Of a stretch of DNA of 56,995 nt, positions 1 through 56,995 are shown piece after piece. The stretch comes from an uncultured Acidimicrobiia bacterium (GTDB lineage Bacteria; Actinomycetota; Acidimicrobiia; Spongiisociales; JAOTWH01). Numbering within the stretch: the first letter of the stretch is position 1; each line of letters opens with the position of its first letter. A program made the translations under genes and the position numbers. The notes under the pieces were generated by a model. It was given only the letters and a program-made list of their open reading frames with translations, searched no databases and was not told where the DNA came from. The stretch spans positions 1 through 56,995 of the forward strand of contig CAYFYE010000005.1 in the NCBI GenBank assembly GCA_964347285.1, read 5' to 3'.

Positions 1-667
1 CGGTCTTGCCGACGCCGGGCTCGCCGATGAGCACCGGGTTGTTCTTGGTGCGCCGGCTCAGGATCTGCATGACCCGCTCGATCTCCCGGACGCGTCCGAT
101 GACCGGATCGAGCTTGTGCTCCCGGGCATACATCGTCAGGTTGCGCCCGAACTGATCGAGCACAGTGGACCCCGACGGTGCGCTCTCTCGTCCGCCGGTG
201 GTCGCCTGGGCGGGTGCTCCCGGCTCTCCCTGCACCCCCGACAGCAGCTGGATGACCGTCTGGCGCACCTTGTGGAGCTCGGCCCCGAGCTTCTGCAGGA
301 CCTGGGCGGCCACCCCCTCGCCTTCCCGTATCAGGCCCAGCAGGATGTGCTCGGTGCCGATGTAGTTGTGGCCGAGCTGCAAAGCCTCTCGCAAGGAAAG
401 CTCGAGGACCTTCTTGGCTCGCGGGGTGAAGGGGATGTGCCCACTGGGAGCCTGGGCTCCTTGGCCGATGATCTCCACGACCTGGGAACGGACCGACTCG
501 AGATTGATGCCCATCGACTCGAGGCCCCGGGCCGCCACGCCTTCCCCCTCGTGGATCAAGCCCAGCAGGATGTGCTCGGTGCCGATGTAGTTGTGGTTGA
601 GAAGGCGCGCCTCCTCTTGAGCGAGCACGACGACCCTGCGGGCCCGGTCGGTGAATCTCTCGAACAT
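1..667 (-). CDS. clpC: ATP-dependent Clp protease ATP-binding subunit ClpC, 5' part (runs off window edge)
   Basis: Manual minus-strand translation from ATG at 667: [36 protein letters not shown]...LDPVIGR...[18 protein letters not shown] (two Clp-N repeats, Walker A). Not in the ORF track because it is truncated. Confidence 0.97.
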
Positions 668-913
668 GTTTGGCGTCTCTGAGAAGCGTGTGGCGCCCGG
701 GGCGCCTGCGCCAATTATATCGATGACCCGCTACTGGGCATGTAGGCGCAATCACCCCGGTACACGTACCTTCGACAATCGGAGCGGTTGTCTTGAGCAC
801 CGGGCCATTGCCCCTCGGCAACGTCCCGCGCCGTAGTGCCCCCGGCATCCGCCTTGCCCTCGACTTCTGTCTGGGTCGCCCACCCCCTACCATCCGCCAT
901 CCAAGAACGCGAA

Positions 914-1909
914 ATGGAAAGCCCCGACCTCAGATCGCTCGTTCCGGTGCCCGCAGTATGGGAACGGCTGGACCGGGTCGAAACGCGCCTCGTGGAGGTC
1001 ACCGAAGCCGACGACCCCTTCCTGACCAAGGTGGCCCGCCATCTTCTCACCGCAGGGGGCAAGCGCTATCGCCCCCTGCTGGCTCAGGTTGCCGCCGAAT
1101 TGGGCAATGCCGACGACCACCGGCCGGTGGAGGCTGGGGTCGCCGTCGAGCTGGTTCATCTGGGCAGCCTCTACCACGACGACGTGATCGACGAGGCCGA
1201 AGAGCGGCGGGGTTCACCCTCGGTCAATACCAACTGGTCGAACACCGTCGCCATCCTCGCCGGCGATTTCTTGCTGGCCCGGGCATCGGAAGTAGCCGCA
1301 CCGCTCGGAGAGGAAGCGGTGGCCCTGCTGGCCAGGACCTACGCCACCCTCTGCGAAGGGCAGGTCCTGGAACTCCAGCTGAACGGCGATCTCAATCACA
1401 CGCCCGACGACTACTACCGGGTGATCGGGGGCAAGACGGCCAGCCTGATTCGCACCTCGGCTCGCCTCGGGGCAATGGTGTCCGGCGCCGAGGCTTCCGC
1501 CGTCGAGGCGGTGGGCGACTGGGCGTGGGAAATGGGAATGGTGTTTCAGATGACCGACGACGTGCTCGACCTGGTGGCCACTGAAGAGTTTCTCGGCAAG
1601 CCGGTCGGCTCCGATGTTGCCGAGGGGACCTTCACCTTGCCGCTCATTCACGCCCTAGCCGGACCGCGTCGCAATGAGCTGCGCGACCTGCTGGACCGGC
1701 CCAGGCCCTACCGACCCGAGGTGGTCGCCCGGGTGACCGAGATCGCCCGCAACGGTGGCTACGTCGACCGGGTCCTCGACGAGACCCGGGGGCGCCTCGA
1801 GGCCGCCGAGTCTGCGGTGGACGTCCTCGGTGAAGGCCCGATTCCCGACGTCATGCGGGTCCTGGGGAGGTACCTCCTCGACCGGGTCGAGGAGGCCCGG
1901 ACGGCGTAG
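914..1909 (+). CDS. Polyprenyl diphosphate synthase (HepT/IspB family)
   Basis: GGKRYRP, first Asp-rich motif YHDDVID..RRG, GKT, second motif FQMTDDVLD. ATG at 914 preferred over the track start at 836. Confidence 0.93.
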   Translation: MESPDLRSLVPVPAVWERLDRVETRLVEVTEADDPFLTKVARHLLTAGGKRYRPLLAQVAAELGNADDHRPVEAGVAVELVHLGSLYHDDVIDEAEERRGSPSVNTNWSNTVAILAGDFLLARASEVAAPLGEEAVALLARTYATLCEGQVLELQLNGDLNHTPDDYYRVIGGKTASLIRTSARLGAMVSGAEASAVEAVGDWAWEMGMVFQMTDDVLDLVATEEFLGKPVGSDVAEGTFTLPLIHALAGPRRNELRDLLDRPRPYRPEVVARVTEIARNGGYVDRVLDETRGRLEAAESAVDVLGEGPIPDVMRVLGRYLLDRVEEARTA

Positions 1910-1915
1910 CGCCCC

Positions 1916-3403
1916 TCACTCCGGCCGCATCGCCGGAAACAGGATGACCTCCCGGATCGAGGCCTGGTCGGCCAAGATCATGACTATCCGGTCCACCCCG
2001 ATGCCGAGGCCACCGGTGGGAGGTAGTCCGTACTCGAGGGCCTGGAGGTAGTCCTCATCGACGGGATGGGCCTCCTCGTCACCCCGGGCCCGCCGCACTG
2101 CCTGCGCCTCGAAGCGGGCCCGCTGCTCGATGGGATCGTTGAGCTCGGAGAACGCATTGGCGAGCTCCCAGCCGGCGGCCACCACCTCGAACCGCTCCGC
2201 GAGGCCCGGATCGTCCCGATGGTCCCTGGCGAGCGGTGAGATCGACTTGGGGTAGTCGTGCACGATGGTCGGGTCCCACAGCTCCCCCTCTACTCGCTTG
2301 TCGAACACCTCGGCCAGCACCTTGCCGACGTCCCAATCATCATCCAGGTCGAGCTCCAGCCCGGCTGCCCGCCGGCGCAGCTCGTCCGGCTCCATGTCGA
2401 CCGAGAACTCGATTCCGGTGGTATGGGCGATGACCTCGAGGAAGGTCACCCGTCGCCACGGCGGAGAGAGATCGATCGGCCTGCCCTGGTAGGAAAGCTG
2501 CCGCGACCCGGCCACCGTCTCGGCCACCTCTGCGATCACGGCCTCGAGGAGCGTCATGATGTCCGTGTAGTCCGCATAGGCCTGGTAGGCCTCCAGCATC
2601 GTGAAGTCCGGGTTGTACCGAGTAGAGATGCCCTCGTTGCGGAACGCCCTTCCCAACTCGAAGACTTTCTCGACGCCGCCCACCACCAGCTTCTTGAGGG
2701 GCAGCTCGTGGGCGATGCGCAGATACATGTCGATGCCGAGCGCTTCGTGGTGGGTCACGAAGGGACGGGCCAGGGCTCCGCCCGGTTGGAGCTGCAGCAC
2801 CGGCGTCTCGACCTCGATGAAGCCCCGCTGCCAGAACGCCTCCCGAAAGGCGCGCACCGTCGCCGCCCGGACCTGCATGGTGCGACGGGCTTCCGGGTTG
2901 GCGATCAGATCCAGATAGCGCTGCCGGTGGCGGACCTCTACGTCGTGGACGCCGTGGAACTTCTCGGGCATCTCCCGCAGCGACTTGGCCAGCAAGGTGA
3001 AGTCGGTGACTCGCACCGACAGCTCGCCCTTGCGGGTGGTCATCACCTCGCCAGTGGCACCCACCCAGTCGCCCAGATCGAGATCGGCGAACTCGGCGTG
3101 GCGCTCGCCGAGCAGCGCGGCGTCCGCGAACAGCTGAATCCGACCGCTGGCGTCCTGGAGCACGCCGAAGATCAGCTTGCCCATCTCCCGTCTGCCCACC
3201 AATCGACCGGCCACCGTGAACGTATCGCCGGTCACCGACTCCGGTTCGAGCCCGGCATAGCGCTCGTGGAGCTCGGCTGCCGCGACGTCGGGGGTGAAGC
3301 GATGGGGCAGCCCCGGGCGGGCCGCATCGGCTTTGGCGAGCCGGGGGCCGGCCAGGGCATCGGCCTCGAGGGTTCGACGGTCCCCGTGCTTGCCTTCGCT
3401 CAC
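1916..3403 (-). CDS. lysS: Lysine--tRNA ligase (class II)
   Basis: OB-fold N-terminus, RQRYLDL, GGALARPF, FRNEG, YGLPPTGGLGIGVDR. GTG start at 3403 overlaps the coaX stop (GTGA). Confidence 0.97.
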   Translation of the reverse strand: MSEGKHGDRRTLEADALAGPRLAKADAARPGLPHRFTPDVAAAELHERYAGLEPESVTGDTFTVAGRLVGRREMGKLIFGVLQDASGRIQLFADAALLGERHAEFADLDLGDWVGATGEVMTTRKGELSVRVTDFTLLAKSLREMPEKFHGVHDVEVRHRQRYLDLIANPEARRTMQVRAATVRAFREAFWQRGFIEVETPVLQLQPGGALARPFVTHHEALGIDMYLRIAHELPLKKLVVGGVEKVFELGRAFRNEGISTRYNPDFTMLEAYQAYADYTDIMTLLEAVIAEVAETVAGSRQLSYQGRPIDLSPPWRRVTFLEVIAHTTGIEFSVDMEPDELRRRAAGLELDLDDDWDVGKVLAEVFDKRVEGELWDPTIVHDYPKSISPLARDHRDDPGLAERFEVVAAGWELANAFSELNDPIEQRARFEAQAVRRARGDEEAHPVDEDYLQALEYGLPPTGGLGIGVDRIVMILADQASIREVILFPAMRPE

Positions 3404-4176
3404 TCGGCTCCCTCGGTGTTGAGTTGAAAGATCATGCGCAAGCCTTCGAGGGTGAGGAACTCGTCGATGCGGTCGACCCTCCGGCAATGGGGAACGATGG
3501 TAGAGGCGAGACCCCCGGTGGCCACGATCTCGACCCCACCGCCCAGCTCGGTCTCCAGCCTCTCGAGAATGCCGTCGACCATCCCGGCATGACCGTAGAC
3601 GATCCCACTCTGGATGGCTTCGACGGTCCCCTTGCCGATCACGGAGCGGGGAGGCACCAACTCGACGCGGCGCAGAGCCGCAGTCCGTCCGATGAGGGCA
3701 TCCTGAGACACCTCCAGGCCGGGAGCGATCACGCCTCCGATGTAGTCACCCTGGCCACTCACTACATCGAAATTGGTGGATGTACCGAAATCGACGACCA
3801 CCGCCGGAGCGCCGTACCGGTGGTGAGCCGCCACGGCGTTGGCGACCCGATCGGCCCCGACCTCGCGGGGATTGTCGATCGAGATGGCGATCCCGGTGCG
3901 CACCCCCGGCTCGACGATGACCATGGGGCCGGCGATCAGGTGCTGGCCGACGTGCCGCAACGCCGCGGTCACGGGCGGAACGACGCTGGACACCACGCCC
4001 CCGGTCAGCGACCCGACGGGCACCCCGTCGGACGCCAGCAAGCCGGTGAACAGCAGACGGTACTCGTCGGCGCTGCGGTCGCTCTGGGTGGCGAGCCGCC
4101 AATGATTGGCCAGCCGTTTGCCTTCGAAGAGGCCCATCACAGTCTGGGTGTTGCCTACGTCGATGGCCAGCAGCAT
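3400..4176 (-). CDS. coaX: Type III pantothenate kinase
   Basis: LLAIDVGNTQT, EVGADR, VVDFGT, GGVIAPG, ATGG motifs. Confidence 0.96.
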   Translation of the reverse strand: MLLAIDVGNTQTVMGLFEGKRLANHWRLATQSDRSADEYRLLFTGLLASDGVPVGSLTGGVVSSVVPPVTAALRHVGQHLIAGPMVIVEPGVRTGIAISIDNPREVGADRVANAVAAHHRYGAPAVVVDFGTSTNFDVVSGQGDYIGGVIAPGLEVSQDALIGRTAALRRVELVPPRSVIGKGTVEAIQSGIVYGHAGMVDGILERLETELGGGVEIVATGGLASTIVPHCRRVDRIDEFLTLEGLRMIFQLNTEGAE

Positions 4177-4179
4177 CGC

Positions 4180-5121
4180 CTACCTCTCTGACTGCGGACA
4201 TTCACCCCCGCCGTCCCGGACGGCTGTTTGGGCGCGCTCGGCGTAGAGGATCGAGGGGCGGTCGAGGAGGACCCCGGTGTCGGGGGTGAGGTCGGGCCCG
4301 TCGAAGTACAAGTTGTCGATCAGCCTCGTGGAGCCGACCGTGGCCGCAGCCGCCAGGAAGGCTTCGCGGTCGAGCGTGGGCAGTCCGACCAGATCGAAAG
4401 CGTCGACGAGCCTCGCGTAGCCGAGCTCGACCAGCGGCTCGGCGGCCACTGCTTCGGCAACCACCCCCTCCAGCGTCTCGCCGTTTCGCTCCCCGGCCAC
4501 CACCGCTCGGGCGGCAACCAGCAGACTCCGCGAAAGGACCAAGGCCGCCGAGCGCTCGTCCGGGGTGAGATACGTGTTGCGGCTGGAAAGGGCCAATCCA
4601 TCCTGTTCCCGCACGGTGGACACCCCCACGATTTCGATCGGGAAGGAGAGGTCACGAACCAGGCGACGAACGACGGCCAGCTGCTGGGCATCCTTGCGGC
4701 CCATATAAGCGACGTCGGGCTGGAGAGCGGCGAAGAGCTTGGCCACGACCAAGGCCACGCCCTCGAAGTGGCCGGGCCGGGCCCGCCCCTCGAGGACGAC
4801 GGCGAGCGCCTCGATCGTAAGGCGCACCGATGGCTGCACCGGATACATCTCATCCGGCGGAGGGGCAAACAGCACGTCCACACCCTCGGCCTCGGCCAAC
4901 GAGGTGTCCCGGGCGAAATCACGCGGGTACCGGTCGAGATCCTCGTCGGGCCCGAATTGGAAGGGGTTGACGAAGAGACTCACGATGACCGTGTCGCACT
5001 CGGTGCGGGAACGGCGCATGAGTGCCACGTGTCCCTCGTGGAAGAATCCCATGGTGGGCACCAGCCCGGTCCGGCCCCAGGCCAGGGAGCGGGCCTCGGC
5101 GAATGTGGCGACCACCTTCAC
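4180..5121 (-). CDS. panC: Pantoate--beta-alanine ligase
   Basis: VPTMGFFHEGH, FVNPFQF, RPGHFEGV, GRKDAQQ, DGLALSSRN, RLIDN. Confidence 0.97.
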   Translation of the reverse strand: MKVVATFAEARSLAWGRTGLVPTMGFFHEGHVALMRRSRTECDTVIVSLFVNPFQFGPDEDLDRYPRDFARDTSLAEAEGVDVLFAPPPDEMYPVQPSVRLTIEALAVVLEGRARPGHFEGVALVVAKLFAALQPDVAYMGRKDAQQLAVVRRLVRDLSFPIEIVGVSTVREQDGLALSSRNTYLTPDERSAALVLSRSLLVAARAVVAGERNGETLEGVVAEAVAAEPLVELGYARLVDAFDLVGLPTLDREAFLAAAATVGSTRLIDNLYFDGPDLTPDTGVLLDRPSILYAERAQTAVRDGGGECPQSER

Positions 5122-5942
5122 CGCTCCAATGCTCCCCGCAGCTCAGCGGTCTTGCCGGCGACCCGGGCCAGGGCGGCCACAAACGCATCAAAGTCCTCGA
5201 TCCACTCCGGGGCGGACCGCTGCACCGCTTCCAACTGGGCAGCAACGGTTCGGAAGTCGCCGCGAGCCACCGGGCCGGTGAGGGCCCGGCGCGGGCTCAT
5301 CGTCAGCGCATTGTCAACGACGGCCCGCACCAAAGGTCCGGCCGCCTCGAACGGCACACCGGCGGCCGCAAACAGGTCCTCGGCCATGGCCAGCGCCGCC
5401 AGCGGGAAGTTGGCGGCGGCCGCGGCGGCAGCGTGATACAGGGGACGGGCTTCGGCGGCGACGTCGAAGGGAACGGCTCCGATGGAACGCGCCAGCTCGC
5501 GAAGCGAACTTCGCAAGCCGTCCTGATCGGCATCTACGGCTATCCAGGCCCCAGGGATACGGGCCGCCCCTACTTCTGCATCGGGGAAGGTCTGGAGAGG
5601 ATGGAAGCTGCCGGTGGCCAGGCCATTCTGTGCCAACCCGTCCAGCGGCTCGAGCGTGGCCAGCCCGCTGAGGTGTACTGCGGCCTCGACCGCACCGGCG
5701 AGGGGAGAAAGGCGGGCAGCCACCTCCTCGATGGCATCGTCGCGCACCGCGATCATCATGAGCTGGGCCTGTGGCAGGGGACGGTCCCACGTCAGCGGGG
5801 TGGAGTGGAGCACGTCGGCGGCCGCTCCAGCCGCCTCGGCACGGCGAGCCAGCACACCGGTGATCGTGTGCCCCGACCTCCCCATCGCCAGCGCAACAGC
5901 CGTCCCGGCCCGGCCGGGCCCCACCACGATGGCTTCGGTCAT
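5118..5942 (-). CDS. Rossmann-like/DUF2520 protein (PanG-type ketopantoate reductase candidate)
   Basis: GPGRAG Rossmann motif, AVRDD, HLSG, FHPLQTF, YHAAA, LTGPVARGD. Coupled to panC; ATG at 5942 with a GGAGG SD. Confidence 0.88.
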   Translation of the reverse strand: MTEAIVVGPGRAGTAVALAMGRSGHTITGVLARRAEAAGAAADVLHSTPLTWDRPLPQAQLMMIAVRDDAIEEVAARLSPLAGAVEAAVHLSGLATLEPLDGLAQNGLATGSFHPLQTFPDAEVGAARIPGAWIAVDADQDGLRSSLRELARSIGAVPFDVAAEARPLYHAAAAAAANFPLAALAMAEDLFAAAGVPFEAAGPLVRAVVDNALTMSPRRALTGPVARGDFRTVAAQLEAVQRSAPEWIEDFDAFVAALARVAGKTAELRGALER

Positions 5943-6036
5943 CTCGAGTTTCCTCCGGTTCGCGTCACGAGGTACACGACCACAGTGGAGGTTAGGGAGT
6001 TGCGACCGCCTCGTCGCCCTCGTCGCCGCCGGCCGC

Positions 6037-6531
6037 TCAGGGCGGGCGTCGTGGCAACCGCCCTCGGCGCCGCACCTCCTGGTGCTGCACCTCCGCCAGG
6101 AACGATTTGAGCTTGGTCCCGTCGGGTAGCTTGGCCCGGGGCCGCACCTCCAGCAGTGGCTCCAACACGAAACGGCGTACCGCCAGGCGGGGGTGAGGCA
6201 GACGTAACCCGGGTTCATCGATCTCCTCTTCCCCGTGCAGCAAGAGATCGAGGTCGAGCGAGCGCGGTCCCATCCGCTCACCCCGCACCCGCCCGGACCG
6301 CTCCTCGATGGCGAGCATTCCGTCGAGCAACGGGCGAGGGGCCAACTCGGTCTCCAGCACCGCAACCATGTTCAGAAAGGGATCCTGCGGAGGCCCTCCG
6401 ATGGGGGCGGTTTCGTAGACGGATGAGGTCGCCACCACCGTCCCCAGTGCCTCCAGGCCTTCCAGAGCCTGGTCGAGATGGCGATCGCGATCCCCGAGGT
6501 TGGAACCGAGCCCGATGTAAGCCTCGGTCAA
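6037..6531 (-). CDS. folK: 2-amino-4-hydroxy-6-hydroxymethyldihydropteridine diphosphokinase
   Basis: AYIGLGSNLGD, YETAP, FLN, GPRSLDLDLL, LPHPR...RRFVL. Confidence 0.96.
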   Translation of the reverse strand: MTEAYIGLGSNLGDRDRHLDQALEGLEALGTVVATSSVYETAPIGGPPQDPFLNMVAVLETELAPRPLLDGMLAIEERSGRVRGERMGPRSLDLDLLLHGEEEIDEPGLRLPHPRLAVRRFVLEPLLEVRPRAKLPDGTKLKSFLAEVQHQEVRRRGRLPRRPP

Positions 6532-6533
6532 GG

Positions 6534-7013
6534 CTACTTGCCGGCCGGGTTCGGGATGAGGCTTCGACCCTCCGGCCCCAGCGGTCGGCCCAGGATCTCC
6601 TGGATCACCGAGGTGGCCACGATCGGATCATCGATCTTTCCCGAAAAGACCAGGTAGCCGCCCAAGAGTCCCGCCACCGTGTCGTCGACGATGTCGCGAT
6701 GAACCAGCAGCACGATCTCGGGATGAGACAGGGCCTCATGGATCGCCCGGAACACCCGCTGGATGTCCTCGTCCTCGATCTCCCCCGCCAGCGGCTCGTG
6801 AAAGGTCCGCAAGCCGGCCTCCTCGTAGGCCTGGAGGTTGTGATTGCCTTCGAGGAGGGAAAGCACCGCGGTCACGCCTTCGCGCTTGATCCAGGTGATC
6901 TCCTCGGCGCGTCGTACCCGCCGATGCTGGAAGCCATAGCCTCCGATCCGCTCCGACACCGCCAATCGGCCGGTGATCACCCAGACGAATTCACGGGGCT
7001 CGAGGCCCGTCAT
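6534..7013 (-). CDS. Hypothetical protein, dual-specificity/tyrosine-phosphatase-like fold lacking the CX5R motif
   Basis: WVITGRLAVS..GVTAVLSLL..VLLVHRDIVDDT..GYL pattern resembles small DSP-fold proteins. Packed tightly between folP and folK. Confidence 0.7.
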   Translation of the reverse strand: MTGLEPREFVWVITGRLAVSERIGGYGFQHRRVRRAEEITWIKREGVTAVLSLLEGNHNLQAYEEAGLRTFHEPLAGEIEDEDIQRVFRAIHEALSHPEIVLLVHRDIVDDTVAGLLGGYLVFSGKIDDPIVATSVIQEILGRPLGPEGRSLIPNPAGK

Positions 7014-7025
7014 GGTCGCCTCTTC

Positions 7026-7877
7026 TCAGATAGAGCGCACGATAGCGTCGGTCACGCGCGCTATCTGTAGCGCTGTTGCCACGTCATGTACTCGTACTGC
7101 GGCCGCCCCGGCGGAAATGGCCAGAGCAACGGTGGCGGCGGTAGCCACGTCTCGCGCCCGGGGATCCTCGATGCCCAGCATTCGGCCCAAGAAGCTCTTG
7201 CGGGAAGTCCCCACCAGCACCGGCAACCCAGTTTCTACTAGATCACCCAGGTGGGCCAGCAAGTCCAGGTTGTGCCCGAGGTCCTTACCGAACCCGATCC
7301 CGGGGTCGATGCAGATGTGGCCGGGCTCAACGCCTGCCCGTTGGGCACACGCGGCCCGTTCCGTCAGGAAGTCGCGTACCTCGGTCACCACATCCTCGTA
7401 GTGGGGGTCATCCTGCATGGTGCGTGGCGTTCCCTGCATGTGCATGAGCAGCAATCCGGCCCCCGCCTCGGCCACGACTGCAGCCATCTCGGGATCGCCA
7501 AGCGCGGTGACGTCGTTGACGGATTCGGCTCCGGCTTCGAGCGCCGCCGCCGCCACCTCGGCCTTGGAGGTATCGATAGAGACTGCGACGCCCTGGGCAT
7601 GGAGCCGCTCCACCACCGGCAAGACTCGCCTCAGCTCTTCGGAGGCGGTCACCGCTGCGGCCCCCGGGCGGGTCGATTCGCCCCCTACGTCGACTAGGTC
7701 GGCACCCTGGCGCCAAGCCTCCAAGCCTCGATCGACGGCCCGATCGGTGTCCAGGAACGCACCGCCGTCCGAGAAGGAGTCCGGGGTCACGTTGAGGATC
7801 GCCATTACAAGACTGTGTTCGGAAGTGGAGAGCGTTCGGGTCCGCAGCCGCCACTCCACTGGCGTGAAGGATCTCAT
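7026..7877 (-). CDS. folP: Dihydropteroate synthase
   Basis: ILNVTPDSFSDGG, DVGGESTRPG, SIDT, DPGIGFGK, SRKSF, VRVHDV. Confidence 0.97.
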   Translation of the reverse strand: MRSFTPVEWRLRTRTLSTSEHSLVMAILNVTPDSFSDGGAFLDTDRAVDRGLEAWRQGADLVDVGGESTRPGAAAVTASEELRRVLPVVERLHAQGVAVSIDTSKAEVAAAALEAGAESVNDVTALGDPEMAAVVAEAGAGLLLMHMQGTPRTMQDDPHYEDVVTEVRDFLTERAACAQRAGVEPGHICIDPGIGFGKDLGHNLDLLAHLGDLVETGLPVLVGTSRKSFLGRMLGIEDPRARDVATAATVALAISAGAAAVRVHDVATALQIARVTDAIVRSI

Positions 7878-7892
7878 CGCGAAATCGAGCTA

Positions 7893-9812
7893 CTAAGTGC
7901 CCTCGACAGTGCTGGCGGCGGCCACTCCCTCCCGCGGTTCGGTGGGGCGGCGGGGGGCCCGAATTCGGCCCGACCCCTCGAGGTCGTGCTCCCACTTGGG
8001 CACATCGAAGAAGATCTGCTCGACCTCCTTTTGATCGATGGTCTCCTTCTCCACGAGCACCTCGGCAATCCGTTTGAGGGCGTCACGATGGGCCGTGATG
8101 ATCTCGCGGGCTTCCTCATGAGCCTGGTTGATGAGGGCGCGAACCTCATCATCGATGCGGGAGGCCACGTCGTCGGAGTAGTCCTGACCGCGCGTGTAGT
8201 CCCGCCCCAAGAACACCTCGGCCTCCGGGCTTCCATAGCGCAGCGGACCGAGCTTGTCGCTCATCCCGTACTCCATAACCATCTTCCGGGCAATCTCGGT
8301 GGCCTTCTCGATGTCGTTGGAGGCGCCGGTGGTCGGATCGGCGAAGATCAGTTCTTCGGCGGTACGGCCTCCCAGGAGCATGGCCAGTTGGTCCACGAGC
8401 TCGGAGCGGCGAATGTGATACTTGTCCTGGAGGGGGAGCGCCAGCGTGTAGCCCAACGCCCGCCCCCTGGGGATGATCGACACCTTGTGGATGGGGTCGG
8501 AAGCCGGCAGGGCAAACCCAACCAGGGCGTGGCCGCCCTCGTGGTAGGCGGTGATCTGTTTCTCCTCCTCCGACATCACCCGACTCTTGCGCTCCGGCCC
8601 GGCCATGACCCGTTCGATGGACTCCTCGAGCTGCTCCTGGTGAACCTGCTCGTGCCCCCGTCGAGCCGCCAGGAGGGCGCCCTCGTTGATGAGGTTGGCG
8701 AGATCGGCACCGGTGAAGCCCGGGGTCTGTCGGGCCAGCACGTCGAGATCGACATCGTCGGCCAGCGGCTTGCCGCGAGCGTGGACCTCGAGGATCTCCC
8801 GGCGCCCGTTCAGATCGGGTCGATCGACGACCACCTGCCGGTCGAACCGGCCCGGCCGGAGCAGGGCCGGGTCGAGGATGTCGGGACGGTTAGTGGCGGC
8901 GACCAGGATGACGCCCTTGTTGATGTCGAAACCGTCCATCTCGACGAGGAGCTGGTTGAGNNNNNNNNNNTCATCATGGCCACCACCCAGGCCGGCGCCC
9001 CGGTGGCGGCCCACAGCATCGATCTCGTCGATGAACACGATGGCAGGCGCCGCTGCCTTGGCCTGCTCGAAGAGGTCGCGCACCCGCGAGGCGCCGACCC
9101 CAACGAACATCTCGACGAAATCGGAGCCGCTGATTGTGAAGAAGGGCACGCCGGCCTCTCCGGCGACGGCCCGGGCAAGGAGAGTCTTGCCGGTCCCGGG
9201 CGGGCCATAGAGCAGGACCCCCTTGGGGATCTTGGCGCCGATGGCGCGGAACTTCTGCGGCGCCGCCAGGAACTCCTTGATCTCCTGCAGCTCTTCCACC
9301 GCCTCGTCCAACCCGGCCACGTCCTTGAAGGTGACCTTGGGCTGGTCACGGGTGACCTGCTTGGCCTTCGCCTTCCCGAACGACATCACTCGATTCCCGC
9401 CGCCCTGGAGCTGGAGCAGGATGAAGATGAAGATCCCGAAGATGAGGACATAGGGGAGGATCGTGGTGAGAAACCACTGGAATATCGATGGATTCTCGGC
9501 GTCGGTCTCGGTGTCCACCCCCGAGTCGAGAAGCTGCTGGGTCAGCTCGTCTTCGTATTCCTCCGGGTAAGAGGCTTCGAAGCGGGGGTCGGCCCCGGGG
9601 GCGGCCCCGGTCGAGGTGAGCTCACCCTCGACAACATTGGACTTCTGCTTGATGGTGACCGAGGCGACCTGGCCCGCGGCGATCTTGTCCTCGAGCTCGT
9701 TCAGCGTCAGCTGCTGCGGCTCGGTCGCCGTGCTGACGAACGCGTTGACCACCATCACGACGATCGCGATGACGACCGCGTATACCAGGATCGTTCGGGC
9801 CGTTCGGCTCAC
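7893..9812 (-). CDS. ftsH: ATP-dependent zinc metalloprotease FtsH
   Basis: Two TM segments, [32 protein letters not shown]. Confidence 0.98.
8961..8970. other. Assembly gap (10 N) inside ftsH
   Basis: Run of n. The flanks GGGHD and LNQLL normally enclose EREQT, which would imply about 13 missing nt. Confidence 0.95.
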
Positions 9813-9967
9813 CGATCACTCCTCCGGGCGCCGTGGTACCGGCGCCGTCCTCGGATATTCCGGCTCAACGCCGGTCTCTACCCCCATGGTATGCCTACCA
9901 GTGGGCAATGTCAGTGGAGTTTGGGCCACCCGCTGGTTATCGGGCAGGGGCCAGATCATCTCAAGAA

Positions 9968-10501
9968 CTACCCGGAGTGGAGGTGCTCCTCCAGCACAGC
10001 CACGTACGGTAGATTCCGGTAGTGCCCTTCGTAGTCGAGGCCGAAACCGACCACGAAATCGGGAGGGATCCGAAAGCCGGGGTAGTTCACCTCGATATCC
10101 ACCCTCTGCAGGCCCTCCTTGACCAAGAGGGCGGCCAAGGCCAGCGAGGCGGGACGGCGGGCCCGGAGACTCCGCATCAGGTAGTTGAGCGTGAGGCCGG
10201 AGTCGATGATGTCTTCGACGATGATGACGTGGCGGCCTTCGATCTGCTGATCGAGGTCCTTGAGGAGGCGCACCACGCCCGAGGTTTCGGTGGCAGCCCC
10301 ATAGGAAGACACCGCCATGAAATCGAACTCGACCGGCAGGTCGATACGGCGGGCCAGGTCGGCCATGACCATGAAGGCTCCTTTGAGGATCCCCACCAGC
10401 AGAGGGCTCTTCCCCTGGTAGTCGGTGGTGATGGCGGCGCCCATCTCATCGAGCTTGGCGTCGATCTCCTGGGCCGTCAGTAGGACCTTGCCGACCTTCA
10501 C
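9968..10501 (-). CDS. hpt: Hypoxanthine phosphoribosyltransferase
   Basis: GILKGA, VSSYG, IVEDIIDSGLTL, FVVGFGLDY..YRNLP. GTG at 10501 overlaps the tilS stop. Confidence 0.96.
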   Translation of the reverse strand: MKVGKVLLTAQEIDAKLDEMGAAITTDYQGKSPLLVGILKGAFMVMADLARRIDLPVEFDFMAVSSYGAATETSGVVRLLKDLDQQIEGRHVIIVEDIIDSGLTLNYLMRSLRARRPASLALAALLVKEGLQRVDIEVNYPGFRIPPDFVVGFGLDYEGHYRNLPYVAVLEEHLHSG

Positions 10502-11838
10502 CGTTCCTCCAGCCGGGCCTTCAGGACGCAGAACCGCTCGGTCGCCGTGCCCGGCAGCGCCCAAGCGGCGGGCCGTACCCCCACCACCCACACGATCTTG
10601 CCAGCAACGGCGAGGACCGGCCAACGGGCTCGAAGTCGGGGCGGTACCCCGGCCTCAGCCATCGCCGTGCGGGCTTTCTTGGCGCCGTCGGCCAGCGCCA
10701 CCCGTTCCCCTTGCGCGGCCGATCGCAGCTGCGCCTCGGTTCCGAAGGCCGAAGCGTCGAGCACCGTCGTTTGAGTTCCGAGGAAACGGGGACGGGGAGC
10801 CGACTCCGCCACTTCGACGGTGAGATGCCCCATCCAGAAATCGACCGCGCCGGGGATCGGTACCGGCACGGCCGGAGGGGGCTGTCGAACCGGCGCGGCC
10901 AACACCACCCAGGGACCCTCCCTCAGCACTTCGAGACCCGAACCGAGCGTAGCGGCAGGCCCTCCCCGGCTCGCCGCCAGTACCTTGCCCACCTCCTCTG
11001 CGCTCCCGGCATGCGGTCCCCGTACGCCGCGGAGCGCCCGACGCACCGCTCGGGCCGCCACCGGCACCGACAACGAGGCGAGGAGGGCAGCTGGCAGTTT
11101 CACCCAACCATCGCCGATGCGCAAGGGCACACGAGCGGCCGCCTCCTCGAGGACGGCATTGTCGGCCGCGAGGACTTCGGCAGCCCGGCCCAGCGCCTCC
11201 CGAATGGCCGGGTTGTACTCGGATTCGAGAGTAGGAATGAGCCGGTTTCGCAGGCGGTTGCGGAGCGGCTCGACCGAGGCGTTGGCGGGGTCGTCGGCGT
11301 AGGGAAGGGCAAGCTCCTCGGCGGCCCTCCGCACTTCGGCCCGAGGCACGCCCAGCAGCGGGCGCACCCAACGGTCGCGGCTGCGAGGGATGCCGGCCAG
11401 TCCTTCGGCACCGGCCCCGCGCAGGAGGTTGGCAAGGACCGTCTCCGCCCGGTCGTCAGCGGTGTGCCCGGTGAGTATCCACTCGTCGGGCTTGATGGCC
11501 TCCTCGAGGGCGGCAAGCCGGGCCCGTCGCGCCTGGCCCTCAGGCGAAGGGCCGGCCGGGACTTCGACGGTCACCTCGTCGAGGACGAGGCGGAGATGCC
11601 GGGCCACTCGACGGGCCGCTTCGGCCATGAGGTCGCTCGCAGGCAAGCCGTGGTTGACGAACACCGCCCGCACCGGATGCGAACCTTCCTCGATCGCCGC
11701 CCAAGCGCACACGGCGCTATCGGCGCCCCCGCTGAGAGCGATCACGCGCGGACCTCGAGGAAGCCGGATCCGCGACTCGGTGAGTACCCGGAGGGCTGCG
11801 CCGCCCCGGCCTCCGCTCAGGCCACCCGCTGCAGCCAT
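10498..11838 (-). CDS. tilS: tRNA(Ile)-lysidine synthetase
   Basis: PP-loop ALSGGADS, TGHTADDRAET, RPLL, DDPAN, RNRLR, TilS C-terminal region. Start uncertain. Confidence 0.94.
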   Translation of the reverse strand: MAAAGGLSGGRGGAALRVLTESRIRLPRGPRVIALSGGADSAVCAWAAIEEGSHPVRAVFVNHGLPASDLMAEAARRVARHLRLVLDEVTVEVPAGPSPEGQARRARLAALEEAIKPDEWILTGHTADDRAETVLANLLRGAGAEGLAGIPRSRDRWVRPLLGVPRAEVRRAAEELALPYADDPANASVEPLRNRLRNRLIPTLESEYNPAIREALGRAAEVLAADNAVLEEAAARVPLRIGDGWVKLPAALLASLSVPVAARAVRRALRGVRGPHAGSAEEVGKVLAASRGGPAATLGSGLEVLREGPWVVLAAPVRQPPPAVPVPIPGAVDFWMGHLTVEVAESAPRPRFLGTQTTVLDASAFGTEAQLRSAAQGERVALADGAKKARTAMAEAGVPPRLRARWPVLAVAGKIVWVVGVRPAAWALPGTATERFCVLKARLEER

Positions 11839-12851
11839 CGGACCGGCTCTTTGATCTCGTCGAGAGTCGGCAGCGCCTCCGGTCGCGACCAGGCCCGGTC
11901 GAGCATCTCGAAGCCGGCCTCCCGCTCGACGCCCAGTACGAACTTCTCGCCCATCTCATATTGCCGGAACTTCATCTCAAGCCCCACCAGCCGGAAGAAG
12001 GCGCGTGTCCTCGGATCCTGGCGGCGCTGCCGTAGGGCCGCCGACATCCGGCGTTGCGCCGGCAGCTCCCGGGCCCCGATGCGGTCCATGATCACGTGGC
12101 CATGACCCTCCAGAAGGGACATGAGTGCCTGAACCCGATCGATGAGATCCCGCTGTTGCTCGGTGGCGAACAGGCCCATGAGCCCCGCCTCGCCGATCAT
12201 CGGTTCACCAGCCGAAGCCGCCTGACGCAGCTCGGCGGCGGCCCGCGCCATTCGCCCCGGCTCGGGCGTGGCCGACTCGACGAGCTCGTGAACGAGTCCG
12301 AGGAAGTAATCGCGCATCCAGGGGACTCCGGCGAACTGCAGGCGGTGGGTGCACTCGTGAAGGGCCACCCAGAAGCGGAACTGGGCAGGGCGGAACTCGT
12401 GGAGCCGCTCCATCCAGAATACGTTGGCACCCACGAAGTACACGACGTCTCCCCCATTCCCGTTGCTGGTGGGCAGCACCATCTCGTACTGACCGAGCAC
12501 CCGGCGCGACAGCATGCCGAGGAGGGCTCCCAGCTCGGCGGCGACGAGTCGGCCCCCCAAGGCCCGACTGAGCCCGGAGCTGCGTTCGCTGAGCTTGGCC
12601 TCGGCCGGAGCCAGAAGCTTGGAGAAGACGGCGATGTTGCTCTCAGCCCATTGCCGCCGGGTCACCACCGCGACCTCCGGCATGCCGGGCCCAGCGAGGC
12701 GGGTTTCCTCCTCGACGAGCCCGGCGGCCCGTTCCACCAGCCCGGGGGCTTGGCGGGCGAACAGTGCCTCGTGGTAGGTGCCTTCGAGCGGGTAGGTGCC
12801 GGCCACCCGAGCCGCCATCCGGGAGGCCAGCGGCCACCGCACCGTCGTCAT
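11817..12851 (-). CDS. Zinc-dependent metalloprotease (actinobacterial putative hydrolase found upstream of tilS)
   Basis: RVLGQY, WVALHECTHRLQF (HExxH), MSLLEGH, conserved position before tilS. Confidence 0.88.
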   Translation of the reverse strand: MTTVRWPLASRMAARVAGTYPLEGTYHEALFARQAPGLVERAAGLVEEETRLAGPGMPEVAVVTRRQWAESNIAVFSKLLAPAEAKLSERSSGLSRALGGRLVAAELGALLGMLSRRVLGQYEMVLPTSNGNGGDVVYFVGANVFWMERLHEFRPAQFRFWVALHECTHRLQFAGVPWMRDYFLGLVHELVESATPEPGRMARAAAELRQAASAGEPMIGEAGLMGLFATEQQRDLIDRVQALMSLLEGHGHVIMDRIGARELPAQRRMSAALRQRRQDPRTRAFFRLVGLEMKFRQYEMGEKFVLGVEREAGFEMLDRAWSRPEALPTLDEIKEPVRWLQRVA

Positions 12852-13117
12852 TGCTTGACCCGATAGCGGCCCCGTACCCGAACGCCGTAGAGGATCACCA
12901 CAACCACTACGACGATTGTGCTGAGAACGATGGCGGTGGGGACCAGAAATCGAAACGTCCAGGCGTCATCGCCGGCCTCCTCCTCGGCGGGCGGAGCTTC
13001 CAAAACCGGCTCCTGCGCTTGGGCGAGGGAAAGGCCTGTAGGGGGCGACACCGCGACGGGGATGGCCAGCAGGCCGACGACGATGCCGAGGCTGAGCGCA
13101 ACCGAAGAGAGCCTCAC
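12848..13117 (-). CDS. Small membrane protein (N-terminal signal/TM plus C-terminal TM)
   Basis: Two hydrophobic segments and a basic tail; ATGA overlap with the next gene; GTG at 13117 lies 7 nt after a TAACCT -10-like hexamer. Confidence 0.65.
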   Translation of the reverse strand: MRLSSVALSLGIVVGLLAIPVAVSPPTGLSLAQAQEPVLEAPPAEEEAGDDAWTFRFLVPTAIVLSTIVVVVVVILYGVRVRGRYRVKQ

Positions 13118-13164
13118 AGGGCAGAGGTTAACCCCGCCGGCCGCGAGCGACGGCCGCCCCAAAA

Positions 13165-13359
13165 TCAGGTCTCGGGGACGATCCTTCCCCGGAGTCGCGG
13201 AAAGCGGGTGGGCGCATGCGCGTAACAGAACTCCCGTCGGTTGTATCGCGACAGGACCGTGCTGCAGTGCTCATCGGCGCACACTCGAACCGCGTCGTTG
13301 ACCTTGGGGGCGCGGAGACGGCCCCTGATGCGATTCCCCTTGAGAACGTTTTCGGTCAT
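13165..13359 (-). CDS. Small basic Cys/His protein (C-x4-C-x12-C-x2-H)
   Basis: RVCADEHCSTVLSRYNRREFCYAH; ATGA overlap with the anti-sigma stop. Confidence 0.75.
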   Translation of the reverse strand: MTENVLKGNRIRGRLRAPKVNDAVRVCADEHCSTVLSRYNRREFCYAHAPTRFPRLRGRIVPET

Positions 13360-13643
13360 GGCAAATCCTTTCCGGGAGGATCAAACTCGGCACTGGGTCC
13401 ACCGGGGTCCGCAACGCCGTGTTCCCTCAAGAACGCACGAAGGCGCATCATGAGTTCCGGCGGCGGAGGCTCGATGGCCTTGCGTCTGACCAACCTCTTG
13501 AACTCGGCCTCGAAATCGAACTTCGAGCAGCAGGGTGGGCACTTGCGGAGGTGCCGCTGCACCTGCCAATAGCGCCACCGCGACATCTCGTCGTCGAGAT
13601 ACAGGTACACCTGTTCCGTCGCTTTGGCGCACGCTCGCTTCAT
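13356..13643 (-). CDS. rsrA: Zinc-binding anti-sigma factor (RsrA/RshA type)
   Basis: [17 protein letters not shown] (HxxxCxxC ZAS motif); ATGA overlap with the sigma gene. Confidence 0.88.
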
Positions 13644-14209
13644 GTCGAAGGTCCGGCCATTCCTCGTTCCCTTGCAAAATCCCACAACCGCTTCTGAAGG
13701 CCCTTTCTTCCCCGATGCAAGCGCGACATGACGGTGCCGATCGGTATGTCGAGCATCTCGGCAATCTCCTTGTAGGAGAACCCCTCGACGTCGGCCAGAA
13801 GCACCGGGAGCCGGAAGTGATCGGGCAACGCTTCCAAGGCGTCCCGTATGTCGGAGTCAACGATCTGGGCCAGCACCTCGTTCTCGGCGCTGGGAGCCGC
13901 CCCACCCCCGCCCGGTTCACCCATCCGCTTGTAGAGGTAGAAGTCCTCGAGCTCACCCAGCTCCACTTCGCTGGGTCGGCGCTGCTGCTTGCGGTAGCGG
14001 TTGATATACGTGTTGGTGAGGATGCGATACAGCCACGCCTTGAGGTTCGTTCCCGCCTCGAAGGTGTCGTAGGAGCGATAAGCCTTGAGGAACGTTTCCT
14101 GGAGCACGTCCTCCGCGTCGGCCGGGTTGCGGGTCATCCGCAACGCCGCCGAGTACAGCTGGGGGGCGAACGGGAGCGCATCCCGCTCGAAGTCGGCTTG
14201 GTCCGCCAT
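13640..14209 (-). CDS. sigR: ECF sigma factor of the SigR/SigH thiol-stress family
   Basis: [57 protein letters not shown]; followed by a ZAS anti-sigma. Confidence 0.9.
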
Positions 14210-14354
14210 TTGCTCCCACCTTACGGGAGCGATCCATGGTACCGGGGCCCGGGATTCGGGGGCATCATTGCCACCGGCCACGCAGCGTCACTGGGCAGGG
14301 CCGGCACCGGCCACGCTCAGGTAGCGCCCGGTTCGTGCCGATGCCAAGTGCCTG

Positions 14355-16856
14355 ATGCGTTGGGATCGCCGCGAACCCGCCGACGCGCTCACCGGCGACG
14401 CGCTCGGCACCGCCGTCCAGCAGGGTCGGGAGGCAGACTGGGCCGGCGACCTCGCTCACACCTGGCATTTGGCCCGTCTGGTCGGGGCCCTGTCACTGTC
14501 CGCCGGGTCGATCGGCCTTGGCGTGGTCTGGGGGTGGACGGAGGGCATCGCCGCTGGCCTGGCGATCTTGGCCGTTGTCCCGGATGCCGCATGGCGCCTC
14601 AAGCGTCCCGGGGCGGCCCTCCATTCTCTGCTCATCGATCTGGCCGCACTCGGCATCGCCGCCATGATTGCCCAGCCACCTGCGGTCGTGGTGGGCCTGC
14701 CGTTTGCCTACGCAGCTACCACGGCGTTGTTGTTCGAAACGCGGCACACCGCCGTACGACTGATCGGGTACGCCGCCCTGTGGACCGCGGCGGCCGCCGT
14801 CCTGCCGGCCCTCCAGGACGGCCCGGCGTGGCGCGCCGCCCAGATACTCACGCTCGCCATCCCCAGCTACATCGCCTTCGCCGGATTCCTGCTGGCGCTG
14901 CTCCAGGCCAACGCCCGGACCCTGAATCGACTAGAGAAAGCAAGCCGGGGAGCGCGCGCCGCTGCCAGGGCGAAGAGCGACTTCCTGCGCAATATGAGCC
15001 ACGAGGTGCGGACGCCGATGAACGGAATTCTCGGCATGGCCGAACTGATGCTCGACTCCGACTTGTCGGAAGAGCACAGGGACTATGCCCAGGTGATCCA
15101 TTCGTCGGGACGATCTCTGCTGGCCCTCATCAACGACCTCCTCGACCTGTCGTGGATAGAGGCCGGGAAGATCGAGATCGAACGCGCCCCCTTCAAGGTG
15201 AGGGACACACTCGCCGACATCTTCGAACACCACCGCCCGAAGGCTGACGCCAAGGGCCTGCGCCTCGATCTCTACGTGGCCTCAGCGACGCCCGAGGTGC
15301 TGGTCGGGGACCCGGGTCGGTTTCGGCAGATCGTCACCACCCTCGTCTCCAATGCCGTCAAGTTCACCCACGAGGGCTACGTCTGGGTGAGGGTGGGAAT
15401 CGACTCGGTCGATGCCGGGCGGGTGGTCGTGCACACCGAGGTGCAGGACACCGGCATCGGGATCGCTCCTCACGCGCAAGACAACATCTTTGGAGCGTTC
15501 AGCCAGGCGGATGGTTCGCTGACTCGAGAGCACGGGGGATCGGGAGCCGGGCTGGCCATCGCCTCGCGACTGGCCGGCCTCATGGGGGGCGCGATCTGGG
15601 TCGACTCCGTACCGGGTCGAGGAAGCACGTTCCATTTCACCGGTGAGTTTGGAACCGAGGTGCGGCCCGCCCCGGCTCGGGTAGAGGCCCGACCGCTCGA
15701 GTCTCTTTCGGCCGTGGTGGTGGCGGACACCGGAACATCTCTCGACAAGCTCGACGCCGTCTTGAGCGACCTCGGTATTCAGTCGCTCAAAGTCCCGACT
15801 CTCGGGGATGCGTTGACCGCTCTGTCGCGAGCCAGGAACGAGAACGAGCCTTTCGCGCTCGCCATCGTGGACGTGAGAGAAGGCCTGGGTGCGGCCCAGA
15901 GACTGAGCGAAACAGGTCATCTCGCCGGAACGAAGCTGGTCTTGCTGACGCCGCAGGGCCAACGGGGGGATGCGGCCCGGGCCCGGGAGTTGAACCTGGC
16001 CGCCTATCTGACCAAACCCATCGACCGCAGCAGCCTGGCCGAAGCCATTCGGCTGGTCGCCGCCAAGCCGGCCGGCGCCGATGGGGAACTGGTGACCAAG
16101 CATTCTGTTCGGGAGCTCCGGCAGATCAAGAGAGTGCTCGTTGCCGAGGACAGCCCGACCAACCGCCTCATCGTCCAAAAGCTCCTCGAGCGCCACGGCT
16201 ACGAAGTCGACTCTGCCGAAGACGGGTTCGACGCCGTGGAGGCATGGAGCCGAGGCCGCTACGACATCGTCCTCATGGACATCCAGATGCCCCGCATGGA
16301 CGGGCTCGAGGCGACTCAGGAGATCAGGCGCCGGGAACAGGGCAGGGGCGAGCACATCCCGATCGTGGCGCTGACGGCCCATGCCCTGCGTGGAGATCGG
16401 GAACGGTGTATCGGGGCCGGCATGGACGAATACCTGACAAAGCCCCTCCGGATTCAGGAGCTCCTGGCGATCCTGGGATCGGCAGGGGAGGTCCACGAAG
16501 GACCGAGTACCGAATCGCCGCCGGTCTTCAACAGCGAGACCGCCCTCGAGCTGTTTGGCAACGACCGCGAGCTCCTCGCCGGAATTCTGGAGGCCTTCCT
16601 CAAGGACTGCCCGGGTCAGCTGGCAGAGATCGCCCAGGGCGTCGACGATCGCAACGCCAAGGCAGTCCAGCGACACGCTCACAAGCTCAAGGGCGAGCTC
16701 GGAAACCTGGGGGCCGATGCCGCCTACCTCGCCGCCTCGGAGCTGGATCGGGTCGCCCGACTGGGCCGGTGGGACCAGATCGAAGAGGCATGGTCGGTGC
16801 TCGAAAGGGAGATGAGGCGATTGGAGCCGACACTCCAGGACGTGGCCGCCAGCTGA
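14355..16856 (+). CDS. Membrane hybrid sensor histidine kinase (TM region-HisKA-HATPase-REC-REC-HPt)
   Basis: MSHEVRTPMNG, NAVKFT, DTGIGI, GSGAGL, REC LVAEDS..LMDIQMP..YLTKP, HPt HAHKLKG. Confidence 0.93.
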   Translation: MRWDRREPADALTGDALGTAVQQGREADWAGDLAHTWHLARLVGALSLSAGSIGLGVVWGWTEGIAAGLAILAVVPDAAWRLKRPGAALHSLLIDLAALGIAAMIAQPPAVVVGLPFAYAATTALLFETRHTAVRLIGYAALWTAAAAVLPALQDGPAWRAAQILTLAIPSYIAFAGFLLALLQANARTLNRLEKASRGARAAARAKSDFLRNMSHEVRTPMNGILGMAELMLDSDLSEEHRDYAQVIHSSGRSLLALINDLLDLSWIEAGKIEIERAPFKVRDTLADIFEHHRPKADAKGLRLDLYVASATPEVLVGDPGRFRQIVTTLVSNAVKFTHEGYVWVRVGIDSVDAGRVVVHTEVQDTGIGIAPHAQDNIFGAFSQADGSLTREHGGSGAGLAIASRLAGLMGGAIWVDSVPGRGSTFHFTGEFGTEVRPAPARVEARPLESLSAVVVADTGTSLDKLDAVLSDLGIQSLKVPTLGDALTALSRARNENEPFALAIVDVREGLGAAQRLSETGHLAGTKLVLLTPQGQRGDAARARELNLAAYLTKPIDRSSLAEAIRLVAAKPAGADGELVTKHSVRELRQIKRVLVAEDSPTNRLIVQKLLERHGYEVDSAEDGFDAVEAWSRGRYDIVLMDIQMPRMDGLEATQEIRRREQGRGEHIPIVALTAHALRGDRERCIGAGMDEYLTKPLRIQELLAILGSAGEVHEGPSTESPPVFNSETALELFGNDRELLAGILEAFLKDCPGQLAEIAQGVDDRNAKAVQRHAHKLKGELGNLGADAAYLAASELDRVARLGRWDQIEEAWSVLEREMRRLEPTLQDVAAS

Positions 16857-16917
16857 CCGGCCGCGCCGGACGTTGCTCCGGCGACTTCTTCGGCGGGCGG
16901 TACCATCCGGGGCGTCG

Positions 16918-16993
16918 GCCGGGGTAGCTCAGACGGCAGAGCAGCTCACTCGTAATGAGCAGGTCAGGGGTTCGAGTCCCCTCCCCGGCTCCA
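16918..16993 (+). tRNA. tRNA-Thr (anticodon CGT)
   Basis: GCCGGGG/CCCCGGC acceptor stem, D arm GCTC/GAGC, anticodon arm GCTCA-CTCGTAA-TGAGC, T arm AGGGG-TTCGAGT-CCCCT, encoded CCA; 76 nt. Confidence 0.97.
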
Positions 16994-17071
16994 GGTGTTG
17001 CCCGATGATGCCGGCCCTCGGATCGTGCATCGGCGCCGGCTGGAGCAGGGGTCGTGGCTGCATTGCCTCGA

Positions 17072-19294
17072 CTAGCCGGGCAACAGCGACCGGAGTGCAC
17101 GAGCTCCGAGCCGTTGTTCGGGATCTGCTCGGCCGTCCTCTCCAAAATGGACGCCCTCTCCCTCGAGTATCTCCGCTGGATCGGTCCCCTCGTTTGACGG
17201 GCCGGAGACCGCTCGCCCGAATCGATCCAGGACTCGATGTGGGTTGGGACAACCATCGTGATTGCGGAGGTGGGCACCGACTGGGCTCGGGCGAGAATCG
17301 ATCACGGTGGCCAGATCGCCGTACGTGGTCCAGCGGCCCTCGGGGATCCTTGCCAGGATTCCGTGAAGGTCGCTCCAATCCCTTCGCTCGTTGCCGCCCT
17401 TCACCGTGCGTTGCTGCCGCCTCGACCCATCTCCGCCGTCGCGACGGGCTTTGGATCCGAGCACTCGAACAACCGTTGTGACCGGCTCACCTTGTTTCTC
17501 CAGACCACCGCCGTTGCCCCGACCAAGGCCGGCAGTTGCCGGCGGCTCGGTGTGGACCTCCCTCCCAACGGCCGCCTCCACGACATGGCCGTCCTCGACC
17601 CGGATGACCGTGTCGCACAGTTCGAGTGTGCTGAGGCGATGGGCGATCAAGAACGTGGTTCGGCCGGCGCTCAAGTCCCGTAGCGCCTCGATGATCGTGG
17701 CCTCGGTCCCCACGTCCACCGAGCTGGTCGGCTCATCCAGCACCAGCAGCGGTGCATCCTTCAGGAACGCCCGAGCGAGGGCGATGCGCTGGCGCTCTCC
17801 GCCGGAAAGCAGCACGCCACGGTCACCTACCGGTGTTTCATAGCCGCGCGGCAGGCTGGTGATGAAGTTGTGGATCCCGGCGGCACTGGCCGCGGCGACG
17901 ACCTCTTCGTCACGTGCCTCGGGGCGGGCATAGGCGATGTTCTCGGCGATGCTCGCCGAGAACAGGATGGGGTCCTGGAGCACGATTGCGTACTGGTGGC
18001 GCAGGTCGGCCAGCCGATAATCTCTGAGATCGACGCCGTCGAGGAGGATCGCGCCGGCGGTGGGGTCGTAGAAGCGCATCAGCAGGCTCACGAGGGTCGT
18101 CTTGCCTGCACCGGTCGCGCCGCTGATGCCTACGGTCGCCCCCGGCTCTACCTCGAGGTTCACGCGGTGGAGCACGATGTTGCCCCCGTGATAGGAGAAG
18201 TCGACATTGCGGAAGACGACTGCCCCCTGGGACCGCTTCAACGCTCTGGCATTCGGTCGTTCGGCGACGTCGGGGGCCTCATCGAAGAGTAGGAAGGCCC
18301 GCTCGGCGCCCGCCAGGGCATTCTGCAGGCCGGCCGCCTTGCGGCTCATCGTCTTGAGCGGGGAGTACAGCTGGGCCAGGTAGCCCAGGATGAGTAGTAG
18401 TTCGCCGAGCGTGATCACACCGGACTCGACGTGCCGGACTCCGATGTAAAGAACGGCGGACGTTCCCCCGGCCATGATGAGGGTGACCACCAGGCCGAAG
18501 GCCCCTTCGGCCAGCAGCAACCGGACCCGCCCCCGCAGCCCGGCCAGCGAGCGATCCTCGAAGCGTCCCTGCTCCCTGTCTTCCTGACCGAAGGCCTTGA
18601 CCACACGCAGGGCCGAGAGGACCTCCTGGACGACCGAGAAGGCAGCGCTGTCGAGGTCCTTCACCTCTCGGGAACGGCGCCGGATGCGTGGCCGCCACAG
18701 CGCCAGCGAAGTGAACAATGCCGGGGCGACCGCCATTGCGACCAGGGAAAGCTGCCAGTCGATACGAGCCGTCACGAAAATCATCGCAGCAACCATGACC
18801 CCGGCGGTGAAGAACGGAATCACGCCGTCGATGACGACGCGCTGGATCGAGGGTGCGTCGTATTGCAGCCTGAACAACAGATCCGCCACACCCTTCTGGT
18901 CTGCATAGGAGAAAGACAGCCTTTGCAGATGGCGGAAGAGCCGGGAGCGAAAGTCCAAGACGAGCTTCTCGCCGGTCCAGGTGCTGAGCACAGGGGCGGC
19001 GTATTCCTGCAACTGGGTCAGCACTGCCACCACCAGGAGGAGCGTCACAGCCACCAAGAGCAGGACCGTGTCGGAGGCGCCGTCGGGGACAAGACTGTCG
19101 AGGACTCCCGGCAACGGGTGGGGGCCCAGAACACTGTCGACGGCGATCGCCAACGGGACCGGCGCCAGCAGAGCCAACGGGGTCGAAAGCAGCCCAATCA
19201 GGAAGATCCCGGCGATGGGCAGCCGGTACGGCCTCGCCAGGTCGAGCAGACGTCTGAAGAGGCCCAGGTCGCTGTATGGAGAAACGGACGACAT
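17072..19294 (-). CDS. ABC exporter (TMD+NBD, MsbA/NdvA-like) with C-terminal alkyltransferase-like (MGMT/ATL) domain
   Basis: ATG at 19294 (MSSVSPYSDL); multi-TM region, GATGAGKTT, LSGGERQR, LDEPTS, AHRL. The frame continues through a linker into IPEGRWTTYGDLA...PVG...NPHRVL. Confidence 0.88.
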   Translation of the reverse strand: MSSVSPYSDLGLFRRLLDLARPYRLPIAGIFLIGLLSTPLALLAPVPLAIAVDSVLGPHPLPGVLDSLVPDGASDTVLLLVAVTLLLVVAVLTQLQEYAAPVLSTWTGEKLVLDFRSRLFRHLQRLSFSYADQKGVADLLFRLQYDAPSIQRVVIDGVIPFFTAGVMVAAMIFVTARIDWQLSLVAMAVAPALFTSLALWRPRIRRRSREVKDLDSAAFSVVQEVLSALRVVKAFGQEDREQGRFEDRSLAGLRGRVRLLLAEGAFGLVVTLIMAGGTSAVLYIGVRHVESGVITLGELLLILGYLAQLYSPLKTMSRKAAGLQNALAGAERAFLLFDEAPDVAERPNARALKRSQGAVVFRNVDFSYHGGNIVLHRVNLEVEPGATVGISGATGAGKTTLVSLLMRFYDPTAGAILLDGVDLRDYRLADLRHQYAIVLQDPILFSASIAENIAYARPEARDEEVVAAASAAGIHNFITSLPRGYETPVGDRGVLLSGGERQRIALARAFLKDAPLLVLDEPTSSVDVGTEATIIEALRDLSAGRTTFLIAHRLSTLELCDTVIRVEDGHVVEAAVGREVHTEPPATAGLGRGNGGGLEKQGEPVTTVVRVLGSKARRDGGDGSRRQQRTVKGGNERRDWSDLHGILARIPEGRWTTYGDLATVIDSRPSPVGAHLRNHDGCPNPHRVLDRFGRAVSGPSNEGTDPAEILEGEGVHFGEDGRADPEQRLGARALRSLLPG

Positions 19295-19302
19295 CGATGC
19301 CC

Positions 19303-21837
19303 TCACTCTGTCTGCTCGGTGGGCTCTACGACAGCGGCCACTCCTTCGGCTACAGCCTGACAGATAGCGGCCGTTGCCACAGCGCAGTCGTGGAGCGCCC
19401 GCCACGCCAGTACCGCGCTCGACCCCCCGAGGAGAGCGACCACTACCCACGCCCGGCTCGAGGCAGCGCCCACAGCAAGGACCGCCGTCAGCAGGGTCAC
19501 TGCCATCCACAACCACGGCCATCGGGGCCAGGAACGTATCCGTACGAGCTGCTTGCCGGATCCATGCTCCTCGACGGCCATGCGCAACCGGCAAGACCCA
19601 AACCTCCCGCCCCTCACTTCGAGGTCGAAACGGGCAAACGGTCCTCCGCGCAACGCTGTGACTCCCAACGTCGTCAGCGATGCTTCGATGCCGTAGAGCC
19701 ATTCGTCGTGGCCCCGGCCATGCTCCGTCCAGTACGCCCCTCGTTTCGGCCGGGGCAGCTTCCACCCATTCGTGCCCGTACCGCGCTCGGACATCAGGCC
19801 CGATGACAGCCGTCCGCCGAGCCGTGCCAGCGGCTGGAGTATGTGAAGGATCGCCACGATCAGGCGAAGGCGGGCCCGCCCGAGTCGAGACCGCGGCGGC
19901 CCGGTGAAGCGTGCTCGCTGGGCGCCGCTTATGGCCTGCACCGCCGCCGCCCCCGCGGCCAACGCCAGCAGCGGAGTGACGATCAGCAAGGGTGCCCAGA
20001 GCAGGCCCAGCAACGAGAGTCCGGCAAGGGTCAAGATCAAGAGGAAGAACTGGGGCATCCGAGGAAGGGACCGGATGAAACCCGACCCCGGCTCGTAGAT
20101 AGCCTGGTATTGCTCCGATCTCGGGACGGCGCCGTGAACGCGCCCGGTCGGGCGCAGGATCGGCGTCGACATCATGCCGTACACGGGCCCGCCCGGCCCG
20201 CCCCGACTCGGGACGCTGTACTTCCCGAGCCACTTCGCCTCGAGCAAGGCCTCGGCCGAGCCGTATCCGAATTGCTGTCGCCAGTACGAGCGTATCGTCG
20301 GCCGAGGGTGGTGCCACACCAAGGCGGCCGGGTTGAAGCCGAGCGTCCGACCGCGCTCGCGTATCCGCCGGCAAGCGTCGACGTCGTCGCCGGCAGAACG
20401 GAAGTGCTCGTCGAAGCCACCGATCTCCTCGAGAATGGATCTGCGGAAGGCCATGTTGCAGCCGGCGAGATGTTCCGCCTCTCCATCGGACAGGAGGACG
20501 GGTACAGGGTTGCCCGGCGAGTTGGCGACGCACTGCGACATCACCCGGCCGTCCGCCGGAGCAATACTCGGGCCGCCCACGCCGGCGTGTGGGGTGCTGC
20601 CGAACGTGTGGGCAATGTACGCCAGCCAGTGGGGGTCGGGGTAGGCATCGTCGTCGATGTAGGCGATGATTTCGCCGGTCGCCGCCTGGAGGCCGGCGTT
20701 GCGCGCTCGCCCGAGGCCGCCGTGCTGGGTTCTGATCAGGTTGACGCCGTCGAATTGTCGGACGATCACCGCCGTGTCGTCCGTCGAGCCGTCGTCGACG
20801 ACGATCGTCTCGTAGTCCGGATAGTCGAGTCCGGCGATCCCCTCGAGGCACTCCCTGATGCGGGAGCCGCCGTTGTAGCTGCACACGACTATCGAGATCC
20901 GCGGCCAGGTGCGTCTGCTGGCGAAGGGCGCCTTCGCAAAGAGCGGGTGCAGGGCGACCAAAGCCGGTTTCTCGGTGCGGTCAGGGCGGGTGAGGCCGAA
21001 CCGGCCGTCGTGAGACTGGTCGGTGACCATGCCGTTGTCGTCGGTCCAGGTGTGGGCAAACGCTCCGGCGCAGCCCGACTCGAAGATGGTGCCGATGTGT
21101 CGAGCCAGGACATGTGCTTGGGAGTCTTCACCGCGGCTTTTGGCATCGACGCCGACCGCGCCGATGAGCAGAGGGCTGTTGCCTGCCAGGGTTTGGAGCC
21201 GGGCCAGGTGAACCGAGAGGCTCGCAGGCGGCTCCGGGAGCACGCTGAAGCACAGGAGATCGAGAAAGTCGAGGACGAGGTCTTCGGCCGACGGGTGGTT
21301 GGCGTACGTGACGAGGCCGTCCGGATCTTCGGATTTGGCCGCGTCGTACAGGCGGGCCAGCAAACGCTCCGTCCGTCGGCGACCGTGCCAGCGGACGACC
21401 TGTGCCGGGATTTCGTTGGCGACCGAGTAGCAGAGCAGGGCGGGGTGTCCAGCACAATGTCGAACCCCGCGGCGGATGACGGCCTCGATTCCCGATGATC
21501 GTCGTAAGTCGATGGACTCGCCGATGAGCTGATCCGTCGCCAGTCCCACCATGACGTACAAGCCGTGATCCGCGGCGGTGTCGAGGAGGCTCCGAGCTGG
21601 GACTCTGTGAGTCCGGACCGCGTTGACCCCACGGGCGGCCATGTGGGCGAAATCCCTCTCGACCACGTCTGGTGGAGGGAACTCGTACCCATTGGGGGAC
21701 CGGAACCCGCCGTAGGTGACTCCGCGCACGTAGAGCTTCTCGCCCCGCATCGCCAAGAACTTGCCGACGGCACGCGGGCGATCAAACGGGATCTTCCGAT
21801 CGCCCTCTCTGACCTCCCGGTCGGCACCGCTTCCCAT
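19303..21837 (-). CDS. GH-A-clan TIM-barrel/GT2 glycosyltransferase/TM fusion, paralog 2 (degenerate GH domain)
   Basis: KLYVRGVTYG, GVNAVR, ANEIP; GT2 SIVVCSYN, DDGS, YIDDD, GCNMAFR, GDDVD; C-terminal TMs. Confidence 0.88.
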   Translation of the reverse strand: MGSGADREVREGDRKIPFDRPRAVGKFLAMRGEKLYVRGVTYGGFRSPNGYEFPPPDVVERDFAHMAARGVNAVRTHRVPARSLLDTAADHGLYVMVGLATDQLIGESIDLRRSSGIEAVIRRGVRHCAGHPALLCYSVANEIPAQVVRWHGRRRTERLLARLYDAAKSEDPDGLVTYANHPSAEDLVLDFLDLLCFSVLPEPPASLSVHLARLQTLAGNSPLLIGAVGVDAKSRGEDSQAHVLARHIGTIFESGCAGAFAHTWTDDNGMVTDQSHDGRFGLTRPDRTEKPALVALHPLFAKAPFASRRTWPRISIVVCSYNGGSRIRECLEGIAGLDYPDYETIVVDDGSTDDTAVIVRQFDGVNLIRTQHGGLGRARNAGLQAATGEIIAYIDDDAYPDPHWLAYIAHTFGSTPHAGVGGPSIAPADGRVMSQCVANSPGNPVPVLLSDGEAEHLAGCNMAFRRSILEEIGGFDEHFRSAGDDVDACRRIRERGRTLGFNPAALVWHHPRPTIRSYWRQQFGYGSAEALLEAKWLGKYSVPSRGGPGGPVYGMMSTPILRPTGRVHGAVPRSEQYQAIYEPGSGFIRSLPRMPQFFLLILTLAGLSLLGLLWAPLLIVTPLLALAAGAAAVQAISGAQRARFTGPPRSRLGRARLRLIVAILHILQPLARLGGRLSSGLMSERGTGTNGWKLPRPKRGAYWTEHGRGHDEWLYGIEASLTTLGVTALRGGPFARFDLEVRGGRFGSCRLRMAVEEHGSGKQLVRIRSWPRWPWLWMAVTLLTAVLAVGAASSRAWVVVALLGGSSAVLAWRALHDCAVATAAICQAVAEGVAAVVEPTEQTE

Positions 21838-21975
21838 TGCCCGCCTGGCCTCGTCCCCGGTCCCTTGACACTCTACGCGTTCAGCTACGGCGACCTTACC
21901 GCATCAGCGGTGGTGCTACCCCAACCCCCCGAGGAGTCGGCCCCGGCGCCATGTCCCCGGGCCTACGGCGTTGAG

Positions 21976-23289
21976 TCAGTTGCCCGGGAATGCCGTCGGC
22001 GGCTGCCCATCGCAGCTCGACGCGTCGGGAAGCTGCCCGGCGCCGCCCATGGCCTCTTCGAGCAACCGGGGCAGCACCCGGTCCGAGTCGAAGAATTCCT
22101 CTGCAATCGACCTGGCGGCCTGGGAGTGCCGGGCGTAGTCGGAGTCGACTTCCCGCACGGCATCCACCGCCTCGTCCAGAGTTTGGAACGCCAAGATGCC
22201 CTCGCCCGCCGGCAGCACACCTGCGAAGCCGGTGTCCTGGACTACGACGGGCCGCCCGCTCGCCAGATAGCAGGCACTCCGCTCGCTGAACCAGCCGGGC
22301 CGACCCCGGACGTAGGCGTGCTTGGCAACAGTCCACTCGGCTCGCGAAGACTGGATGTACCAGCGATACCGGTCCGGATCACCGCATCTCTCAAAGGCGT
22401 CGACGACGTTCCAGCCGGCGTTGCCGAGCAGGTCTCGTGGAGTCCAGCGTTCGTTCTCTCGTGCCGATGCGCGGCGAGGGGTCGACTGGTCCTCGGTTTC
22501 CCAGTCTTGATGCCGGGTCGATCCCAGCGCCACCTCCATCGCCAGGGGATCGACCTTTTGCGGTAGCTCGAGAAAGCGCTTGAACTCCACGTCCTTCTGC
22601 CCGTAGGAGTCGCTGCCGTAACGTGCCGGTGCGTAGCTCGTCCAACTCATGACAGTGGTAAAGACCTCGCGAGCGCCCCCAGAGGGCGGCCACTCGGAGA
22701 GAACGATGGGCTGGCGGGTCGGCCGCCACCGGTGTCGGGTCCCCGGCATGGTTGCCCAGAGCCGCTCCCCGAAGCTGAAGTGCACGTCGTGAGCATCGGC
22801 GCGCCTGCGCACCGGGCCGTCTTCGGCGGTAGCGATCTTGGCCTGGGTAACTACCGGATCGGTGTCGATGTAGACCAGGCGCGGGATGGGTCGGTACTTC
22901 TCTGGATATTCGAGGGAGCCGGAAATATTGAGCAGCAGGTCGGCGGAGCGGATGACGGCCCGGCGGCGCTCGGCGGACAGACCGAACCACTCGGCTCCTG
23001 GTGGGTAACGGTAGGCCCAACGGTCGTCGAGGTCGAAGCGAGCCATCAACCTCGCCAGGTAATCCACGTTCTGTCCGCTGGCGGCTACCCGATTCTTTGC
23101 AGAAGTGCCGCTGTCCACGAGGTATGGCACTTCTCCCGAATCCTCGAAGTAGTACACGTCGTGTCCGAGCCGGACCAGCCCGAGCAAGAAATGGAGGTAG
23201 TGCCAGGCGAGCCCTCCCAGAGGTGGATGCTGACAGATCAGGCCGGTCACCACGATGCGCAGGGCCGGGGTCGGCTGGGACACCGCCAT
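21976..23289 (-). CDS. Putative GT-B glycosyltransferase
   Basis: GGLAWHY..LGHDVYYFED N-terminus; FSERSACYLASGRPVVVQDTG GT-B C-terminal signature. Confidence 0.78.
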   Translation of the reverse strand: MAVSQPTPALRIVVTGLICQHPPLGGLAWHYLHFLLGLVRLGHDVYYFEDSGEVPYLVDSGTSAKNRVAASGQNVDYLARLMARFDLDDRWAYRYPPGAEWFGLSAERRRAVIRSADLLLNISGSLEYPEKYRPIPRLVYIDTDPVVTQAKIATAEDGPVRRRADAHDVHFSFGERLWATMPGTRHRWRPTRQPIVLSEWPPSGGAREVFTTVMSWTSYAPARYGSDSYGQKDVEFKRFLELPQKVDPLAMEVALGSTRHQDWETEDQSTPRRASARENERWTPRDLLGNAGWNVVDAFERCGDPDRYRWYIQSSRAEWTVAKHAYVRGRPGWFSERSACYLASGRPVVVQDTGFAGVLPAGEGILAFQTLDEAVDAVREVDSDYARHSQAARSIAEEFFDSDRVLPRLLEEAMGGAGQLPDASSCDGQPPTAFPGN

Positions 23290-23296
23290 CACTTCC

Positions 23297-25807
23297 TCAT
23301 CGAGAAGGCTCGGTATCGTCGGCCCGCAATTGCCGGAACGTCCGCAGGTAGGAGGCGGTGGCAACGGCGCAACCGCCGAGAGCCATCAGGGCCAATACCA
23401 GCGCCGAGGACGCCAGCATGGCCGAGGCAGCCCAGGCTCCGTCGAGGCCGGCGGGGACGGCGAGCACCGCCAGCAGCGCTATCAGAAACAGGGAGCCCGC
23501 CCCGACCCTGGGCCAGGCGCGGAAACGAACTCTCTGACGGTCGCCTTGGCCCTCCACGGCCAGGCGGGCGCGCGCAGACCCGAGCCAACCGCCACGGATC
23601 TCGAGATCCCAAGGTTCATGGCGGCCGCCCCGGGCGGTGACGACTCCCTGGCGCCGCAGGGCCGCCTCCACGTGTTCGAGATGCTGCTCGGGTTCCGAGT
23701 GACGGTCGCACCAGAAATCGCCGATGTGCGCTCGGGGCAGGCTCATGTGACGTGGCCGCCGCCGGGGCGCCCGTCCGGCCTTCACCCGACCCCAGCCGCG
23801 AGCGACCGGCTGGATCAGGTGGAGCAGAGCGGTCAACGAAAGCAGACTCAGCCGGGCTACCGAAGAACGGGGCCGATTCGTAGAAAGGGCCCGAGAGGCG
23901 TCGACCAGCGCTCGGACAGCGAGGGCGCCGACGGCCAGGGCGAGCAGGGGCACGGCGAGCAGAGCCGGCGCCCACAGAATCCCCAATACGGAAAGCCCGG
24001 CGAGGACGCCGATCAGGAGATGGGATTCAGGCAGCAGCGACCATGACGACAACGCGCTCGGGGCCCGCTCGTAGATCGACTGGAACGGCGCCTGTCCCCA
24101 AACGCCGTGGTACACCTGCGGGCGCCCCCACGACCCGCCTCCCCGTCCGGCACCGTAGATCCGGCCCTGCCAGCGGGGGCGTCCGAGGGGACCGTGCCTG
24201 TTTGCCCACTTGCCGGCAAGCAAGCCTTCGGCGTACCCGTAGCCCACCTGCTGTTTCAGATAGGCCCGAACCGTGGTACGGCGATGGTGCCAGACCATCG
24301 CAGCCGGGGAAAACCCCAGGCTCCAACCTCGCTCGCGCAGACGCCAACAGACGTCGACATCGTCGCCGGCGGCGTTGAACCGAGGATCGAACCCCCCGAT
24401 GGCCTCGAGAGCCGACTTGCGGAACGCCATGTTGCAGCCCGGCAAGTGCTCTGCTTCCTCATCCGTGAGGAGCACGTGGCTGGGGCTTCCAGGAGCGTTG
24501 GCGACGCATTCGGCGACCAACCCGCCTCGAGGAGGCGGAACGTTTGGACCCCCGACCCCGACGTGGTCGCTCGTCGAAAACGTCGCGGCGAGATAGCTCA
24601 GCCAATGCGGGTCGGGGTAGGCGTCGTCGTCGAGGTAGGCGACGATCTCGCCGGTTGCTGCTGCTAGACCGGTGTTCCGGGCGCTGCTCAATCCTCGGTT
24701 CTCGGTGCTGATCACGCGGAAGCCGTATTCGGCGGCGATGGCCCCGGTTCCATCGCTCGACCCGTCGTCGACCACGATCACTTCGAAGTCCGGGTACTCC
24801 AGCTTCAGCAGGCCCTCGCAGCACTCCCGTATGGTGCGGCTCCCATTGAAGCTGCAAACGACGACCGAGATGCGGGGCCATGTTGAGGGCTCGGTGGGAA
24901 ATGGTCCTCTGTCGAAGGCACGGCGCACCGCGATCAGAGCGGGTTTGGGCCTGCGCTGCTCATCGGTCAGGCCGAATTTCCAGTCGTCTACGACGGTGTC
25001 GCCCCGGTACCACTCGTCGGTCCAAGAGAAGATGAAGAGGCCGGCGCAGCCTGCAGCGAAGGACGTGCGGACCTGCCAGTCGAGCACCTCGGCCTGTGCC
25101 GCCTCACCATTTCGCAGGGCGTCGAGCCCCACTTCGCTCATGATCACCGGCTTGTCGCCGGCAATGTTCTGGAGCCGGGCGAGGTAGGCCTCCAACGGCT
25201 CCTGCGCCTCCAGATATACGTTGTAGCAATGCAGATCGAGAAAGGGCAGCTGGAGGTACTCGGTCGTCGGATAGTTCACATAGGTGACGAGGCCACCCGG
25301 GTCTTCCTGCTTCACAGCGCGGCTCATGTGCTTCAAGAAGCGCTCCACGCGCCGCGGGCCGAGCCAGCGGACGATCGAAGCCGGGATCTCGTTGCCCAAG
25401 GCGTAGCAGAGCAGGGCCGGATGGCCGCGACAGCTGCGAACCTTGGCACGTACGGTTTCCTCGATGTCCGGAGCATCCTCGGCCTTGCGGTCGATCAGGT
25501 AGCCGACGTACTGCTCGACGGACAGACCGACCATGACCCGCAGGCCGTGCCGCTCCGCCGCATCGAGGAGGCCCGGCGGCGGCGTCGTATGGGGGATGCG
25601 AACCGCATTCATGCCGTTGGCGGCAATCCGAGCGAAGTCCTGCTCGACCATCTCGAGGTCGTGGTATTCGTTGCCGTCGGCGTCGGGTCGAAAAGCTCCG
25701 TAGGTCACGCCTCGCACGTAGAGCTTCTCGTTGCCGGCGAAGAGAAACTTGCCCCCGACTCGCGGCCTGGCGTCGAAGCGCACCCGGCGGTGCTCGGGCG
25801 CACTCAC
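23297..25807 (-). CDS. GH-A-clan TIM-barrel/GT2 glycosyltransferase/TM fusion, paralog 1
   Basis: KLYVRGVTYG, GMNAVR, GNEIP (acid/base), IMSEVG (nucleophile), FSWTDEW; GT2 DDGS, YLDDD, GDDVD; C-terminal TMs. Confidence 0.9.
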   Translation of the reverse strand: MSAPEHRRVRFDARPRVGGKFLFAGNEKLYVRGVTYGAFRPDADGNEYHDLEMVEQDFARIAANGMNAVRIPHTTPPPGLLDAAERHGLRVMVGLSVEQYVGYLIDRKAEDAPDIEETVRAKVRSCRGHPALLCYALGNEIPASIVRWLGPRRVERFLKHMSRAVKQEDPGGLVTYVNYPTTEYLQLPFLDLHCYNVYLEAQEPLEAYLARLQNIAGDKPVIMSEVGLDALRNGEAAQAEVLDWQVRTSFAAGCAGLFIFSWTDEWYRGDTVVDDWKFGLTDEQRRPKPALIAVRRAFDRGPFPTEPSTWPRISVVVCSFNGSRTIRECCEGLLKLEYPDFEVIVVDDGSSDGTGAIAAEYGFRVISTENRGLSSARNTGLAAATGEIVAYLDDDAYPDPHWLSYLAATFSTSDHVGVGGPNVPPPRGGLVAECVANAPGSPSHVLLTDEEAEHLPGCNMAFRKSALEAIGGFDPRFNAAGDDVDVCWRLRERGWSLGFSPAAMVWHHRRTTVRAYLKQQVGYGYAEGLLAGKWANRHGPLGRPRWQGRIYGAGRGGGSWGRPQVYHGVWGQAPFQSIYERAPSALSSWSLLPESHLLIGVLAGLSVLGILWAPALLAVPLLALAVGALAVRALVDASRALSTNRPRSSVARLSLLSLTALLHLIQPVARGWGRVKAGRAPRRRPRHMSLPRAHIGDFWCDRHSEPEQHLEHVEAALRRQGVVTARGGRHEPWDLEIRGGWLGSARARLAVEGQGDRQRVRFRAWPRVGAGSLFLIALLAVLAVPAGLDGAWAASAMLASSALVLALMALGGCAVATASYLRTFRQLRADDTEPSR

Positions 25808-26002
25808 TGTCGGCTGCCAAGGGTGCCCGAGCCGCCCCGGGCAAGAGGTGCCGAGGGAACAGCGAGGATGTAACGGCCGAGCCCGGGTGCCGAGGCAGGT
25901 TCCAACGTGACCTCCGTGCGTTCCGCTTCTCTCGCTGCGAAGAGCGGCGTCGCGGGCATACCGCCGGCCGAGACGACCCCCGACCTCGGTTTGCGCTCCC
26001 GC

Positions 26003-26038
26003 CCACCACTGGTGGTCTTATACCACAAGCAGTGGTGG
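26003..26038. promoter_or_regulatory. Bulged inverted repeat overlapping a minus-strand extended -10-like element upstream of the glycosyltransferase genes
   Basis: CCACCACTG/CAGTGGTGG plus GTGGT/ACCAC arms; the minus strand reads TGGTATAAG across the loop. Confidence 0.5.
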
Positions 26039-26108
26039 AGAGCACCGCAGCGCCTCACCCGTCCGGAAGCGATTTCCGCACCAGCACTCCAGACAGCGCT
26101 CGGTGCGC

Positions 26109-27119
26109 TCAAGCGAGGACGACCCTGCTCAACTTCTCAGCCTGGCCGACCAGCGCCGAGACCTTTCCCTCGGAGAAGCCCTTTTCTATGCCGCGGCTCA
26201 GCCAGTCCAGAATCCGATGGAAACGGAAGCAGTCCATCACCCGTGGCAGTTCCACCTCGTCGGGGACAGGAACGGCGTGGTGAATGGCCGCATTCCGGTA
26301 GGCCCGATAGATCCGCTCTCGCGCCGGCGATCGAACGCCGTCGGTGAAGAACGCCAGGTCATAGAGGGTCGCGCCCACGGCAGCCGACTCCCAATCGACG
26401 GCGCACACCCGCACCGGCTCGCACCGTGTGTCGAGCAGTACGTGCCAGGGGATGTAGCCGCCGTGCACGAGGCTGAGCGGTTGGCTGGTCATAACGTCGA
26501 CGACCCGACCGTACGATTCGAGGGCTCTCGCCAGACGCCCGGCACAGGCGGGCGCGAGTCGGGACACATTGCGCTGGGACTCGTCAGCCTTGGAATGGAA
26601 GAACGCCGCGTCGTGCCGGATCAGGAAGTCGGCTTCGGCCAGCAGACGCTCATGGCGTCGAAAGTATTCCTGAAGCCGGGCCAGCCACGCCGCCGCCGGC
26701 GGGCCGTGCCTCCCATCCGCCTCTTCCACAACGACGCCGCCGACCAGTTCCAGCAACAGCCAGTACGTGGCCCGAGACTCGTCCCAGATAGATCCGCAAT
26801 ACGCCGCGGTGCCCAGGTCCGACTGTGCCAGCAGATCTCGGTAGACGCGCATCTCGCGATCGCGTCTCTGCCCAAGATCGTCCTTGGTTTTGCGGGAGCG
26901 GCCGAAGTCCTTGAGGAAGAAGAAGAGGTCCTCGCCGCCGCCCAGGGTCACGGTCACGACCTCGCACTTGTAAGAGCCGACATACGGGAACCGCTTGCGA
27001 CGGATGCTCTCGATCACCGTTCGGCCGCCACGCTCAGCGGCGATGATGGGCTCCAGAAGTGTGCGCAACGAAGCTCCACCTCCACCTTTGGATCCGGTCG
27101 TTCTCGTGGTTCGAGTCAT
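26109..27119 (-). CDS. APH/choline-kinase-fold phosphotransferase, probable pseudokinase
   Basis: FFLK, WLLLELV, LVHGGYIPWH in place of HGDxxxxN, VDWE, YDLA. ATG at 27119. Confidence 0.8.
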   Translation of the reverse strand: MTRTTRTTGSKGGGGASLRTLLEPIIAAERGGRTVIESIRRKRFPYVGSYKCEVVTVTLGGGEDLFFFLKDFGRSRKTKDDLGQRRDREMRVYRDLLAQSDLGTAAYCGSIWDESRATYWLLLELVGGVVVEEADGRHGPPAAAWLARLQEYFRRHERLLAEADFLIRHDAAFFHSKADESQRNVSRLAPACAGRLARALESYGRVVDVMTSQPLSLVHGGYIPWHVLLDTRCEPVRVCAVDWESAAVGATLYDLAFFTDGVRSPARERIYRAYRNAAIHHAVPVPDEVELPRVMDCFRFHRILDWLSRGIEKGFSEGKVSALVGQAEKLSRVVLA

Positions 27120-27147
27120 CGGCCCTACATCCGCTTCGGCGAGCGCG

Positions 27148-28101
27148 CTACGACAGCCACGCTGCCCTCTCGACGAGCTGGTCCAGCCAGGAGCGGCACA
27201 GCGCGATCTCCCCGACCGAACCCTCCTTCCGCTCCAGACGCGGCATCGCCCAGTCGAGGTAGACGAGACACCGGAAGATCCTCCCAACGGTGGCCAGGCG
27301 CCGGAGCTGGAGCTGATCCATTTCCGCCCGACTTTCCTTGACGGTCGTCCAGTACACGTCGAGGTCGACACCAGAGATGTCTTCGGCCGGAACTCCCCAA
27401 CCCGCCTTCTCCCAGTCGATCGGCAGCAAGACGAGACCGGATGAGCCGCGGCGTACGTACACGTTGTGACCTATGAAGTCACCGTGTACGAGAGTATCCG
27501 GGACGCCTCGGCACACCTGCTCGAACTCGTCCCAGCTTGTCGCAAGTCCCTCGCAGTGTTCGAGGACCGCCTCGAGAACGACTGCGTCGTGGCCCGGCAC
27601 AGCGTCCTCGGCGAGCTGCTGGTGCAGCGCGGCGCCTGCCGATCGAAGAAGGTTTCGATAGTGCTGCGACCGCCGCGACGGAAGCCGGTCCGCGGCCGGG
27701 GGCCGGCCGAGCGAGCGGTGGAGAACGCCGAGCCACCGGCCGGCACCCGCTCGATGGTCGTCACGCCGGCGGCGATACGAGCCGACGGTCACGTCCTCGA
27801 GGAAGATCCAGCAGAATCCACGCTCGGGCTCCTCGGCCGCTCCGTAGTAACGGAGGAGCGGAAGCGGAACCTGCGGAAGGATCTCCTCGTAGACGACTCG
27901 TTCCACCGCGGCCGTCGCCTGGGGCGAGCGCTTGGCGATGACATCACCCTCTCGATCGCCGGCGCCGCGCAAGCGACACACCCCCGCTCCCCCACTGTCC
28001 GATTTGAGCACCTCGACACCCTTCGGCCCCACGGGTACTCCCCCGAGCCCGTGCCAGGCGCGGACGGCTGCGGCGGCCAGGGCGTCTTCCCCGCCGGTCA
28101 T
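27148..28101 (-). CDS. APH/choline-kinase-fold phosphotransferase
   Basis: VIAKR, WIFLEDV, LVHGDFIGHN, IDWE; ATGA overlap with the upstream kinase. Confidence 0.87.
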   Translation of the reverse strand: MTGGEDALAAAAVRAWHGLGGVPVGPKGVEVLKSDSGGAGVCRLRGAGDREGDVIAKRSPQATAAVERVVYEEILPQVPLPLLRYYGAAEEPERGFCWIFLEDVTVGSYRRRRDDHRAGAGRWLGVLHRSLGRPPAADRLPSRRSQHYRNLLRSAGAALHQQLAEDAVPGHDAVVLEAVLEHCEGLATSWDEFEQVCRGVPDTLVHGDFIGHNVYVRRGSSGLVLLPIDWEKAGWGVPAEDISGVDLDVYWTTVKESRAEMDQLQLRRLATVGRIFRCLVYLDWAMPRLERKEGSVGEIALCRSWLDQLVERAAWLS

Positions 28102-29216
28102 GATTGCGACCGCCGGAAGACGGGCGGAGGTGCTGCTGCGCCCGGCGCCGGCCCCCAGCTGGCACCGTCGATCGATCGCGCCAGCGCTGCCGAGTAGAGC
28201 CTGTACTTCTCCACGACGTCTTGCGACGGGTAGTCGAAGACGGGGAAGCTCAGGTCGATGACCTTCAGTGCCCAAAAGAGCTGGCCGAGATAGGCCAGTT
28301 GCCGGATCGATTCGAGCCGGAGAGCGGGCCAGTGTTCTCGCGTCACTTCCCAGTAAGCGAGGTAGTCGGGCTCTCGGACCGGAGGACCACCGAAAGGCAG
28401 TGCCAGCTGCCCCAGGTCCGTCGCCGCCAAGCCCCAGCCGGCCCCACCCCAGTCGAAGACGGCGACCTCCACTCCGTCGCCGGCTTCCCGGACGTGCACG
28501 TTTTTCGGCAGGCAATCGGTGTGGACGAGGGTCCTGGGAACATGCTCGCAGAATCCCTCCAAGTCCATCCAGCAAGACTCGAGGTACTCACACAGCAAGC
28601 TGATGTGATCGAGGACCTCCACCCCCTCGGGCGAAATCGAGGACCGAGCCTGCAGTCGGGGGAGGGTCTCCCTAATCGATTGCAGATGCCCACGGTAGAA
28701 ATCGGGGCCCCGCTCGGCGAAGGCGTTCCGCGAGGAGCTGCGCTCGCTGAACGCTTGCAGGGCGCCCAGCCAGCGCCCGACCAGACGACGGTGCTCCTCC
28801 GCTCCCGGCGAGTATTGCTCACCGCCGACGTCTTCGAGGAACAGCCAGGCAAAGGATGCACCTTCTTCTTCGACAAATCCGTAGTAGTCGGGCGAACTCG
28901 AGGGCAGCCGAGACAGGACCTGCTCGTACACGTCCCGCTCGACGACGGCCTTCTGCAGATGGGCTCGCTTGGCTATGACCCCCGCATTCCCCGGCCCGAT
29001 GCCGGCCAGTCGATAGACCGAGCTTCTCGATTTGTGCTTGAGCACCTCGATGTAGTCGGGCTCGACGGGCGCCGCCACGAGATGGCTCCACGCCTGGACG
29101 GCGGGGTGCTGGCGAAGATTCGTGGTGAGGATTGCGTCCACCCGCTTCATCCCGGCCTGCTTGGTCGCTCCACCGATCCTATCTTTGGACGCCGGCCTCC
29201 CGTGCCCGTCGCTCAC
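28098..29216 (-). CDS. APH/choline-kinase-fold phosphotransferase
   Basis: VIAKR, WLFLEDV, LVHTDCLPKN, FDWG, TDLG. The start may be the ATG near 29150. Confidence 0.87.
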   Translation of the reverse strand: MSDGHGRPASKDRIGGATKQAGMKRVDAILTTNLRQHPAVQAWSHLVAAPVEPDYIEVLKHKSRSSVYRLAGIGPGNAGVIAKRAHLQKAVVERDVYEQVLSRLPSSSPDYYGFVEEEGASFAWLFLEDVGGEQYSPGAEEHRRLVGRWLGALQAFSERSSSRNAFAERGPDFYRGHLQSIRETLPRLQARSSISPEGVEVLDHISLLCEYLESCWMDLEGFCEHVPRTLVHTDCLPKNVHVREAGDGVEVAVFDWGGAGWGLAATDLGQLALPFGGPPVREPDYLAYWEVTREHWPALRLESIRQLAYLGQLFWALKVIDLSFPVFDYPSQDVVEKYRLYSAALARSIDGASWGPAPGAAAPPPVFRRSQS

Positions 29217-29319
29217 CTATCCGGACCTGCACTCCATCGGGGAAGATCCGTTGCCGCGCCGGGTTCCGGAATCCGCTCTGGTCCTGCGTCTTCGACTCCA
29301 GAGCCGTGCTGAGGCGGCT

Positions 29320-30102
29320 TCAGCCCTCGGCGGGACGCGGCAGCGGGATGAGACGGTGGTCCTTGGTGAACAGCCGCCGTACCGCGCCGAATCCAACGAC
29401 CGCGGTAGTGGTGGCTACCGATCCCAGCACCAGATACATCACCGCCGCCTGGACCCGCACCGCCTCTACCGGGTCCACCCCGGCGAGGATCAAGCCCGTC
29501 ATCGCTCCGGGCAGGAACACGATGCCGACCGCCTTGGTGGTCTCGATCTGCGGGGTGAGCGCGGTGGAGACCGCACTCCGCAGATAGGGTCGGGCCGCGA
29601 TCATCCCCGGATGCCCCAGCGCCAGCCGGGCCTCGACCTCCATGCGCCGGTCGCGCAGCTCCTCGACGATGCGGCGGGCCACCAGAACCGTGGCGGTCAT
29701 CGAGTTGCCCACCATCATCCCTGCGATCGGGACCAGCGCCCTGGCCTCCAGCGGAAAGACCCCGAAGCCGAAGAGGATCCCGAGTGTCACCAGTGCTGCC
29801 GCTGCGAAGGCAGCAAGGGCTATGGGACGGATACCGGGGACCTCATCGGCCCGGCGACGCACCGTCTCGGCGGCGAACACGATCATCACCGCCACCCACA
29901 GCCAGGACCACACCAGGGGAGTTTCGGAGTCGATCACCAAGGCGAGGCCGGCCCCGATGATGAGCAGCTGTACCAGCGCACGCCCGGCAGCCCACAGCAT
30001 GCGGCCTTCCAGGCCGAGGCGCTGCCACAGCGAGAGCACCACAGCCACCCCGACCAGCGACAGAGAGACCGCCAGGCCGGCGAGGGTGACATCACCCGGC
30101 AT
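29320..30102 (-). CDS. fetB: ABC transporter permease, FetB/UPF0014 family
   Basis: RALVQL, IAGMMVGNSM, EARLALG, GIVFLPGAMTGLILAG..P..AV..Q. Confidence 0.85.
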   Translation of the reverse strand: MPGDVTLAGLAVSLSLVGVAVVLSLWQRLGLEGRMLWAAGRALVQLLIIGAGLALVIDSETPLVWSWLWVAVMIVFAAETVRRRADEVPGIRPIALAAFAAAALVTLGILFGFGVFPLEARALVPIAGMMVGNSMTATVLVARRIVEELRDRRMEVEARLALGHPGMIAARPYLRSAVSTALTPQIETTKAVGIVFLPGAMTGLILAGVDPVEAVRVQAAVMYLVLGSVATTTAVVGFGAVRRLFTKDHRLIPLPRPAEG

Positions 30103-30802
30103 GAGCGTCCCCGGCCAAGAATTCGGCGACCTGCGGTTCGGCATCGATGAGATCGCCGGGCTCGCCCTCAAACCGGAGTCGACCCTCCAGCATCACGATC
30201 AGGTAGTCGGCCATGCGGAGCGCCTGGTCCAGGTCGTGGGTAACCCAGAGAATGGGCACCCCCTCGTCGGCCAGGTGACGAGCAAGCATCTCTAGACCGC
30301 GTCGTGGCTTGGCGTCGAGGGACGAGGTGACCTCGTCCATCAGCACGACCTCCGGGTCGGTGAGCAGCGTGCGGGCCAGGCAGGCCCTCTGCCCCTCGCC
30401 GCCCGACAGCTCGGCGGCCGGTCGGGAAAGGAAGGATCCATCCAGCTCGGCCCGCTCCAGTACCGACTCCATCTCGGCGTGTGATGCACCAGGGTCGGCC
30501 ACAGCCAGGTTGTCAGCCACGGTGCCCCCGAACAGGGTGGGACGCTGGAACACCATTCCCGCTTTGCGCCGCAGGACGAGCGGATCGAGGTCGGCCAGAT
30601 CGGCGCCGTGAAGCAGCACCCGTCCGGCGGTGGGCACCTCGAGCCGGTTGCAGAGCCGCAGCAACGTGGTCTTGCCCGAGCCGGACGGTCCCACGATTGC
30701 AGTGATCCCCGATGCCGGGATGGAAGCGGTGACGTCCACCAGCATTGGGCGAGGGAGGGCATCGATGGTCACCCGTTCGAATTCGTAGAGGATCTGGTCC
30801 AC
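30092..30802 (-). CDS. ABC transporter ATP-binding protein (FetA-like)
   Basis: GPSGSGKTT, LSGGEGQR, LMDEVTSSLD, VTHD; overlaps fetB. Confidence 0.88.
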   Translation of the reverse strand: MDQILYEFERVTIDALPRPMLVDVTASIPASGITAIVGPSGSGKTTLLRLCNRLEVPTAGRVLLHGADLADLDPLVLRRKAGMVFQRPTLFGGTVADNLAVADPGASHAEMESVLERAELDGSFLSRPAAELSGGEGQRACLARTLLTDPEVVLMDEVTSSLDAKPRRGLEMLARHLADEGVPILWVTHDLDQALRMADYLIVMLEGRLRFEGEPGDLIDAEPQVAEFLAGDAHAG

Positions 30803-30890
30803 GAGGCGAGGCTATCGAAGGGAAACGAGCCGCGGCCGCGCCGCCGTCGGGTCGGGGCACCCGTTCCGGGATCCCCGAGGCCCGATCGGA

Positions 30891-32987
30891 TCACAGTCCG
30901 AACTTGCCGGCCACGGGCACCCAGTCACTGCCGGCCCCCGGCCAGGTGAATTGGGCATCGGCGACGCCCTGGGTGAGGGTGTGGCGGAAGTAGAAGGTGG
31001 TATCGGAGGGGCGGAATACCGCCGGGGTGTCGAGCTCATCGAGGAAACCCCAATCCCCGGCCACCGGACGATCCTGGGGATCGCCGAAGAACATCCGGCC
31101 GTCGGCGATACCGGTGCTCAGCGTCAGGCGCCAGTAGAAGAAGCCGCTGCCGGGGCGATAGAGCCCCAGGTCGTCGACGCCATTTCCGTCGAAGTCTCCC
31201 ACCACCGGTACGTCCCCTGGGTCGCCGAAGAGGAGCTCGATGGGGGCCGCCCCCAAAGCGCCCCCGTCGGGCGGTAGATGCCTGTAGACGAAGAACCGCT
31301 GAGTGGACGGCCGATACAAGGCCAACTCGCCGCAGCCGTCGCCGTCGAAGTCTCCGGCCAAGGGCACGTCGTCGGGATTGCCGGCGAACAGGGCCAGGTC
31401 GGCCGGTCCGGCCGTGTTGGCGTTGCGCAAGTAGAAGAAGGCCTCGGACAGGCGGAGGAGGCCCACCGTTTCGATGCCGTCGCAGTCCCAGTCTCCCACC
31501 ACCGGTACGTCCCCGGGGTCGCCGTAGTAGAAGCCGGTCTCCGCTCCGCCCGACGAGTCGCGCAGGAGCCACCGGCCCCGGGCCGGGTCGACGAGCCCGA
31601 CGCCGTGGCCGGGGAACGACGAAGCGGAGATGGAGAACGCACCGAGCACTGCCCCGTCGTCGGCGGCCACGTAGGAAACGGTCAATCGATCGGCGGCGAC
31701 ATCGATGCGGGCCACACCATGTTCGGACCGGGGATCCGTGGTGGTCGAAAAGCCGGAGGCCACGAAGCCGAAGTCGCCGAATGCGCCCGACCGCAGGCCG
31801 GCTCCCCCGGTGCCGGCGATCACCTGTACGAGGCCGGCCCCTTTGGCGAAGTCGCCATCGATGTCGGACACATAAGAAGCGGCGCCGCCGTCGAACCCGG
31901 TGAGAGGGTAAGTCCAGCCGAAGGTGTGGGAGTGTCCGACCAGGAAGAGGTCCACGCCCGCCTCGAGCAGCCGGGGAACGACCTGGCGGAAGTAATCGTC
32001 GCCGGGAGCATGGCTCTTGTCCGGCGCACCGGCCACCGGGTGGTGGCCGTAGACGATCTTCCACGGCGCATTGCTAGCGGTCAGATCCGCCTCGGCCCAC
32101 CTGAGAAGGGCATCGAGGCGGACCGGATCGTCGTGGGCGTTGGTGTCGAACGTCAAGAAGTGGGCCGAGCCGTAGTCGAACGAGTAATTGTGCTCGGCCC
32201 GTTCGCTCGGCGGCGGGGCGGCCGGAGCGTCGGCCCCCGCACTGGGCACCGGAACGGCAAAGAGACGCTCGGTCGGAGCTCCCCCGTCGGTGCGGATATC
32301 GTGGTTGCCGAACGCCACATAGTCGACGTGGCCGGCCGTCCACTCCGTTGCTTCCGGACTGTGGAGTGGATCGAGCCGATGGTCGTAGTCGGAGTACGAG
32401 CCGTCGCTGTAGGCGTTGTCCCCCAAAAGGAGTGCAAAGGCCGGATCGAGTTCGTTGATCCGGGCCTGGACGGCGCGAAAAGCCGCGGGATCCTCGGAGC
32501 GAACTGCGTCGCCGTAGGCGACGAAGGTGAAGGGGGAGAGGTTGCCCGGAGCGAGCCGGGTCGCAAAGCGGCCCGGGTAGATGGCTTCGGGCGATCCGGC
32601 TCGCAAGTGGCGGACCCGGTATTCGTAGGTGCGCCCATACGCCAGCCCGTCCAAATCCACGAAGTGCACGGTCCGGGTGTTGAGCCCGAGGTCGTCTTTG
32701 ACCACCGGACCGGCGCCTTTCCAGGACCCCGAACCCACTTCCCGCCAGTCGAGCTCGAAGGAGTCTTTGCCGCTTGGTTGGCCGCCAATGGTCTGCCAGA
32801 TGATGGTGGCCCGGTCCCACCGGGCGCCGGCGAAGCTCGCCAGTGGTGCGTCGCCCAGCTGCACTCGTGGCGGATGGACCACCTGATATTGCGAGCCGGC
32901 CGCGGCGAGCGGCGAGGGCGGATCGGCCCCGAGGAGGGTCGTCGAGGCAATGAGCAAGCCGAGCGCAAGCGCGCTCCTTCTTGCCAT
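30891..32987 (-). CDS. Secreted purple-acid-phosphatase-type metallophosphoesterase with C-terminal GD(W/F)DGDG repeat module
   Basis: Signal peptide, FN3-like region, YGD, GDNAY, GNHD, GHHP, GHSH motifs; C-terminal repeats. Confidence 0.88.
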   Translation of the reverse strand: MARRSALALGLLIASTTLLGADPPSPLAAAGSQYQVVHPPRVQLGDAPLASFAGARWDRATIIWQTIGGQPSGKDSFELDWREVGSGSWKGAGPVVKDDLGLNTRTVHFVDLDGLAYGRTYEYRVRHLRAGSPEAIYPGRFATRLAPGNLSPFTFVAYGDAVRSEDPAAFRAVQARINELDPAFALLLGDNAYSDGSYSDYDHRLDPLHSPEATEWTAGHVDYVAFGNHDIRTDGGAPTERLFAVPVPSAGADAPAAPPPSERAEHNYSFDYGSAHFLTFDTNAHDDPVRLDALLRWAEADLTASNAPWKIVYGHHPVAGAPDKSHAPGDDYFRQVVPRLLEAGVDLFLVGHSHTFGWTYPLTGFDGGAASYVSDIDGDFAKGAGLVQVIAGTGGAGLRSGAFGDFGFVASGFSTTTDPRSEHGVARIDVAADRLTVSYVAADDGAVLGAFSISASSFPGHGVGLVDPARGRWLLRDSSGGAETGFYYGDPGDVPVVGDWDCDGIETVGLLRLSEAFFYLRNANTAGPADLALFAGNPDDVPLAGDFDGDGCGELALYRPSTQRFFVYRHLPPDGGALGAAPIELLFGDPGDVPVVGDFDGNGVDDLGLYRPGSGFFYWRLTLSTGIADGRMFFGDPQDRPVAGDWGFLDELDTPAVFRPSDTTFYFRHTLTQGVADAQFTWPGAGSDWVPVAGKFGL
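31193..31524. repeat. 35-bp intragenic direct repeat (31193-31227 and 31490-31524, 1 mismatch) encoding GDPGDVPVVGD
   Basis: AGTCTCCCACCACCGGTACGTCCCC(T/G)GGGTCGCCG seen twice. Confidence 0.85.
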
Positions 32988-33032
32988 GGGCTTCCCTCGG
33001 CTCCTGCTACCTACCCACCCGACTCTACCGGG

Positions 33033-34886
33033 CTACGGCCCGAATACCCCCGCCACCGGAGACCAGTGACGGCCCCCTCCCAGCCAGGTGAACTGGGCGT
33101 CGGCGGTGCCCTGAGTGAGGGTGTAGCGGAAGAAGAAGGCGGTATCCGCGGGACGAAACACTGCCGGGGTATCGAACCCGTTGACCAGGCCCCAGTCCCC
33201 GGCCACGAAGAGATCGCCCGGATCGCCGAAGATGATCTCACCGTCGGCGTTGCCGGTCGACAGTGTCTCCCGCCAATAGAACAACCCGGTGGCCTCTCGG
33301 TGCAATCCCACCTCGTCAACACCATCGCCATCCCAGTCGCCCACGACGGGTGTGTCGCCGGGATCGCCGAAGATGAACGAGTACGCGGCGGCCCCCAGTC
33401 CCCCATCATTCTCACCGAGCTCGTTGATGATGAAGATCTCCTGAGTCGCGGGACGGTAGAGCGACAGCGAGTCGCAGCCGTCTCCATCGAAGTCACCGGA
33501 GAGCGGAACATCACCGGGATTTCCGAAGAAGAAGCGGACGTCGGCGATGCCCGCCGAGTTCTCGTTGCGCAGGTAGACGTAAGCGTCGGACGGGCGAAAG
33601 AGCCCCGGGCCGTCCACCCCGTCGCAATCCCAATCTCCCATGAAAGGAAGGTCCCCGGGGTTGCCGTAGAAGAACGAGGTCACCGACCCGCTCCCGGCGT
33701 CCCGCAGGTGCCAAACACCCGTCTCCGGATCGACCAGGCCGACGTCGCCGGCGGCGGCGATTGCCACCGTAACCACGGCCTCAATCGATACGGCCCCGGC
33801 CGAGTCCGCCACCGAGTAGGCGAACGTCACGATGCCGTTGGCGCCGGGATCAGGGATGTAGCGATACAGCCCGTTGCCAAGGGGAGTGAGTGCTCCCCGG
33901 GCCGGTGGCCTGGTGACGACGACCGAATCCTTCAGCGGCGCACCATCCTCCACGTCCGTGTCGTTGGCGAGGAGATCGATCACCACCGGCATGCCTTCCG
34001 TCGCTGCGACTGAATCGGCTCTCGCCACCGGGGGCTGGTTATCGCCGGTGGTGACCAGGGAGATATACGAGCGCAGCGCCGGTATGCGGGTGTATCCCCC
34101 GGGCTTGACGGGCTGAGCGCACGGAAGATCACCCCAACTGATCACGCCGACCTCGAGCCAACCGCCCGGTCCGTCCGGTACGACCAGCGGTCCACCCGAA
34201 TCGCCCAGGCATGCGTCCTCGCCACCGTCCTCGAGGTCACCGGCGCAGATCATCACCTGCGCATCGAAAGAAGGGCCCCAGGCGGCCGCACACTCCCCAT
34301 CGGACAGGATGGGAACCTGGACCTCGTGAAGCAGGGCGGGAAGGGGTGGCTCGCCGGCGGGGTCGGTGGCCCCCCAGCCCATCACGGTCGCCGCCGTCCC
34401 AGCCGTCCACGGGACCGCGAACTCGTTGCCGGCCAACCTCACCGGTGGGACGGCCGATGGGGTGCCCAGATCGATGAGGGCAACGTCGTATCTGAAAGAC
34501 ATGGGCTCGTAGTCGGGATGAATGTGGAAGGAGGCTGCCGACCGAACGTGGGTCTCCCCGCCGGTTCCGGCCAGGTCGTTCCGGCCGACGAGCAGGTGCA
34601 CGGGGTCGACGTCGATCGTCGTGGTCCCCGGGGCAGTGAGACAGTGGGCCGCGGTGAGCACCCACTGCGGAGCGATCAGCGACCCGCCGCAGTACTGGCT
34701 CGCGGCGAAGTTCTCCGATTCCGAAAGCGCCACCGCAAACGGAAAGGCATCGGCCGAAGCCGGGCGGCCTCCGACAATGCGGGGGGAGGGCCCATCACCC
34801 GCCCGTGCCGTTCCGGTGCCGAGGGCCATCATCGCCACCACTGCCACGATCAGCGCCCGGCGCCCTCTTGGTGCCCCGAGTCTCAT
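33033..34886 (-). CDS. Secreted trypsin-like (S1) serine protease with Ig-like domain and C-terminal GD(W/F)DGDG repeat module
   Basis: Signal peptide, R/IVGG activation site, CGGSL, LTAAHC, YDVAL, DACLGDSGGP; NQPPVARAD..LANDTD Ig-like domain; C-terminal repeats. Confidence 0.92.
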   Translation of the reverse strand: MRLGAPRGRRALIVAVVAMMALGTGTARAGDGPSPRIVGGRPASADAFPFAVALSESENFAASQYCGGSLIAPQWVLTAAHCLTAPGTTTIDVDPVHLLVGRNDLAGTGGETHVRSAASFHIHPDYEPMSFRYDVALIDLGTPSAVPPVRLAGNEFAVPWTAGTAATVMGWGATDPAGEPPLPALLHEVQVPILSDGECAAAWGPSFDAQVMICAGDLEDGGEDACLGDSGGPLVVPDGPGGWLEVGVISWGDLPCAQPVKPGGYTRIPALRSYISLVTTGDNQPPVARADSVAATEGMPVVIDLLANDTDVEDGAPLKDSVVVTRPPARGALTPLGNGLYRYIPDPGANGIVTFAYSVADSAGAVSIEAVVTVAIAAAGDVGLVDPETGVWHLRDAGSGSVTSFFYGNPGDLPFMGDWDCDGVDGPGLFRPSDAYVYLRNENSAGIADVRFFFGNPGDVPLSGDFDGDGCDSLSLYRPATQEIFIINELGENDGGLGAAAYSFIFGDPGDTPVVGDWDGDGVDEVGLHREATGLFYWRETLSTGNADGEIIFGDPGDLFVAGDWGLVNGFDTPAVFRPADTAFFFRYTLTQGTADAQFTWLGGGRHWSPVAGVFGP

Positions 34887-35065
34887 CGGTCGCTCCCGCC
34901 CACGCCGGCGTGCACCGACGGGCCCGTCACGAGGACGGCCGTGGCTGCGTTGCCGCCGATGTTCCTCCCGTTCAATTTCGCCCGAATCCCTGAGTAGCGA
35001 GGCAAACACCTATAGTAGTTACCGCCCCCCGATGCGCCCGTGCCATTCCTAGCCGGCCCAACGGG

Positions 35066-36262
35066 CTAGCTCCGGGGCACGTCCGTCCAAGGCACATCCT
35101 TGTCCACCCGGGGCTCACCGGCCAGACCGAGGACCCGCTCGCCGAGGATGTTCTTCATGATCTCCGACGTCCCCCCTTCGATGGAATTGGCCCGGGCCCG
35201 CACGAACTTCTTGCGAATGTCCCGCCCGGTGGAGTCCACGTCGTCGGGCAGCACCACCTCGTAGCCGTCGTAGAGCATGCCCTCCGGCCCCAGCAGGTCG
35301 AGGCACAACTCGTAGATGCGCTTGTTGAGCTCGGCGTACACGAGCTTGGCGATCGAACCTTCCGGGCCCGGCGTCCCCTCATCGCGGTTCTCGGCGGCTC
35401 GCAGGTTGGTGAGCCGAGCCGTTTCCGCTTCGCACCACAAGCGCACGAGCAGGTCGCGCTGGACGCGGCCCCCCGGCCGCTCCTCCCAGAGCACCAGCGC
35501 GTCCCCGATCGGACCCGAGCCGCGCGGACCGACGGTGCCGCCGATGGCGACCCGCTCGTTCATGAGCGTGGTGAGTACCACCCGCCAGCCGTCGCCCTCA
35601 TCTCCCAGCCGGTCGGAGTCGGGGATCCGGACGTCGGTCATGTACACCTCGTTGAACTCGGCTTCACCGGTGGCCTGACGCAACGGCCGGACTTCAACGC
35701 CGGACGAGGTCATGTCCATGATGAAGTAGGTGAGGCCCTGGTGCTTGGGAAGATCCGGATCGGTGCGGACCACCAGCATCCCCCATTTGGCGACGTGGGC
35801 CAGGGTCGTCCACACCTTCTGCCCATTGACCACCCACTCGTCACCGTCCCGGATCGCCCGGGCCGACAGCCCGGCCACGTCGGATCCGGCCCCCGGCTCG
35901 CTGAACAGCTGGCACCACACCTCTTCGCCGGTGAAGAGCGGACGGAGCCACCGCCGCTTTTGCTCCTCGGTGCCGTGCTCCAGGACGGTGGGTGCCCCCA
36001 TCCCGTAGCCGATGACGTTGAAGGTTGCAGGATGCGGCGAACCCTCTTCCCTGAGTCGCTCATCAACGAGGAGCTGCAGCCCGGGGTCGATGCCGAGGCC
36101 ACCGAGTCCTTCCGGGAAGTACACCCAGGCCAGGCCCAGGTCGAATTGGGCCTGAAAGAACTCAACGCGATCGCCACGGGGGTCATGCTCGTCGAGGAGC
36201 CTGCCGAGCCGGTCTCGAACCAGCTTCTCCTCAGCCCCGGGCGTCTCGCCTGATCGGACCAT
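35066..36262 (-). CDS. Acyl-CoA dehydrogenase (FadE family)
   Basis: WCQLFSEPGAGSD, NGQKVWTT, EFNEV, LMNER, SIEGGTSEI. Confidence 0.94.
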   Translation of the reverse strand: MVRSGETPGAEEKLVRDRLGRLLDEHDPRGDRVEFFQAQFDLGLAWVYFPEGLGGLGIDPGLQLLVDERLREEGSPHPATFNVIGYGMGAPTVLEHGTEEQKRRWLRPLFTGEEVWCQLFSEPGAGSDVAGLSARAIRDGDEWVVNGQKVWTTLAHVAKWGMLVVRTDPDLPKHQGLTYFIMDMTSSGVEVRPLRQATGEAEFNEVYMTDVRIPDSDRLGDEGDGWRVVLTTLMNERVAIGGTVGPRGSGPIGDALVLWEERPGGRVQRDLLVRLWCEAETARLTNLRAAENRDEGTPGPEGSIAKLVYAELNKRIYELCLDLLGPEGMLYDGYEVVLPDDVDSTGRDIRKKFVRARANSIEGGTSEIMKNILGERVLGLAGEPRVDKDVPWTDVPRS

Positions 36263-36321
36263 CGCCCGCGACCCTAGTGACTTCATCGGGGGCGCCACCC
36301 GGGGGCTGATAGCCTGCACCC

Positions 36322-37023
36322 ATGGCCGTCGATGTCGAGGCAGCACTCACCGCCACCGAAGCGGCGATCGAGGCGGGAGGCCCCGTCGATCTCACCGCAA
36401 CCGGGTTCTGGAAGGCCGTCGCCACGGCCAAGCGGGATCCGAGGTTGGTGGAAGAACATGGAGAACGCATCGCCTCGGCCGACCGGGCCGCTTTCGAGCG
36501 CTGGGCCCTGATCCGAGTTCCCATCGGCCCGGGGACCGCTCTGATGGCGGCGGCCACCGCAGCCGGGCTCGTGCTGGCCTCCATCGCCTACTACCTGGAC
36601 GCGCCGTGGAACGGAGTGGCGCTGGTGACGGGCGGCGGGGCCCTGATCGTGACCACCCACGGACTGGCTCACCTGGTGGTGGGCCGGCTCGTCGGTATTC
36701 GCTTCACACACTGGTTCATCGGGTCTGTGGCGAAGCCTCATCCCGGGGTCAAGATCGACTACGCCAGCTACTTGGCCACCCGGCCCCGGGCCCGGGCCTG
36801 GATGCATGCCTCGGGGGCCATCACCACCAAAGTGGTTCCCTTCATCCTGCTCGGCGAGGCATTCGCCGCAAACGTGCCGTGGTGGACCTGGACGTTCTTC
36901 CTGGTCGTGGGAATCGCCATGCTCATCACCGACATCACCCTCTCGCCCACCCGGTCCGACTGGAAGCGGTTCCGACGAGAGATGCGGGTCGCTCGGAGCT
37001 TGGCGCGGCCCACCACCCCCTAG
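36322..37023 (+). CDS. Membrane protein, possibly M50/zincin-like with degenerate HExxH (HGLAH)
   Basis: Four hydrophobic segments; THGLAHLVVGRLVGIRF, ASG and late SDW motif; probable leaderless start after TAGCCT. Confidence 0.65.
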   Translation: MAVDVEAALTATEAAIEAGGPVDLTATGFWKAVATAKRDPRLVEEHGERIASADRAAFERWALIRVPIGPGTALMAAATAAGLVLASIAYYLDAPWNGVALVTGGGALIVTTHGLAHLVVGRLVGIRFTHWFIGSVAKPHPGVKIDYASYLATRPRARAWMHASGAITTKVVPFILLGEAFAANVPWWTWTFFLVVGIAMLITDITLSPTRSDWKRFRREMRVARSLARPTTP

Positions 37024-37685
37024 CCGGGGCGACGCGCCGACCTCTCCTTCAGCTCGGCGACGGCCCCGTCGACCCAGCGCAGCCAGTCGGCCGTGATGTC
37101 GGCCACCGGATCGGCTCGGTCGTCGTAGTCGGAGGGCTGGAGGGCCGGTCCCACCGAAATGCGCACCGGCCAGCGTTTGATCCGGGTCGCTCCCCGACCG
37201 AACGACTCCTGGGTGCCCCAGATGGCCACCGGTACCACGGGCACCCCGGCCCGGACGGCCAGCCAGGCCGCTCCCTTCTTGGGAGAGGTGACCTCTCCCC
37301 AGGTCCATACCCGTCTTCCCTCTGGAAACACGCCGACCACGCCTCCCGCAGCGAGGTAGTCGAGGGCGGTCCGCAACGCGGTGAGCGGAACCTTGACCCG
37401 CGACATCGGAATCGCCCCCAGCCAGGTGATCAACCGGTCGAACCACGCCGCCTGCCCGTACAGCTCGTCCACCGCCAGGTAGCGAATCGGTCCCAACGAC
37501 TGGCCGATCAGCACCACGTCCACGTGGGAGAAGTGGTTCCCGGCCATCACGTAGGGAGGCGGGGGAGGCTCACCGCTCAGCTCGACGTCCCAGATCCACC
37601 GAAAGAGCGGACCCGACCAGCGCGATGCACTCGCCCAGAGGGCGTAGGCGCCGGGGCCGAATCCTTCGTCAGACTTCCGAGCCAA
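37020..37685 (-). CDS. Lysophospholipid acyltransferase (PlsC family)
   Basis: NHFSHVD (HxxxxD), VFPEG, KKGAA, VPVVPV. Start uncertain (TTG at 37685 chosen). Confidence 0.88.
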   Translation of the reverse strand: MARKSDEGFGPGAYALWASASRWSGPLFRWIWDVELSGEPPPPPYVMAGNHFSHVDVVLIGQSLGPIRYLAVDELYGQAAWFDRLITWLGAIPMSRVKVPLTALRTALDYLAAGGVVGVFPEGRRVWTWGEVTSPKKGAAWLAVRAGVPVVPVAIWGTQESFGRGATRIKRWPVRISVGPALQPSDYDDRADPVADITADWLRWVDGAVAELKERSARRPG

Positions 37686-38721
37686 GGTCCGCAAAGAGGG
37701 CGGCGAAGGCCAGATGAGGCCGCTGGTTGGCCTGGATGAGATCGATGGTCTCCAGGGTCCGCTCGGCCCGTCGCATCGCCGCCGAAGGGGCCATCGCGGA
37801 GAGCGCAGTGACCGGGATGTCATGGTTGCGAACCGGGGCCCCGAACTGGGCGGCCACCGCATCTCGATACCACGAGGCAAGGATCTCGAGCCCGGTCTCG
37901 TGAAGCGATATCGTCGCCCTCTTCAGCTCCCGCTCGTGACGCTCGGACATCTCCCGACGTCCGGATCCGCCCAGGCGATCCACTTCATCGTTCTGGCGCT
38001 CTTTGATGGCGTCCAGCAGCGGTTCTGCAGCAGCCGCCACCTCCTGCGACAACCGGTAGGCCTCTCCGGGACGGCCCGACACCCGCAACGGTACGCTGAG
38101 CCACACGCGGCGATATTCGGCGACCTCGGGCCGGGTGGCCAGGGCCAGCGCCAGCCCCGGCCGGCCTCCCGAGATCGTTGCCGCGTTGGCTACCCGCTCG
38201 CCGTCCAGGCCCCGGGCCTCGAGAGCGGAACCGATTTCCTGGTGGGCCACCCGTCCGAAGACCACGGTCCGGGCCCGGCTGGCAATGGTGGCAGGCAGAT
38301 CGTCCTCCGACCCGGTCACGAGTATGAAGATGGACGAGGCGGTGGGCTCCTCGAGGGTCTTCAGCATCGCATTGGCCGCCTCATCGTTCATGAGCCCGGC
38401 CTCCTCGAAGACGAACGCTTTCCGGTCGGCCTCGACGGGCGCCAGTGCGGCCCGGCCGATCGTGGCGCGGGCCCGCTCCACCGTGAGCGCGGTCCGCCCA
38501 TCGGGTTCCACCAGAACCACATCCGGGTGGAGGCCGGCCACGGCCCGTTCCGCGCAATCCTTCCCGGCGCACACTAGCGCCGCGGCGAATCGCCGGGCCA
38601 CGGCGGCTTTTCCAGTGTTGGCCGGGCCGACGAACAAATAGGCGTGGGCGGGCCGGCGAGCCTCTCTCTCGAGAAGATCGATCACCTCGCCATGTCCGAT
38701 GATGTCGTCGTACAGGTTCAC
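37669..38721 (-). CDS. holB: DNA polymerase III delta-prime subunit
   Basis: HAYLFVGP..GK, HPDV, AANAMLKTLEEP, TIASR; GTG overlaps the tmk stop. Confidence 0.92.
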   Translation of the reverse strand: MNLYDDIIGHGEVIDLLEREARRPAHAYLFVGPANTGKAAVARRFAAALVCAGKDCAERAVAGLHPDVVLVEPDGRTALTVERARATIGRAALAPVEADRKAFVFEEAGLMNDEAANAMLKTLEEPTASSIFILVTGSEDDLPATIASRARTVVFGRVAHQEIGSALEARGLDGERVANAATISGGRPGLALALATRPEVAEYRRVWLSVPLRVSGRPGEAYRLSQEVAAAAEPLLDAIKERQNDEVDRLGGSGRREMSERHERELKRATISLHETGLEILASWYRDAVAAQFGAPVRNHDIPVTALSAMAPSAAMRRAERTLETIDLIQANQRPHLAFAALFADLGSEV

Positions 38722-39323
38722 GACTGCGCTCGCACCGCCGCGTAGGCCGTGTCCACCACCTCGGACAGAGGAAGCGAGGCGTCGACAACGGCGAACCGCT
38801 CCGGCTCGTCGGCGGCAAGGCGATCGTAGGCCTCGGCCACGGCGAGGTGAAAATCCTCTCCCTCGGCTCCGATGCGGTCGGCCACTTCCTGACGTTCCAG
38901 CCCGGACGCAGGATCGACCCGCAGCAGGACGACCAGATCGGGCCACACACCCTGGAGGCCGGCAGTGTTAATCGAGCGGACCGCCTCGATGCCGAGCCCC
39001 CGCCCTCCCCCCTGGTAGGCGAGGGAGGAATAGACGGTCCGGTCGCTCACCACCCAGGCCCCCCGTTCCAGGGCCGGCCCGACGAGCTCGACAGCGAGTT
39101 GGGCCCGCGCCGCCGCGAACAGCAGCGCCTCGGCCCACGGCGACACCGCCTGATCACGGTCGAGGAGCACGGCCCGGATGCGCTCTCCGGCCGCCGTGCC
39201 GCCCGGTTCGCGAACCTCCTCCACGTCGAAGCCGTCGGCGCGCAAGCGCTCGGCCAGCAGGGAGCGTACGGTGCTCTTGCCGGCCCCTTCGATGCCCTCG
39301 AGCGCCACGTAGCGGCCCTTCAT
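38718..39323 (-). CDS. tmk: Thymidylate kinase
   Basis: EGIEGAGKST, REPGG, LFAAARAQ, SDRTVYSSLAYQG. Confidence 0.96.
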   Translation of the reverse strand: MKGRYVALEGIEGAGKSTVRSLLAERLRADGFDVEEVREPGGTAAGERIRAVLLDRDQAVSPWAEALLFAAARAQLAVELVGPALERGAWVVSDRTVYSSLAYQGGGRGLGIEAVRSINTAGLQGVWPDLVVLLRVDPASGLERQEVADRIGAEGEDFHLAVAEAYDRLAADEPERFAVVDASLPLSEVVDTAYAAVRAQS

Positions 39324-40720
39324 CCCTTCCCGTTCCGGCGATTGCTCCCATTGTTGTTACGCCGGAATCGGCGAAAGGCCCGGCCGGCCGCTTCGATGGA
39401 CCGCATGGCTTCGGGGGAGGGCTTGGGGTGGGCGAACACGTCCCGCAGGCTCCACAGGATCCCCGCTCCAGCGCCCAGGACGATCAGGCCTCCCGAGACG
39501 AGGATGACCCGGCCCGGATTGTGGAACGGCGCGCCAAACCTCCCCTCCAACAAACCCTGGGCATTGGTGGCCACGAGCATGGCGACCAGCAGCCCCACCC
39601 GCATCAGCGAGAACAGCGCAGCAAACGTGCGCCCCCGCACCTGGTCGTCCACCTGCTCGTGCAGATAGGTGAAGCCGAGCACGTACGAGGCCCCGCCTCC
39701 GAAACCCATGACGGCCAGCCATCCCATGGCGCCGGCAACCGTCTGAACGAGCCCGGCCGCCCCCATGCCGATGCCGGCGATCGCCAGGGCGAAGCCGAAG
39801 CCGACGTCACGACGCAGCAATCGATCGCCGTAGGCGGTCAGGCCCACGATGCCGAGGGCCGCCCCGGAGCCGAGCGCGAACAGCAGGGCAAAGAACCCGG
39901 CCGAGTCGGCGCTCAGCGTGTCTTCGGCATAACCCTTGCCGATGACGATGAGCATTCCGCCGCCGAAAAGGGCCACCGACATGCCCAGGATCACGCCCCG
40001 GACCCGGGGGGTGAAGATGACGAAACGCAGCCCGTGGAAGAAATCCCGCACCGGGGCTCGCCAATCGAAGCGGGAAACTCGCTTCCGGTGCGACTCCATC
40101 GCCTGGTCGCCGATGGGAATGGTGAGGACGAGCACACCGGATGCGATGAACGTCAGCGAGTCGGCGGCAAACAGGGTGGCCTCGATGGACTCCGGGAGCA
40201 GCCCCAGGAACGTGATGGGGGGAATCAGGCCGAGCACCCAGGCCACTGCGGCACCCAAGGGGAAGGTGCCGTAGGCGGAGGTGAGAGTGAGGCTGTTGGC
40301 GGCCAGCAGGTTCTCCTCGGCCACCAGCTGCGGCACGACGGCCGCTCGGGCCGGCTGGCCGAGCAGGGTCAGCATCTCGAGGACGAACGAGGCGGCGAAC
40401 AGCTCGGGCAGGGTCTCGACGAACGCCAGGCTGAGCACCAGCAGGCCCCGGCCGAAGTCGGCGAGCACGATCGACACCTTGCGGTTGACCCGGTCGGCAA
40501 GCACGCCACCGACGGCGCCCCCCAGCACCCCGGGCAGCACCCGGGCCGCCAGCACCACGAGCACCCCCTGTGAACCGGCGATGGCATCGGCCAGTGAGAT
40601 CTGTGCGAACAGCGCCGCCCAGTCTCCAACGGAAGAGATGAACCCCGCCCAGAACAGACGCGAAAAGGGCCCGTGCAAGACGAGCGACCGCCAGGGCCGG
40701 GTGACCGGCGTTCCGCCCAT
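39320..40720 (-). CDS. MFS transporter
   Basis: About 12 TM; GVLADRVNRK motif A; RGRTFA. Confidence 0.9.
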   Translation of the reverse strand: MGGTPVTRPWRSLVLHGPFSRLFWAGFISSVGDWAALFAQISLADAIAGSQGVLVVLAARVLPGVLGGAVGGVLADRVNRKVSIVLADFGRGLLVLSLAFVETLPELFAASFVLEMLTLLGQPARAAVVPQLVAEENLLAANSLTLTSAYGTFPLGAAVAWVLGLIPPITFLGLLPESIEATLFAADSLTFIASGVLVLTIPIGDQAMESHRKRVSRFDWRAPVRDFFHGLRFVIFTPRVRGVILGMSVALFGGGMLIVIGKGYAEDTLSADSAGFFALLFALGSGAALGIVGLTAYGDRLLRRDVGFGFALAIAGIGMGAAGLVQTVAGAMGWLAVMGFGGGASYVLGFTYLHEQVDDQVRGRTFAALFSLMRVGLLVAMLVATNAQGLLEGRFGAPFHNPGRVILVSGGLIVLGAGAGILWSLRDVFAHPKPSPEAMRSIEAAGRAFRRFRRNNNGSNRRNGKG

Positions 40721-40758
40721 GGCCGCAGACCCTATCAGGGTTGGGCCACCTAACTGCG

Positions 40759-43362
40759 TTACGACCCCTTCGCGGCTTTCTTGGTCGCCTTCTTCCCCGA
40801 CCTCTTGCGGGCCGGGCCCTTCGCTCTCCGTTCGGCGAGCAGCTCGGCGGCCCGATCCAACGTGACCGTCTCGACCGAGTCTCCGGTCCGCAGCGACGCG
40901 TGGTACTCGCCGTCGGTGACGTAGGGGCCGTAGCGGCCGTCCTTGACGACCACCGGGTTGCCCGACGCCGGGTCGACGCCCAGCTCACGCAGCGGCGGTC
41001 GCGCTCCGCGGCGCCTCTTGGGCTGGGCGAACAGGTGCAGCGCCTCCTCCAGGGTGACCGAGAAGATCTGCTCCTCGGTTTCCAGGCTGCGAGAATCCTT
41101 GCCCTTGCGGAGGTAGGGGCCGTAACGGCCGTTCTGGGCGGTGATCTCGTCACCATCCTCGGGATCGACTCCGACGATGCGGGGGAGGCTGAGCAGCCGC
41201 AGGGCTTCTTCGAGGGTGAGCGCGTCGACCGACATCGACTTGAACAGTGAGGCGGTCCTCGGCTTGCCCTCGCCATCGGGATCGGGCGCCCCGAGCTGGA
41301 CGTAGGGGCCGTAACGCCCCGAGCGGACCATCACCTCCAGGCCGCTGTCGGGATCCCGGCCGAGGACCCGGTCCCCGTTGGGAGCGTCGAGGAGCTCCTC
41401 GGCCCGCTCGATCGTCAACTCGTCGGGGGGCAGGTCTTCGGGGAGCGACACCGTGTCCTCGTCGCGCTGCAGGTAGGGACCGTATCGGCCCACCCGGGCC
41501 ACGATCTCGGTGCCGTCCGAATCGGTGCCCAGCAAGACCGAATTGACCTGCCGGGCGTCGATCTCCTCCAGACGGCGAGCCACCATATCCTTGAGGCCCG
41601 AATTCCCGTTCCCGAAATAGAAGCGGCTCAGCCACGGGATGTACTCCTCGACGCCGTTGGCGATGTTGTCGAGGTCATCTTCCATCGCGGCGGTGAACCG
41701 GTAGTCGACGAGGTCGGGAAAGTGCTGCTCGAGGAGGGTCACCGTGGCGAAGGCCGTCCAGGAGGGTACGAGGGCGGTCCCCTTCTTCCAGGCGTAGCCG
41801 CGATCCTGGATGGTGCTGATGATCGAGGCGTACGTGGAAGGGCGCCCGATCCCCAGCTCCTCGAGGCGCTTGACCAGCGTTGCCTCTGTGTATCGCGCCG
41901 GCGGCTTGGTCTCGTGCCCGTCGGGCTCGAGCGACACGACGTCGAGGGCATCCCCCTGTTCCAGAGGCGGCAGCGGCCTCTCTTGCTCTCCAGAGTCGCG
42001 ATCGTCGGCACCCTGGGCGTAAGCCCGCAGGAACCCGGGGAAGCTGACGATCTTGCCGCTCGCCGCGAACTCGGCATCGCGCCCGGACCCTGAGGTCGCC
42101 CCGAGGCGGACTTGGACGCTTTCCCCGACGGCATCCTTCATCTCGGAGGCCATGGTCCTCTTCCAGATCAGCTCGTAGAGCTTGGCCTCGTCGGCGGCCA
42201 CCTCGGCGGCCACCTCCTCCGGGGGCCGGAAACGCTCCCCGGCCGGCCGGATCGCTTCGTGGGCCTCCTGGGCGTTCTTGACGGTCTTGCGATACACCCG
42301 GGGTCGATCGGGCACGTACTCCGGCCCATACAGCTGGGCGATGGCGGTGCGCGCCGCAGCGATGGCGCTCTCGGAGAGCGTGATGCTGTCGGTGCGCATG
42401 TAGGTGATGTAGCCGTTCTCGTAGAGGCGCTGGGCCACTCGCATGGTGCGCGCCGACGAGAAGCGCAACCGGCGCCCGGCCTCTTGCTGAAGGGTGGAGG
42501 TGCGGAAGGGAGGGTTGGGCTTGCGGGTGTAGGGCTTGCGCTCCACCGACCGGATCGCAAAGGCCGCTCCGTCGAGGTCGGCGGCCAGGGATCGGGCCTG
42601 ATCCTCGCCCAGCAAGAAGACGCTTCCACCCTTCAGCTCCCCGGAAGAGTCGAAGTCCTTCCCGCCGGCGACCCGCACCCCGTCCACCGCCACCAGGGTG
42701 GCGGAGAAACGGTCGCCGTTGCCGTCGGACCTGGAGAACTCGCCCTTGATGTCCCAGTACGAGGCCGACCGGAAGGACATTCGCTCACGCTCCCGTTCCA
42801 CGAGGATGCGGGTAGCCGGGCTCTGCACGCGTCCCGCCGACAGCTTGGGCTGGACCTTCTTCCACAGGACCGGCGACACCTCGTAACCGAACAGGCGATC
42901 GAGCACCCGCCGAGCCTCCTGGGCATCGACCAGCCTCCGATCCAGGTCACGGGGCGCCTCGAGGGCGGCACGAATGGCAGACGGGGTGATCTCGTGGAAC
43001 ACCATCCGCTTTACCTCCACCTTGGGATTGAGGACCTCGAGGAGGTGCCAAGCGATGGACTCCCCTTCCCGGTCCTCGTCGGTGGCCAGATACAGCACGT
43101 CGGCCTGCTTGAGCAGGCTCTTGAGGGTCCGGACCTGCTTCTTCTTCTCGGAGGGGACGATGTACAGCGTCTTGAAGTCGTTCTCGGTGTCGACTCCCAA
43201 GCGAGCCCATTGCTCACTCCTCATAGACTCGGGCACGTCGGCCGCGTTGCGGGGCAGGTCGCGCACGTGGCCGATCGAAGATTCCACGACGAAATCCTCG
43301 CCGAGGAAGTTGGCGATGGTGCGCGCCTTGGTGGGCGACTCGACGACGACGAGATTCTTCAT
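40759..43362 (-). CDS. topA: DNA topoisomerase I (actinobacterial type, GRYGPY C-terminal repeats, Lys-rich tail)
   Basis: VVESPTKA, ATDEDREGE, SAGRVQS, ITYMRTDS, AQEAHEAIRP, GIGRPSTY. Confidence 0.98.
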   Translation of the reverse strand: MKNLVVVESPTKARTIANFLGEDFVVESSIGHVRDLPRNAADVPESMRSEQWARLGVDTENDFKTLYIVPSEKKKQVRTLKSLLKQADVLYLATDEDREGESIAWHLLEVLNPKVEVKRMVFHEITPSAIRAALEAPRDLDRRLVDAQEARRVLDRLFGYEVSPVLWKKVQPKLSAGRVQSPATRILVERERERMSFRSASYWDIKGEFSRSDGNGDRFSATLVAVDGVRVAGGKDFDSSGELKGGSVFLLGEDQARSLAADLDGAAFAIRSVERKPYTRKPNPPFRTSTLQQEAGRRLRFSSARTMRVAQRLYENGYITYMRTDSITLSESAIAAARTAIAQLYGPEYVPDRPRVYRKTVKNAQEAHEAIRPAGERFRPPEEVAAEVAADEAKLYELIWKRTMASEMKDAVGESVQVRLGATSGSGRDAEFAASGKIVSFPGFLRAYAQGADDRDSGEQERPLPPLEQGDALDVVSLEPDGHETKPPARYTEATLVKRLEELGIGRPSTYASIISTIQDRGYAWKKGTALVPSWTAFATVTLLEQHFPDLVDYRFTAAMEDDLDNIANGVEEYIPWLSRFYFGNGNSGLKDMVARRLEEIDARQVNSVLLGTDSDGTEIVARVGRYGPYLQRDEDTVSLPEDLPPDELTIERAEELLDAPNGDRVLGRDPDSGLEVMVRSGRYGPYVQLGAPDPDGEGKPRTASLFKSMSVDALTLEEALRLLSLPRIVGVDPEDGDEITAQNGRYGPYLRKGKDSRSLETEEQIFSVTLEEALHLFAQPKRRRGARPPLRELGVDPASGNPVVVKDGRYGPYVTDGEYHASLRTGDSVETVTLDRAAELLAERRAKGPARKRSGKKATKKAAKGS

Positions 43363-43466
43363 GTCGGTGAGTGGGAACTCCTGCTGCGCCTATCGGCGCG
43401 TCGGACCGTGGAGTAAAGCTCCACTGCGCAGAGGATATTCCCTTACCGCGTTTGTCGACACCTTTG

Positions 43467-44537
43467 TCAACCGGCCACCCGCCCCAAGGCCTCGACCAGC
43501 CGTTTCACGGTGGCGTCCCACGAGAACTGGTGTTCGACCCTGGTCCGGCCCTCCTCCCCCATCGAGCGGGCCCGCTCGGGATCGGAGAGCAGCAGGCCTA
43601 GGGCCTCCACAATGTCGGCTACCGAGTGCACCACGAAGCCGGTCCGCCCCGGTATCACGGTCTCCGGAGCGCCGCCGGAGTCGCCGGCCAGCACCGGGAG
43701 GCCCGACGCAGCCGCTTCCAGGTACACCAGCCCGAACCCCTCGGTCTCCAGTCCGAACCATCGGGAGCGGCACGGCATACAGAACACATCCATCTCCCGG
43801 TAGAGAGCGCCCAGGCGATCCCAGGGGACGTCGACCTCGAACCGGACGGCTACCCCCAGACGCCGGGCCAGACGCCGGAGGCTTTCTTCAGTGCGGCCCC
43901 GTCCTACCAGCAAGACTTCGACACCGACGCCTCGGCCGGCCAGGATCGCAGCGGCCTGGAGGAGTCGGTGCTGGCCCTTGCGGGGCACGAATCGGCTGAC
44001 GCACCCAACCACCGGCACCCCACCGGTTCTGTCGAGGCGGGGATAGAAGTCGGCAAGATCGACCCCGGTTCCGATGACCTCAACCGGGCGCCGGGCAATG
44101 CGCTCAACGACCGCGCCGGTGTAACGGCTGACGGCCAGGCGAAGATCGGCCGCCCGCAGGGGCCCGGCGATGAGCCTGCCCAACCCGGGGACGGCCCCGG
44201 GAATCGTCAGTTCGGCGCCGTGGGAGAGGACGGCGTAGGGAACGCCGAGGGAAGCCCGTACCCGCTGGGCCAGCAGGCCGAGAGGAGTGGGAGCGCCGTA
44301 CAGGATCACATCGGGCGAAAACCGGGCGGCCTGGGCCTCGATCCAAGCCCGTACCTTCCGGGTGGGCCACATGAAGCCATTCGGATAGCGGACCACCCCG
44401 TCGCCGGGGTCGGCCCGCTCGTCGTCGGGAGCCAGGACCAGGATCGGCTCCGGGTAGGCGGAGACCAGCCCCCGCAGGTACTGCTGGATGCCCCCCGGCT
44501 GTGGGGGGTAGTCGTTGGTGACCAGCAGCAGGCGCAC
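43467..44537 (-). CDS. GT4 glycosyltransferase (PimB-like phosphatidylinositol mannosyltransferase family)
   Basis: LVTNDYPPQPGGIQ, VSRFVPRKGQ, EGFGLVYLEAAASG, GDSGGAPETV. Confidence 0.88.
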   Translation of the reverse strand: MRLLLVTNDYPPQPGGIQQYLRGLVSAYPEPILVLAPDDERADPGDGVVRYPNGFMWPTRKVRAWIEAQAARFSPDVILYGAPTPLGLLAQRVRASLGVPYAVLSHGAELTIPGAVPGLGRLIAGPLRAADLRLAVSRYTGAVVERIARRPVEVIGTGVDLADFYPRLDRTGGVPVVGCVSRFVPRKGQHRLLQAAAILAGRGVGVEVLLVGRGRTEESLRRLARRLGVAVRFEVDVPWDRLGALYREMDVFCMPCRSRWFGLETEGFGLVYLEAAASGLPVLAGDSGGAPETVIPGRTGFVVHSVADIVEALGLLLSDPERARSMGEEGRTRVEHQFSWDATVKRLVEALGRVAG

Positions 44538-45770
44538 TTATCGATCGAGGTGCGGAGCCACGTTGTAGTCAACGAGGACCGGGCCCCATTCCGCGAACAT
44601 AACCCGGCTCGACCCGGTATTGAGCGGATAGCCGAGCCGTTCCCGCTCCAGGAACTCCAGGCCGAGGATGCCGGAGAGAAACGCCCGGATCGCTCCGGCG
44701 TGGCTGACCACCCCCACCAGTCCGGAGCCGTCGGCCACCGCCCGCAGGCCCCGCTCCATGCGCTCGGCCACCCCGGCGAACGTCTCACCGCTGCCGCCCC
44801 GGGGCATGTCGGCGCCCTCGGTGTAGATCTGCCGCCACTCCCGGGGCCACCCCTCCTTGATCTCCTCGGTCGTGAGATTCTCCCAATCGCCGAGGTCCAT
44901 CTCGGCGAAGTCCGCTTGTTCGAAGTGGGGAATCCCGGCTCCCTCGGCGATGGCGGCGGCCGTCCCCCGGGCCCGATCCAGGGGTGAAGACCAGACTGCC
45001 GTCAAATCACGCTGCCACTCGGCCAGCTGCCGGGCCTGCCGGCGGCCGACCCTGGTCAGAGCGCCGTTGGTGCGGCCCTGCCAGCGCCCCTCGACGTTGC
45101 CGACCGACTCGCCGTGCCGAATCAAGTTCACCTCGGGGCCCTCCGTCGGCTGCCCCTCGACGTCGCCATCGAGATGAGAGACATCGTTGAACACGGCGAG
45201 GCGACGCCGGCCGTCGTCTCCGATATGGAATGTCGTGAGCGAGCCGTTGTGCATGCGGCCTACGGGCCAGGGCCGACGCCGATCGCGAAAACCCATCAGG
45301 CCGGCGACCACGGCATGGAGGACTCCGCCGTGGGTGACGACCAGGGCCCGCCGTCCCGGCTGCATCTCGCCGGCGAGACGGTCCAGGGCAGCATCGACCC
45401 TTCTAACGAAGTCGCCGTAGGACTCGGCCCCACCCCATTTGATGTCCTTGCCGGAATGCAGCTCGGAAAGCTGATCCGTGAAGCGGGCGAAGACCTCGTC
45501 CCGATGTAGGCCCTCCCACTCCCCCATGTCGAGCTCCCGCCATGCCGAATCCGACTGGTAGCTACGCCCCAAGGAGGCCGCCGTAGCCTCGGCCCGGCCG
45601 AGGTCCGAGGACACCACTACATCGAAGGCACGCCCCGCCAATCGTTTGGCGACGGCCTCGGCCTGGCGCCGACCCCGATCAGAGAGGGGGCTGTCGGTGT
45701 GGCCCTGCCAGACATCGGCGAGGTTGGCCTTGGTTTCGCCGTGGCGGAGCAGGGTGATCTCCATGGGCAT
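44538..45770 (-). CDS. Tandem two-domain histidine phosphatase (phosphoglycerate mutase family)
   Basis: Two RHGE(T/S)..N..WQG domains, each with SS(D/P)L.RA and (T/S)H(G/A)G. Confidence 0.9.
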   Translation of the reverse strand: MPMEITLLRHGETKANLADVWQGHTDSPLSDRGRRQAEAVAKRLAGRAFDVVVSSDLGRAEATAASLGRSYQSDSAWRELDMGEWEGLHRDEVFARFTDQLSELHSGKDIKWGGAESYGDFVRRVDAALDRLAGEMQPGRRALVVTHGGVLHAVVAGLMGFRDRRRPWPVGRMHNGSLTTFHIGDDGRRRLAVFNDVSHLDGDVEGQPTEGPEVNLIRHGESVGNVEGRWQGRTNGALTRVGRRQARQLAEWQRDLTAVWSSPLDRARGTAAAIAEGAGIPHFEQADFAEMDLGDWENLTTEEIKEGWPREWRQIYTEGADMPRGGSGETFAGVAERMERGLRAVADGSGLVGVVSHAGAIRAFLSGILGLEFLERERLGYPLNTGSSRVMFAEWGPVLVDYNVAPHLDR

Positions 45771-45842
45771 GCTGTCGTAGGGTAGAGGCGAAGTCGACTG
45801 CATCTACGCGCCCCCTTTCCCGGCCGTCGTCCGCCTTCCGCC

Positions 45843-47897
45843 TCAGAAGGCCGAAGCGAAGATCAGGCTCACGATCGTCATCACCTTGATGACGATGTTC
45901 ATCGCCGGACCGGCGGTGTCCTTGAAGGGATCGCCGATCGTATCGCCCACGACCGCCGCCTTGTGGGCATCCGACCCCTTTCCACCGAACGCGCCGGCCT
46001 CGATGAACTTCTTGGCGTTGTCCCAGGCTCCGCCGGCGTTGGCCATGTAGATGGCCAACAAGAAGCCACTCACCAGCGCCCCGGCCAGGAAGCCTCCGAG
46101 AGCCTCCACACTGATGAATCCGATGATCAGCGGCAACGCCACGGCCAGCGCCCCCGGCAGCAACATTTCGCGCAGCGCCGCCGCGGTCGAGATGTCAACG
46201 CAGCGGGCGTATTCGGCTCGGGCCCCCTCGGCTCCCTCGCGGAGTCCCGGGATCTCACGAAACTGCCGGCGGACCTCCTCGATCATCTGGTTGGCGGCCC
46301 GGCCGACGGCCTTGATGGTGAGAGCGGCGAACAGGAACGGGAACATGGCCCCCAGGAACAGGCCGACGGTGGTCTCCACTTCGACGATGTCGATGACCCG
46401 GAGGCCGACCGCCTCCCGGAAGCTGAAGAACAGAGCGAGAGCGGTGACCGCCGCCGATCCGATGGCAAAGCCCTTGGCAACGGCCGCGGTCGTGTTGCCG
46501 AGGGCGTCGAGAGCGTCCGTGGCCTGGCGGACCTCGGAAGGCAGGTGAGACATCTCGGCGATCCCGCCGGCGTTGTCGGCGATGGGGCCGTAAGCATCCA
46601 CCGACACCGTGATGCCCAAAGTGCTCAGCACGCCGATGGCCGCTATGGCGATGCCGTAGATGCCCCCGCGGCTGAAGGCGAGCTCACCCGCCCAATACGA
46701 CCCGGCGATGCCCGCCGCCACCACCATCACCGAAAAGGCCGCCGAACGCATGCCGTCGGCGATGCCGGCCAGCGCCACCGTGGCCGGGCCGGTCTGGGCC
46801 TGCCGAGCGATCTCCTTGACGGTCTTGAAGTGGTCGCTCGTGAACCACTCTGAGATCTGGCCGATCACCATTCCGACGATGAGGCCGACGACCACGGCGA
46901 CGAAGAGTCCCCACCAGTTGTCGACCCCATCGATGTCGGCAAACAGGGCGAAGGTTACGATCAGCGTCCCGATGACGGTGAGGACGGCGGCGCCGTAGGT
47001 ACCCCGGTGCAGGGCGGCCGCCAGGCTGCCTCCCCCGGGCCGTACCAGGAACGAACCGACGATCGACGCCCCCATGCCGATCGCGGCGATGGCGAGCGGA
47101 AACACGAGGGCCTCGGTGAAGAAGTCGCGTCCGGCGAACACGAAGGCGGCATAGGCGATCGGGGCCACCATCGAGCCGACGTAGCTTTCGAACAGGTCGG
47201 CTCCCATGCCGGCTACGTCGCCGACGTTGTCTCCGACGTTGTCGGCTACGACTGCCGGGTTGCGAGGGTCGTCTTCCGGAATGCCCGCCTCGACCTTGCC
47301 GACCAGGTCGGCCCCGATATCTGCCGCCTTGGTGTAGATGCCGCCTCCGACGCGGGCAAACAGGGCGATTGAGGATCCCCCGAGCCCCACCGCAGCCAGG
47401 ACGCTGGGGAAATCCTCCCCGACGTCGACCACCTTGTCGAAGAGCAGGAAGGCGAGGGCCAGGCCCGCCAAGCCCAGGCCGGCCACCGTGAATCCCATCA
47501 CCGCCCCGCCCCGGAACGCCAGCGGGAGCGCTTCACGAATGCCTCCCCGGCGGGCCGCTTCCGTGGTGCGTGAGTTGGCGGCCGTCGCCACCCGCATCCC
47601 GATGAACCCGGCCATGCCCGAGAGCGAGGCCCCGAAGACGTAGGCGAGGGCCCCCCAGGGGCGCCCATAATCGAGGAGCGAGAAGATCAGCACGGCCATG
47701 ATCACCACGAACCCGGCTACCCAGGCGTATTCCCTGCGGATAAAGGCCATCGCCCCTTCTCGGATGGCGGCTCCGATCTCGACCATCCGGCCCGATCCGG
47801 GCGGCGCGGCTACGACCTGGCGTCCAAACAGGGTCGCCAGCACCAAACCGGCAGAGCCGGCCGCGACGGCGAGATACAACCAGAAGTCAGTGCCCAA
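45843..47897 (-). CDS. hppA: Membrane-bound pyrophosphatase, K+-dependent, probably Na+-translocating
   Basis: GGGIYTKAADIGADLVGKVE, EDDPRN, DNVGDNVGDVAGMGADLFESY, GNTTAA, GGAWDNAKK, DTIGDPFKDT. Confidence 0.95.
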   Translation of the reverse strand: MGTDFWLYLAVAAGSAGLVLATLFGRQVVAAPPGSGRMVEIGAAIREGAMAFIRREYAWVAGFVVIMAVLIFSLLDYGRPWGALAYVFGASLSGMAGFIGMRVATAANSRTTEAARRGGIREALPLAFRGGAVMGFTVAGLGLAGLALAFLLFDKVVDVGEDFPSVLAAVGLGGSSIALFARVGGGIYTKAADIGADLVGKVEAGIPEDDPRNPAVVADNVGDNVGDVAGMGADLFESYVGSMVAPIAYAAFVFAGRDFFTEALVFPLAIAAIGMGASIVGSFLVRPGGGSLAAALHRGTYGAAVLTVIGTLIVTFALFADIDGVDNWWGLFVAVVVGLIVGMVIGQISEWFTSDHFKTVKEIARQAQTGPATVALAGIADGMRSAAFSVMVVAAGIAGSYWAGELAFSRGGIYGIAIAAIGVLSTLGITVSVDAYGPIADNAGGIAEMSHLPSEVRQATDALDALGNTTAAVAKGFAIGSAAVTALALFFSFREAVGLRVIDIVEVETTVGLFLGAMFPFLFAALTIKAVGRAANQMIEEVRRQFREIPGLREGAEGARAEYARCVDISTAAALREMLLPGALAVALPLIIGFISVEALGGFLAGALVSGFLLAIYMANAGGAWDNAKKFIEAGAFGGKGSDAHKAAVVGDTIGDPFKDTAGPAMNIVIKVMTIVSLIFASAF

Positions 47898-47957
47898 TGA
47901 GATACTCTCCGGGGAGAGGCGGCCGGAGTATAGGCGGGGGTGTGGGGCCTCCTTCGG

Positions 47958-49406
47958 CTAGCGGCGCCACAGCTCCCGGGTGACCAGCAGGACCACCGGG
48001 AAGATCTCGAGCCGGCCCACGATCATCAGCACCGCCAGCAGCCATTTTCCCAACGCGGGAACGGCCAGATAGGTCTCGGTCGGTCCGACCACGCCGAGTC
48101 CCGGGCCGATGTTGCCCAACGCCGAGGCGACGGCAGACGTCGCCGTCACCAGGTCGAGACCGGCGCCCAGGCCCGATTCGATGATCCCGAACAGCAGCGT
48201 TCCCGTCATGAAGAGGAACATGTACAAAACGAAGAAGGCCTGAACGCTCTCAACGATCTGTTCGGGAACGGTCTGGCGACCCAGCCGAACGATGAAGACT
48301 CCCCGGGGATGGATGAGGCGCCGCAGATCTGCTCGCGACGCCGACACCAAAACGCCGTGACGGTACATCTTTATCGATCCGGCAGTCGAGCCAGCCATTC
48401 CACCGAGGAACATGAGCCCGACGATGAGGATCTGCAGTGCCGCCGCCCACCGGCCGAAGTCGGCCGTTGCATACCCGGTCGTCGTCACCATAGACATGGC
48501 AGTGAAGACGCTGTCCCGGACGGTATCGGCAACGGGTCCCCCCCAGATGCCGATGAGGATGATCGACACCGCCACCGCCAGGACTCCGGCGTACAGCCGG
48601 AACTCCGGATGGCGGCCGTACTCGCGAGGATCGCGGATTGCTCGGAAATGGAGCGCAAACGACACTCCGGCCAGGAACATGAACACGATGACCACCCACT
48701 GGCTGTACGCCGAGAACCCCCCGAGTGAGGCGCTGGAGGTCGAGAAGCCACCGGTCGACATCGTCGTGAAGGCGTGCGCCACCGACTCGAAGAAGTTCAT
48801 GTCGCCGACGACCAAGAACAGCACCTCGGCCGCAGTGATGACGAGGTAGACGAGCCACAGCCGTTTGGCCGTCTCCCGAAAGCGCGGAGTGAGCCGATCG
48901 GGGTGGGGCCCCGGCGACTCGGCCCTGGCCAGCTGCACTCCGCCGACCCCCAGCAGAGGCAGGATCGCCACCGAAAGCACGATGATCCCCATGCCTCCCA
49001 TCCACTGGGTGAGGGCCCGCCAGAACAGCACCCCGTGTGACAGAGCTTCGGGCTGGGAAACCACCGACGCACCGGTGGTGGTGAATCCGGCGGCCGTCTC
49101 GAAGAAGGCGTTGGTGATCCCATCCAGACCTCCGCTGAAGAGGTAGGGCAGCGTGCCGAAGACAGTCATGGCGAACCACGACAGGCCCACCGCAGCAAAG
49201 CCCTCCCGCACGGTGAGCTCGCCGGGCCGGCCCACACTGCGCCAGGCGAAGGCCCCGACTACGACTGTGAAGAGACCGGCCAGCAGAATGGCGACCGCCT
49301 GGCCCCACTCTCGATAGACGAGCGCCACGCCGCCGGCCGGAACCATTGCCAGACCGACACCGGCCACGACTGCGCCCACGACGTAGATGAGGCGTCGTGC
49401 CGACAT
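47958..49406 (-). CDS. trkH: Trk potassium uptake membrane protein
   Basis: FETAAGFTTTG, QWMGGMG, STGGF, TTTGY, GSTAGSIK, GNIGPG, GRLE. Confidence 0.95.
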   Translation of the reverse strand: MSARRLIYVVGAVVAGVGLAMVPAGGVALVYREWGQAVAILLAGLFTVVVGAFAWRSVGRPGELTVREGFAAVGLSWFAMTVFGTLPYLFSGGLDGITNAFFETAAGFTTTGASVVSQPEALSHGVLFWRALTQWMGGMGIIVLSVAILPLLGVGGVQLARAESPGPHPDRLTPRFRETAKRLWLVYLVITAAEVLFLVVGDMNFFESVAHAFTTMSTGGFSTSSASLGGFSAYSQWVVIVFMFLAGVSFALHFRAIRDPREYGRHPEFRLYAGVLAVAVSIILIGIWGGPVADTVRDSVFTAMSMVTTTGYATADFGRWAAALQILIVGLMFLGGMAGSTAGSIKMYRHGVLVSASRADLRRLIHPRGVFIVRLGRQTVPEQIVESVQAFFVLYMFLFMTGTLLFGIIESGLGAGLDLVTATSAVASALGNIGPGLGVVGPTETYLAVPALGKWLLAVLMIVGRLEIFPVVLLVTRELWRR

Positions 49407-49452
49407 CAGTTGCGGCGGCGCCCCGACCGGTCCGGGTGCCGACCGGGCTCCA

Positions 49453-50781
49453 TCAAGCGAACAGCTTCTCGACGGTCGGAATCGCCTCGGGGAGTGCCAC
49501 GATGATCAACCGATCCCCTGCCTCGACCGTGGTGTCTCCGGTGGGAACGAAGGCTTCCTCGTCGCGGAGCACGCCCCCGATTATCGCCGACTTGGGCAGC
49601 TTGACTTGGGCCAGCGTCTTGCCCACCACCGTCCCCTTGGGGCCCACCTGGAGCTCGATGGCTTCAGCATCGCTGTCCTGGAACGTGGCCACCGAATGGA
49701 TGCGGCCTCGCCGCACGAAGCGCAGAATGGCGCTGGCTGCGGCGAGCCGGCTCGACACCGCCGCGTCGAGCCCGACCCCGGCCATGAGACCGACGAGCTC
49801 CAAGCGATGGAAACGGGCCACGGTCGTCTCGACGCCGAGAGCGTTGGCGATCAGGGCGCTCATGACGTTGACCTCCTCCCATCCGGTGAGCGCCAGAAAG
49901 GCGTCGGCGCTCTCGACCCCTTCGGTCCTCAGCAGCCTGGGATCGGTCGGGTCGCCCTGAACAACGATGATCCGCTCGTTCTCGGCGGCCAGCGACCGGC
50001 ACCGCTCCGCTTCCTGGTCGACGAGGATCGTCTGGATGCCCTCCGCCGAGAGCAACTTGGCGGTGATCTGGGCCAGTCGGGTGGCGCCGACCACCATCAC
50101 CTTCTTGGCGGGATGCTCTTCCAGGCCCAACAGCTCGACGGCCTCGGCGGTGTGGTCTTCCTTGGCCATGATCAGCACGTGATCGCCCGGCCTGACCGCC
50201 GTGTTACCACGCGCGATCTTGGTCTTGCCGTGGCGGATCAGGGCGGCGACGATCCAATCCCAACCGGCGACCTTCTCGCGAAGCTCGGCCAGAGTGATAT
50301 CGGCAACGGGAGCCCCGTGTGGAATGAAGCCGCCGAGGAGTACCAGCCGGCCGTCACCGAACTCGACGACCTCGGAGACGCCCCCTTTCCGGACCAACGT
50401 GAGAAGATCGGCCGCCAGCGCTTCGACCGGGTCGATCACGACGTCGACCCCGAGGGCCTCGAGCCCGGCCCGCAGAGCCGGCTCCTCGACCCGGGCGATC
50501 TTCAACGGCACGCCCAGGCTGGTCCCCGCCTGGCAGGCCAGGACGTTCACGGCGTCCGAACTGGTCACTGCGATGAGCATGTCGGCGTCGGAGACTTTGG
50601 CCTGCTCGAGCACCTCACGACTCGAGCCGTTGCCGGTGATGACCAGAGCATCCACGGCATCTTGGACGTCGGCCGCCCTCTGCGGATCCGACTCGATGAC
50701 GACGATGTCCTGGCCTTCGATCGAAAGACGCTCAGCGAGGTGGGAACCGACCTGGCCCGCTCCGACGATAACGATTCGCAC
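49453..50781 (-). CDS. trkA: Trk potassium uptake NAD-binding subunit (two RCK pairs)
   Basis: IVGAGQVG, AVTSSDAVN, second RCK VVGATR, VPTGDT. Confidence 0.94.
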   Translation of the reverse strand: MRIVIVGAGQVGSHLAERLSIEGQDIVVIESDPQRAADVQDAVDALVITGNGSSREVLEQAKVSDADMLIAVTSSDAVNVLACQAGTSLGVPLKIARVEEPALRAGLEALGVDVVIDPVEALAADLLTLVRKGGVSEVVEFGDGRLVLLGGFIPHGAPVADITLAELREKVAGWDWIVAALIRHGKTKIARGNTAVRPGDHVLIMAKEDHTAEAVELLGLEEHPAKKVMVVGATRLAQITAKLLSAEGIQTILVDQEAERCRSLAAENERIIVVQGDPTDPRLLRTEGVESADAFLALTGWEEVNVMSALIANALGVETTVARFHRLELVGLMAGVGLDAAVSSRLAAASAILRFVRRGRIHSVATFQDSDAEAIELQVGPKGTVVGKTLAQVKLPKSAIIGGVLRDEEAFVPTGDTTVEAGDRLIIVALPEAIPTVEKLFA

Positions 50782-50853
50782 AGCCTGTGCCTCCGGGGTA
50801 TGAGGTCATGTTAGGTATCGGTCGGAGCGAGTCGGCGGTAGAGTATCCTCTCG

Positions 50854-52101
50854 ATGCGCAAGGGCCTCCTCTTCGGAGCTGCCGGTGCCGCCGCTCTCGT
50901 CATCGTGGTCGTTGTGATCATCGCCATGCGGGGAGGAGGTTCCTCGGTAGCCGCCGCCACCACGACGACATCTGCAACCTCCACCACCGAAGCACCGCCC
51001 CCGCCATCGACGACGGTTGCAGAGGCGCTTCAGTTCTCTTTCGAAGGCGAGCTTCCCGAGGTGGAGGCAACGGTCGAGGCCCTCTATCGCTGGCTGGCCG
51101 AGCCTTCGACACCGCCGCCCCCCGACCTCCCCGCTTGGCTGGCAGAGGCCGGTGCCGCCGCCGCGCCCGTCGATCAGCTCAGGGTCGAAGCCCAAACCCA
51201 CTGGGCTCCGCTCAAGTACGGCCAACGGGTGGCCGTGGTGCTGGCCGGCGACGACGCGGTGCTGGTCGCCGACGAGGCCAACGGCTGGCGAATCGTCGGA
51301 GCGAAACTGCCCTCGTTCGGCCTGCCGGCTCTGTACGGCCCGGAGCGGCGGGCCGTGCTCATCATCGGATCGGACGCCCGCTGGCAAGAGGATGCTCTGC
51401 GGGCCCGGGCGGACAGCCTGCACATAGTGACGGCCGTTCCCGCAGAGGGGGCGGGGGCCATCGTCGGCATCCCGCGCGACAGCTGGGTCACGTCGATCAC
51501 CGGGGCCCGATCGAAGGTGAACGGCATACTCTCCGCCCTGGGCCCCGAGGGCCTCACCGATTCGATCAGCCGGCTGAGCGGCGTCGAGTTCGAGGGCTAC
51601 CTCCTCACCGGGTTCCTGGGGTTCGAGGTGATGATGCGCAACTTCGGCCCACTCTCCATCGATCTCCCCAACCCGATCCGAGGAGGCCTCTCCGGATTCC
51701 CCGACTTCCCGGCCGGACCCCAGGACATCGTCGCCGAGGATCTCCTGCTGCTGGCCCGGATCCGCAAGACCCTTCCCAACGGCGACTTCGGTCGCTCCGC
51801 CAACCACGGCCTGATCATGCAGGCCGGGCTCTCGATGGTCCAGCAACGGGGAATGGCCGACCTGCCCAACCTCATTGCGATCCTGGAGGACTCCACCAAC
51901 ACCGACCTCTCGGCCGGGGCGCTGCTGTCGCTCGGCGCCACCGCCTTCGAGATCGATCCGGGCCGGGTGGCCAACACCGTGATCCCCGGCCGGGTCGGCA
52001 CCGTCGGCGCCGCCAGCGTGGTGTTCATCGGCGGAGGCGCCGACGCCGTTTTCGCCGACGTGGCCGACGACAGCCTCTTGAACGCTCAACCGGAAGGCTG
52101 A
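50854..52101 (+). CDS. LytR-CpsA-Psr (LCP) family cell-wall attachment protein
   Basis: N-terminal TM and Thr-rich linker; LIIGSDAR, RADSL, IPRDSWV, KVN, ARIRK..GDFGR. Confidence 0.88.
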   Translation: MRKGLLFGAAGAAALVIVVVVIIAMRGGGSSVAAATTTTSATSTTEAPPPPSTTVAEALQFSFEGELPEVEATVEALYRWLAEPSTPPPPDLPAWLAEAGAAAAPVDQLRVEAQTHWAPLKYGQRVAVVLAGDDAVLVADEANGWRIVGAKLPSFGLPALYGPERRAVLIIGSDARWQEDALRARADSLHIVTAVPAEGAGAIVGIPRDSWVTSITGARSKVNGILSALGPEGLTDSISRLSGVEFEGYLLTGFLGFEVMMRNFGPLSIDLPNPIRGGLSGFPDFPAGPQDIVAEDLLLLARIRKTLPNGDFGRSANHGLIMQAGLSMVQQRGMADLPNLIAILEDSTNTDLSAGALLSLGATAFEIDPGRVANTVIPGRVGTVGAASVVFIGGGADAVFADVADDSLLNAQPEG

Positions 52102-52177
52102 TCGGGCCGGGTCCACAGCGCAGCCGATGTCCGGTCCCGCAGCGCCGACGTCAGCCTCCGGCCGTCCTCTCCCTTCT

Positions 52178-52667
52178 CTCATCGGCATGTGGAAGGCATT
52201 CGCCGAGCTGGCGGAGCTGGGCTGGATCGGACAGCGGCGCCCTCGCATCGTGGCGGTGCAGGCCGCCGGCTGTGCCCCCATCGTGCGGGCCTACAACGCC
52301 GGAGAGCGCCACGCCACCCGCTGGGAAGACGGCCACACCATCGCCGGCGGAATCCGGGTGCCCGCCGTCATCGGCGACTTCCTCGTCCTGGACGCGGTCC
52401 GGGAGAGCGGCGGGTACGCCATCGCCGTGAGTGACGACGAGATCGAAGCGGAGCGGCGCCGGGTTGCCCGGGCAAGAAGGCCTCCTCTTGTGCCCGGAAG
52501 GCGCCGCCGCCGTCGCCGCCTACGTCAGGTCTCGCCAAGAGGGACGCATCTCGACCGACGACCGATGCGTCGCCTTCAACTGCGGGTCGGGCTTCAAGTA
52601 CCCGATGCCGCCCGCCGCCGGCCTGCCCGACCACACTCGCTCGATCGACCGGACGACGCTCGGCTGA
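52178..52667 (+). pseudogene. thrC: Threonine synthase C-terminal fragment with a frameshift near 52470
   Basis: LIGMWKAF..VAVQAAGCAPIV..AIAVSDDEI in one frame continues as EGLLLCPEGAA..FNCGSGFKY in another. The N-terminal PLP-lysine region is absent. Confidence 0.85.
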
Positions 52668-52677
52668 CGCCCGATCG

Positions 52678-53190
52678 CTAGCCCCTCGCTCGCCCCTCGC
52701 TGAACGTGTCGGCGAAGCCGAGCGACAGCAGCGGGAGGACCCCGCCGGAGAAGAGGCCCGCCGGCGGGGACACGAACAACAGGAACACGATGTAGACGGC
52801 GGTGATGCCCAGGGCTATCCAACGGTGTTTCCGAGGATGCTCGGGGTGGGCTCGGAGCGCCATGATCCCGCCGGCGCCGTACCCGAGGCTGATGCCGATC
52901 ACGGGAGCGGCCAGGCCGATGGGCAGCGCCACCAACAGGAAGACGCCCATGGCCTTGAGCACCGCGATCGGCGCCTGTGGGTGATTGGACACGAACGCCA
53001 GCAGGATGAAGACGAAGGGGACGAGGCCGAGGCCGAGGGCGGCGCCTCCGGCGCCGACCGGCGACTCCTCCTCCGTCGTGATGAGCGCCGCGGCGAGGGT
53101 CAGGTAGCTGAACAGCAGCGGCACGGTGGCCACACCGATCGCCAACCAGCGGCGGCGGGGAGTCAGCTCGCGCTCGCCGTCGGTCACCAC
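52678..53190 (-). CDS. Hypothetical multi-pass membrane protein
   Basis: Five to six hydrophobic segments; downstream of the sugar permeases in the same orientation. Confidence 0.7.
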   Translation of the reverse strand: MVTDGERELTPRRRWLAIGVATVPLLFSYLTLAAALITTEEESPVGAGGAALGLGLVPFVFILLAFVSNHPQAPIAVLKAMGVFLLVALPIGLAAPVIGISLGYGAGGIMALRAHPEHPRKHRWIALGITAVYIVFLLFVSPPAGLFSGGVLPLLSLGFADTFSEGRARG

Positions 53191-53218
53191 CTCGAGCTCG
53201 CCGGCCGGCAGACGGGCC

Positions 53219-54157
53219 TCAGCCCTTGACCGATCCCGCCGTCAAGCCGCGGACGAAGTAGCGCTGCAAGGCAAAGAAGACCGTCAACGGCAGCACCATG
53301 GTGATGAAGGCCCCGGCCGTCAGCAGGTGCCATGCCTCGCCGCGGGTTCCGTTCAATTCCGCCAGCGCCTGGGTGAGGACGCGGACATCGGGCGTGCCCC
53401 CTAGGAAGACCAGGGCCACGAGGAAGTCATTCCACACCCAGAGGAACTGGAAGATGGCGAAGGAGGCGAGAGCGGGGACCGACAGCGGGACGATCAGGCG
53501 CCAGAAGATGGAGAAGTGGCTGGCACCATCGATCTTGGCCGACTCGACAATCGAGGAGGGCAAGCCGCCGACGTAGTTGCGCAACAGGTAAACGGCCAGG
53601 GGGAGTCCGAACCCGGTGTGCGCCAGCCACACGGCCATGTAGGTGCCGTTGAGGTCGAGGTCGGGGAAGATCTGCACGCTCCCGATGAAGGCGCCGCTGC
53701 TGTACAGGCGCAGGATGGGGATGAGCGCCATCTGCAACGGCACCACCAGGAGCCCGACCACCCCGACGAACAGCCACTGCCGGCCGCGGAACTCCATCCA
53801 GGCGAAGGCGTAGGCGGCGAAGGCGGCGATCGTGATCGGGATCACGGTGGCCGGGATCGTCACCGCCAGGCTGTTCAGGAAGGCGTTGCCGAAGCCCTCT
53901 GCGGACACCACCTCCCGGTAGTTCTCCAACGTCCATTGGCCGATGTCGAAGATCTTGCCGAACACGGTCCACCACCCGGAAGTGGCGACCAGGCCGGAGG
54001 AGCGGAACGAGCTGATCAGCAGCCCCACCGTCGGCACCAGCCACAGCACCACGATGGCGGTGAGCGCCAGCTTGATCTGCCAGTGCTCGAACAGGCCCCG
54101 TACCCGACCCTCGGCGGGGGGAGCCTCTTGTACCTGATCGACGGTGGTGGTGGTCAT
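53219..54157 (-). CDS. Carbohydrate ABC transporter permease (AglG/MalG-like)
   Basis: FLNSL, AAYAFAW, EAA-loop ESAKIDGA, FLWVWNDFL, GLTAGSVKG. Confidence 0.93.
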   Translation of the reverse strand: MTTTTVDQVQEAPPAEGRVRGLFEHWQIKLALTAIVVLWLVPTVGLLISSFRSSGLVATSGWWTVFGKIFDIGQWTLENYREVVSAEGFGNAFLNSLAVTIPATVIPITIAAFAAYAFAWMEFRGRQWLFVGVVGLLVVPLQMALIPILRLYSSGAFIGSVQIFPDLDLNGTYMAVWLAHTGFGLPLAVYLLRNYVGGLPSSIVESAKIDGASHFSIFWRLIVPLSVPALASFAIFQFLWVWNDFLVALVFLGGTPDVRVLTQALAELNGTRGEAWHLLTAGAFITMVLPLTVFFALQRYFVRGLTAGSVKG

Positions 54158-55314
54158 CGGATCTCTTCCTCCGCACGGAACCGCCGCACGTTGAGCAGCA
54201 TGATCGGGATGATCGCCAAGAACAGCACCACCGCGATAGCCGCGCCGCGACCGTCGTTGTCGTTACGGAAGAACCATCGAATCATCCGCTCGGCGATCAC
54301 CTCGGTACCGGTCTCGCCGCCGGTCATCACCCACACAATGTCGAAGATCTTCAGAACGCTGATGACCATCGTCGTGCTCACCACAACGATGGAAGACATG
54401 ATCGAGGGGATGATGACGCGCCAGAAGATCGCCAGCTCCGAGGCCCCATCGATGCGGGCGGCCTCGATGATGTCGTCGGGTACCGCCTTGATGGCCGCCG
54501 ACAAGATGACCATGGCGAAGCCGGTCTGCAGCCAGATCATGATCACCATCAGGAAGAAGTTGTTCCATGGCTCCCACGACAGCCAGGCACGCGGCTCGGC
54601 TCCCACTCCGATCAAGATCCCGTTCAGCAGGCCGATCTGCTCGCCGAACCCCTCGGGCCGGAAGCTGTAGATGAACCGCCACACGATGGAAGCCCCCACG
54701 AAGGAGATGGCCATGGGGAGGAAGATGAGCGACTTGGCGACCGCCTCTCCTCGGCGCAGCCGGTCCGCCATCGTGGCGAAGGCCAGCCCGGTGCCCACCG
54801 AGAACAGGGGCACCACGATGATCCAACCGAGCGTGTTGCGGATCGAGCGCAGCATGCCGTCGTCGGTGAACACGAAGCCATAGTTCTCCAGGCCTACCCA
54901 GGCGTCCTGGTTGGCGTCCTTGAAGCTGATGATGATCGTGTTGATGGCCGGGTAGATGAGATAGACGCTCAGGATGACGAGCGCCGGGCCCACGAACACG
55001 AAGGGGCGCACCTGCTCTCGCAACCTCGCCGGCAGCTGGTCGACGGCGTAGTTCATCCCCCAGAACAGGGCGAACACGCCGCCGACACCTACGACGATGG
55101 CGACGACGACCTGGAGGGTCCGGCTGGCGTCCGTGTCCCGCAGCCAACTGAACGTGATCCACATCGCGGCGAAGGCGATGACCGGGACCGCGAACGAGGC
55201 AACGATCCGGTACAGGATCACGAGGAGGCCGCCGCCGGCCCCGATGTCCTCCTCGGGCCGGCGCGGGCCAGGCTCGGCGGTAACGAGGTCCTGATCCGGC
55301 CCGGTGTCGCTCAC
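54154..55314 (-). CDS. Carbohydrate ABC transporter permease (AglF/MalF-like)
   Basis: VGLENY, FLPMAISFVGA, WLQTGFAMV, EAARIDGA, LKIFDIV. Confidence 0.93.
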   Translation of the reverse strand: MSDTGPDQDLVTAEPGPRRPEEDIGAGGGLLVILYRIVASFAVPVIAFAAMWITFSWLRDTDASRTLQVVVAIVVGVGGVFALFWGMNYAVDQLPARLREQVRPFVFVGPALVILSVYLIYPAINTIIISFKDANQDAWVGLENYGFVFTDDGMLRSIRNTLGWIIVVPLFSVGTGLAFATMADRLRRGEAVAKSLIFLPMAISFVGASIVWRFIYSFRPEGFGEQIGLLNGILIGVGAEPRAWLSWEPWNNFFLMVIMIWLQTGFAMVILSAAIKAVPDDIIEAARIDGASELAIFWRVIIPSIMSSIVVVSTTMVISVLKIFDIVWVMTGGETGTEVIAERMIRWFFRNDNDGRGAAIAVVLFLAIIPIMLLNVRRFRAEEEIR

Positions 55315-55355
55315 TCGCCTTCTCCCATGCCGCTCGCTGCATGCACCCTAGACGA

Positions 55356-55388
55356 AATCGAGCGGCCCCATCCGGGGGCCGCTCGATT
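55356..55388 (-). terminator. 14-bp perfect stem-loop after the substrate-binding gene (partial terminator or mRNA stabiliser)
   Basis: AATCGAGCGGCCCC-ATCCG-GGGGCCGCTCGATT; only a short U tract on the minus strand. Confidence 0.75.
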
Positions 55389-55409
55389 CAGCGATCGAGG
55401 TTCAGCGGC

Positions 55410-56771
55410 TTACGGCCAAGCCGCGTCGATGTCCTCCAGCACGCTGGTCAACGAGTCCGCGCCCTGGCGCATGTAGGTGTTCATGCCCGTCCAGAACTGG
55501 CCCGACCCGACCTCGGATGGCATCAGGTCCGAGGCGTCGAACCGGAAGCCCTCTCCGGCGAGTGCCGTCACCACGGCGTCGGCCTGCGTCGCCAGGATCT
55601 CGTCCCGGTAGCAGTCGGCGCCGACGCTGATGTTCGGCGAGATTCGGCCGGCGGCGCTTCCGCCCTGGGCGCACTGCACCTCGGTCGACGTGAAGTCGGC
55701 GAGGAACTCACGCACCTCGGGACGGTCGTTGAACACCGCCGCCAGCTCGCCGGCGCCGAGAGCGGCGTCGAGGCCGGGGTCGATGTTCGGGAAGGCGAAC
55801 ACGCCGTAGTCTACGCCCGCTTCCAGGCCGGAGGCACCTTCTTCATCCCCAGGACGGTTGAAGAACTGCGGGATGAACGATGCCTGGCGATGCAGGAAGC
55901 AGCTCGGCGGATCGTTGAACATCGGGTCCGGGGCATCCCGGAAGTCGATGTCGGGAATCGCCGAGGCGCCTCCGAGCACGTAACCCTCGGTGAACACGAT
56001 GTCGCCGAGCAGCTCGGCAGCACGGGTCACCTCGGGGCTGGTGAACAGCAGGTCATGGGTGACCCACTGGTCGTACAGCTCGGAGCCCGCCGTGCGGAGC
56101 ATGATGTCTTCCATCCAGTCCGTGGCCGGCCAGCCGGTGGCGGCATCGCTACCGGTCCCGACGCACCACGGCGTGCCCCCGTCGGCGACGATCTGGTCAC
56201 TGAGCGCGAGCAGATCGTCCCAGGTCTCCGGGATCTCGTACCCGGCGTCCTCGAAGGCGGGCTGCGGGTACCAGATCAGGCTCTTCAGGTTGGCGTTGGT
56301 CGGCAGGCCGTAGTGCTTGCCGTCCACTTCGCCAAGCGAGAGCAGGTAGGTCCCGAACGTGGCCTCGAGCTCGGCAATGTCGAAGCCGAGGTCCTCGAGC
56401 GCGATCGCATTGCCCTCCTCTGCCTGCTGCACCAGGGCACCCGGCTGGGGATAGAGGGCGATGTCGGGCGGGTTGCCGCCGTCGACGCGGATCTTGATCT
56501 GCTCCTCGAAGGAGTCCGAGCCCTCGTAGATGGCCTCGTAGCCCTTCACCGCGTTGATCTCCGAGTCGATGATGTTCTGCACCTCTTCGGCCTCGATGCC
56601 GGAGAAGGCGCCGAAGACGTTGACGACGGGCTCGTCGCCGACGTCAGCAGGCGGCTCGGTGTCTTCCGACACCTCGGTGGTCTCGGCAGCTGTGTCCTCG
56701 GCCGTGTCACCACACGCGGAAGCGATCAGGGCCAACACGAAGACAAGCGCTAGCCATCTGTATTTCCTCAT
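55410..56771 (-). CDS. Carbohydrate ABC substrate-binding lipoprotein (AglE alpha-glucoside-like)
   Basis: Lipobox IASAC, GNPPDIA..PQPG, KSLIWY, ATGWPATDWMED, RFDASDLMP; GAGGAGG SD. Confidence 0.92.
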   Translation of the reverse strand: MRKYRWLALVFVLALIASACGDTAEDTAAETTEVSEDTEPPADVGDEPVVNVFGAFSGIEAEEVQNIIDSEINAVKGYEAIYEGSDSFEEQIKIRVDGGNPPDIALYPQPGALVQQAEEGNAIALEDLGFDIAELEATFGTYLLSLGEVDGKHYGLPTNANLKSLIWYPQPAFEDAGYEIPETWDDLLALSDQIVADGGTPWCVGTGSDAATGWPATDWMEDIMLRTAGSELYDQWVTHDLLFTSPEVTRAAELLGDIVFTEGYVLGGASAIPDIDFRDAPDPMFNDPPSCFLHRQASFIPQFFNRPGDEEGASGLEAGVDYGVFAFPNIDPGLDAALGAGELAAVFNDRPEVREFLADFTSTEVQCAQGGSAAGRISPNISVGADCYRDEILATQADAVVTALAGEGFRFDASDLMPSEVGSGQFWTGMNTYMRQGADSLTSVLEDIDAAWP

Positions 56772-56995
56772 CGTTTGGCTGTTCCTCCTCTTTCGCCACG
56801 TGTCTTCTCAGGCGAGTCCCCAGGACTCGCCGCTTCGGACACTACCCAAAGCTATCGCCTCTGGCACATCGCCTCCAGAGGCGTTGGCCCCTATGTTTCG
56901 TAGAGCGCGATCAGCACCACCTCCCGTAGCTACGAGGGCGAGCGGGCGCCGGCCGGTGGGACCGGTAGCATGGCGGCGGTGAGCGAGCCGGCCGA

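Follow-up and report, generated by a model that had tools for sequence, protein, structure and literature searches.

An ABC exporter reading frame that runs on into an alkyltransferase-like domain beside a tRNA-Thr gene: a probable accidental fusion with a remnant of a candidate defence gene

The window analysed here is a stretch of 56,995 nucleotides (contig CAYFYE010000005.1) from an uncultured Acidimicrobiia bacterium. It carries an open reading frame in which an ABC exporter is followed by a Gly/Arg-rich linker and then, at the C-terminus, by an alkyltransferase-like (ATL) domain that lacks the catalytic Cys (Table 1). An earlier note, made from the sequence alone, had remarked that there is no stop after the NBD, and this was borne out, with zero in-frame stops between the NBD and the ATL-like domain. 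The linker, put at about 55 residues in the same note, measured about 50-60 residues, the value varying with the chosen end of the exporter's own tail. The start codon of the fused gene is located 6 nt past the TGA of the upstream glycosyltransferase gene, and its stop codon 78 nt from the 3' end of a tRNA-Thr gene, the two 3' ends facing each other.

Table 1. Features at the fused gene and its tRNA-Thr flank, in positions of the window.
Feature	Position	Strand	Remarks
Fused ORF, 740 aa	17072..19294	minus	frame open throughout; ATG at 19294
ABC exporter core, residues 1-580	17555..19294	minus	six-helix TMD and NBD; ends a few residues into the exporter's C-terminal tail
Orphan Gly/Arg-rich linker, about residues 581-630	17405..17554	minus	
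ATL-like (MGMT-fold, Cys-less) DNA-binding domain, residues 631-740	17075..17404	minus	
Stop codon of the fused ORF	17072-17074	minus	
tRNA-Thr, anticodon CGT	16918..16993	plus	ARAGORN
Stretch of ~12.3 kb, with the fused ORF at its edge, missing at tRNA-Thr in two same-family genomes	16994..29319		synteny
GT2 gene	19303-21837		within 16994..29319; Pfam on ORFs
GT1-like gene	21976-23364		within 16994..29319; Pfam on ORFs
GT2 gene	23297-25807		within 16994..29319; Pfam on ORFs
Three APH-like kinase ORFs	26109-29216		within 16994..29319; Pfam on ORFs

As in ABC exporters generally, ABC_membrane (residues 62-313, E 7.9e-39, 134.4 bits against a cut-off of 28) is followed in the body of the protein by ABC_tran (residues 375-524, E 2e-30, 106.6 bits against a cut-off of 25). 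The NBD motifs GATGAGKT, VLQDP, LSGGERQR, LLVLDEPT and IAHRL, which we take to be Walker A, Q-loop, signature, Walker B and H-loop, respectively, are all intact in the translation. The best NCBIfam models were those of MsbA, a cyanophycin-associated ABC protein, HepA and glucan exporters. The body shares TMD-NBD order and all NBD motifs with half-transporters of the MsbA, HepA and NdvA type but scores under every equivalog cut-off, reaching 412.9 against 602 for the MsbA equivalog TIGR02203. Its sequence is that of a working-type half-transporter in the class of MsbA, HepA and the glucan exporters. The gene closes a glycosyltransferase cluster, and its cargo is most likely a glycolipid or a polysaccharide; a GT2-ABC gene pair occurs in a relative (genome G028) as well. 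Matches of the exporter itself to PADLOC models (mad3, mad8 and AriA) were set aside as generic ABC-ATPase likeness.

The tail matched DNA_binding_1 (PF01035) at residues 646-715 with 20.4 bits when the whole protein was scanned and 24.0 bits (E 3.6e-5) when the tail was scanned alone. The PF01035 search proposed earlier thus finds the domain, but in both scans under the gathering cut-off of 27 bits, above which MGMT, Ogt and Ada would be expected to score. This weak single-sequence match is backed by the family, by its profile and by a structural model. PF01035 was found at E <= 1e-4 in 62 of the 75 tail relatives scanned with Pfam, and it is precomputed for most of the 42 other proteins that the tail matched (E 1.7e-20 to 1.1e-8). 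In a search with a profile built from 32 family members, Atl1 of S. pombe (3gva, E 2.1e-8) and the ATL of Vibrio parahaemolyticus (2kif, E 3.8e-8) came above all true methyltransferases, and for the AlphaFold2 model of the tail (pLDDT 91.8) Foldseek placed 2kif first and 3gva second, with TM about 0.6. By profile and model alike, the tail has the Cys-less C-terminal fold of MGMT and is nearer to ATLs than to active transferases, so that the resemblance to the Ogt/Ada C-terminal DNA-binding fold stated in the earlier note is upheld, at a Pfam score below the cut-off.

With the two ATLs the tail has in common the fold, a helix-turn-helix of the form TYGDLA...VG, and xHRV without the catalytic Cys. 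Where MGMT has the Cys of PCHR(V), the tail has a Pro (N-P-H-R-V), and because the Cys is absent the domain is likely non-catalytic, as had been suspected. In Atl1, a Trp occupies the Cys site and an Arg finger flips the damaged base. In comparison with PWHRV of the ATLs, Trp is replaced by Pro here and by Ala or Val in the relatives, and in our reading of the alignments the Arg of Atl1 falls opposite a Gln of the family consensus and a Ser of the window copy. The family differs from the ATLs also by an additional C-x-x-C (H-x-x-C in the window copy) and by an F-x-W insert, which the window copy lacks. ATLs are free repair factors, whereas the domain here is the appendage of a membrane pump. 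Sequence and model together indicate an ATL-like domain for which binding of O6-alkylguanine is only putative.

The nearest relatives of the tail, at up to 55% identity, are candidate phage-defence proteins of about 450 residues in which a PDC-S11 nuclease half precedes the ATL domain. Their N-terminal halves match PADLOC PDC-S11 at E 1e-47 to 1e-128; we take PDC-S11 to be a PADLOC candidate defence system of putative function. In a quick tree, in which the row of the window had no starred branch around it, the tail fell into a group of 39 rows (SH-aLRT 87) made up of 31 PDC-S11-type proteins, 7 unclassified ones and no GmrSD. The PDC-S11 proteins with ATL domains, named 'MGMT family protein' at NCBI, share the signature RDWSDLH just ahead of the domain and have an identical natural C-terminus, to which the tail of the window protein extends exactly. 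Only the last ~105 residues of the ~450-residue donor architecture are present: in no frame does the window have the PDC-S11/NucS-like nuclease half or the middle domain (W-R-N-D...G-P-x-W-W). When nine donors were compared with the window by tblastn, homology was confined to 17081-17404 (extending to 17476 for one McrB-like query), and no donor remnant was found in another frame.

The earlier note had suggested that such domains occur at the C-terminus of GmrSD restriction proteins. This is correct, since GmrSD domains were found in 21 of the 75 scanned tail relatives and PMC4619093 reports PF01035 in GmrSD homologues, mainly from Streptomyces; the nearest relatives, however, are of the PDC-S11 type and not GmrSD. 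Within the order, a GmrSD with a C-terminal domain of the tail's family is found in one genome (G090). Neither DUF262 (GmrSD_N) nor DUF1524 (GmrSD_C) was found in the ORF by Pfam scan or by tblastn with the GmrSD queries P0005, P0023 and P0026. The same domain family stands at the C-terminus of the DUF262/DUF1524 type IV restriction enzymes, whereas the window is without GmrSD domains and the tree group of the tail is without GmrSD rows. Overall, the domain is a mobile module, carried by GmrSD, McrB-like AAA, PDC-S11 nuclease, TIR and RAMA proteins. It is rare in the order, with 2 of 301 genomes having it, this one included. Our literature search returned no paper joining 'alkyltransferase-like' with 'GmrSD' and none on a fusion of an ABC transporter with an alkyltransferase-like domain, and PMC12065111 mentions neither MGMT nor ATL.

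The fusion of the two parts is unique in the data searched. In a collection of 5.8 billion proteins, covered at sizes of 85-272 and 407-1295 residues, only 1 of the 43 tail-region matches in the larger size range had ABC domains, and this was the window's own protein. No near-identical tail was seen on another protein of 85-272 residues, where the best match was 51% identical. Similarity to the exporter body at E <= 1e-3 was absent from all 192 tail relatives, and Pfam detected no ABC domain in any of the 75 scanned. From the exporter side, protein matches came from G000 and the genomes of 40 relatives; among the 150 matches listed, own row apart and with 292 more beyond them, one reached past residue 630. 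This match, in G023 and extending to residue 712, was rejected, as it consists of two adjacent ABC genes and lacks the ATL domain. The exporter's paralogue in the same genome, at 59% identity, and its best orthologues, at 55%, stop 17-28 residues beyond the last NBD strand and have no such tail, the situation that the earlier note had named as evidence against a genuine fusion, and a C-terminal domain was found on none of the exporter relatives, as opposed to the ATL tail here.

The ATL-like domain itself is damaged. A gap of 4 codons has taken out the F-x-W motif, both aromatic residues of which are near-invariant: among 174 relatives, 98% have the F and 93% the W. Of 32 conserved columns the tail retains 27, the family median being 28, and 64 of the 174 relatives score no better; its end branch in the tree measures 0.68 against a median of 0.3. 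Composition also breaks at the junction, GC3 falling directly after residue ~580 from 0.83 in the body to 0.66 in the linker and 0.64 in the tail, with neighbouring genes at 0.69-0.85. Values of 0.65 or less are not exceptional in this genome, as they occur in about 6% of 160-codon windows from its long ORFs, this being a crude null set. Attempts to trace the linker were not successful. Its score of 20.7 bits against a profile of donor pre-domains was reached by 112 of 300 shuffled sequences, its best Smith-Waterman score of 35 against 136 pre-domains by 113 of 200, and blastp gave nothing better than E 0.27. In view of these null searches, a BLASTP extension of the linker into the C-terminal helix of GmrSD was dropped as chance. 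The first ~20-25 residues of the linker are probably the exporter's own unconserved tail. A second remnant of the family, on another contig of the same genome (C75), is truncated at its 5' end, corresponds only to residues ~226-455 of the donors, and has no start codon over 165 codons; it is clearly dead.

The flank of the tRNA-Thr gene is variable among relatives. Two genomes of the same family (G007 and G002) have the homologue of window 29320-30171 within about 13 nt after tRNA-Thr and thus lack 16994-29319. The synteny was anchored on tRNA-Thr, and because the relatives are distant, belonging to different genera, insertion here and loss there are indistinguishable; with the histidine-kinase gene as anchor the comparison was uninformative, its orthologues being only 39-46% identical. 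A search for an att site gave no further copy of the tRNA 3' end, with up to 3 mismatches allowed, and the right edge of the missing stretch gave no local alignment; nor is the site flanked by direct repeats, an integrase or any other sign of an integrated element. Between 16800 and 17700 no promoter-like or terminator-like sites were detected.

As to the integrity of the assembly, both halves of the ORF recur, free of indels, in other assemblies, but none of those examined spans positions 17443-17452. Logan contigs from three runs of one study served as a proxy for reads. They leave gaps at 17444-17507 (X1) and 17453-17512 (X2, which has frequent gaps elsewhere in the stretch), gaps that prove nothing, and those of two runs reproduce 17508-17713 without gaps. 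A 32-nt junction pattern had a single match, a public contig of 16,026 nt from a metagenome that is identical to the window over 17452-20491, with no mismatch or gap, and ends at 17452, inside the linker. The fusion could itself be an assembly artefact in which a 480-nt piece (16964-17443/17452), comprising the ATL remnant and the 3' portion of the tRNA, was mis-joined to the exporter contig. The genome is a bin of 187 contigs with 90% completeness, the other side of the piece is a tRNA common to many members of the community (depth 373 against about 7), and in the assemblies of relatives tRNA-Thr is frequently found at contig ends. On the other hand, assemblers join by overlapping reads, and no repeat of at least 31 nt from the region, the linker included, occurs elsewhere in the genome. 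The public contig keeps the exporter frame open for 34 codons beyond the normal length of an exporter tail, no near-identical tail was found on another N-terminus in either size range, and depths are alike across the join (X1, 6.57 against 7.5; X2, 3.0 against 3.06), which is a weak hint only. A mis-join is rather unlikely on this evidence; if true, the exporter of the organism would be a normal one, and the remnant may even come from elsewhere. An error of a single nucleotide in base calling or assembly could likewise create the apparent read-through, as a stop in the +2 frame ('...WSGETR*', TGA at ~17487-17489) would give a protein of ~603 residues, a normal exporter length, and coverage is low, at ~3-7x. 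Since the Logan contigs of two runs and the public contig both reproduce the region, such an error would have to recur in separate assemblies, which may nevertheless rest on the same reads, and we give it very little credence.

If the frame is real, the tail could still be made as a separate product, or be put to use within the pump. In-frame GTG codons at 17404 and 17464 might start a small ATL-like protein of its own, whose gene would overlap the exporter ORF at its end, and stand-alone forms (fewer than 60 residues on either side) account for 35 of 192 relatives, many of which may be gene fragments on short contigs. Against the separate translation from GTG 17404 that the earlier note had considered, no Shine-Dalgarno-like motif lies at a usable distance from this or the other GTG, the nearest being GAGG at -19; there is no promoter-like site in the region, and with no upstream stop in the exporter frame ribosomes continue regardless, which makes this reading hardly credible. 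Alternatively, the ATL-like domain, which must be cytoplasmic because it lies downstream of the NBD, may in its tethered state bind a nucleotide-like ligand or DNA, perhaps in damaged or modified form, and regulate the ATPase or anchor DNA at the membrane. A retained function is possible in view of the confident fold, the exact natural C-terminus and the number of conserved positions kept, and the module is mobile among proteins of several kinds. Nevertheless, the arrangement is known from a single occurrence with a long branch and an orphan linker, the F and the W, the most invariant aromatics in the family, are missing along with the DNA-flipping Arg, codon usage is not ameliorated, and the genome holds a second, dead remnant. 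Such a new functional fusion is distinctly unlikely. A direct link, in which a defence-type, Cys-less ATL sensor of foreign, damaged or modified DNA, or of a nucleotide-like signal, at the inner face of the membrane would turn the export of a surface glycan on or off, is very unlikely, and the transporter gated by DNA or nucleotides that the earlier note had offered as one of two readings found no support.

The other of its readings, an accidental fusion with a remnant of a defence gene at the tRNA, is favoured, because the fusion has no parallel, the domain has been both truncated and damaged, the composition shifts, a second remnant exists and the tRNA flank is variable. On this reading, the tail is probably debris of a ~450-residue candidate phage-defence gene next to tRNA-Thr that came into frame by accident, the pump being a normal exporter. 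We envisage that a gene for a Cys-less, C-terminal ATL domain behind a middle domain and a PDC-S11-type nuclease half once adjoined the 3' end of tRNA-Thr, and that a deletion or recombination may have removed all of it but the last ~105 codons. With the stop codon of the exporter lost, translation would continue through ~30-50 unrelated codons into the remnant. The tail would then probably be tolerated rather than used, and the ATL domain would have no gating role.

As a transporter mechanism the fusion is probably of little importance; the sensor reading, if true, would tie the detection of phage DNA directly to cell-surface remodelling. Provided that it is real, the fusion would be a clean and datable case of a dead defence-gene fragment near a tRNA hot spot joining a housekeeping-type protein, and such fusions are raw material for new domain architectures. 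It is also a warning for automatic annotation, in which the protein is filed simply as an ABC transporter. Finally, it points to a little-studied Cys-less ATL-like module on defence proteins of the GmrSD, McrB-like, TIR, RAMA and PDC-S11 types, the ligand of which is presumably a modified or damaged base.

The open frame on the minus strand begins with the ATG at 19294, ends at the stop codon at 17072-17074 and encodes a protein of 740 amino acids; this ATG comes 6 nt after the stop codon, TGA, of a GT2 glycosyltransferase gene upstream. Pfam recognized two ABC domains in the first part of the protein and a sub-threshold DNA_binding_1 domain in the tail (table), the latter below the cut-off of 27 bits both when the complete protein was scanned (20.4 bits) and when only the tail was (24.0 bits, E 3.6e-5). 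The coordinates and description in the earlier note, an ABC exporter open in frame into an alkyltransferase-like (ATL) domain, were thus borne out. All motifs of the nucleotide-binding domain (NBD) are readable in the translation. The top NCBIfam models for the exporter part were MsbA, a cyanophycin-associated ABC protein, HepA and glucan exporters, none at its equivalog cut-off; the exporter belongs among the ABC half-transporters but to no named equivalog.

A search with the tail region returned 42 other proteins of 407-1295 aa (E 1.7e-20 to 1.1e-8), most carrying PF01035 in the precomputed Pfam column, and an exhaustive HMMER search with the tail through 1.84 billion representatives gave 434 matches at E <= 1e-3, 130 of them at E <= 1e-10. 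When a profile was made from an alignment of the tail with 31 short relatives, Atl1 of S. pombe (3gva, E 2.1e-8) and the ATL protein of Vibrio parahaemolyticus (2kif, E 3.8e-8) ranked above all active methyltransferases. The AlphaFold2 model computed on the same alignment had a pLDDT of 91.8 and a pTM of 0.83, and its top two Foldseek matches in the PDB were 2kif and 3gva (TM about 0.6). The tail really is a domain of the MGMT/ATL fold. The catalytic Cys of PCHRV is replaced by Pro in the tail and by Ala, Val or Pro in its relatives; with this Pro, the domain, judged by its sequence, cannot be an alkyltransferase. The fold is common to the tail and the ATL proteins, but the Trp that these have at the Cys position is absent from the tail, and opposite the Arg finger of Atl1 the alignments place a Gln (family consensus) or a Ser (the window's tail). 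As it lacks these two hallmarks of ATL proteins, the domain was filed as ATL-like rather than ATL.

The usual carriers of this domain are different proteins. PF01035 is reported in several GmrSD homologues, mainly of Streptomyces (PMC4619093), in agreement with the GmrSD link mentioned in the earlier note. A Pfam scan of the first 75 of 150 listed representatives of the tail relatives found PF01035 in 62, GmrSD_N and/or GmrSD_C in 21, RAMA in four, TIR_2 in one and an ABC domain in none. Among the proteins from the tail-region search were also McrB-like AAA proteins and some that contain a NucS-like nuclease. A crude classification of 192 relatives, many of whose short members may be gene fragments, put the domain at the C-terminus of 99, in the interior of 41 and at the N-terminus of 17; in the other 35 it stands roughly alone. 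The Cys-less ATL-like domain with C-x-x-C and F-x-W recurs on GmrSD, McrB-like AAA, PDC-S11-type nuclease, RAMA and TIR proteins (P0002-P0193). The closest relatives of the tail are proteins of about 450 aa, named 'MGMT family protein' by NCBI, which share an RDWSDLH signature directly before the domain, and whose N-terminal halves match the PADLOC candidate defence system PDC-S11 (E 1e-47 to 1e-128). When 175 sequences of the domain were placed in a quick maximum-likelihood tree, the tail fell in a group of 39 rows, 31 of PDC-S11 type, seven unclassified and none from GmrSD or McrB proteins (SH-aLRT 87, not strong), with an end branch of 0.68 against a median of 0.3.

Nine relatives of the tail ('donors') were compared with the window by tblastn. 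Homology was confined to 17081-17404, reaching 17476 for one McrB-like query, with none in other frames; as far as these alignments tell, just the last ~105 donor residues are present in the fused gene. The linker scored 20.7 bits against a profile of the 75 residues before the domain in 24 donors, equalled by 112 of 300 shuffles, and its best Smith-Waterman score against 136 pre-domains was 35, equalled by 113 of 200; by these scores it is an orphan. Of 32 strongly conserved columns the tail retains 27, against a family median of 28, but the domain is damaged: F-x-W, of which F is kept in 98% and W in 93% of 174 relatives, is deleted by a gap of four codons. From 0.83 in the exporter body, GC3 drops just past residue ~580 to 0.66 (linker) and 0.64 (tail); neighbouring genes have values of 0.69-0.85. 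Since values as low as 0.65 occur in about 6% of 160-codon windows from the genome's long ORFs, a crude null set, this break is suggestive, not extreme. A second family member in the same genome (table) spans donor residues ~226-455 only, and over 165 codons its frame offers no start. The middle domain is still there, as is the ATL-like domain with an intact F-x-W, whereas the nuclease half is gone; this copy is plainly a 5'-truncated remnant.

Features of the window and of a second contig of the same genome
Feature	Position	Strand	Remark
ABC_membrane	residues 62-313 of 740-aa protein		Pfam
ABC_tran	residues 375-524 of 740-aa protein		Pfam
DNA_binding_1 (PF01035)	residues 646-715		Pfam, sub-threshold
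Hybrid histidine kinase gene (HisKA, HATPase_c, receiver, Hpt)	14355-16856	+	between sigma gene and tRNA-Thr; extra vs relatives G007, G002
tRNA-Thr(CGT)	16918-16993	+	3' end faces fused gene's 3' end, 78 nt apart
~12.3-kb cluster on tRNA 3' side	16994-29319		absent at this tRNA in G007, G002
Three consecutive APH-like (phosphotransferase family) ORFs	26109-29216	-	overlap as listed mechanically
Second remnant of PDC-S11-type/ATL family	contig C75:4022-4744 (locus L016 about 1126-1848)	+	48% identical

The flank was compared, anchored on the tRNA, with seven relatives, one of these loci being from the unpublished genome G011. The sigma-factor gene (13640-14281 in the window) adjoins the tRNA in all seven, about 60-110 nt away, and the histidine kinase gene has apparently been inserted here or else lost from the relatives. 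In G007 and G002, of the same family, the homologue of 29320-30171 lies no more than about 13 nt beyond the tRNA. The cluster missing there holds the fused gene, three glycosyltransferase genes (two GT2 with an N-terminal GH2-like TIM barrel, one GT1-like) and the APH-like ORFs, whose real starts, given the overlap, are probably further downstream. The same position is taken by a homologue of 35066-36253 in G005 and of 37056-38415 in G008 and G012; the flank is therefore a variable region. Because the relatives belong to different genera, gain in the window cannot be told from loss in the relatives. The ATL remnant lies at the tRNA-proximal edge, which integrating elements usually occupy; an att-like repeat and an integrase were looked for at the tRNA site and neither was found.

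The exporter was also followed through its own genome and 40 relatives' genomes. Besides the window's own row, just one of the 150 matches listed (there were 292 beyond the list) extended past residue 630; this match, in G023, has an internal TGA and was rejected as a second fusion, being two adjacent ABC genes without an ATL domain. In a six-row alignment of exporters, one row of which is from G011, the paralogue on contig C2 of the same genome (59% identity) stops 17-28 residues past the last NBD strand, as do the orthologues that match best (55%, G028 and G017). The GT2-ABC pair is kept in G028, a genome of another family, in a different context and with no tRNA nearby. Two of 301 genomes of the order have the ATL-like domain, this one included; in the other, G090, the ORF that holds it is, on visual comparison, very similar to the GmrSD protein P0005.

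We think it rather probable that the gene arose by accidental fusion of the exporter with a defence-gene remnant at the tRNA site, the second of two readings offered earlier and the one that the data support. On the simplest history, a PDC-S11-type defence gene would formerly have stood next to the tRNA and would have been lost, except for its 3' end, by deletion or recombination. The stop codon of the exporter would have gone in the same event, and the exporter frame would by chance continue into the remnant. Such an accident is not unlikely, since by our own arithmetic from base composition (67% GC) about 28% of 55-codon stretches are free of stops and a third of junctions keep the frame. 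The exporter part, intact, would act as an ordinary homodimeric pump, probably for a product of the adjacent glycosyltransferases, as gene context suggests; the extension, as it is located after the NBD, is cytoplasmic.

The tail could instead have been wrongly joined to the exporter contig in the bin, which we regard as unlikely. One 16,026-nt contig from a public metagenome, identical to window 17452-20491, terminates at 17452 within the linker, and no assembly was found to bridge 17443-17452; yet contig depths are alike on either side in two runs (a weak hint), no repeat would account for a false join, and the proteins of the collection searched offered no other partner for the tail. The public exporter-side contig begins at 17452, the very base at which a tail-side Logan contig from run X2 stops, and GGATCC follows directly (17452-17458). 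A functional neo-fusion of exporter and ATL-like domain is quite improbable. The exporter body matched none of the 192 tail relatives by blastp (E <= 1e-3), the architecture was seen neither among these nor among the tail-search proteins or the 75 scanned by Pfam, and a literature search found no paper on it; it is new in form, its function probably not. Separate translation from GTG 17404, which has no Shine-Dalgarno-like motif at usable distance, is very doubtful. We give equally little credence to a 1-nt error by which an ordinary stop codon, in the +2 frame at about 17487, would be concealed; other assemblies, maybe from the same reads, match 17452-17713 gap-free.

Beyond the fusion itself, the more interesting lead is the Cys-less ATL-like module on several kinds of defence effector, which has the look of a DNA-sensing unit that defence systems share.

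Follow-up and report, generated by a model that had tools for sequence, protein, structure and literature searches.

The locus lies in a window of 56,995 nucleotides, the whole stretch of DNA analysed here, from an uncultured Acidimicrobiia bacterium. An actinobacterial host, as the initial sequence-only reading had supposed, is supported by four WhiB genes, and neither Omp85 nor LpxC was found in the 90% complete genome. Seven ORFs, all on the minus strand, occupy positions 17072..29216 beside a tRNA-Thr(CGT) gene. The ORFs are real, and the tight spacing claimed for them is borne out by measured intergenic gaps of -4 (an ATGA overlap), 28, 301, 7, 138 and 8 nt. The genes had been said to start about 80 nt past the tRNA 3' end; instead, the block converges on the tRNA, with the stop codon of the ABC exporter gene 78 nt from that end. 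Pfam returns the expected domain make-up of three APH proteins, two GH/GT2 fusions, one GT-B enzyme and one ABC exporter.

Table 1. Genes of the seven-gene block and the neighbouring tRNA gene (window positions).
Feature	Position	Strand	Characteristics
tRNA-Thr(CGT)	16918..16993	+	insertion site of the block
MsbA-type ABC exporter (740 aa)	17072..19294	-	ABC_membrane and ABC_tran; kinase-associated clade
Synthase copy 2 (844 aa)	19303..21837	-	GT2 motifs intact; GH degraded
GT-B enzyme (437 aa)	21976..23289	-	unnamed family, GT4-like fold
Synthase copy 1 (836 aa)	23297..25807	-	clan GH-A barrel, GT2, C-terminal membrane region
APH-fold kinase 3 (336 aa)	26109..27119	-	atypical subtype; Gly in place of the catalytic Asp
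APH-fold kinase 2 (317 aa)	27148..28101	-	motifs intact; overlaps kinase 1 by ATGA
APH-fold kinase 1 (350 aa from ATG; GTG at 29216 as alternative start)	28098..29150	-	H-x-D, N and D-W catalytic motifs intact

The seven-gene block is an insertion at tRNA-Thr; in two family relatives, the end of fetB directly follows this tRNA. The GC3 of the block genes is slightly low (0.77-0.81 vs 0.78-0.88 in the flanking genes). A mobile-element signature was not found: the tRNA 3' end is not repeated near the far border, and the block lacks an integrase. A plasmid search gave no match to the locus. In run X1, possibly the source sample, read depth is roughly even at about 7-9 in most bins of the stretch and raised in two, at the tRNA and adjoining it; no single listed piece covers the full stretch. 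Searches for Rfam RNAs and riboswitches recovered only the tRNA between positions 14000 and 31000 and nothing in 10 loci, and promoter and terminator scans gave a signal at chance level.

Domain architecture of the GH-GT2 synthases

Both synthases match Glyco_hydro_2_C and GT2 in Pfam, and neither matches a GH17 model at E 0.01. In copy 1, the GH domain carries a complete catalytic pair (acid/base E140, nucleophile E225) and the GT2 domain carries DDG, DxD and GDD motifs, with QQxGYG at the position of QxxRW. The two Q, the Y and the last G of this motif are invariant in 68/68 aligned rows. The absence of QxxRW from the synthase GT2 fits export by a separate protein. The first hydrophobic segment lies at residue 592, C-terminal to GT2, and hydropathy analysis found no leader or membrane segment upstream of the GT2 end in any of 62 full-length representatives or in the synthases of the window. 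Without a signal peptide or membrane helix ahead of GT2, GH and GT2 are thus both placed in the cytoplasm. Prediction of a complex between the membrane region of the synthase and the membrane dimer of the exporter (score 0.00, mark 0.32) is evidence neither way, and an Atlas search with the synthase C-terminus returned unnamed clusters only.

Copy 2 has lost the GH nucleophile (E to A) and five more conserved residues. The sequence-only reading suggested a pairing of active with dead enzyme copies; the residue losses in copy 2 and in kinase 3 are real, but pairing is not supported as a design feature of the synthase, since both GH glutamates are present in 240/240 nearest homologue hits. The two glutamates are likewise retained in 145/147 and 131/138 of the representatives that cover them, and each of the 120 best hits in that length class has the GH joined to GT2. 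The dead GH copy is private to this genome. A recent duplication was also ruled out, the copies being 50% identical and not sisters in a FastTree phylogeny taken without a clade test. The block was probably patched together from two sources, and we infer that the locus in this genome is a patchwork in which the synthase is complete in copy 1, while copy 2 retains the transferase only.

The clan GH-A fold of the GH domain is confirmed, and its acid/base and nucleophile both align with those of GH157. The best profile matches are GH157 (E 1.3e-14, nucleophile aligned), followed by a GH2 galacturonidase (1.1e-11) and GH158, and 5/13 homologues scanned have Pfam matches to GH72 transglycosylases. 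Structurally, GH157 (Z 31.5, rmsd 2.5, 294 residues aligned) and GH2 uronidases (Z 30.7) are equally close, with identities of about 20%, so a specificity for glucan is weakly backed. The synthase GH shares its fold and both catalytic glutamates with the beta-1,3-glucan enzymes of GH157, GH158 and GH72 and with the GH2 uronidases, but differs from them in its fusion to GT2 and its lack of an export signal. It also has an aromatic motif where the GH2 galacturonidase has a Lys near the C-terminus, a residue with a role in uronate binding.

For the GT2 domain, the best NCBIfam model is MftF (TIGR03965; scores of 162 and 148 bits, cut-off 280, E 1.6e-47), described as an iterative beta-1,4-glucosyltransferase that adds up to nine glucoses (PMC7491314). 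Unlike the synthase, MftF has no GH domain, and no mycofactocin genes were recognised among the locus neighbours. Further matches of the GT2 domain include enzymes that act on lipid acceptors, such as AglG (E 4.7e-24).

GT-B enzyme, kinases and exporter

The GT-B enzyme is nearest in fold to GT4 enzymes, above all BshA (Z 24.6, rmsd 3.4, 325 residues aligned, 11-14% identity), tied with PimA (Z 24.4), and PglA is also among its fold neighbours. Its sole Pfam match is PF13524 (27.8 bits); it matches neither of the GT4 models PF00534 and PF13439, its family profile finds nothing below E 0.01 among PDB sequences, and an Atlas search yielded unnamed clusters only.

All three kinases match PF01636 (E 6.5e-16, 5.4e-12 and 4e-12). 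In kinase 3, the catalytic D is replaced by G and the N is lost, which suggests a pseudokinase or an altered chemistry; the catalytic Asp position is Glu in 7/9 readable locus homologues. Among the oddities of the locus, only the atypical third kinase belongs to a conserved subtype. Decoration with phosphocholine, which had been raised by analogy, finds no support: LicD was not found in the 90% complete genome or among 145 neighbouring ORFs, scanned over the last 400 residues.

Weak kinase matches to capreomycin (E 5.9e-6) and viomycin (E 0.009) phosphotransferases could point to a cluster for a small glycoside or aminoglycoside-like metabolite, with the APH proteins giving self-protection and the ABC protein secretion. 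A GT-B enzyme with a deacetylase and a ligase would also echo the logic of mycothiol and bacillithiol (BshA as top fold; YdjC, PIG-L and ATP-grasp neighbours). We consider this account improbable. Scaffold genes do not recur, the 145 neighbours containing one aminotransferase and one radical SAM protein; most loci do without kinases and have acetyltransferases instead; and a membrane-bound GT2 synthase forms the core.

The exporter scores highest against the NCBIfam model for MsbA (413 bits), followed by HepA (344), NdvA (329) and ChvA (274), all below cut-off. Its C-terminal tail (about residues 630-740) is ATL-like, with a PF01035 score of 20.4 bits against a cut-off of 27. The ATL domain had been counted as part of the system and was ruled out as a component: none of 79 genome loci carries one, and the tail is private to this genome. 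In a phylogeny of the exporters, those of kinase-bearing loci (30/30) fall in one 52-row clade with support 100.

Recurrent partners of the synthase across phyla

Using 79 synthase loci, 51 of which have at least 5 kb downstream, we examined whether these genes co-occur elsewhere, and they do so widely. The 51 long loci, picked by similarity to the query with relatives included so that counts are not independent, contain an exporter in 50, a GT-B enzyme in 45 and an APH-fold kinase in 20. Conversely, 32 of 78 GT-B loci span at least 10 kb; within the DNA of each locus examined, a synthase is present in 18 and missing from 14, and an exporter is present in 23. The same partners recur near homologues bearing 18 phylum labels, which takes the gene set far beyond chance. 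In some proteins the parts are physically joined, as in a single 1421-aa GH-GT2-ABC fusion (P0249) and a UDP-glucose dehydrogenase-GH-GT2 fusion (P0149), and an ABC-kinase fusion occurs in 10/62 loci.

The core consists of the fusion protein with its clan GH-A, GT2 and membrane parts, together with an MsbA-type exporter and a GT-B enzyme from a GT4-like family that has no name. Kinases (27/62 loci) and hexapeptide acetyltransferases (11/62) are alternative add-ons to this core, never found together (0/62). By BLAST label, with motifs and models also considered, UDP-xylose synthase-like genes are present in 13/62 loci, GalE in 8/62 and UDP-glucose dehydrogenase in 6/62; these genes, and the YdjC deacetylases of 22/62 loci, point to sugars other than glucose in some loci. 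The GH domain matches 898 clusters at 50% identity with E 1e-30 or better. Carriers are mostly uncultured Gemmatimonadota, Chloroflexota, Acidobacteriota, Verrucomicrobiota and Pseudomonadota, with Nibrella viscosa, N. saemangeumensis and Pleomorphovibrio marinus among the cultured ones.

The sequence-only reading did not recognise the set as a characterised pathway, and nothing we found contradicts it. None of the seven proteins reaches a curated equivalog cut-off among the NCBIfam families listed, the synthase family carries no database label beyond 'GT2 family glycosyltransferase', and no description of the system was found in the literature searched. The locus is a local copy of a conserved, apparently uncharacterised system.

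This neighbourhood speaks against a salvage or detoxification unit, in which the GH and kinases would degrade and activate incoming sugars and the transferases conjugate them. Kinases such as AmgK and NahK activate incoming sugars, APH-fold anomeric sugar kinases exist, and GH2-like exo-glycosidases are tied top fold matches of the GH. We nevertheless judge such a role very improbable, given the exporter-type transporter with no recurring solute-binding protein adjoining, the constant fusion of GH to GT2 and a neighbourhood dominated by decoration enzymes.

A proposed model for cytoplasmic glycan assembly and export

Sequence analysis, structure prediction and comparison establish the domain architecture, the cytoplasmic GH and GT2, the retained catalytic residues and the linkage of synthase, exporter, GT-B enzyme and kinase. 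We propose, with a probability of roughly 55%, that these components make up a glycan assembly line in the cytoplasm, served by a dedicated exporter. It would build a beta-linked oligosaccharide, cut or transglycosylate it, decorate it in the cytoplasm and then export it. The inverting GT2 would repeatedly add a sugar, most likely glucose, from a UDP-sugar and so build up a short beta-linked chain on the inner face of the membrane. The retaining GH-A domain would then cut this chain through a glycosyl-enzyme intermediate and set its length, with release by either hydrolysis or transfer (cyclising or branching), two outcomes that sequence cannot separate. GT-B enzymes would add alpha-linked side sugars, and APH-fold kinases would phosphorylate sugar hydroxyls directly from ATP, while other genomes would draw on acetyl-, pyruvyl- and acyltransferases, deacetylases and ATP-grasp ligases. 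Finally, the ABC exporter would deliver the charged oligosaccharide to the cell envelope.

The scores of the exporter, higher for MsbA and HepA than for NdvA and ChvA, make a lipid-linked cargo possible. The product could accordingly be a glycolipid or surface polymer, with GT2 and GT-B enzymes extending a membrane lipid acceptor, kinases and acyltransferases decorating or capping it, the ABC protein flipping it like PglK or MsbA, and the GH editing or releasing chains. The match of GT2 to AglG and the presence of PimA and PglA among the GT-B fold neighbours are consistent with this, and some loci, with up to four or five GT-B paralogues, extra GT2/GT4 and pyruvyl and acetyl transferases, resemble surface-polysaccharide loci. 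PglK, HepA and MsbA-type ABC-dependent pathways likewise have several glycosyltransferases next to an exporter that joins membrane and ATPase domains, but here no cut-off is reached and a GH-GT2 fusion lies at the core. Neither the recurring genes nor the 145 unlabelled neighbours were found to include an initiating phosphoglycosyl transferase, a Wzx, a Wzy or a ligase, the neighbours being those in nearby DNA (last 400 residues), and the host genome yielded no LpxC or Omp85. The cytoplasmic GH is strictly conserved with intact catalytic residues, and we know of no lipid-linked or surface-polymer pathway with such a component. On balance, a lipid-linked glycan is a serious contender but an unlikely one.

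Among known glucan systems, the assembly line that we favour had been likened to GH17-GT2 NdvB, an analogy that finds no support. The pseudomonad NdvB/'Orphan' cyclic beta-1,3-glucan synthases do fuse an N-terminal TIM-barrel GH to GT2 and membrane helices, but as described (PMC10237404) their GH17 follows a signal peptide, lies in the periplasm and is separated by membrane helices from a GT2 with QxxRW, whereas the GH studied here is cytoplasmic, adjacent to its GT2 and closest to GH157/GH2. The main text of that paper mentions neither an ABC protein nor ndvA, whereas an exporter is nearly always linked to the present synthase. The working logic of the system, rather than its parts, resembles that of Cgs (ChvB, rhizobial NdvB) and Cgt/NdvA, which are described as synthesising cyclic beta-1,2-glucan and exporting it by an ABC protein, with acid substituents added (PMC11842490). 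Cgs likewise joins GT2 elongation and a glycan-cutting domain in one membrane protein with an ABC-exported product; however, it is a protein of about 300 kDa with GH189 and GH94, and only clan GH-A and GT2 domains were found in the 836-aa synthase. The exporter falls below the cut-offs of both NdvA (733 bits) and ChvA (585 bits), and Cgs/Cgt as described in that source offers nothing that corresponds to the dedicated GT-B enzymes or the cytoplasmic kinases.

More tentatively, the GH-A domain may act in the cytoplasm as a transglycosylase and cyclise or branch what the GT2 makes, a possibility that we regard as doubtful. If so, the system would be a route to exported cyclic beta-glycans that arose independently, with decoration by a new GT family and by phosphorylation directly from ATP, in monoderm and diderm uncultured bacteria without a described envelope glucan. 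If the assembly-line model is right, common environmental bacteria would make a new envelope glycan, using one unclassified GH-A family, one unclassified GT-B family and glycan kinases, and GH2-like hits scored as degradation genes in metagenomes would be biosynthetic. Since cultured carriers exist, the system is directly testable.

The seven-gene block and its origin

Seven minus-strand ORFs fill positions 17072-29216, encoding three APH-fold kinases, synthase copy 1 (a fusion of GH, GT2 and membrane regions), a GT-B enzyme, synthase copy 2 and an ABC exporter, with intergenic gaps of -4, 28, 301, 7, 138 and 8 nt. The sequence-only reading had these genes starting about 80 nt after the tRNA. 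The co-oriented ORFs do adjoin tRNA-Thr(CGT), but they converge on it rather than start beside it, since it is the exporter stop that lies 78 nt away. All seven proteins stay below the curated cut-offs of the NCBIfam families shown (the best 25 of 30 and the best 25 of 189 for two proteins). The host genome (90% complete) carries four WhiB genes, and neither Omp85 nor LpxC was found in it, which fits a monoderm actinobacterium.

In two genomes of the same family (G002 and G007) the fetB end directly follows the tRNA, whereas in the window fetB is 12.3 kb off, which makes the block an insertion when compared with these two relatives. G001 has different DNA beyond the tRNA, and the G003 and G004 contigs stop at or just past it. 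No att repeat or integrase was seen for the inserted block. In each of the five family genomes examined, a small upstream ORF abuts the tRNA, so extra DNA is present here on both sides of the window tRNA. The genes are not in the usual order (synthase, exporter, kinase, GT-B), and a second exporter, of the same clade and 58% identical, lies before an intact kinase on contig C2 of the same genome and is sister to Anaerolineales exporters; together these suggest that the locus is a patchwork of at least two acquisitions. At the C2 locus, no synthase lies within the 0.6 kb preceding the contig end.

Features of the window and of other contigs of its genome
Feature	Location	Strand	Remarks
Hybrid sensor kinase	window 14355-16856		HisKA, HATPase, two receivers, Hpt; immediately before tRNA
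ABC exporter	window 17072-19294	-	ATL tail
Synthase copy 2	window 19303-21837	-	844 aa
GT-B enzyme	window 21976-23289	-	
Synthase copy 1	window 23297-25807	-	836 aa
Kinase 3	window 26109-27119	-	
Kinase 2	window 27148-28101	-	
Kinase 1	window 28098-29150	-	
Metallophosphoesterase; trypsin-like protease	window 30891-35009		Past fetAB; the former with FG-GAP-like repeats, probably secreted, the latter with Ig domain
Second exporter, kinase	L080:12684-15455 (C2)		
Lone kinase	L081:8494-9468 (C77)		Atypical third subtype (catalytic position Glu); neighbours unrelated
GalE-like and UDP-xylose-synthase-like pair	L181:77-2331 (C58)		Runs into contig end
UDP-glucose dehydrogenase	L182:2263-2964 (C160)		Partial, at contig end

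Recurrence of the gene set

A scan of species genomes matched at least 601 stretches, including at least 593 relatives; 79 loci were retained. Where the downstream DNA reaches 5 kb or more, loci carry the exporter in 50 of 51 cases, GT-B in 45 and a kinase, by BLAST label, in 20; an HMM search found kinases in 28/79 loci. In reverse, 32 of 78 GT-B loci are at least 10 kb long, and these hold a synthase in 18 cases, an exporter in 23 and neither in 8. Co-occurrence of GH-GT2, GT-B, APH and ABC genes, offered as a check in the sequence-only reading, is borne out. Fusions also tie the parts together: GH-GT2-ABC (P0249, a single protein that could be read-through), ABC-kinase (10/62 loci) and UDP-glucose dehydrogenase-GH-GT2 (P0149, 25 member sequences). 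The gene set is real and conserved. The GH profile matches 898 clusters at E 1e-30, and distribution is patchy (4/60 relatives, 0/7 in the family, 5/300 other genomes of the class). One Thermoplasmata-labelled contig with two synthase copies and a kinase (L017) may be a binning error.

The accessory genes resemble a glycan-decoration set; over the 62 loci whose downstream stretch is 1.5 kb or longer, they comprise kinases (27), YdjC deacetylases (22), hexapeptide acetyltransferases (11), ATP-grasp ligases (10), pyruvyl transferases (7) and acyltransferase-3 (4). Kinase and hexapeptide acetyltransferase never share a locus (Fisher p 0.001, overstated by kinship among loci). All 30 exporters of kinase loci fall within a single 52-row clade (support 100) that includes the window exporter, and this clade excludes 19 of the 22 exporters of acetyltransferase loci; L022, labelled kinase-free, has its exporter inside the clade and does carry a kinase. 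This pattern fits an exporter matched to decorated cargo, but shared descent by itself could account for it. Some loci also contain UDP-xylose synthase-like, GalE and UDP-glucose dehydrogenase genes; in other genomes, genes similar to those on C58 and C160 precede the synthase. Seven loci (L004, L026, L031, L035, L047, L065, L066) add an outer-membrane barrel gene, and DUF5916 occurs in L003, L006, L033, L064, L072 and L076; in diderm hosts such barrel genes lie within or next to the operon, a hint that cargo may cross the outer membrane or be taken up through it. L028, L034, L055, L060, L073 and L077 each have a tandem pair of exporter genes, which may encode a heterodimer; none of these loci has a kinase.

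The synthase and features particular to this locus

The predicted synthase model is confident (pLDDT 89, pTM 0.89), with the TIM barrel ending near residue 300 and GT2 near 535, ahead of the membrane region. The earliest hydrophobic segment is at residue 592, and no leader or membrane segment precedes the GT2 end in 62 full-length representatives (among 150 listed), so both catalytic domains would face the cytoplasm, as judged by hydropathy rather than a dedicated predictor. The barrel belongs to clan GH-A. E140 and E225 are conserved in 68/68 and 67/68 aligned rows, and in 145/147 and 131/138 representatives (five of the E225 misses being alignment gaps). In profile searches GH157 is the closest solved relative (E 1.3e-14, nucleophile aligned), ahead of a GH2 galacturonidase (1.1e-11) and GH158 (1.9e-10); by structure, GH157 (Z 31.5, rmsd 2.5, 294 aligned) ties with GH2 uronidases (Z 30.7), followed by GH5 and GH72 (Z 26-27). 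Together with GH72 Pfam matches in 5/13 homologues scanned, the GH157 and GH158 likenesses favour beta-glucan as the putative substrate.

The GT2 domain retains its Asp motifs and has QQxGYG at the position of QxxRW, the motif of processive synthases (PMC10237404); lacking QxxRW and having few membrane helices, it is unlikely to move its product across the membrane itself. Its best-scoring NCBIfam model is MftF, whose product is a short beta-1,4-glucan (PMC7491314). Other domains are fused to the synthase in P0243, P0252, P0229 and P0232: two of these proteins have NHL repeats at the C-terminus, one has a response-regulator receiver at the N-terminus, and a longer one has an additional GT2 match. 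Because the GT-B enzyme resembles GT4 by fold alone (Z 24.6, 14% identity), we infer rather than assign its alpha-linked branches.

Copy 2 has lost the GH nucleophile and the conserved Y184, N196, Y198, W266 and W276 positions. Both glutamates are kept in 120/120 nearest matches of each copy (those of copy 2 only 52-58% identical), so for the synthase the earlier pairing of active with dead copies is not supported as a system-wide feature; judged by sequence, copy 2 is a private decay or specialisation with GT2 retained. The copies are not sisters: copy 1 falls beside an Acidimicrobiia sequence, and the sequence that groups with copy 2 carries a Planctomycetota label. The catalytic Asp is absent from all nine readable locus homologues of the kinase 3 subtype (Glu 7, Gln 1, Ser 1); the window protein has Gly there, lacks the Asn and may be a pseudokinase or perform other chemistry. 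The ATL domain, previously counted as part of the system, occurs in 0/79 loci, with a stand-alone relative elsewhere in the genome. The dead GH, ATL tail and tRNA site are local, not system features.

A proposed export pathway

We propose, with a probability of roughly 0.55, that a beta-linked oligosaccharide would be built in the cytoplasm, cut or transglycosylated by the fused GH, branched and phosphorylated, and carried out by the ABC exporter. The main rival, in which the glycan is lipid-linked and the ABC protein is a flippase, we regard as less likely. The last 400 residues of 145 unlabelled neighbours gave no match to an initiating phosphoglycosyl transferase, Wzx or Wzy, and none to LicD. 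The exported-oligosaccharide scheme has a working logic similar to Cgs with Cgt (PMC11842490), of which the window system is not a member. Nor does it share the defining features of GH17-GT2 NdvB, the earlier model, which had merged two different proteins (GH17-GT2 and Cgs-type) into a single NdvB/NdvA picture. The literature searched held no description of this system, in keeping with the first impression that it matched no characterised pathway. The system is probably a variant of ABC-exported glycan synthesis made of unclassified enzyme families.
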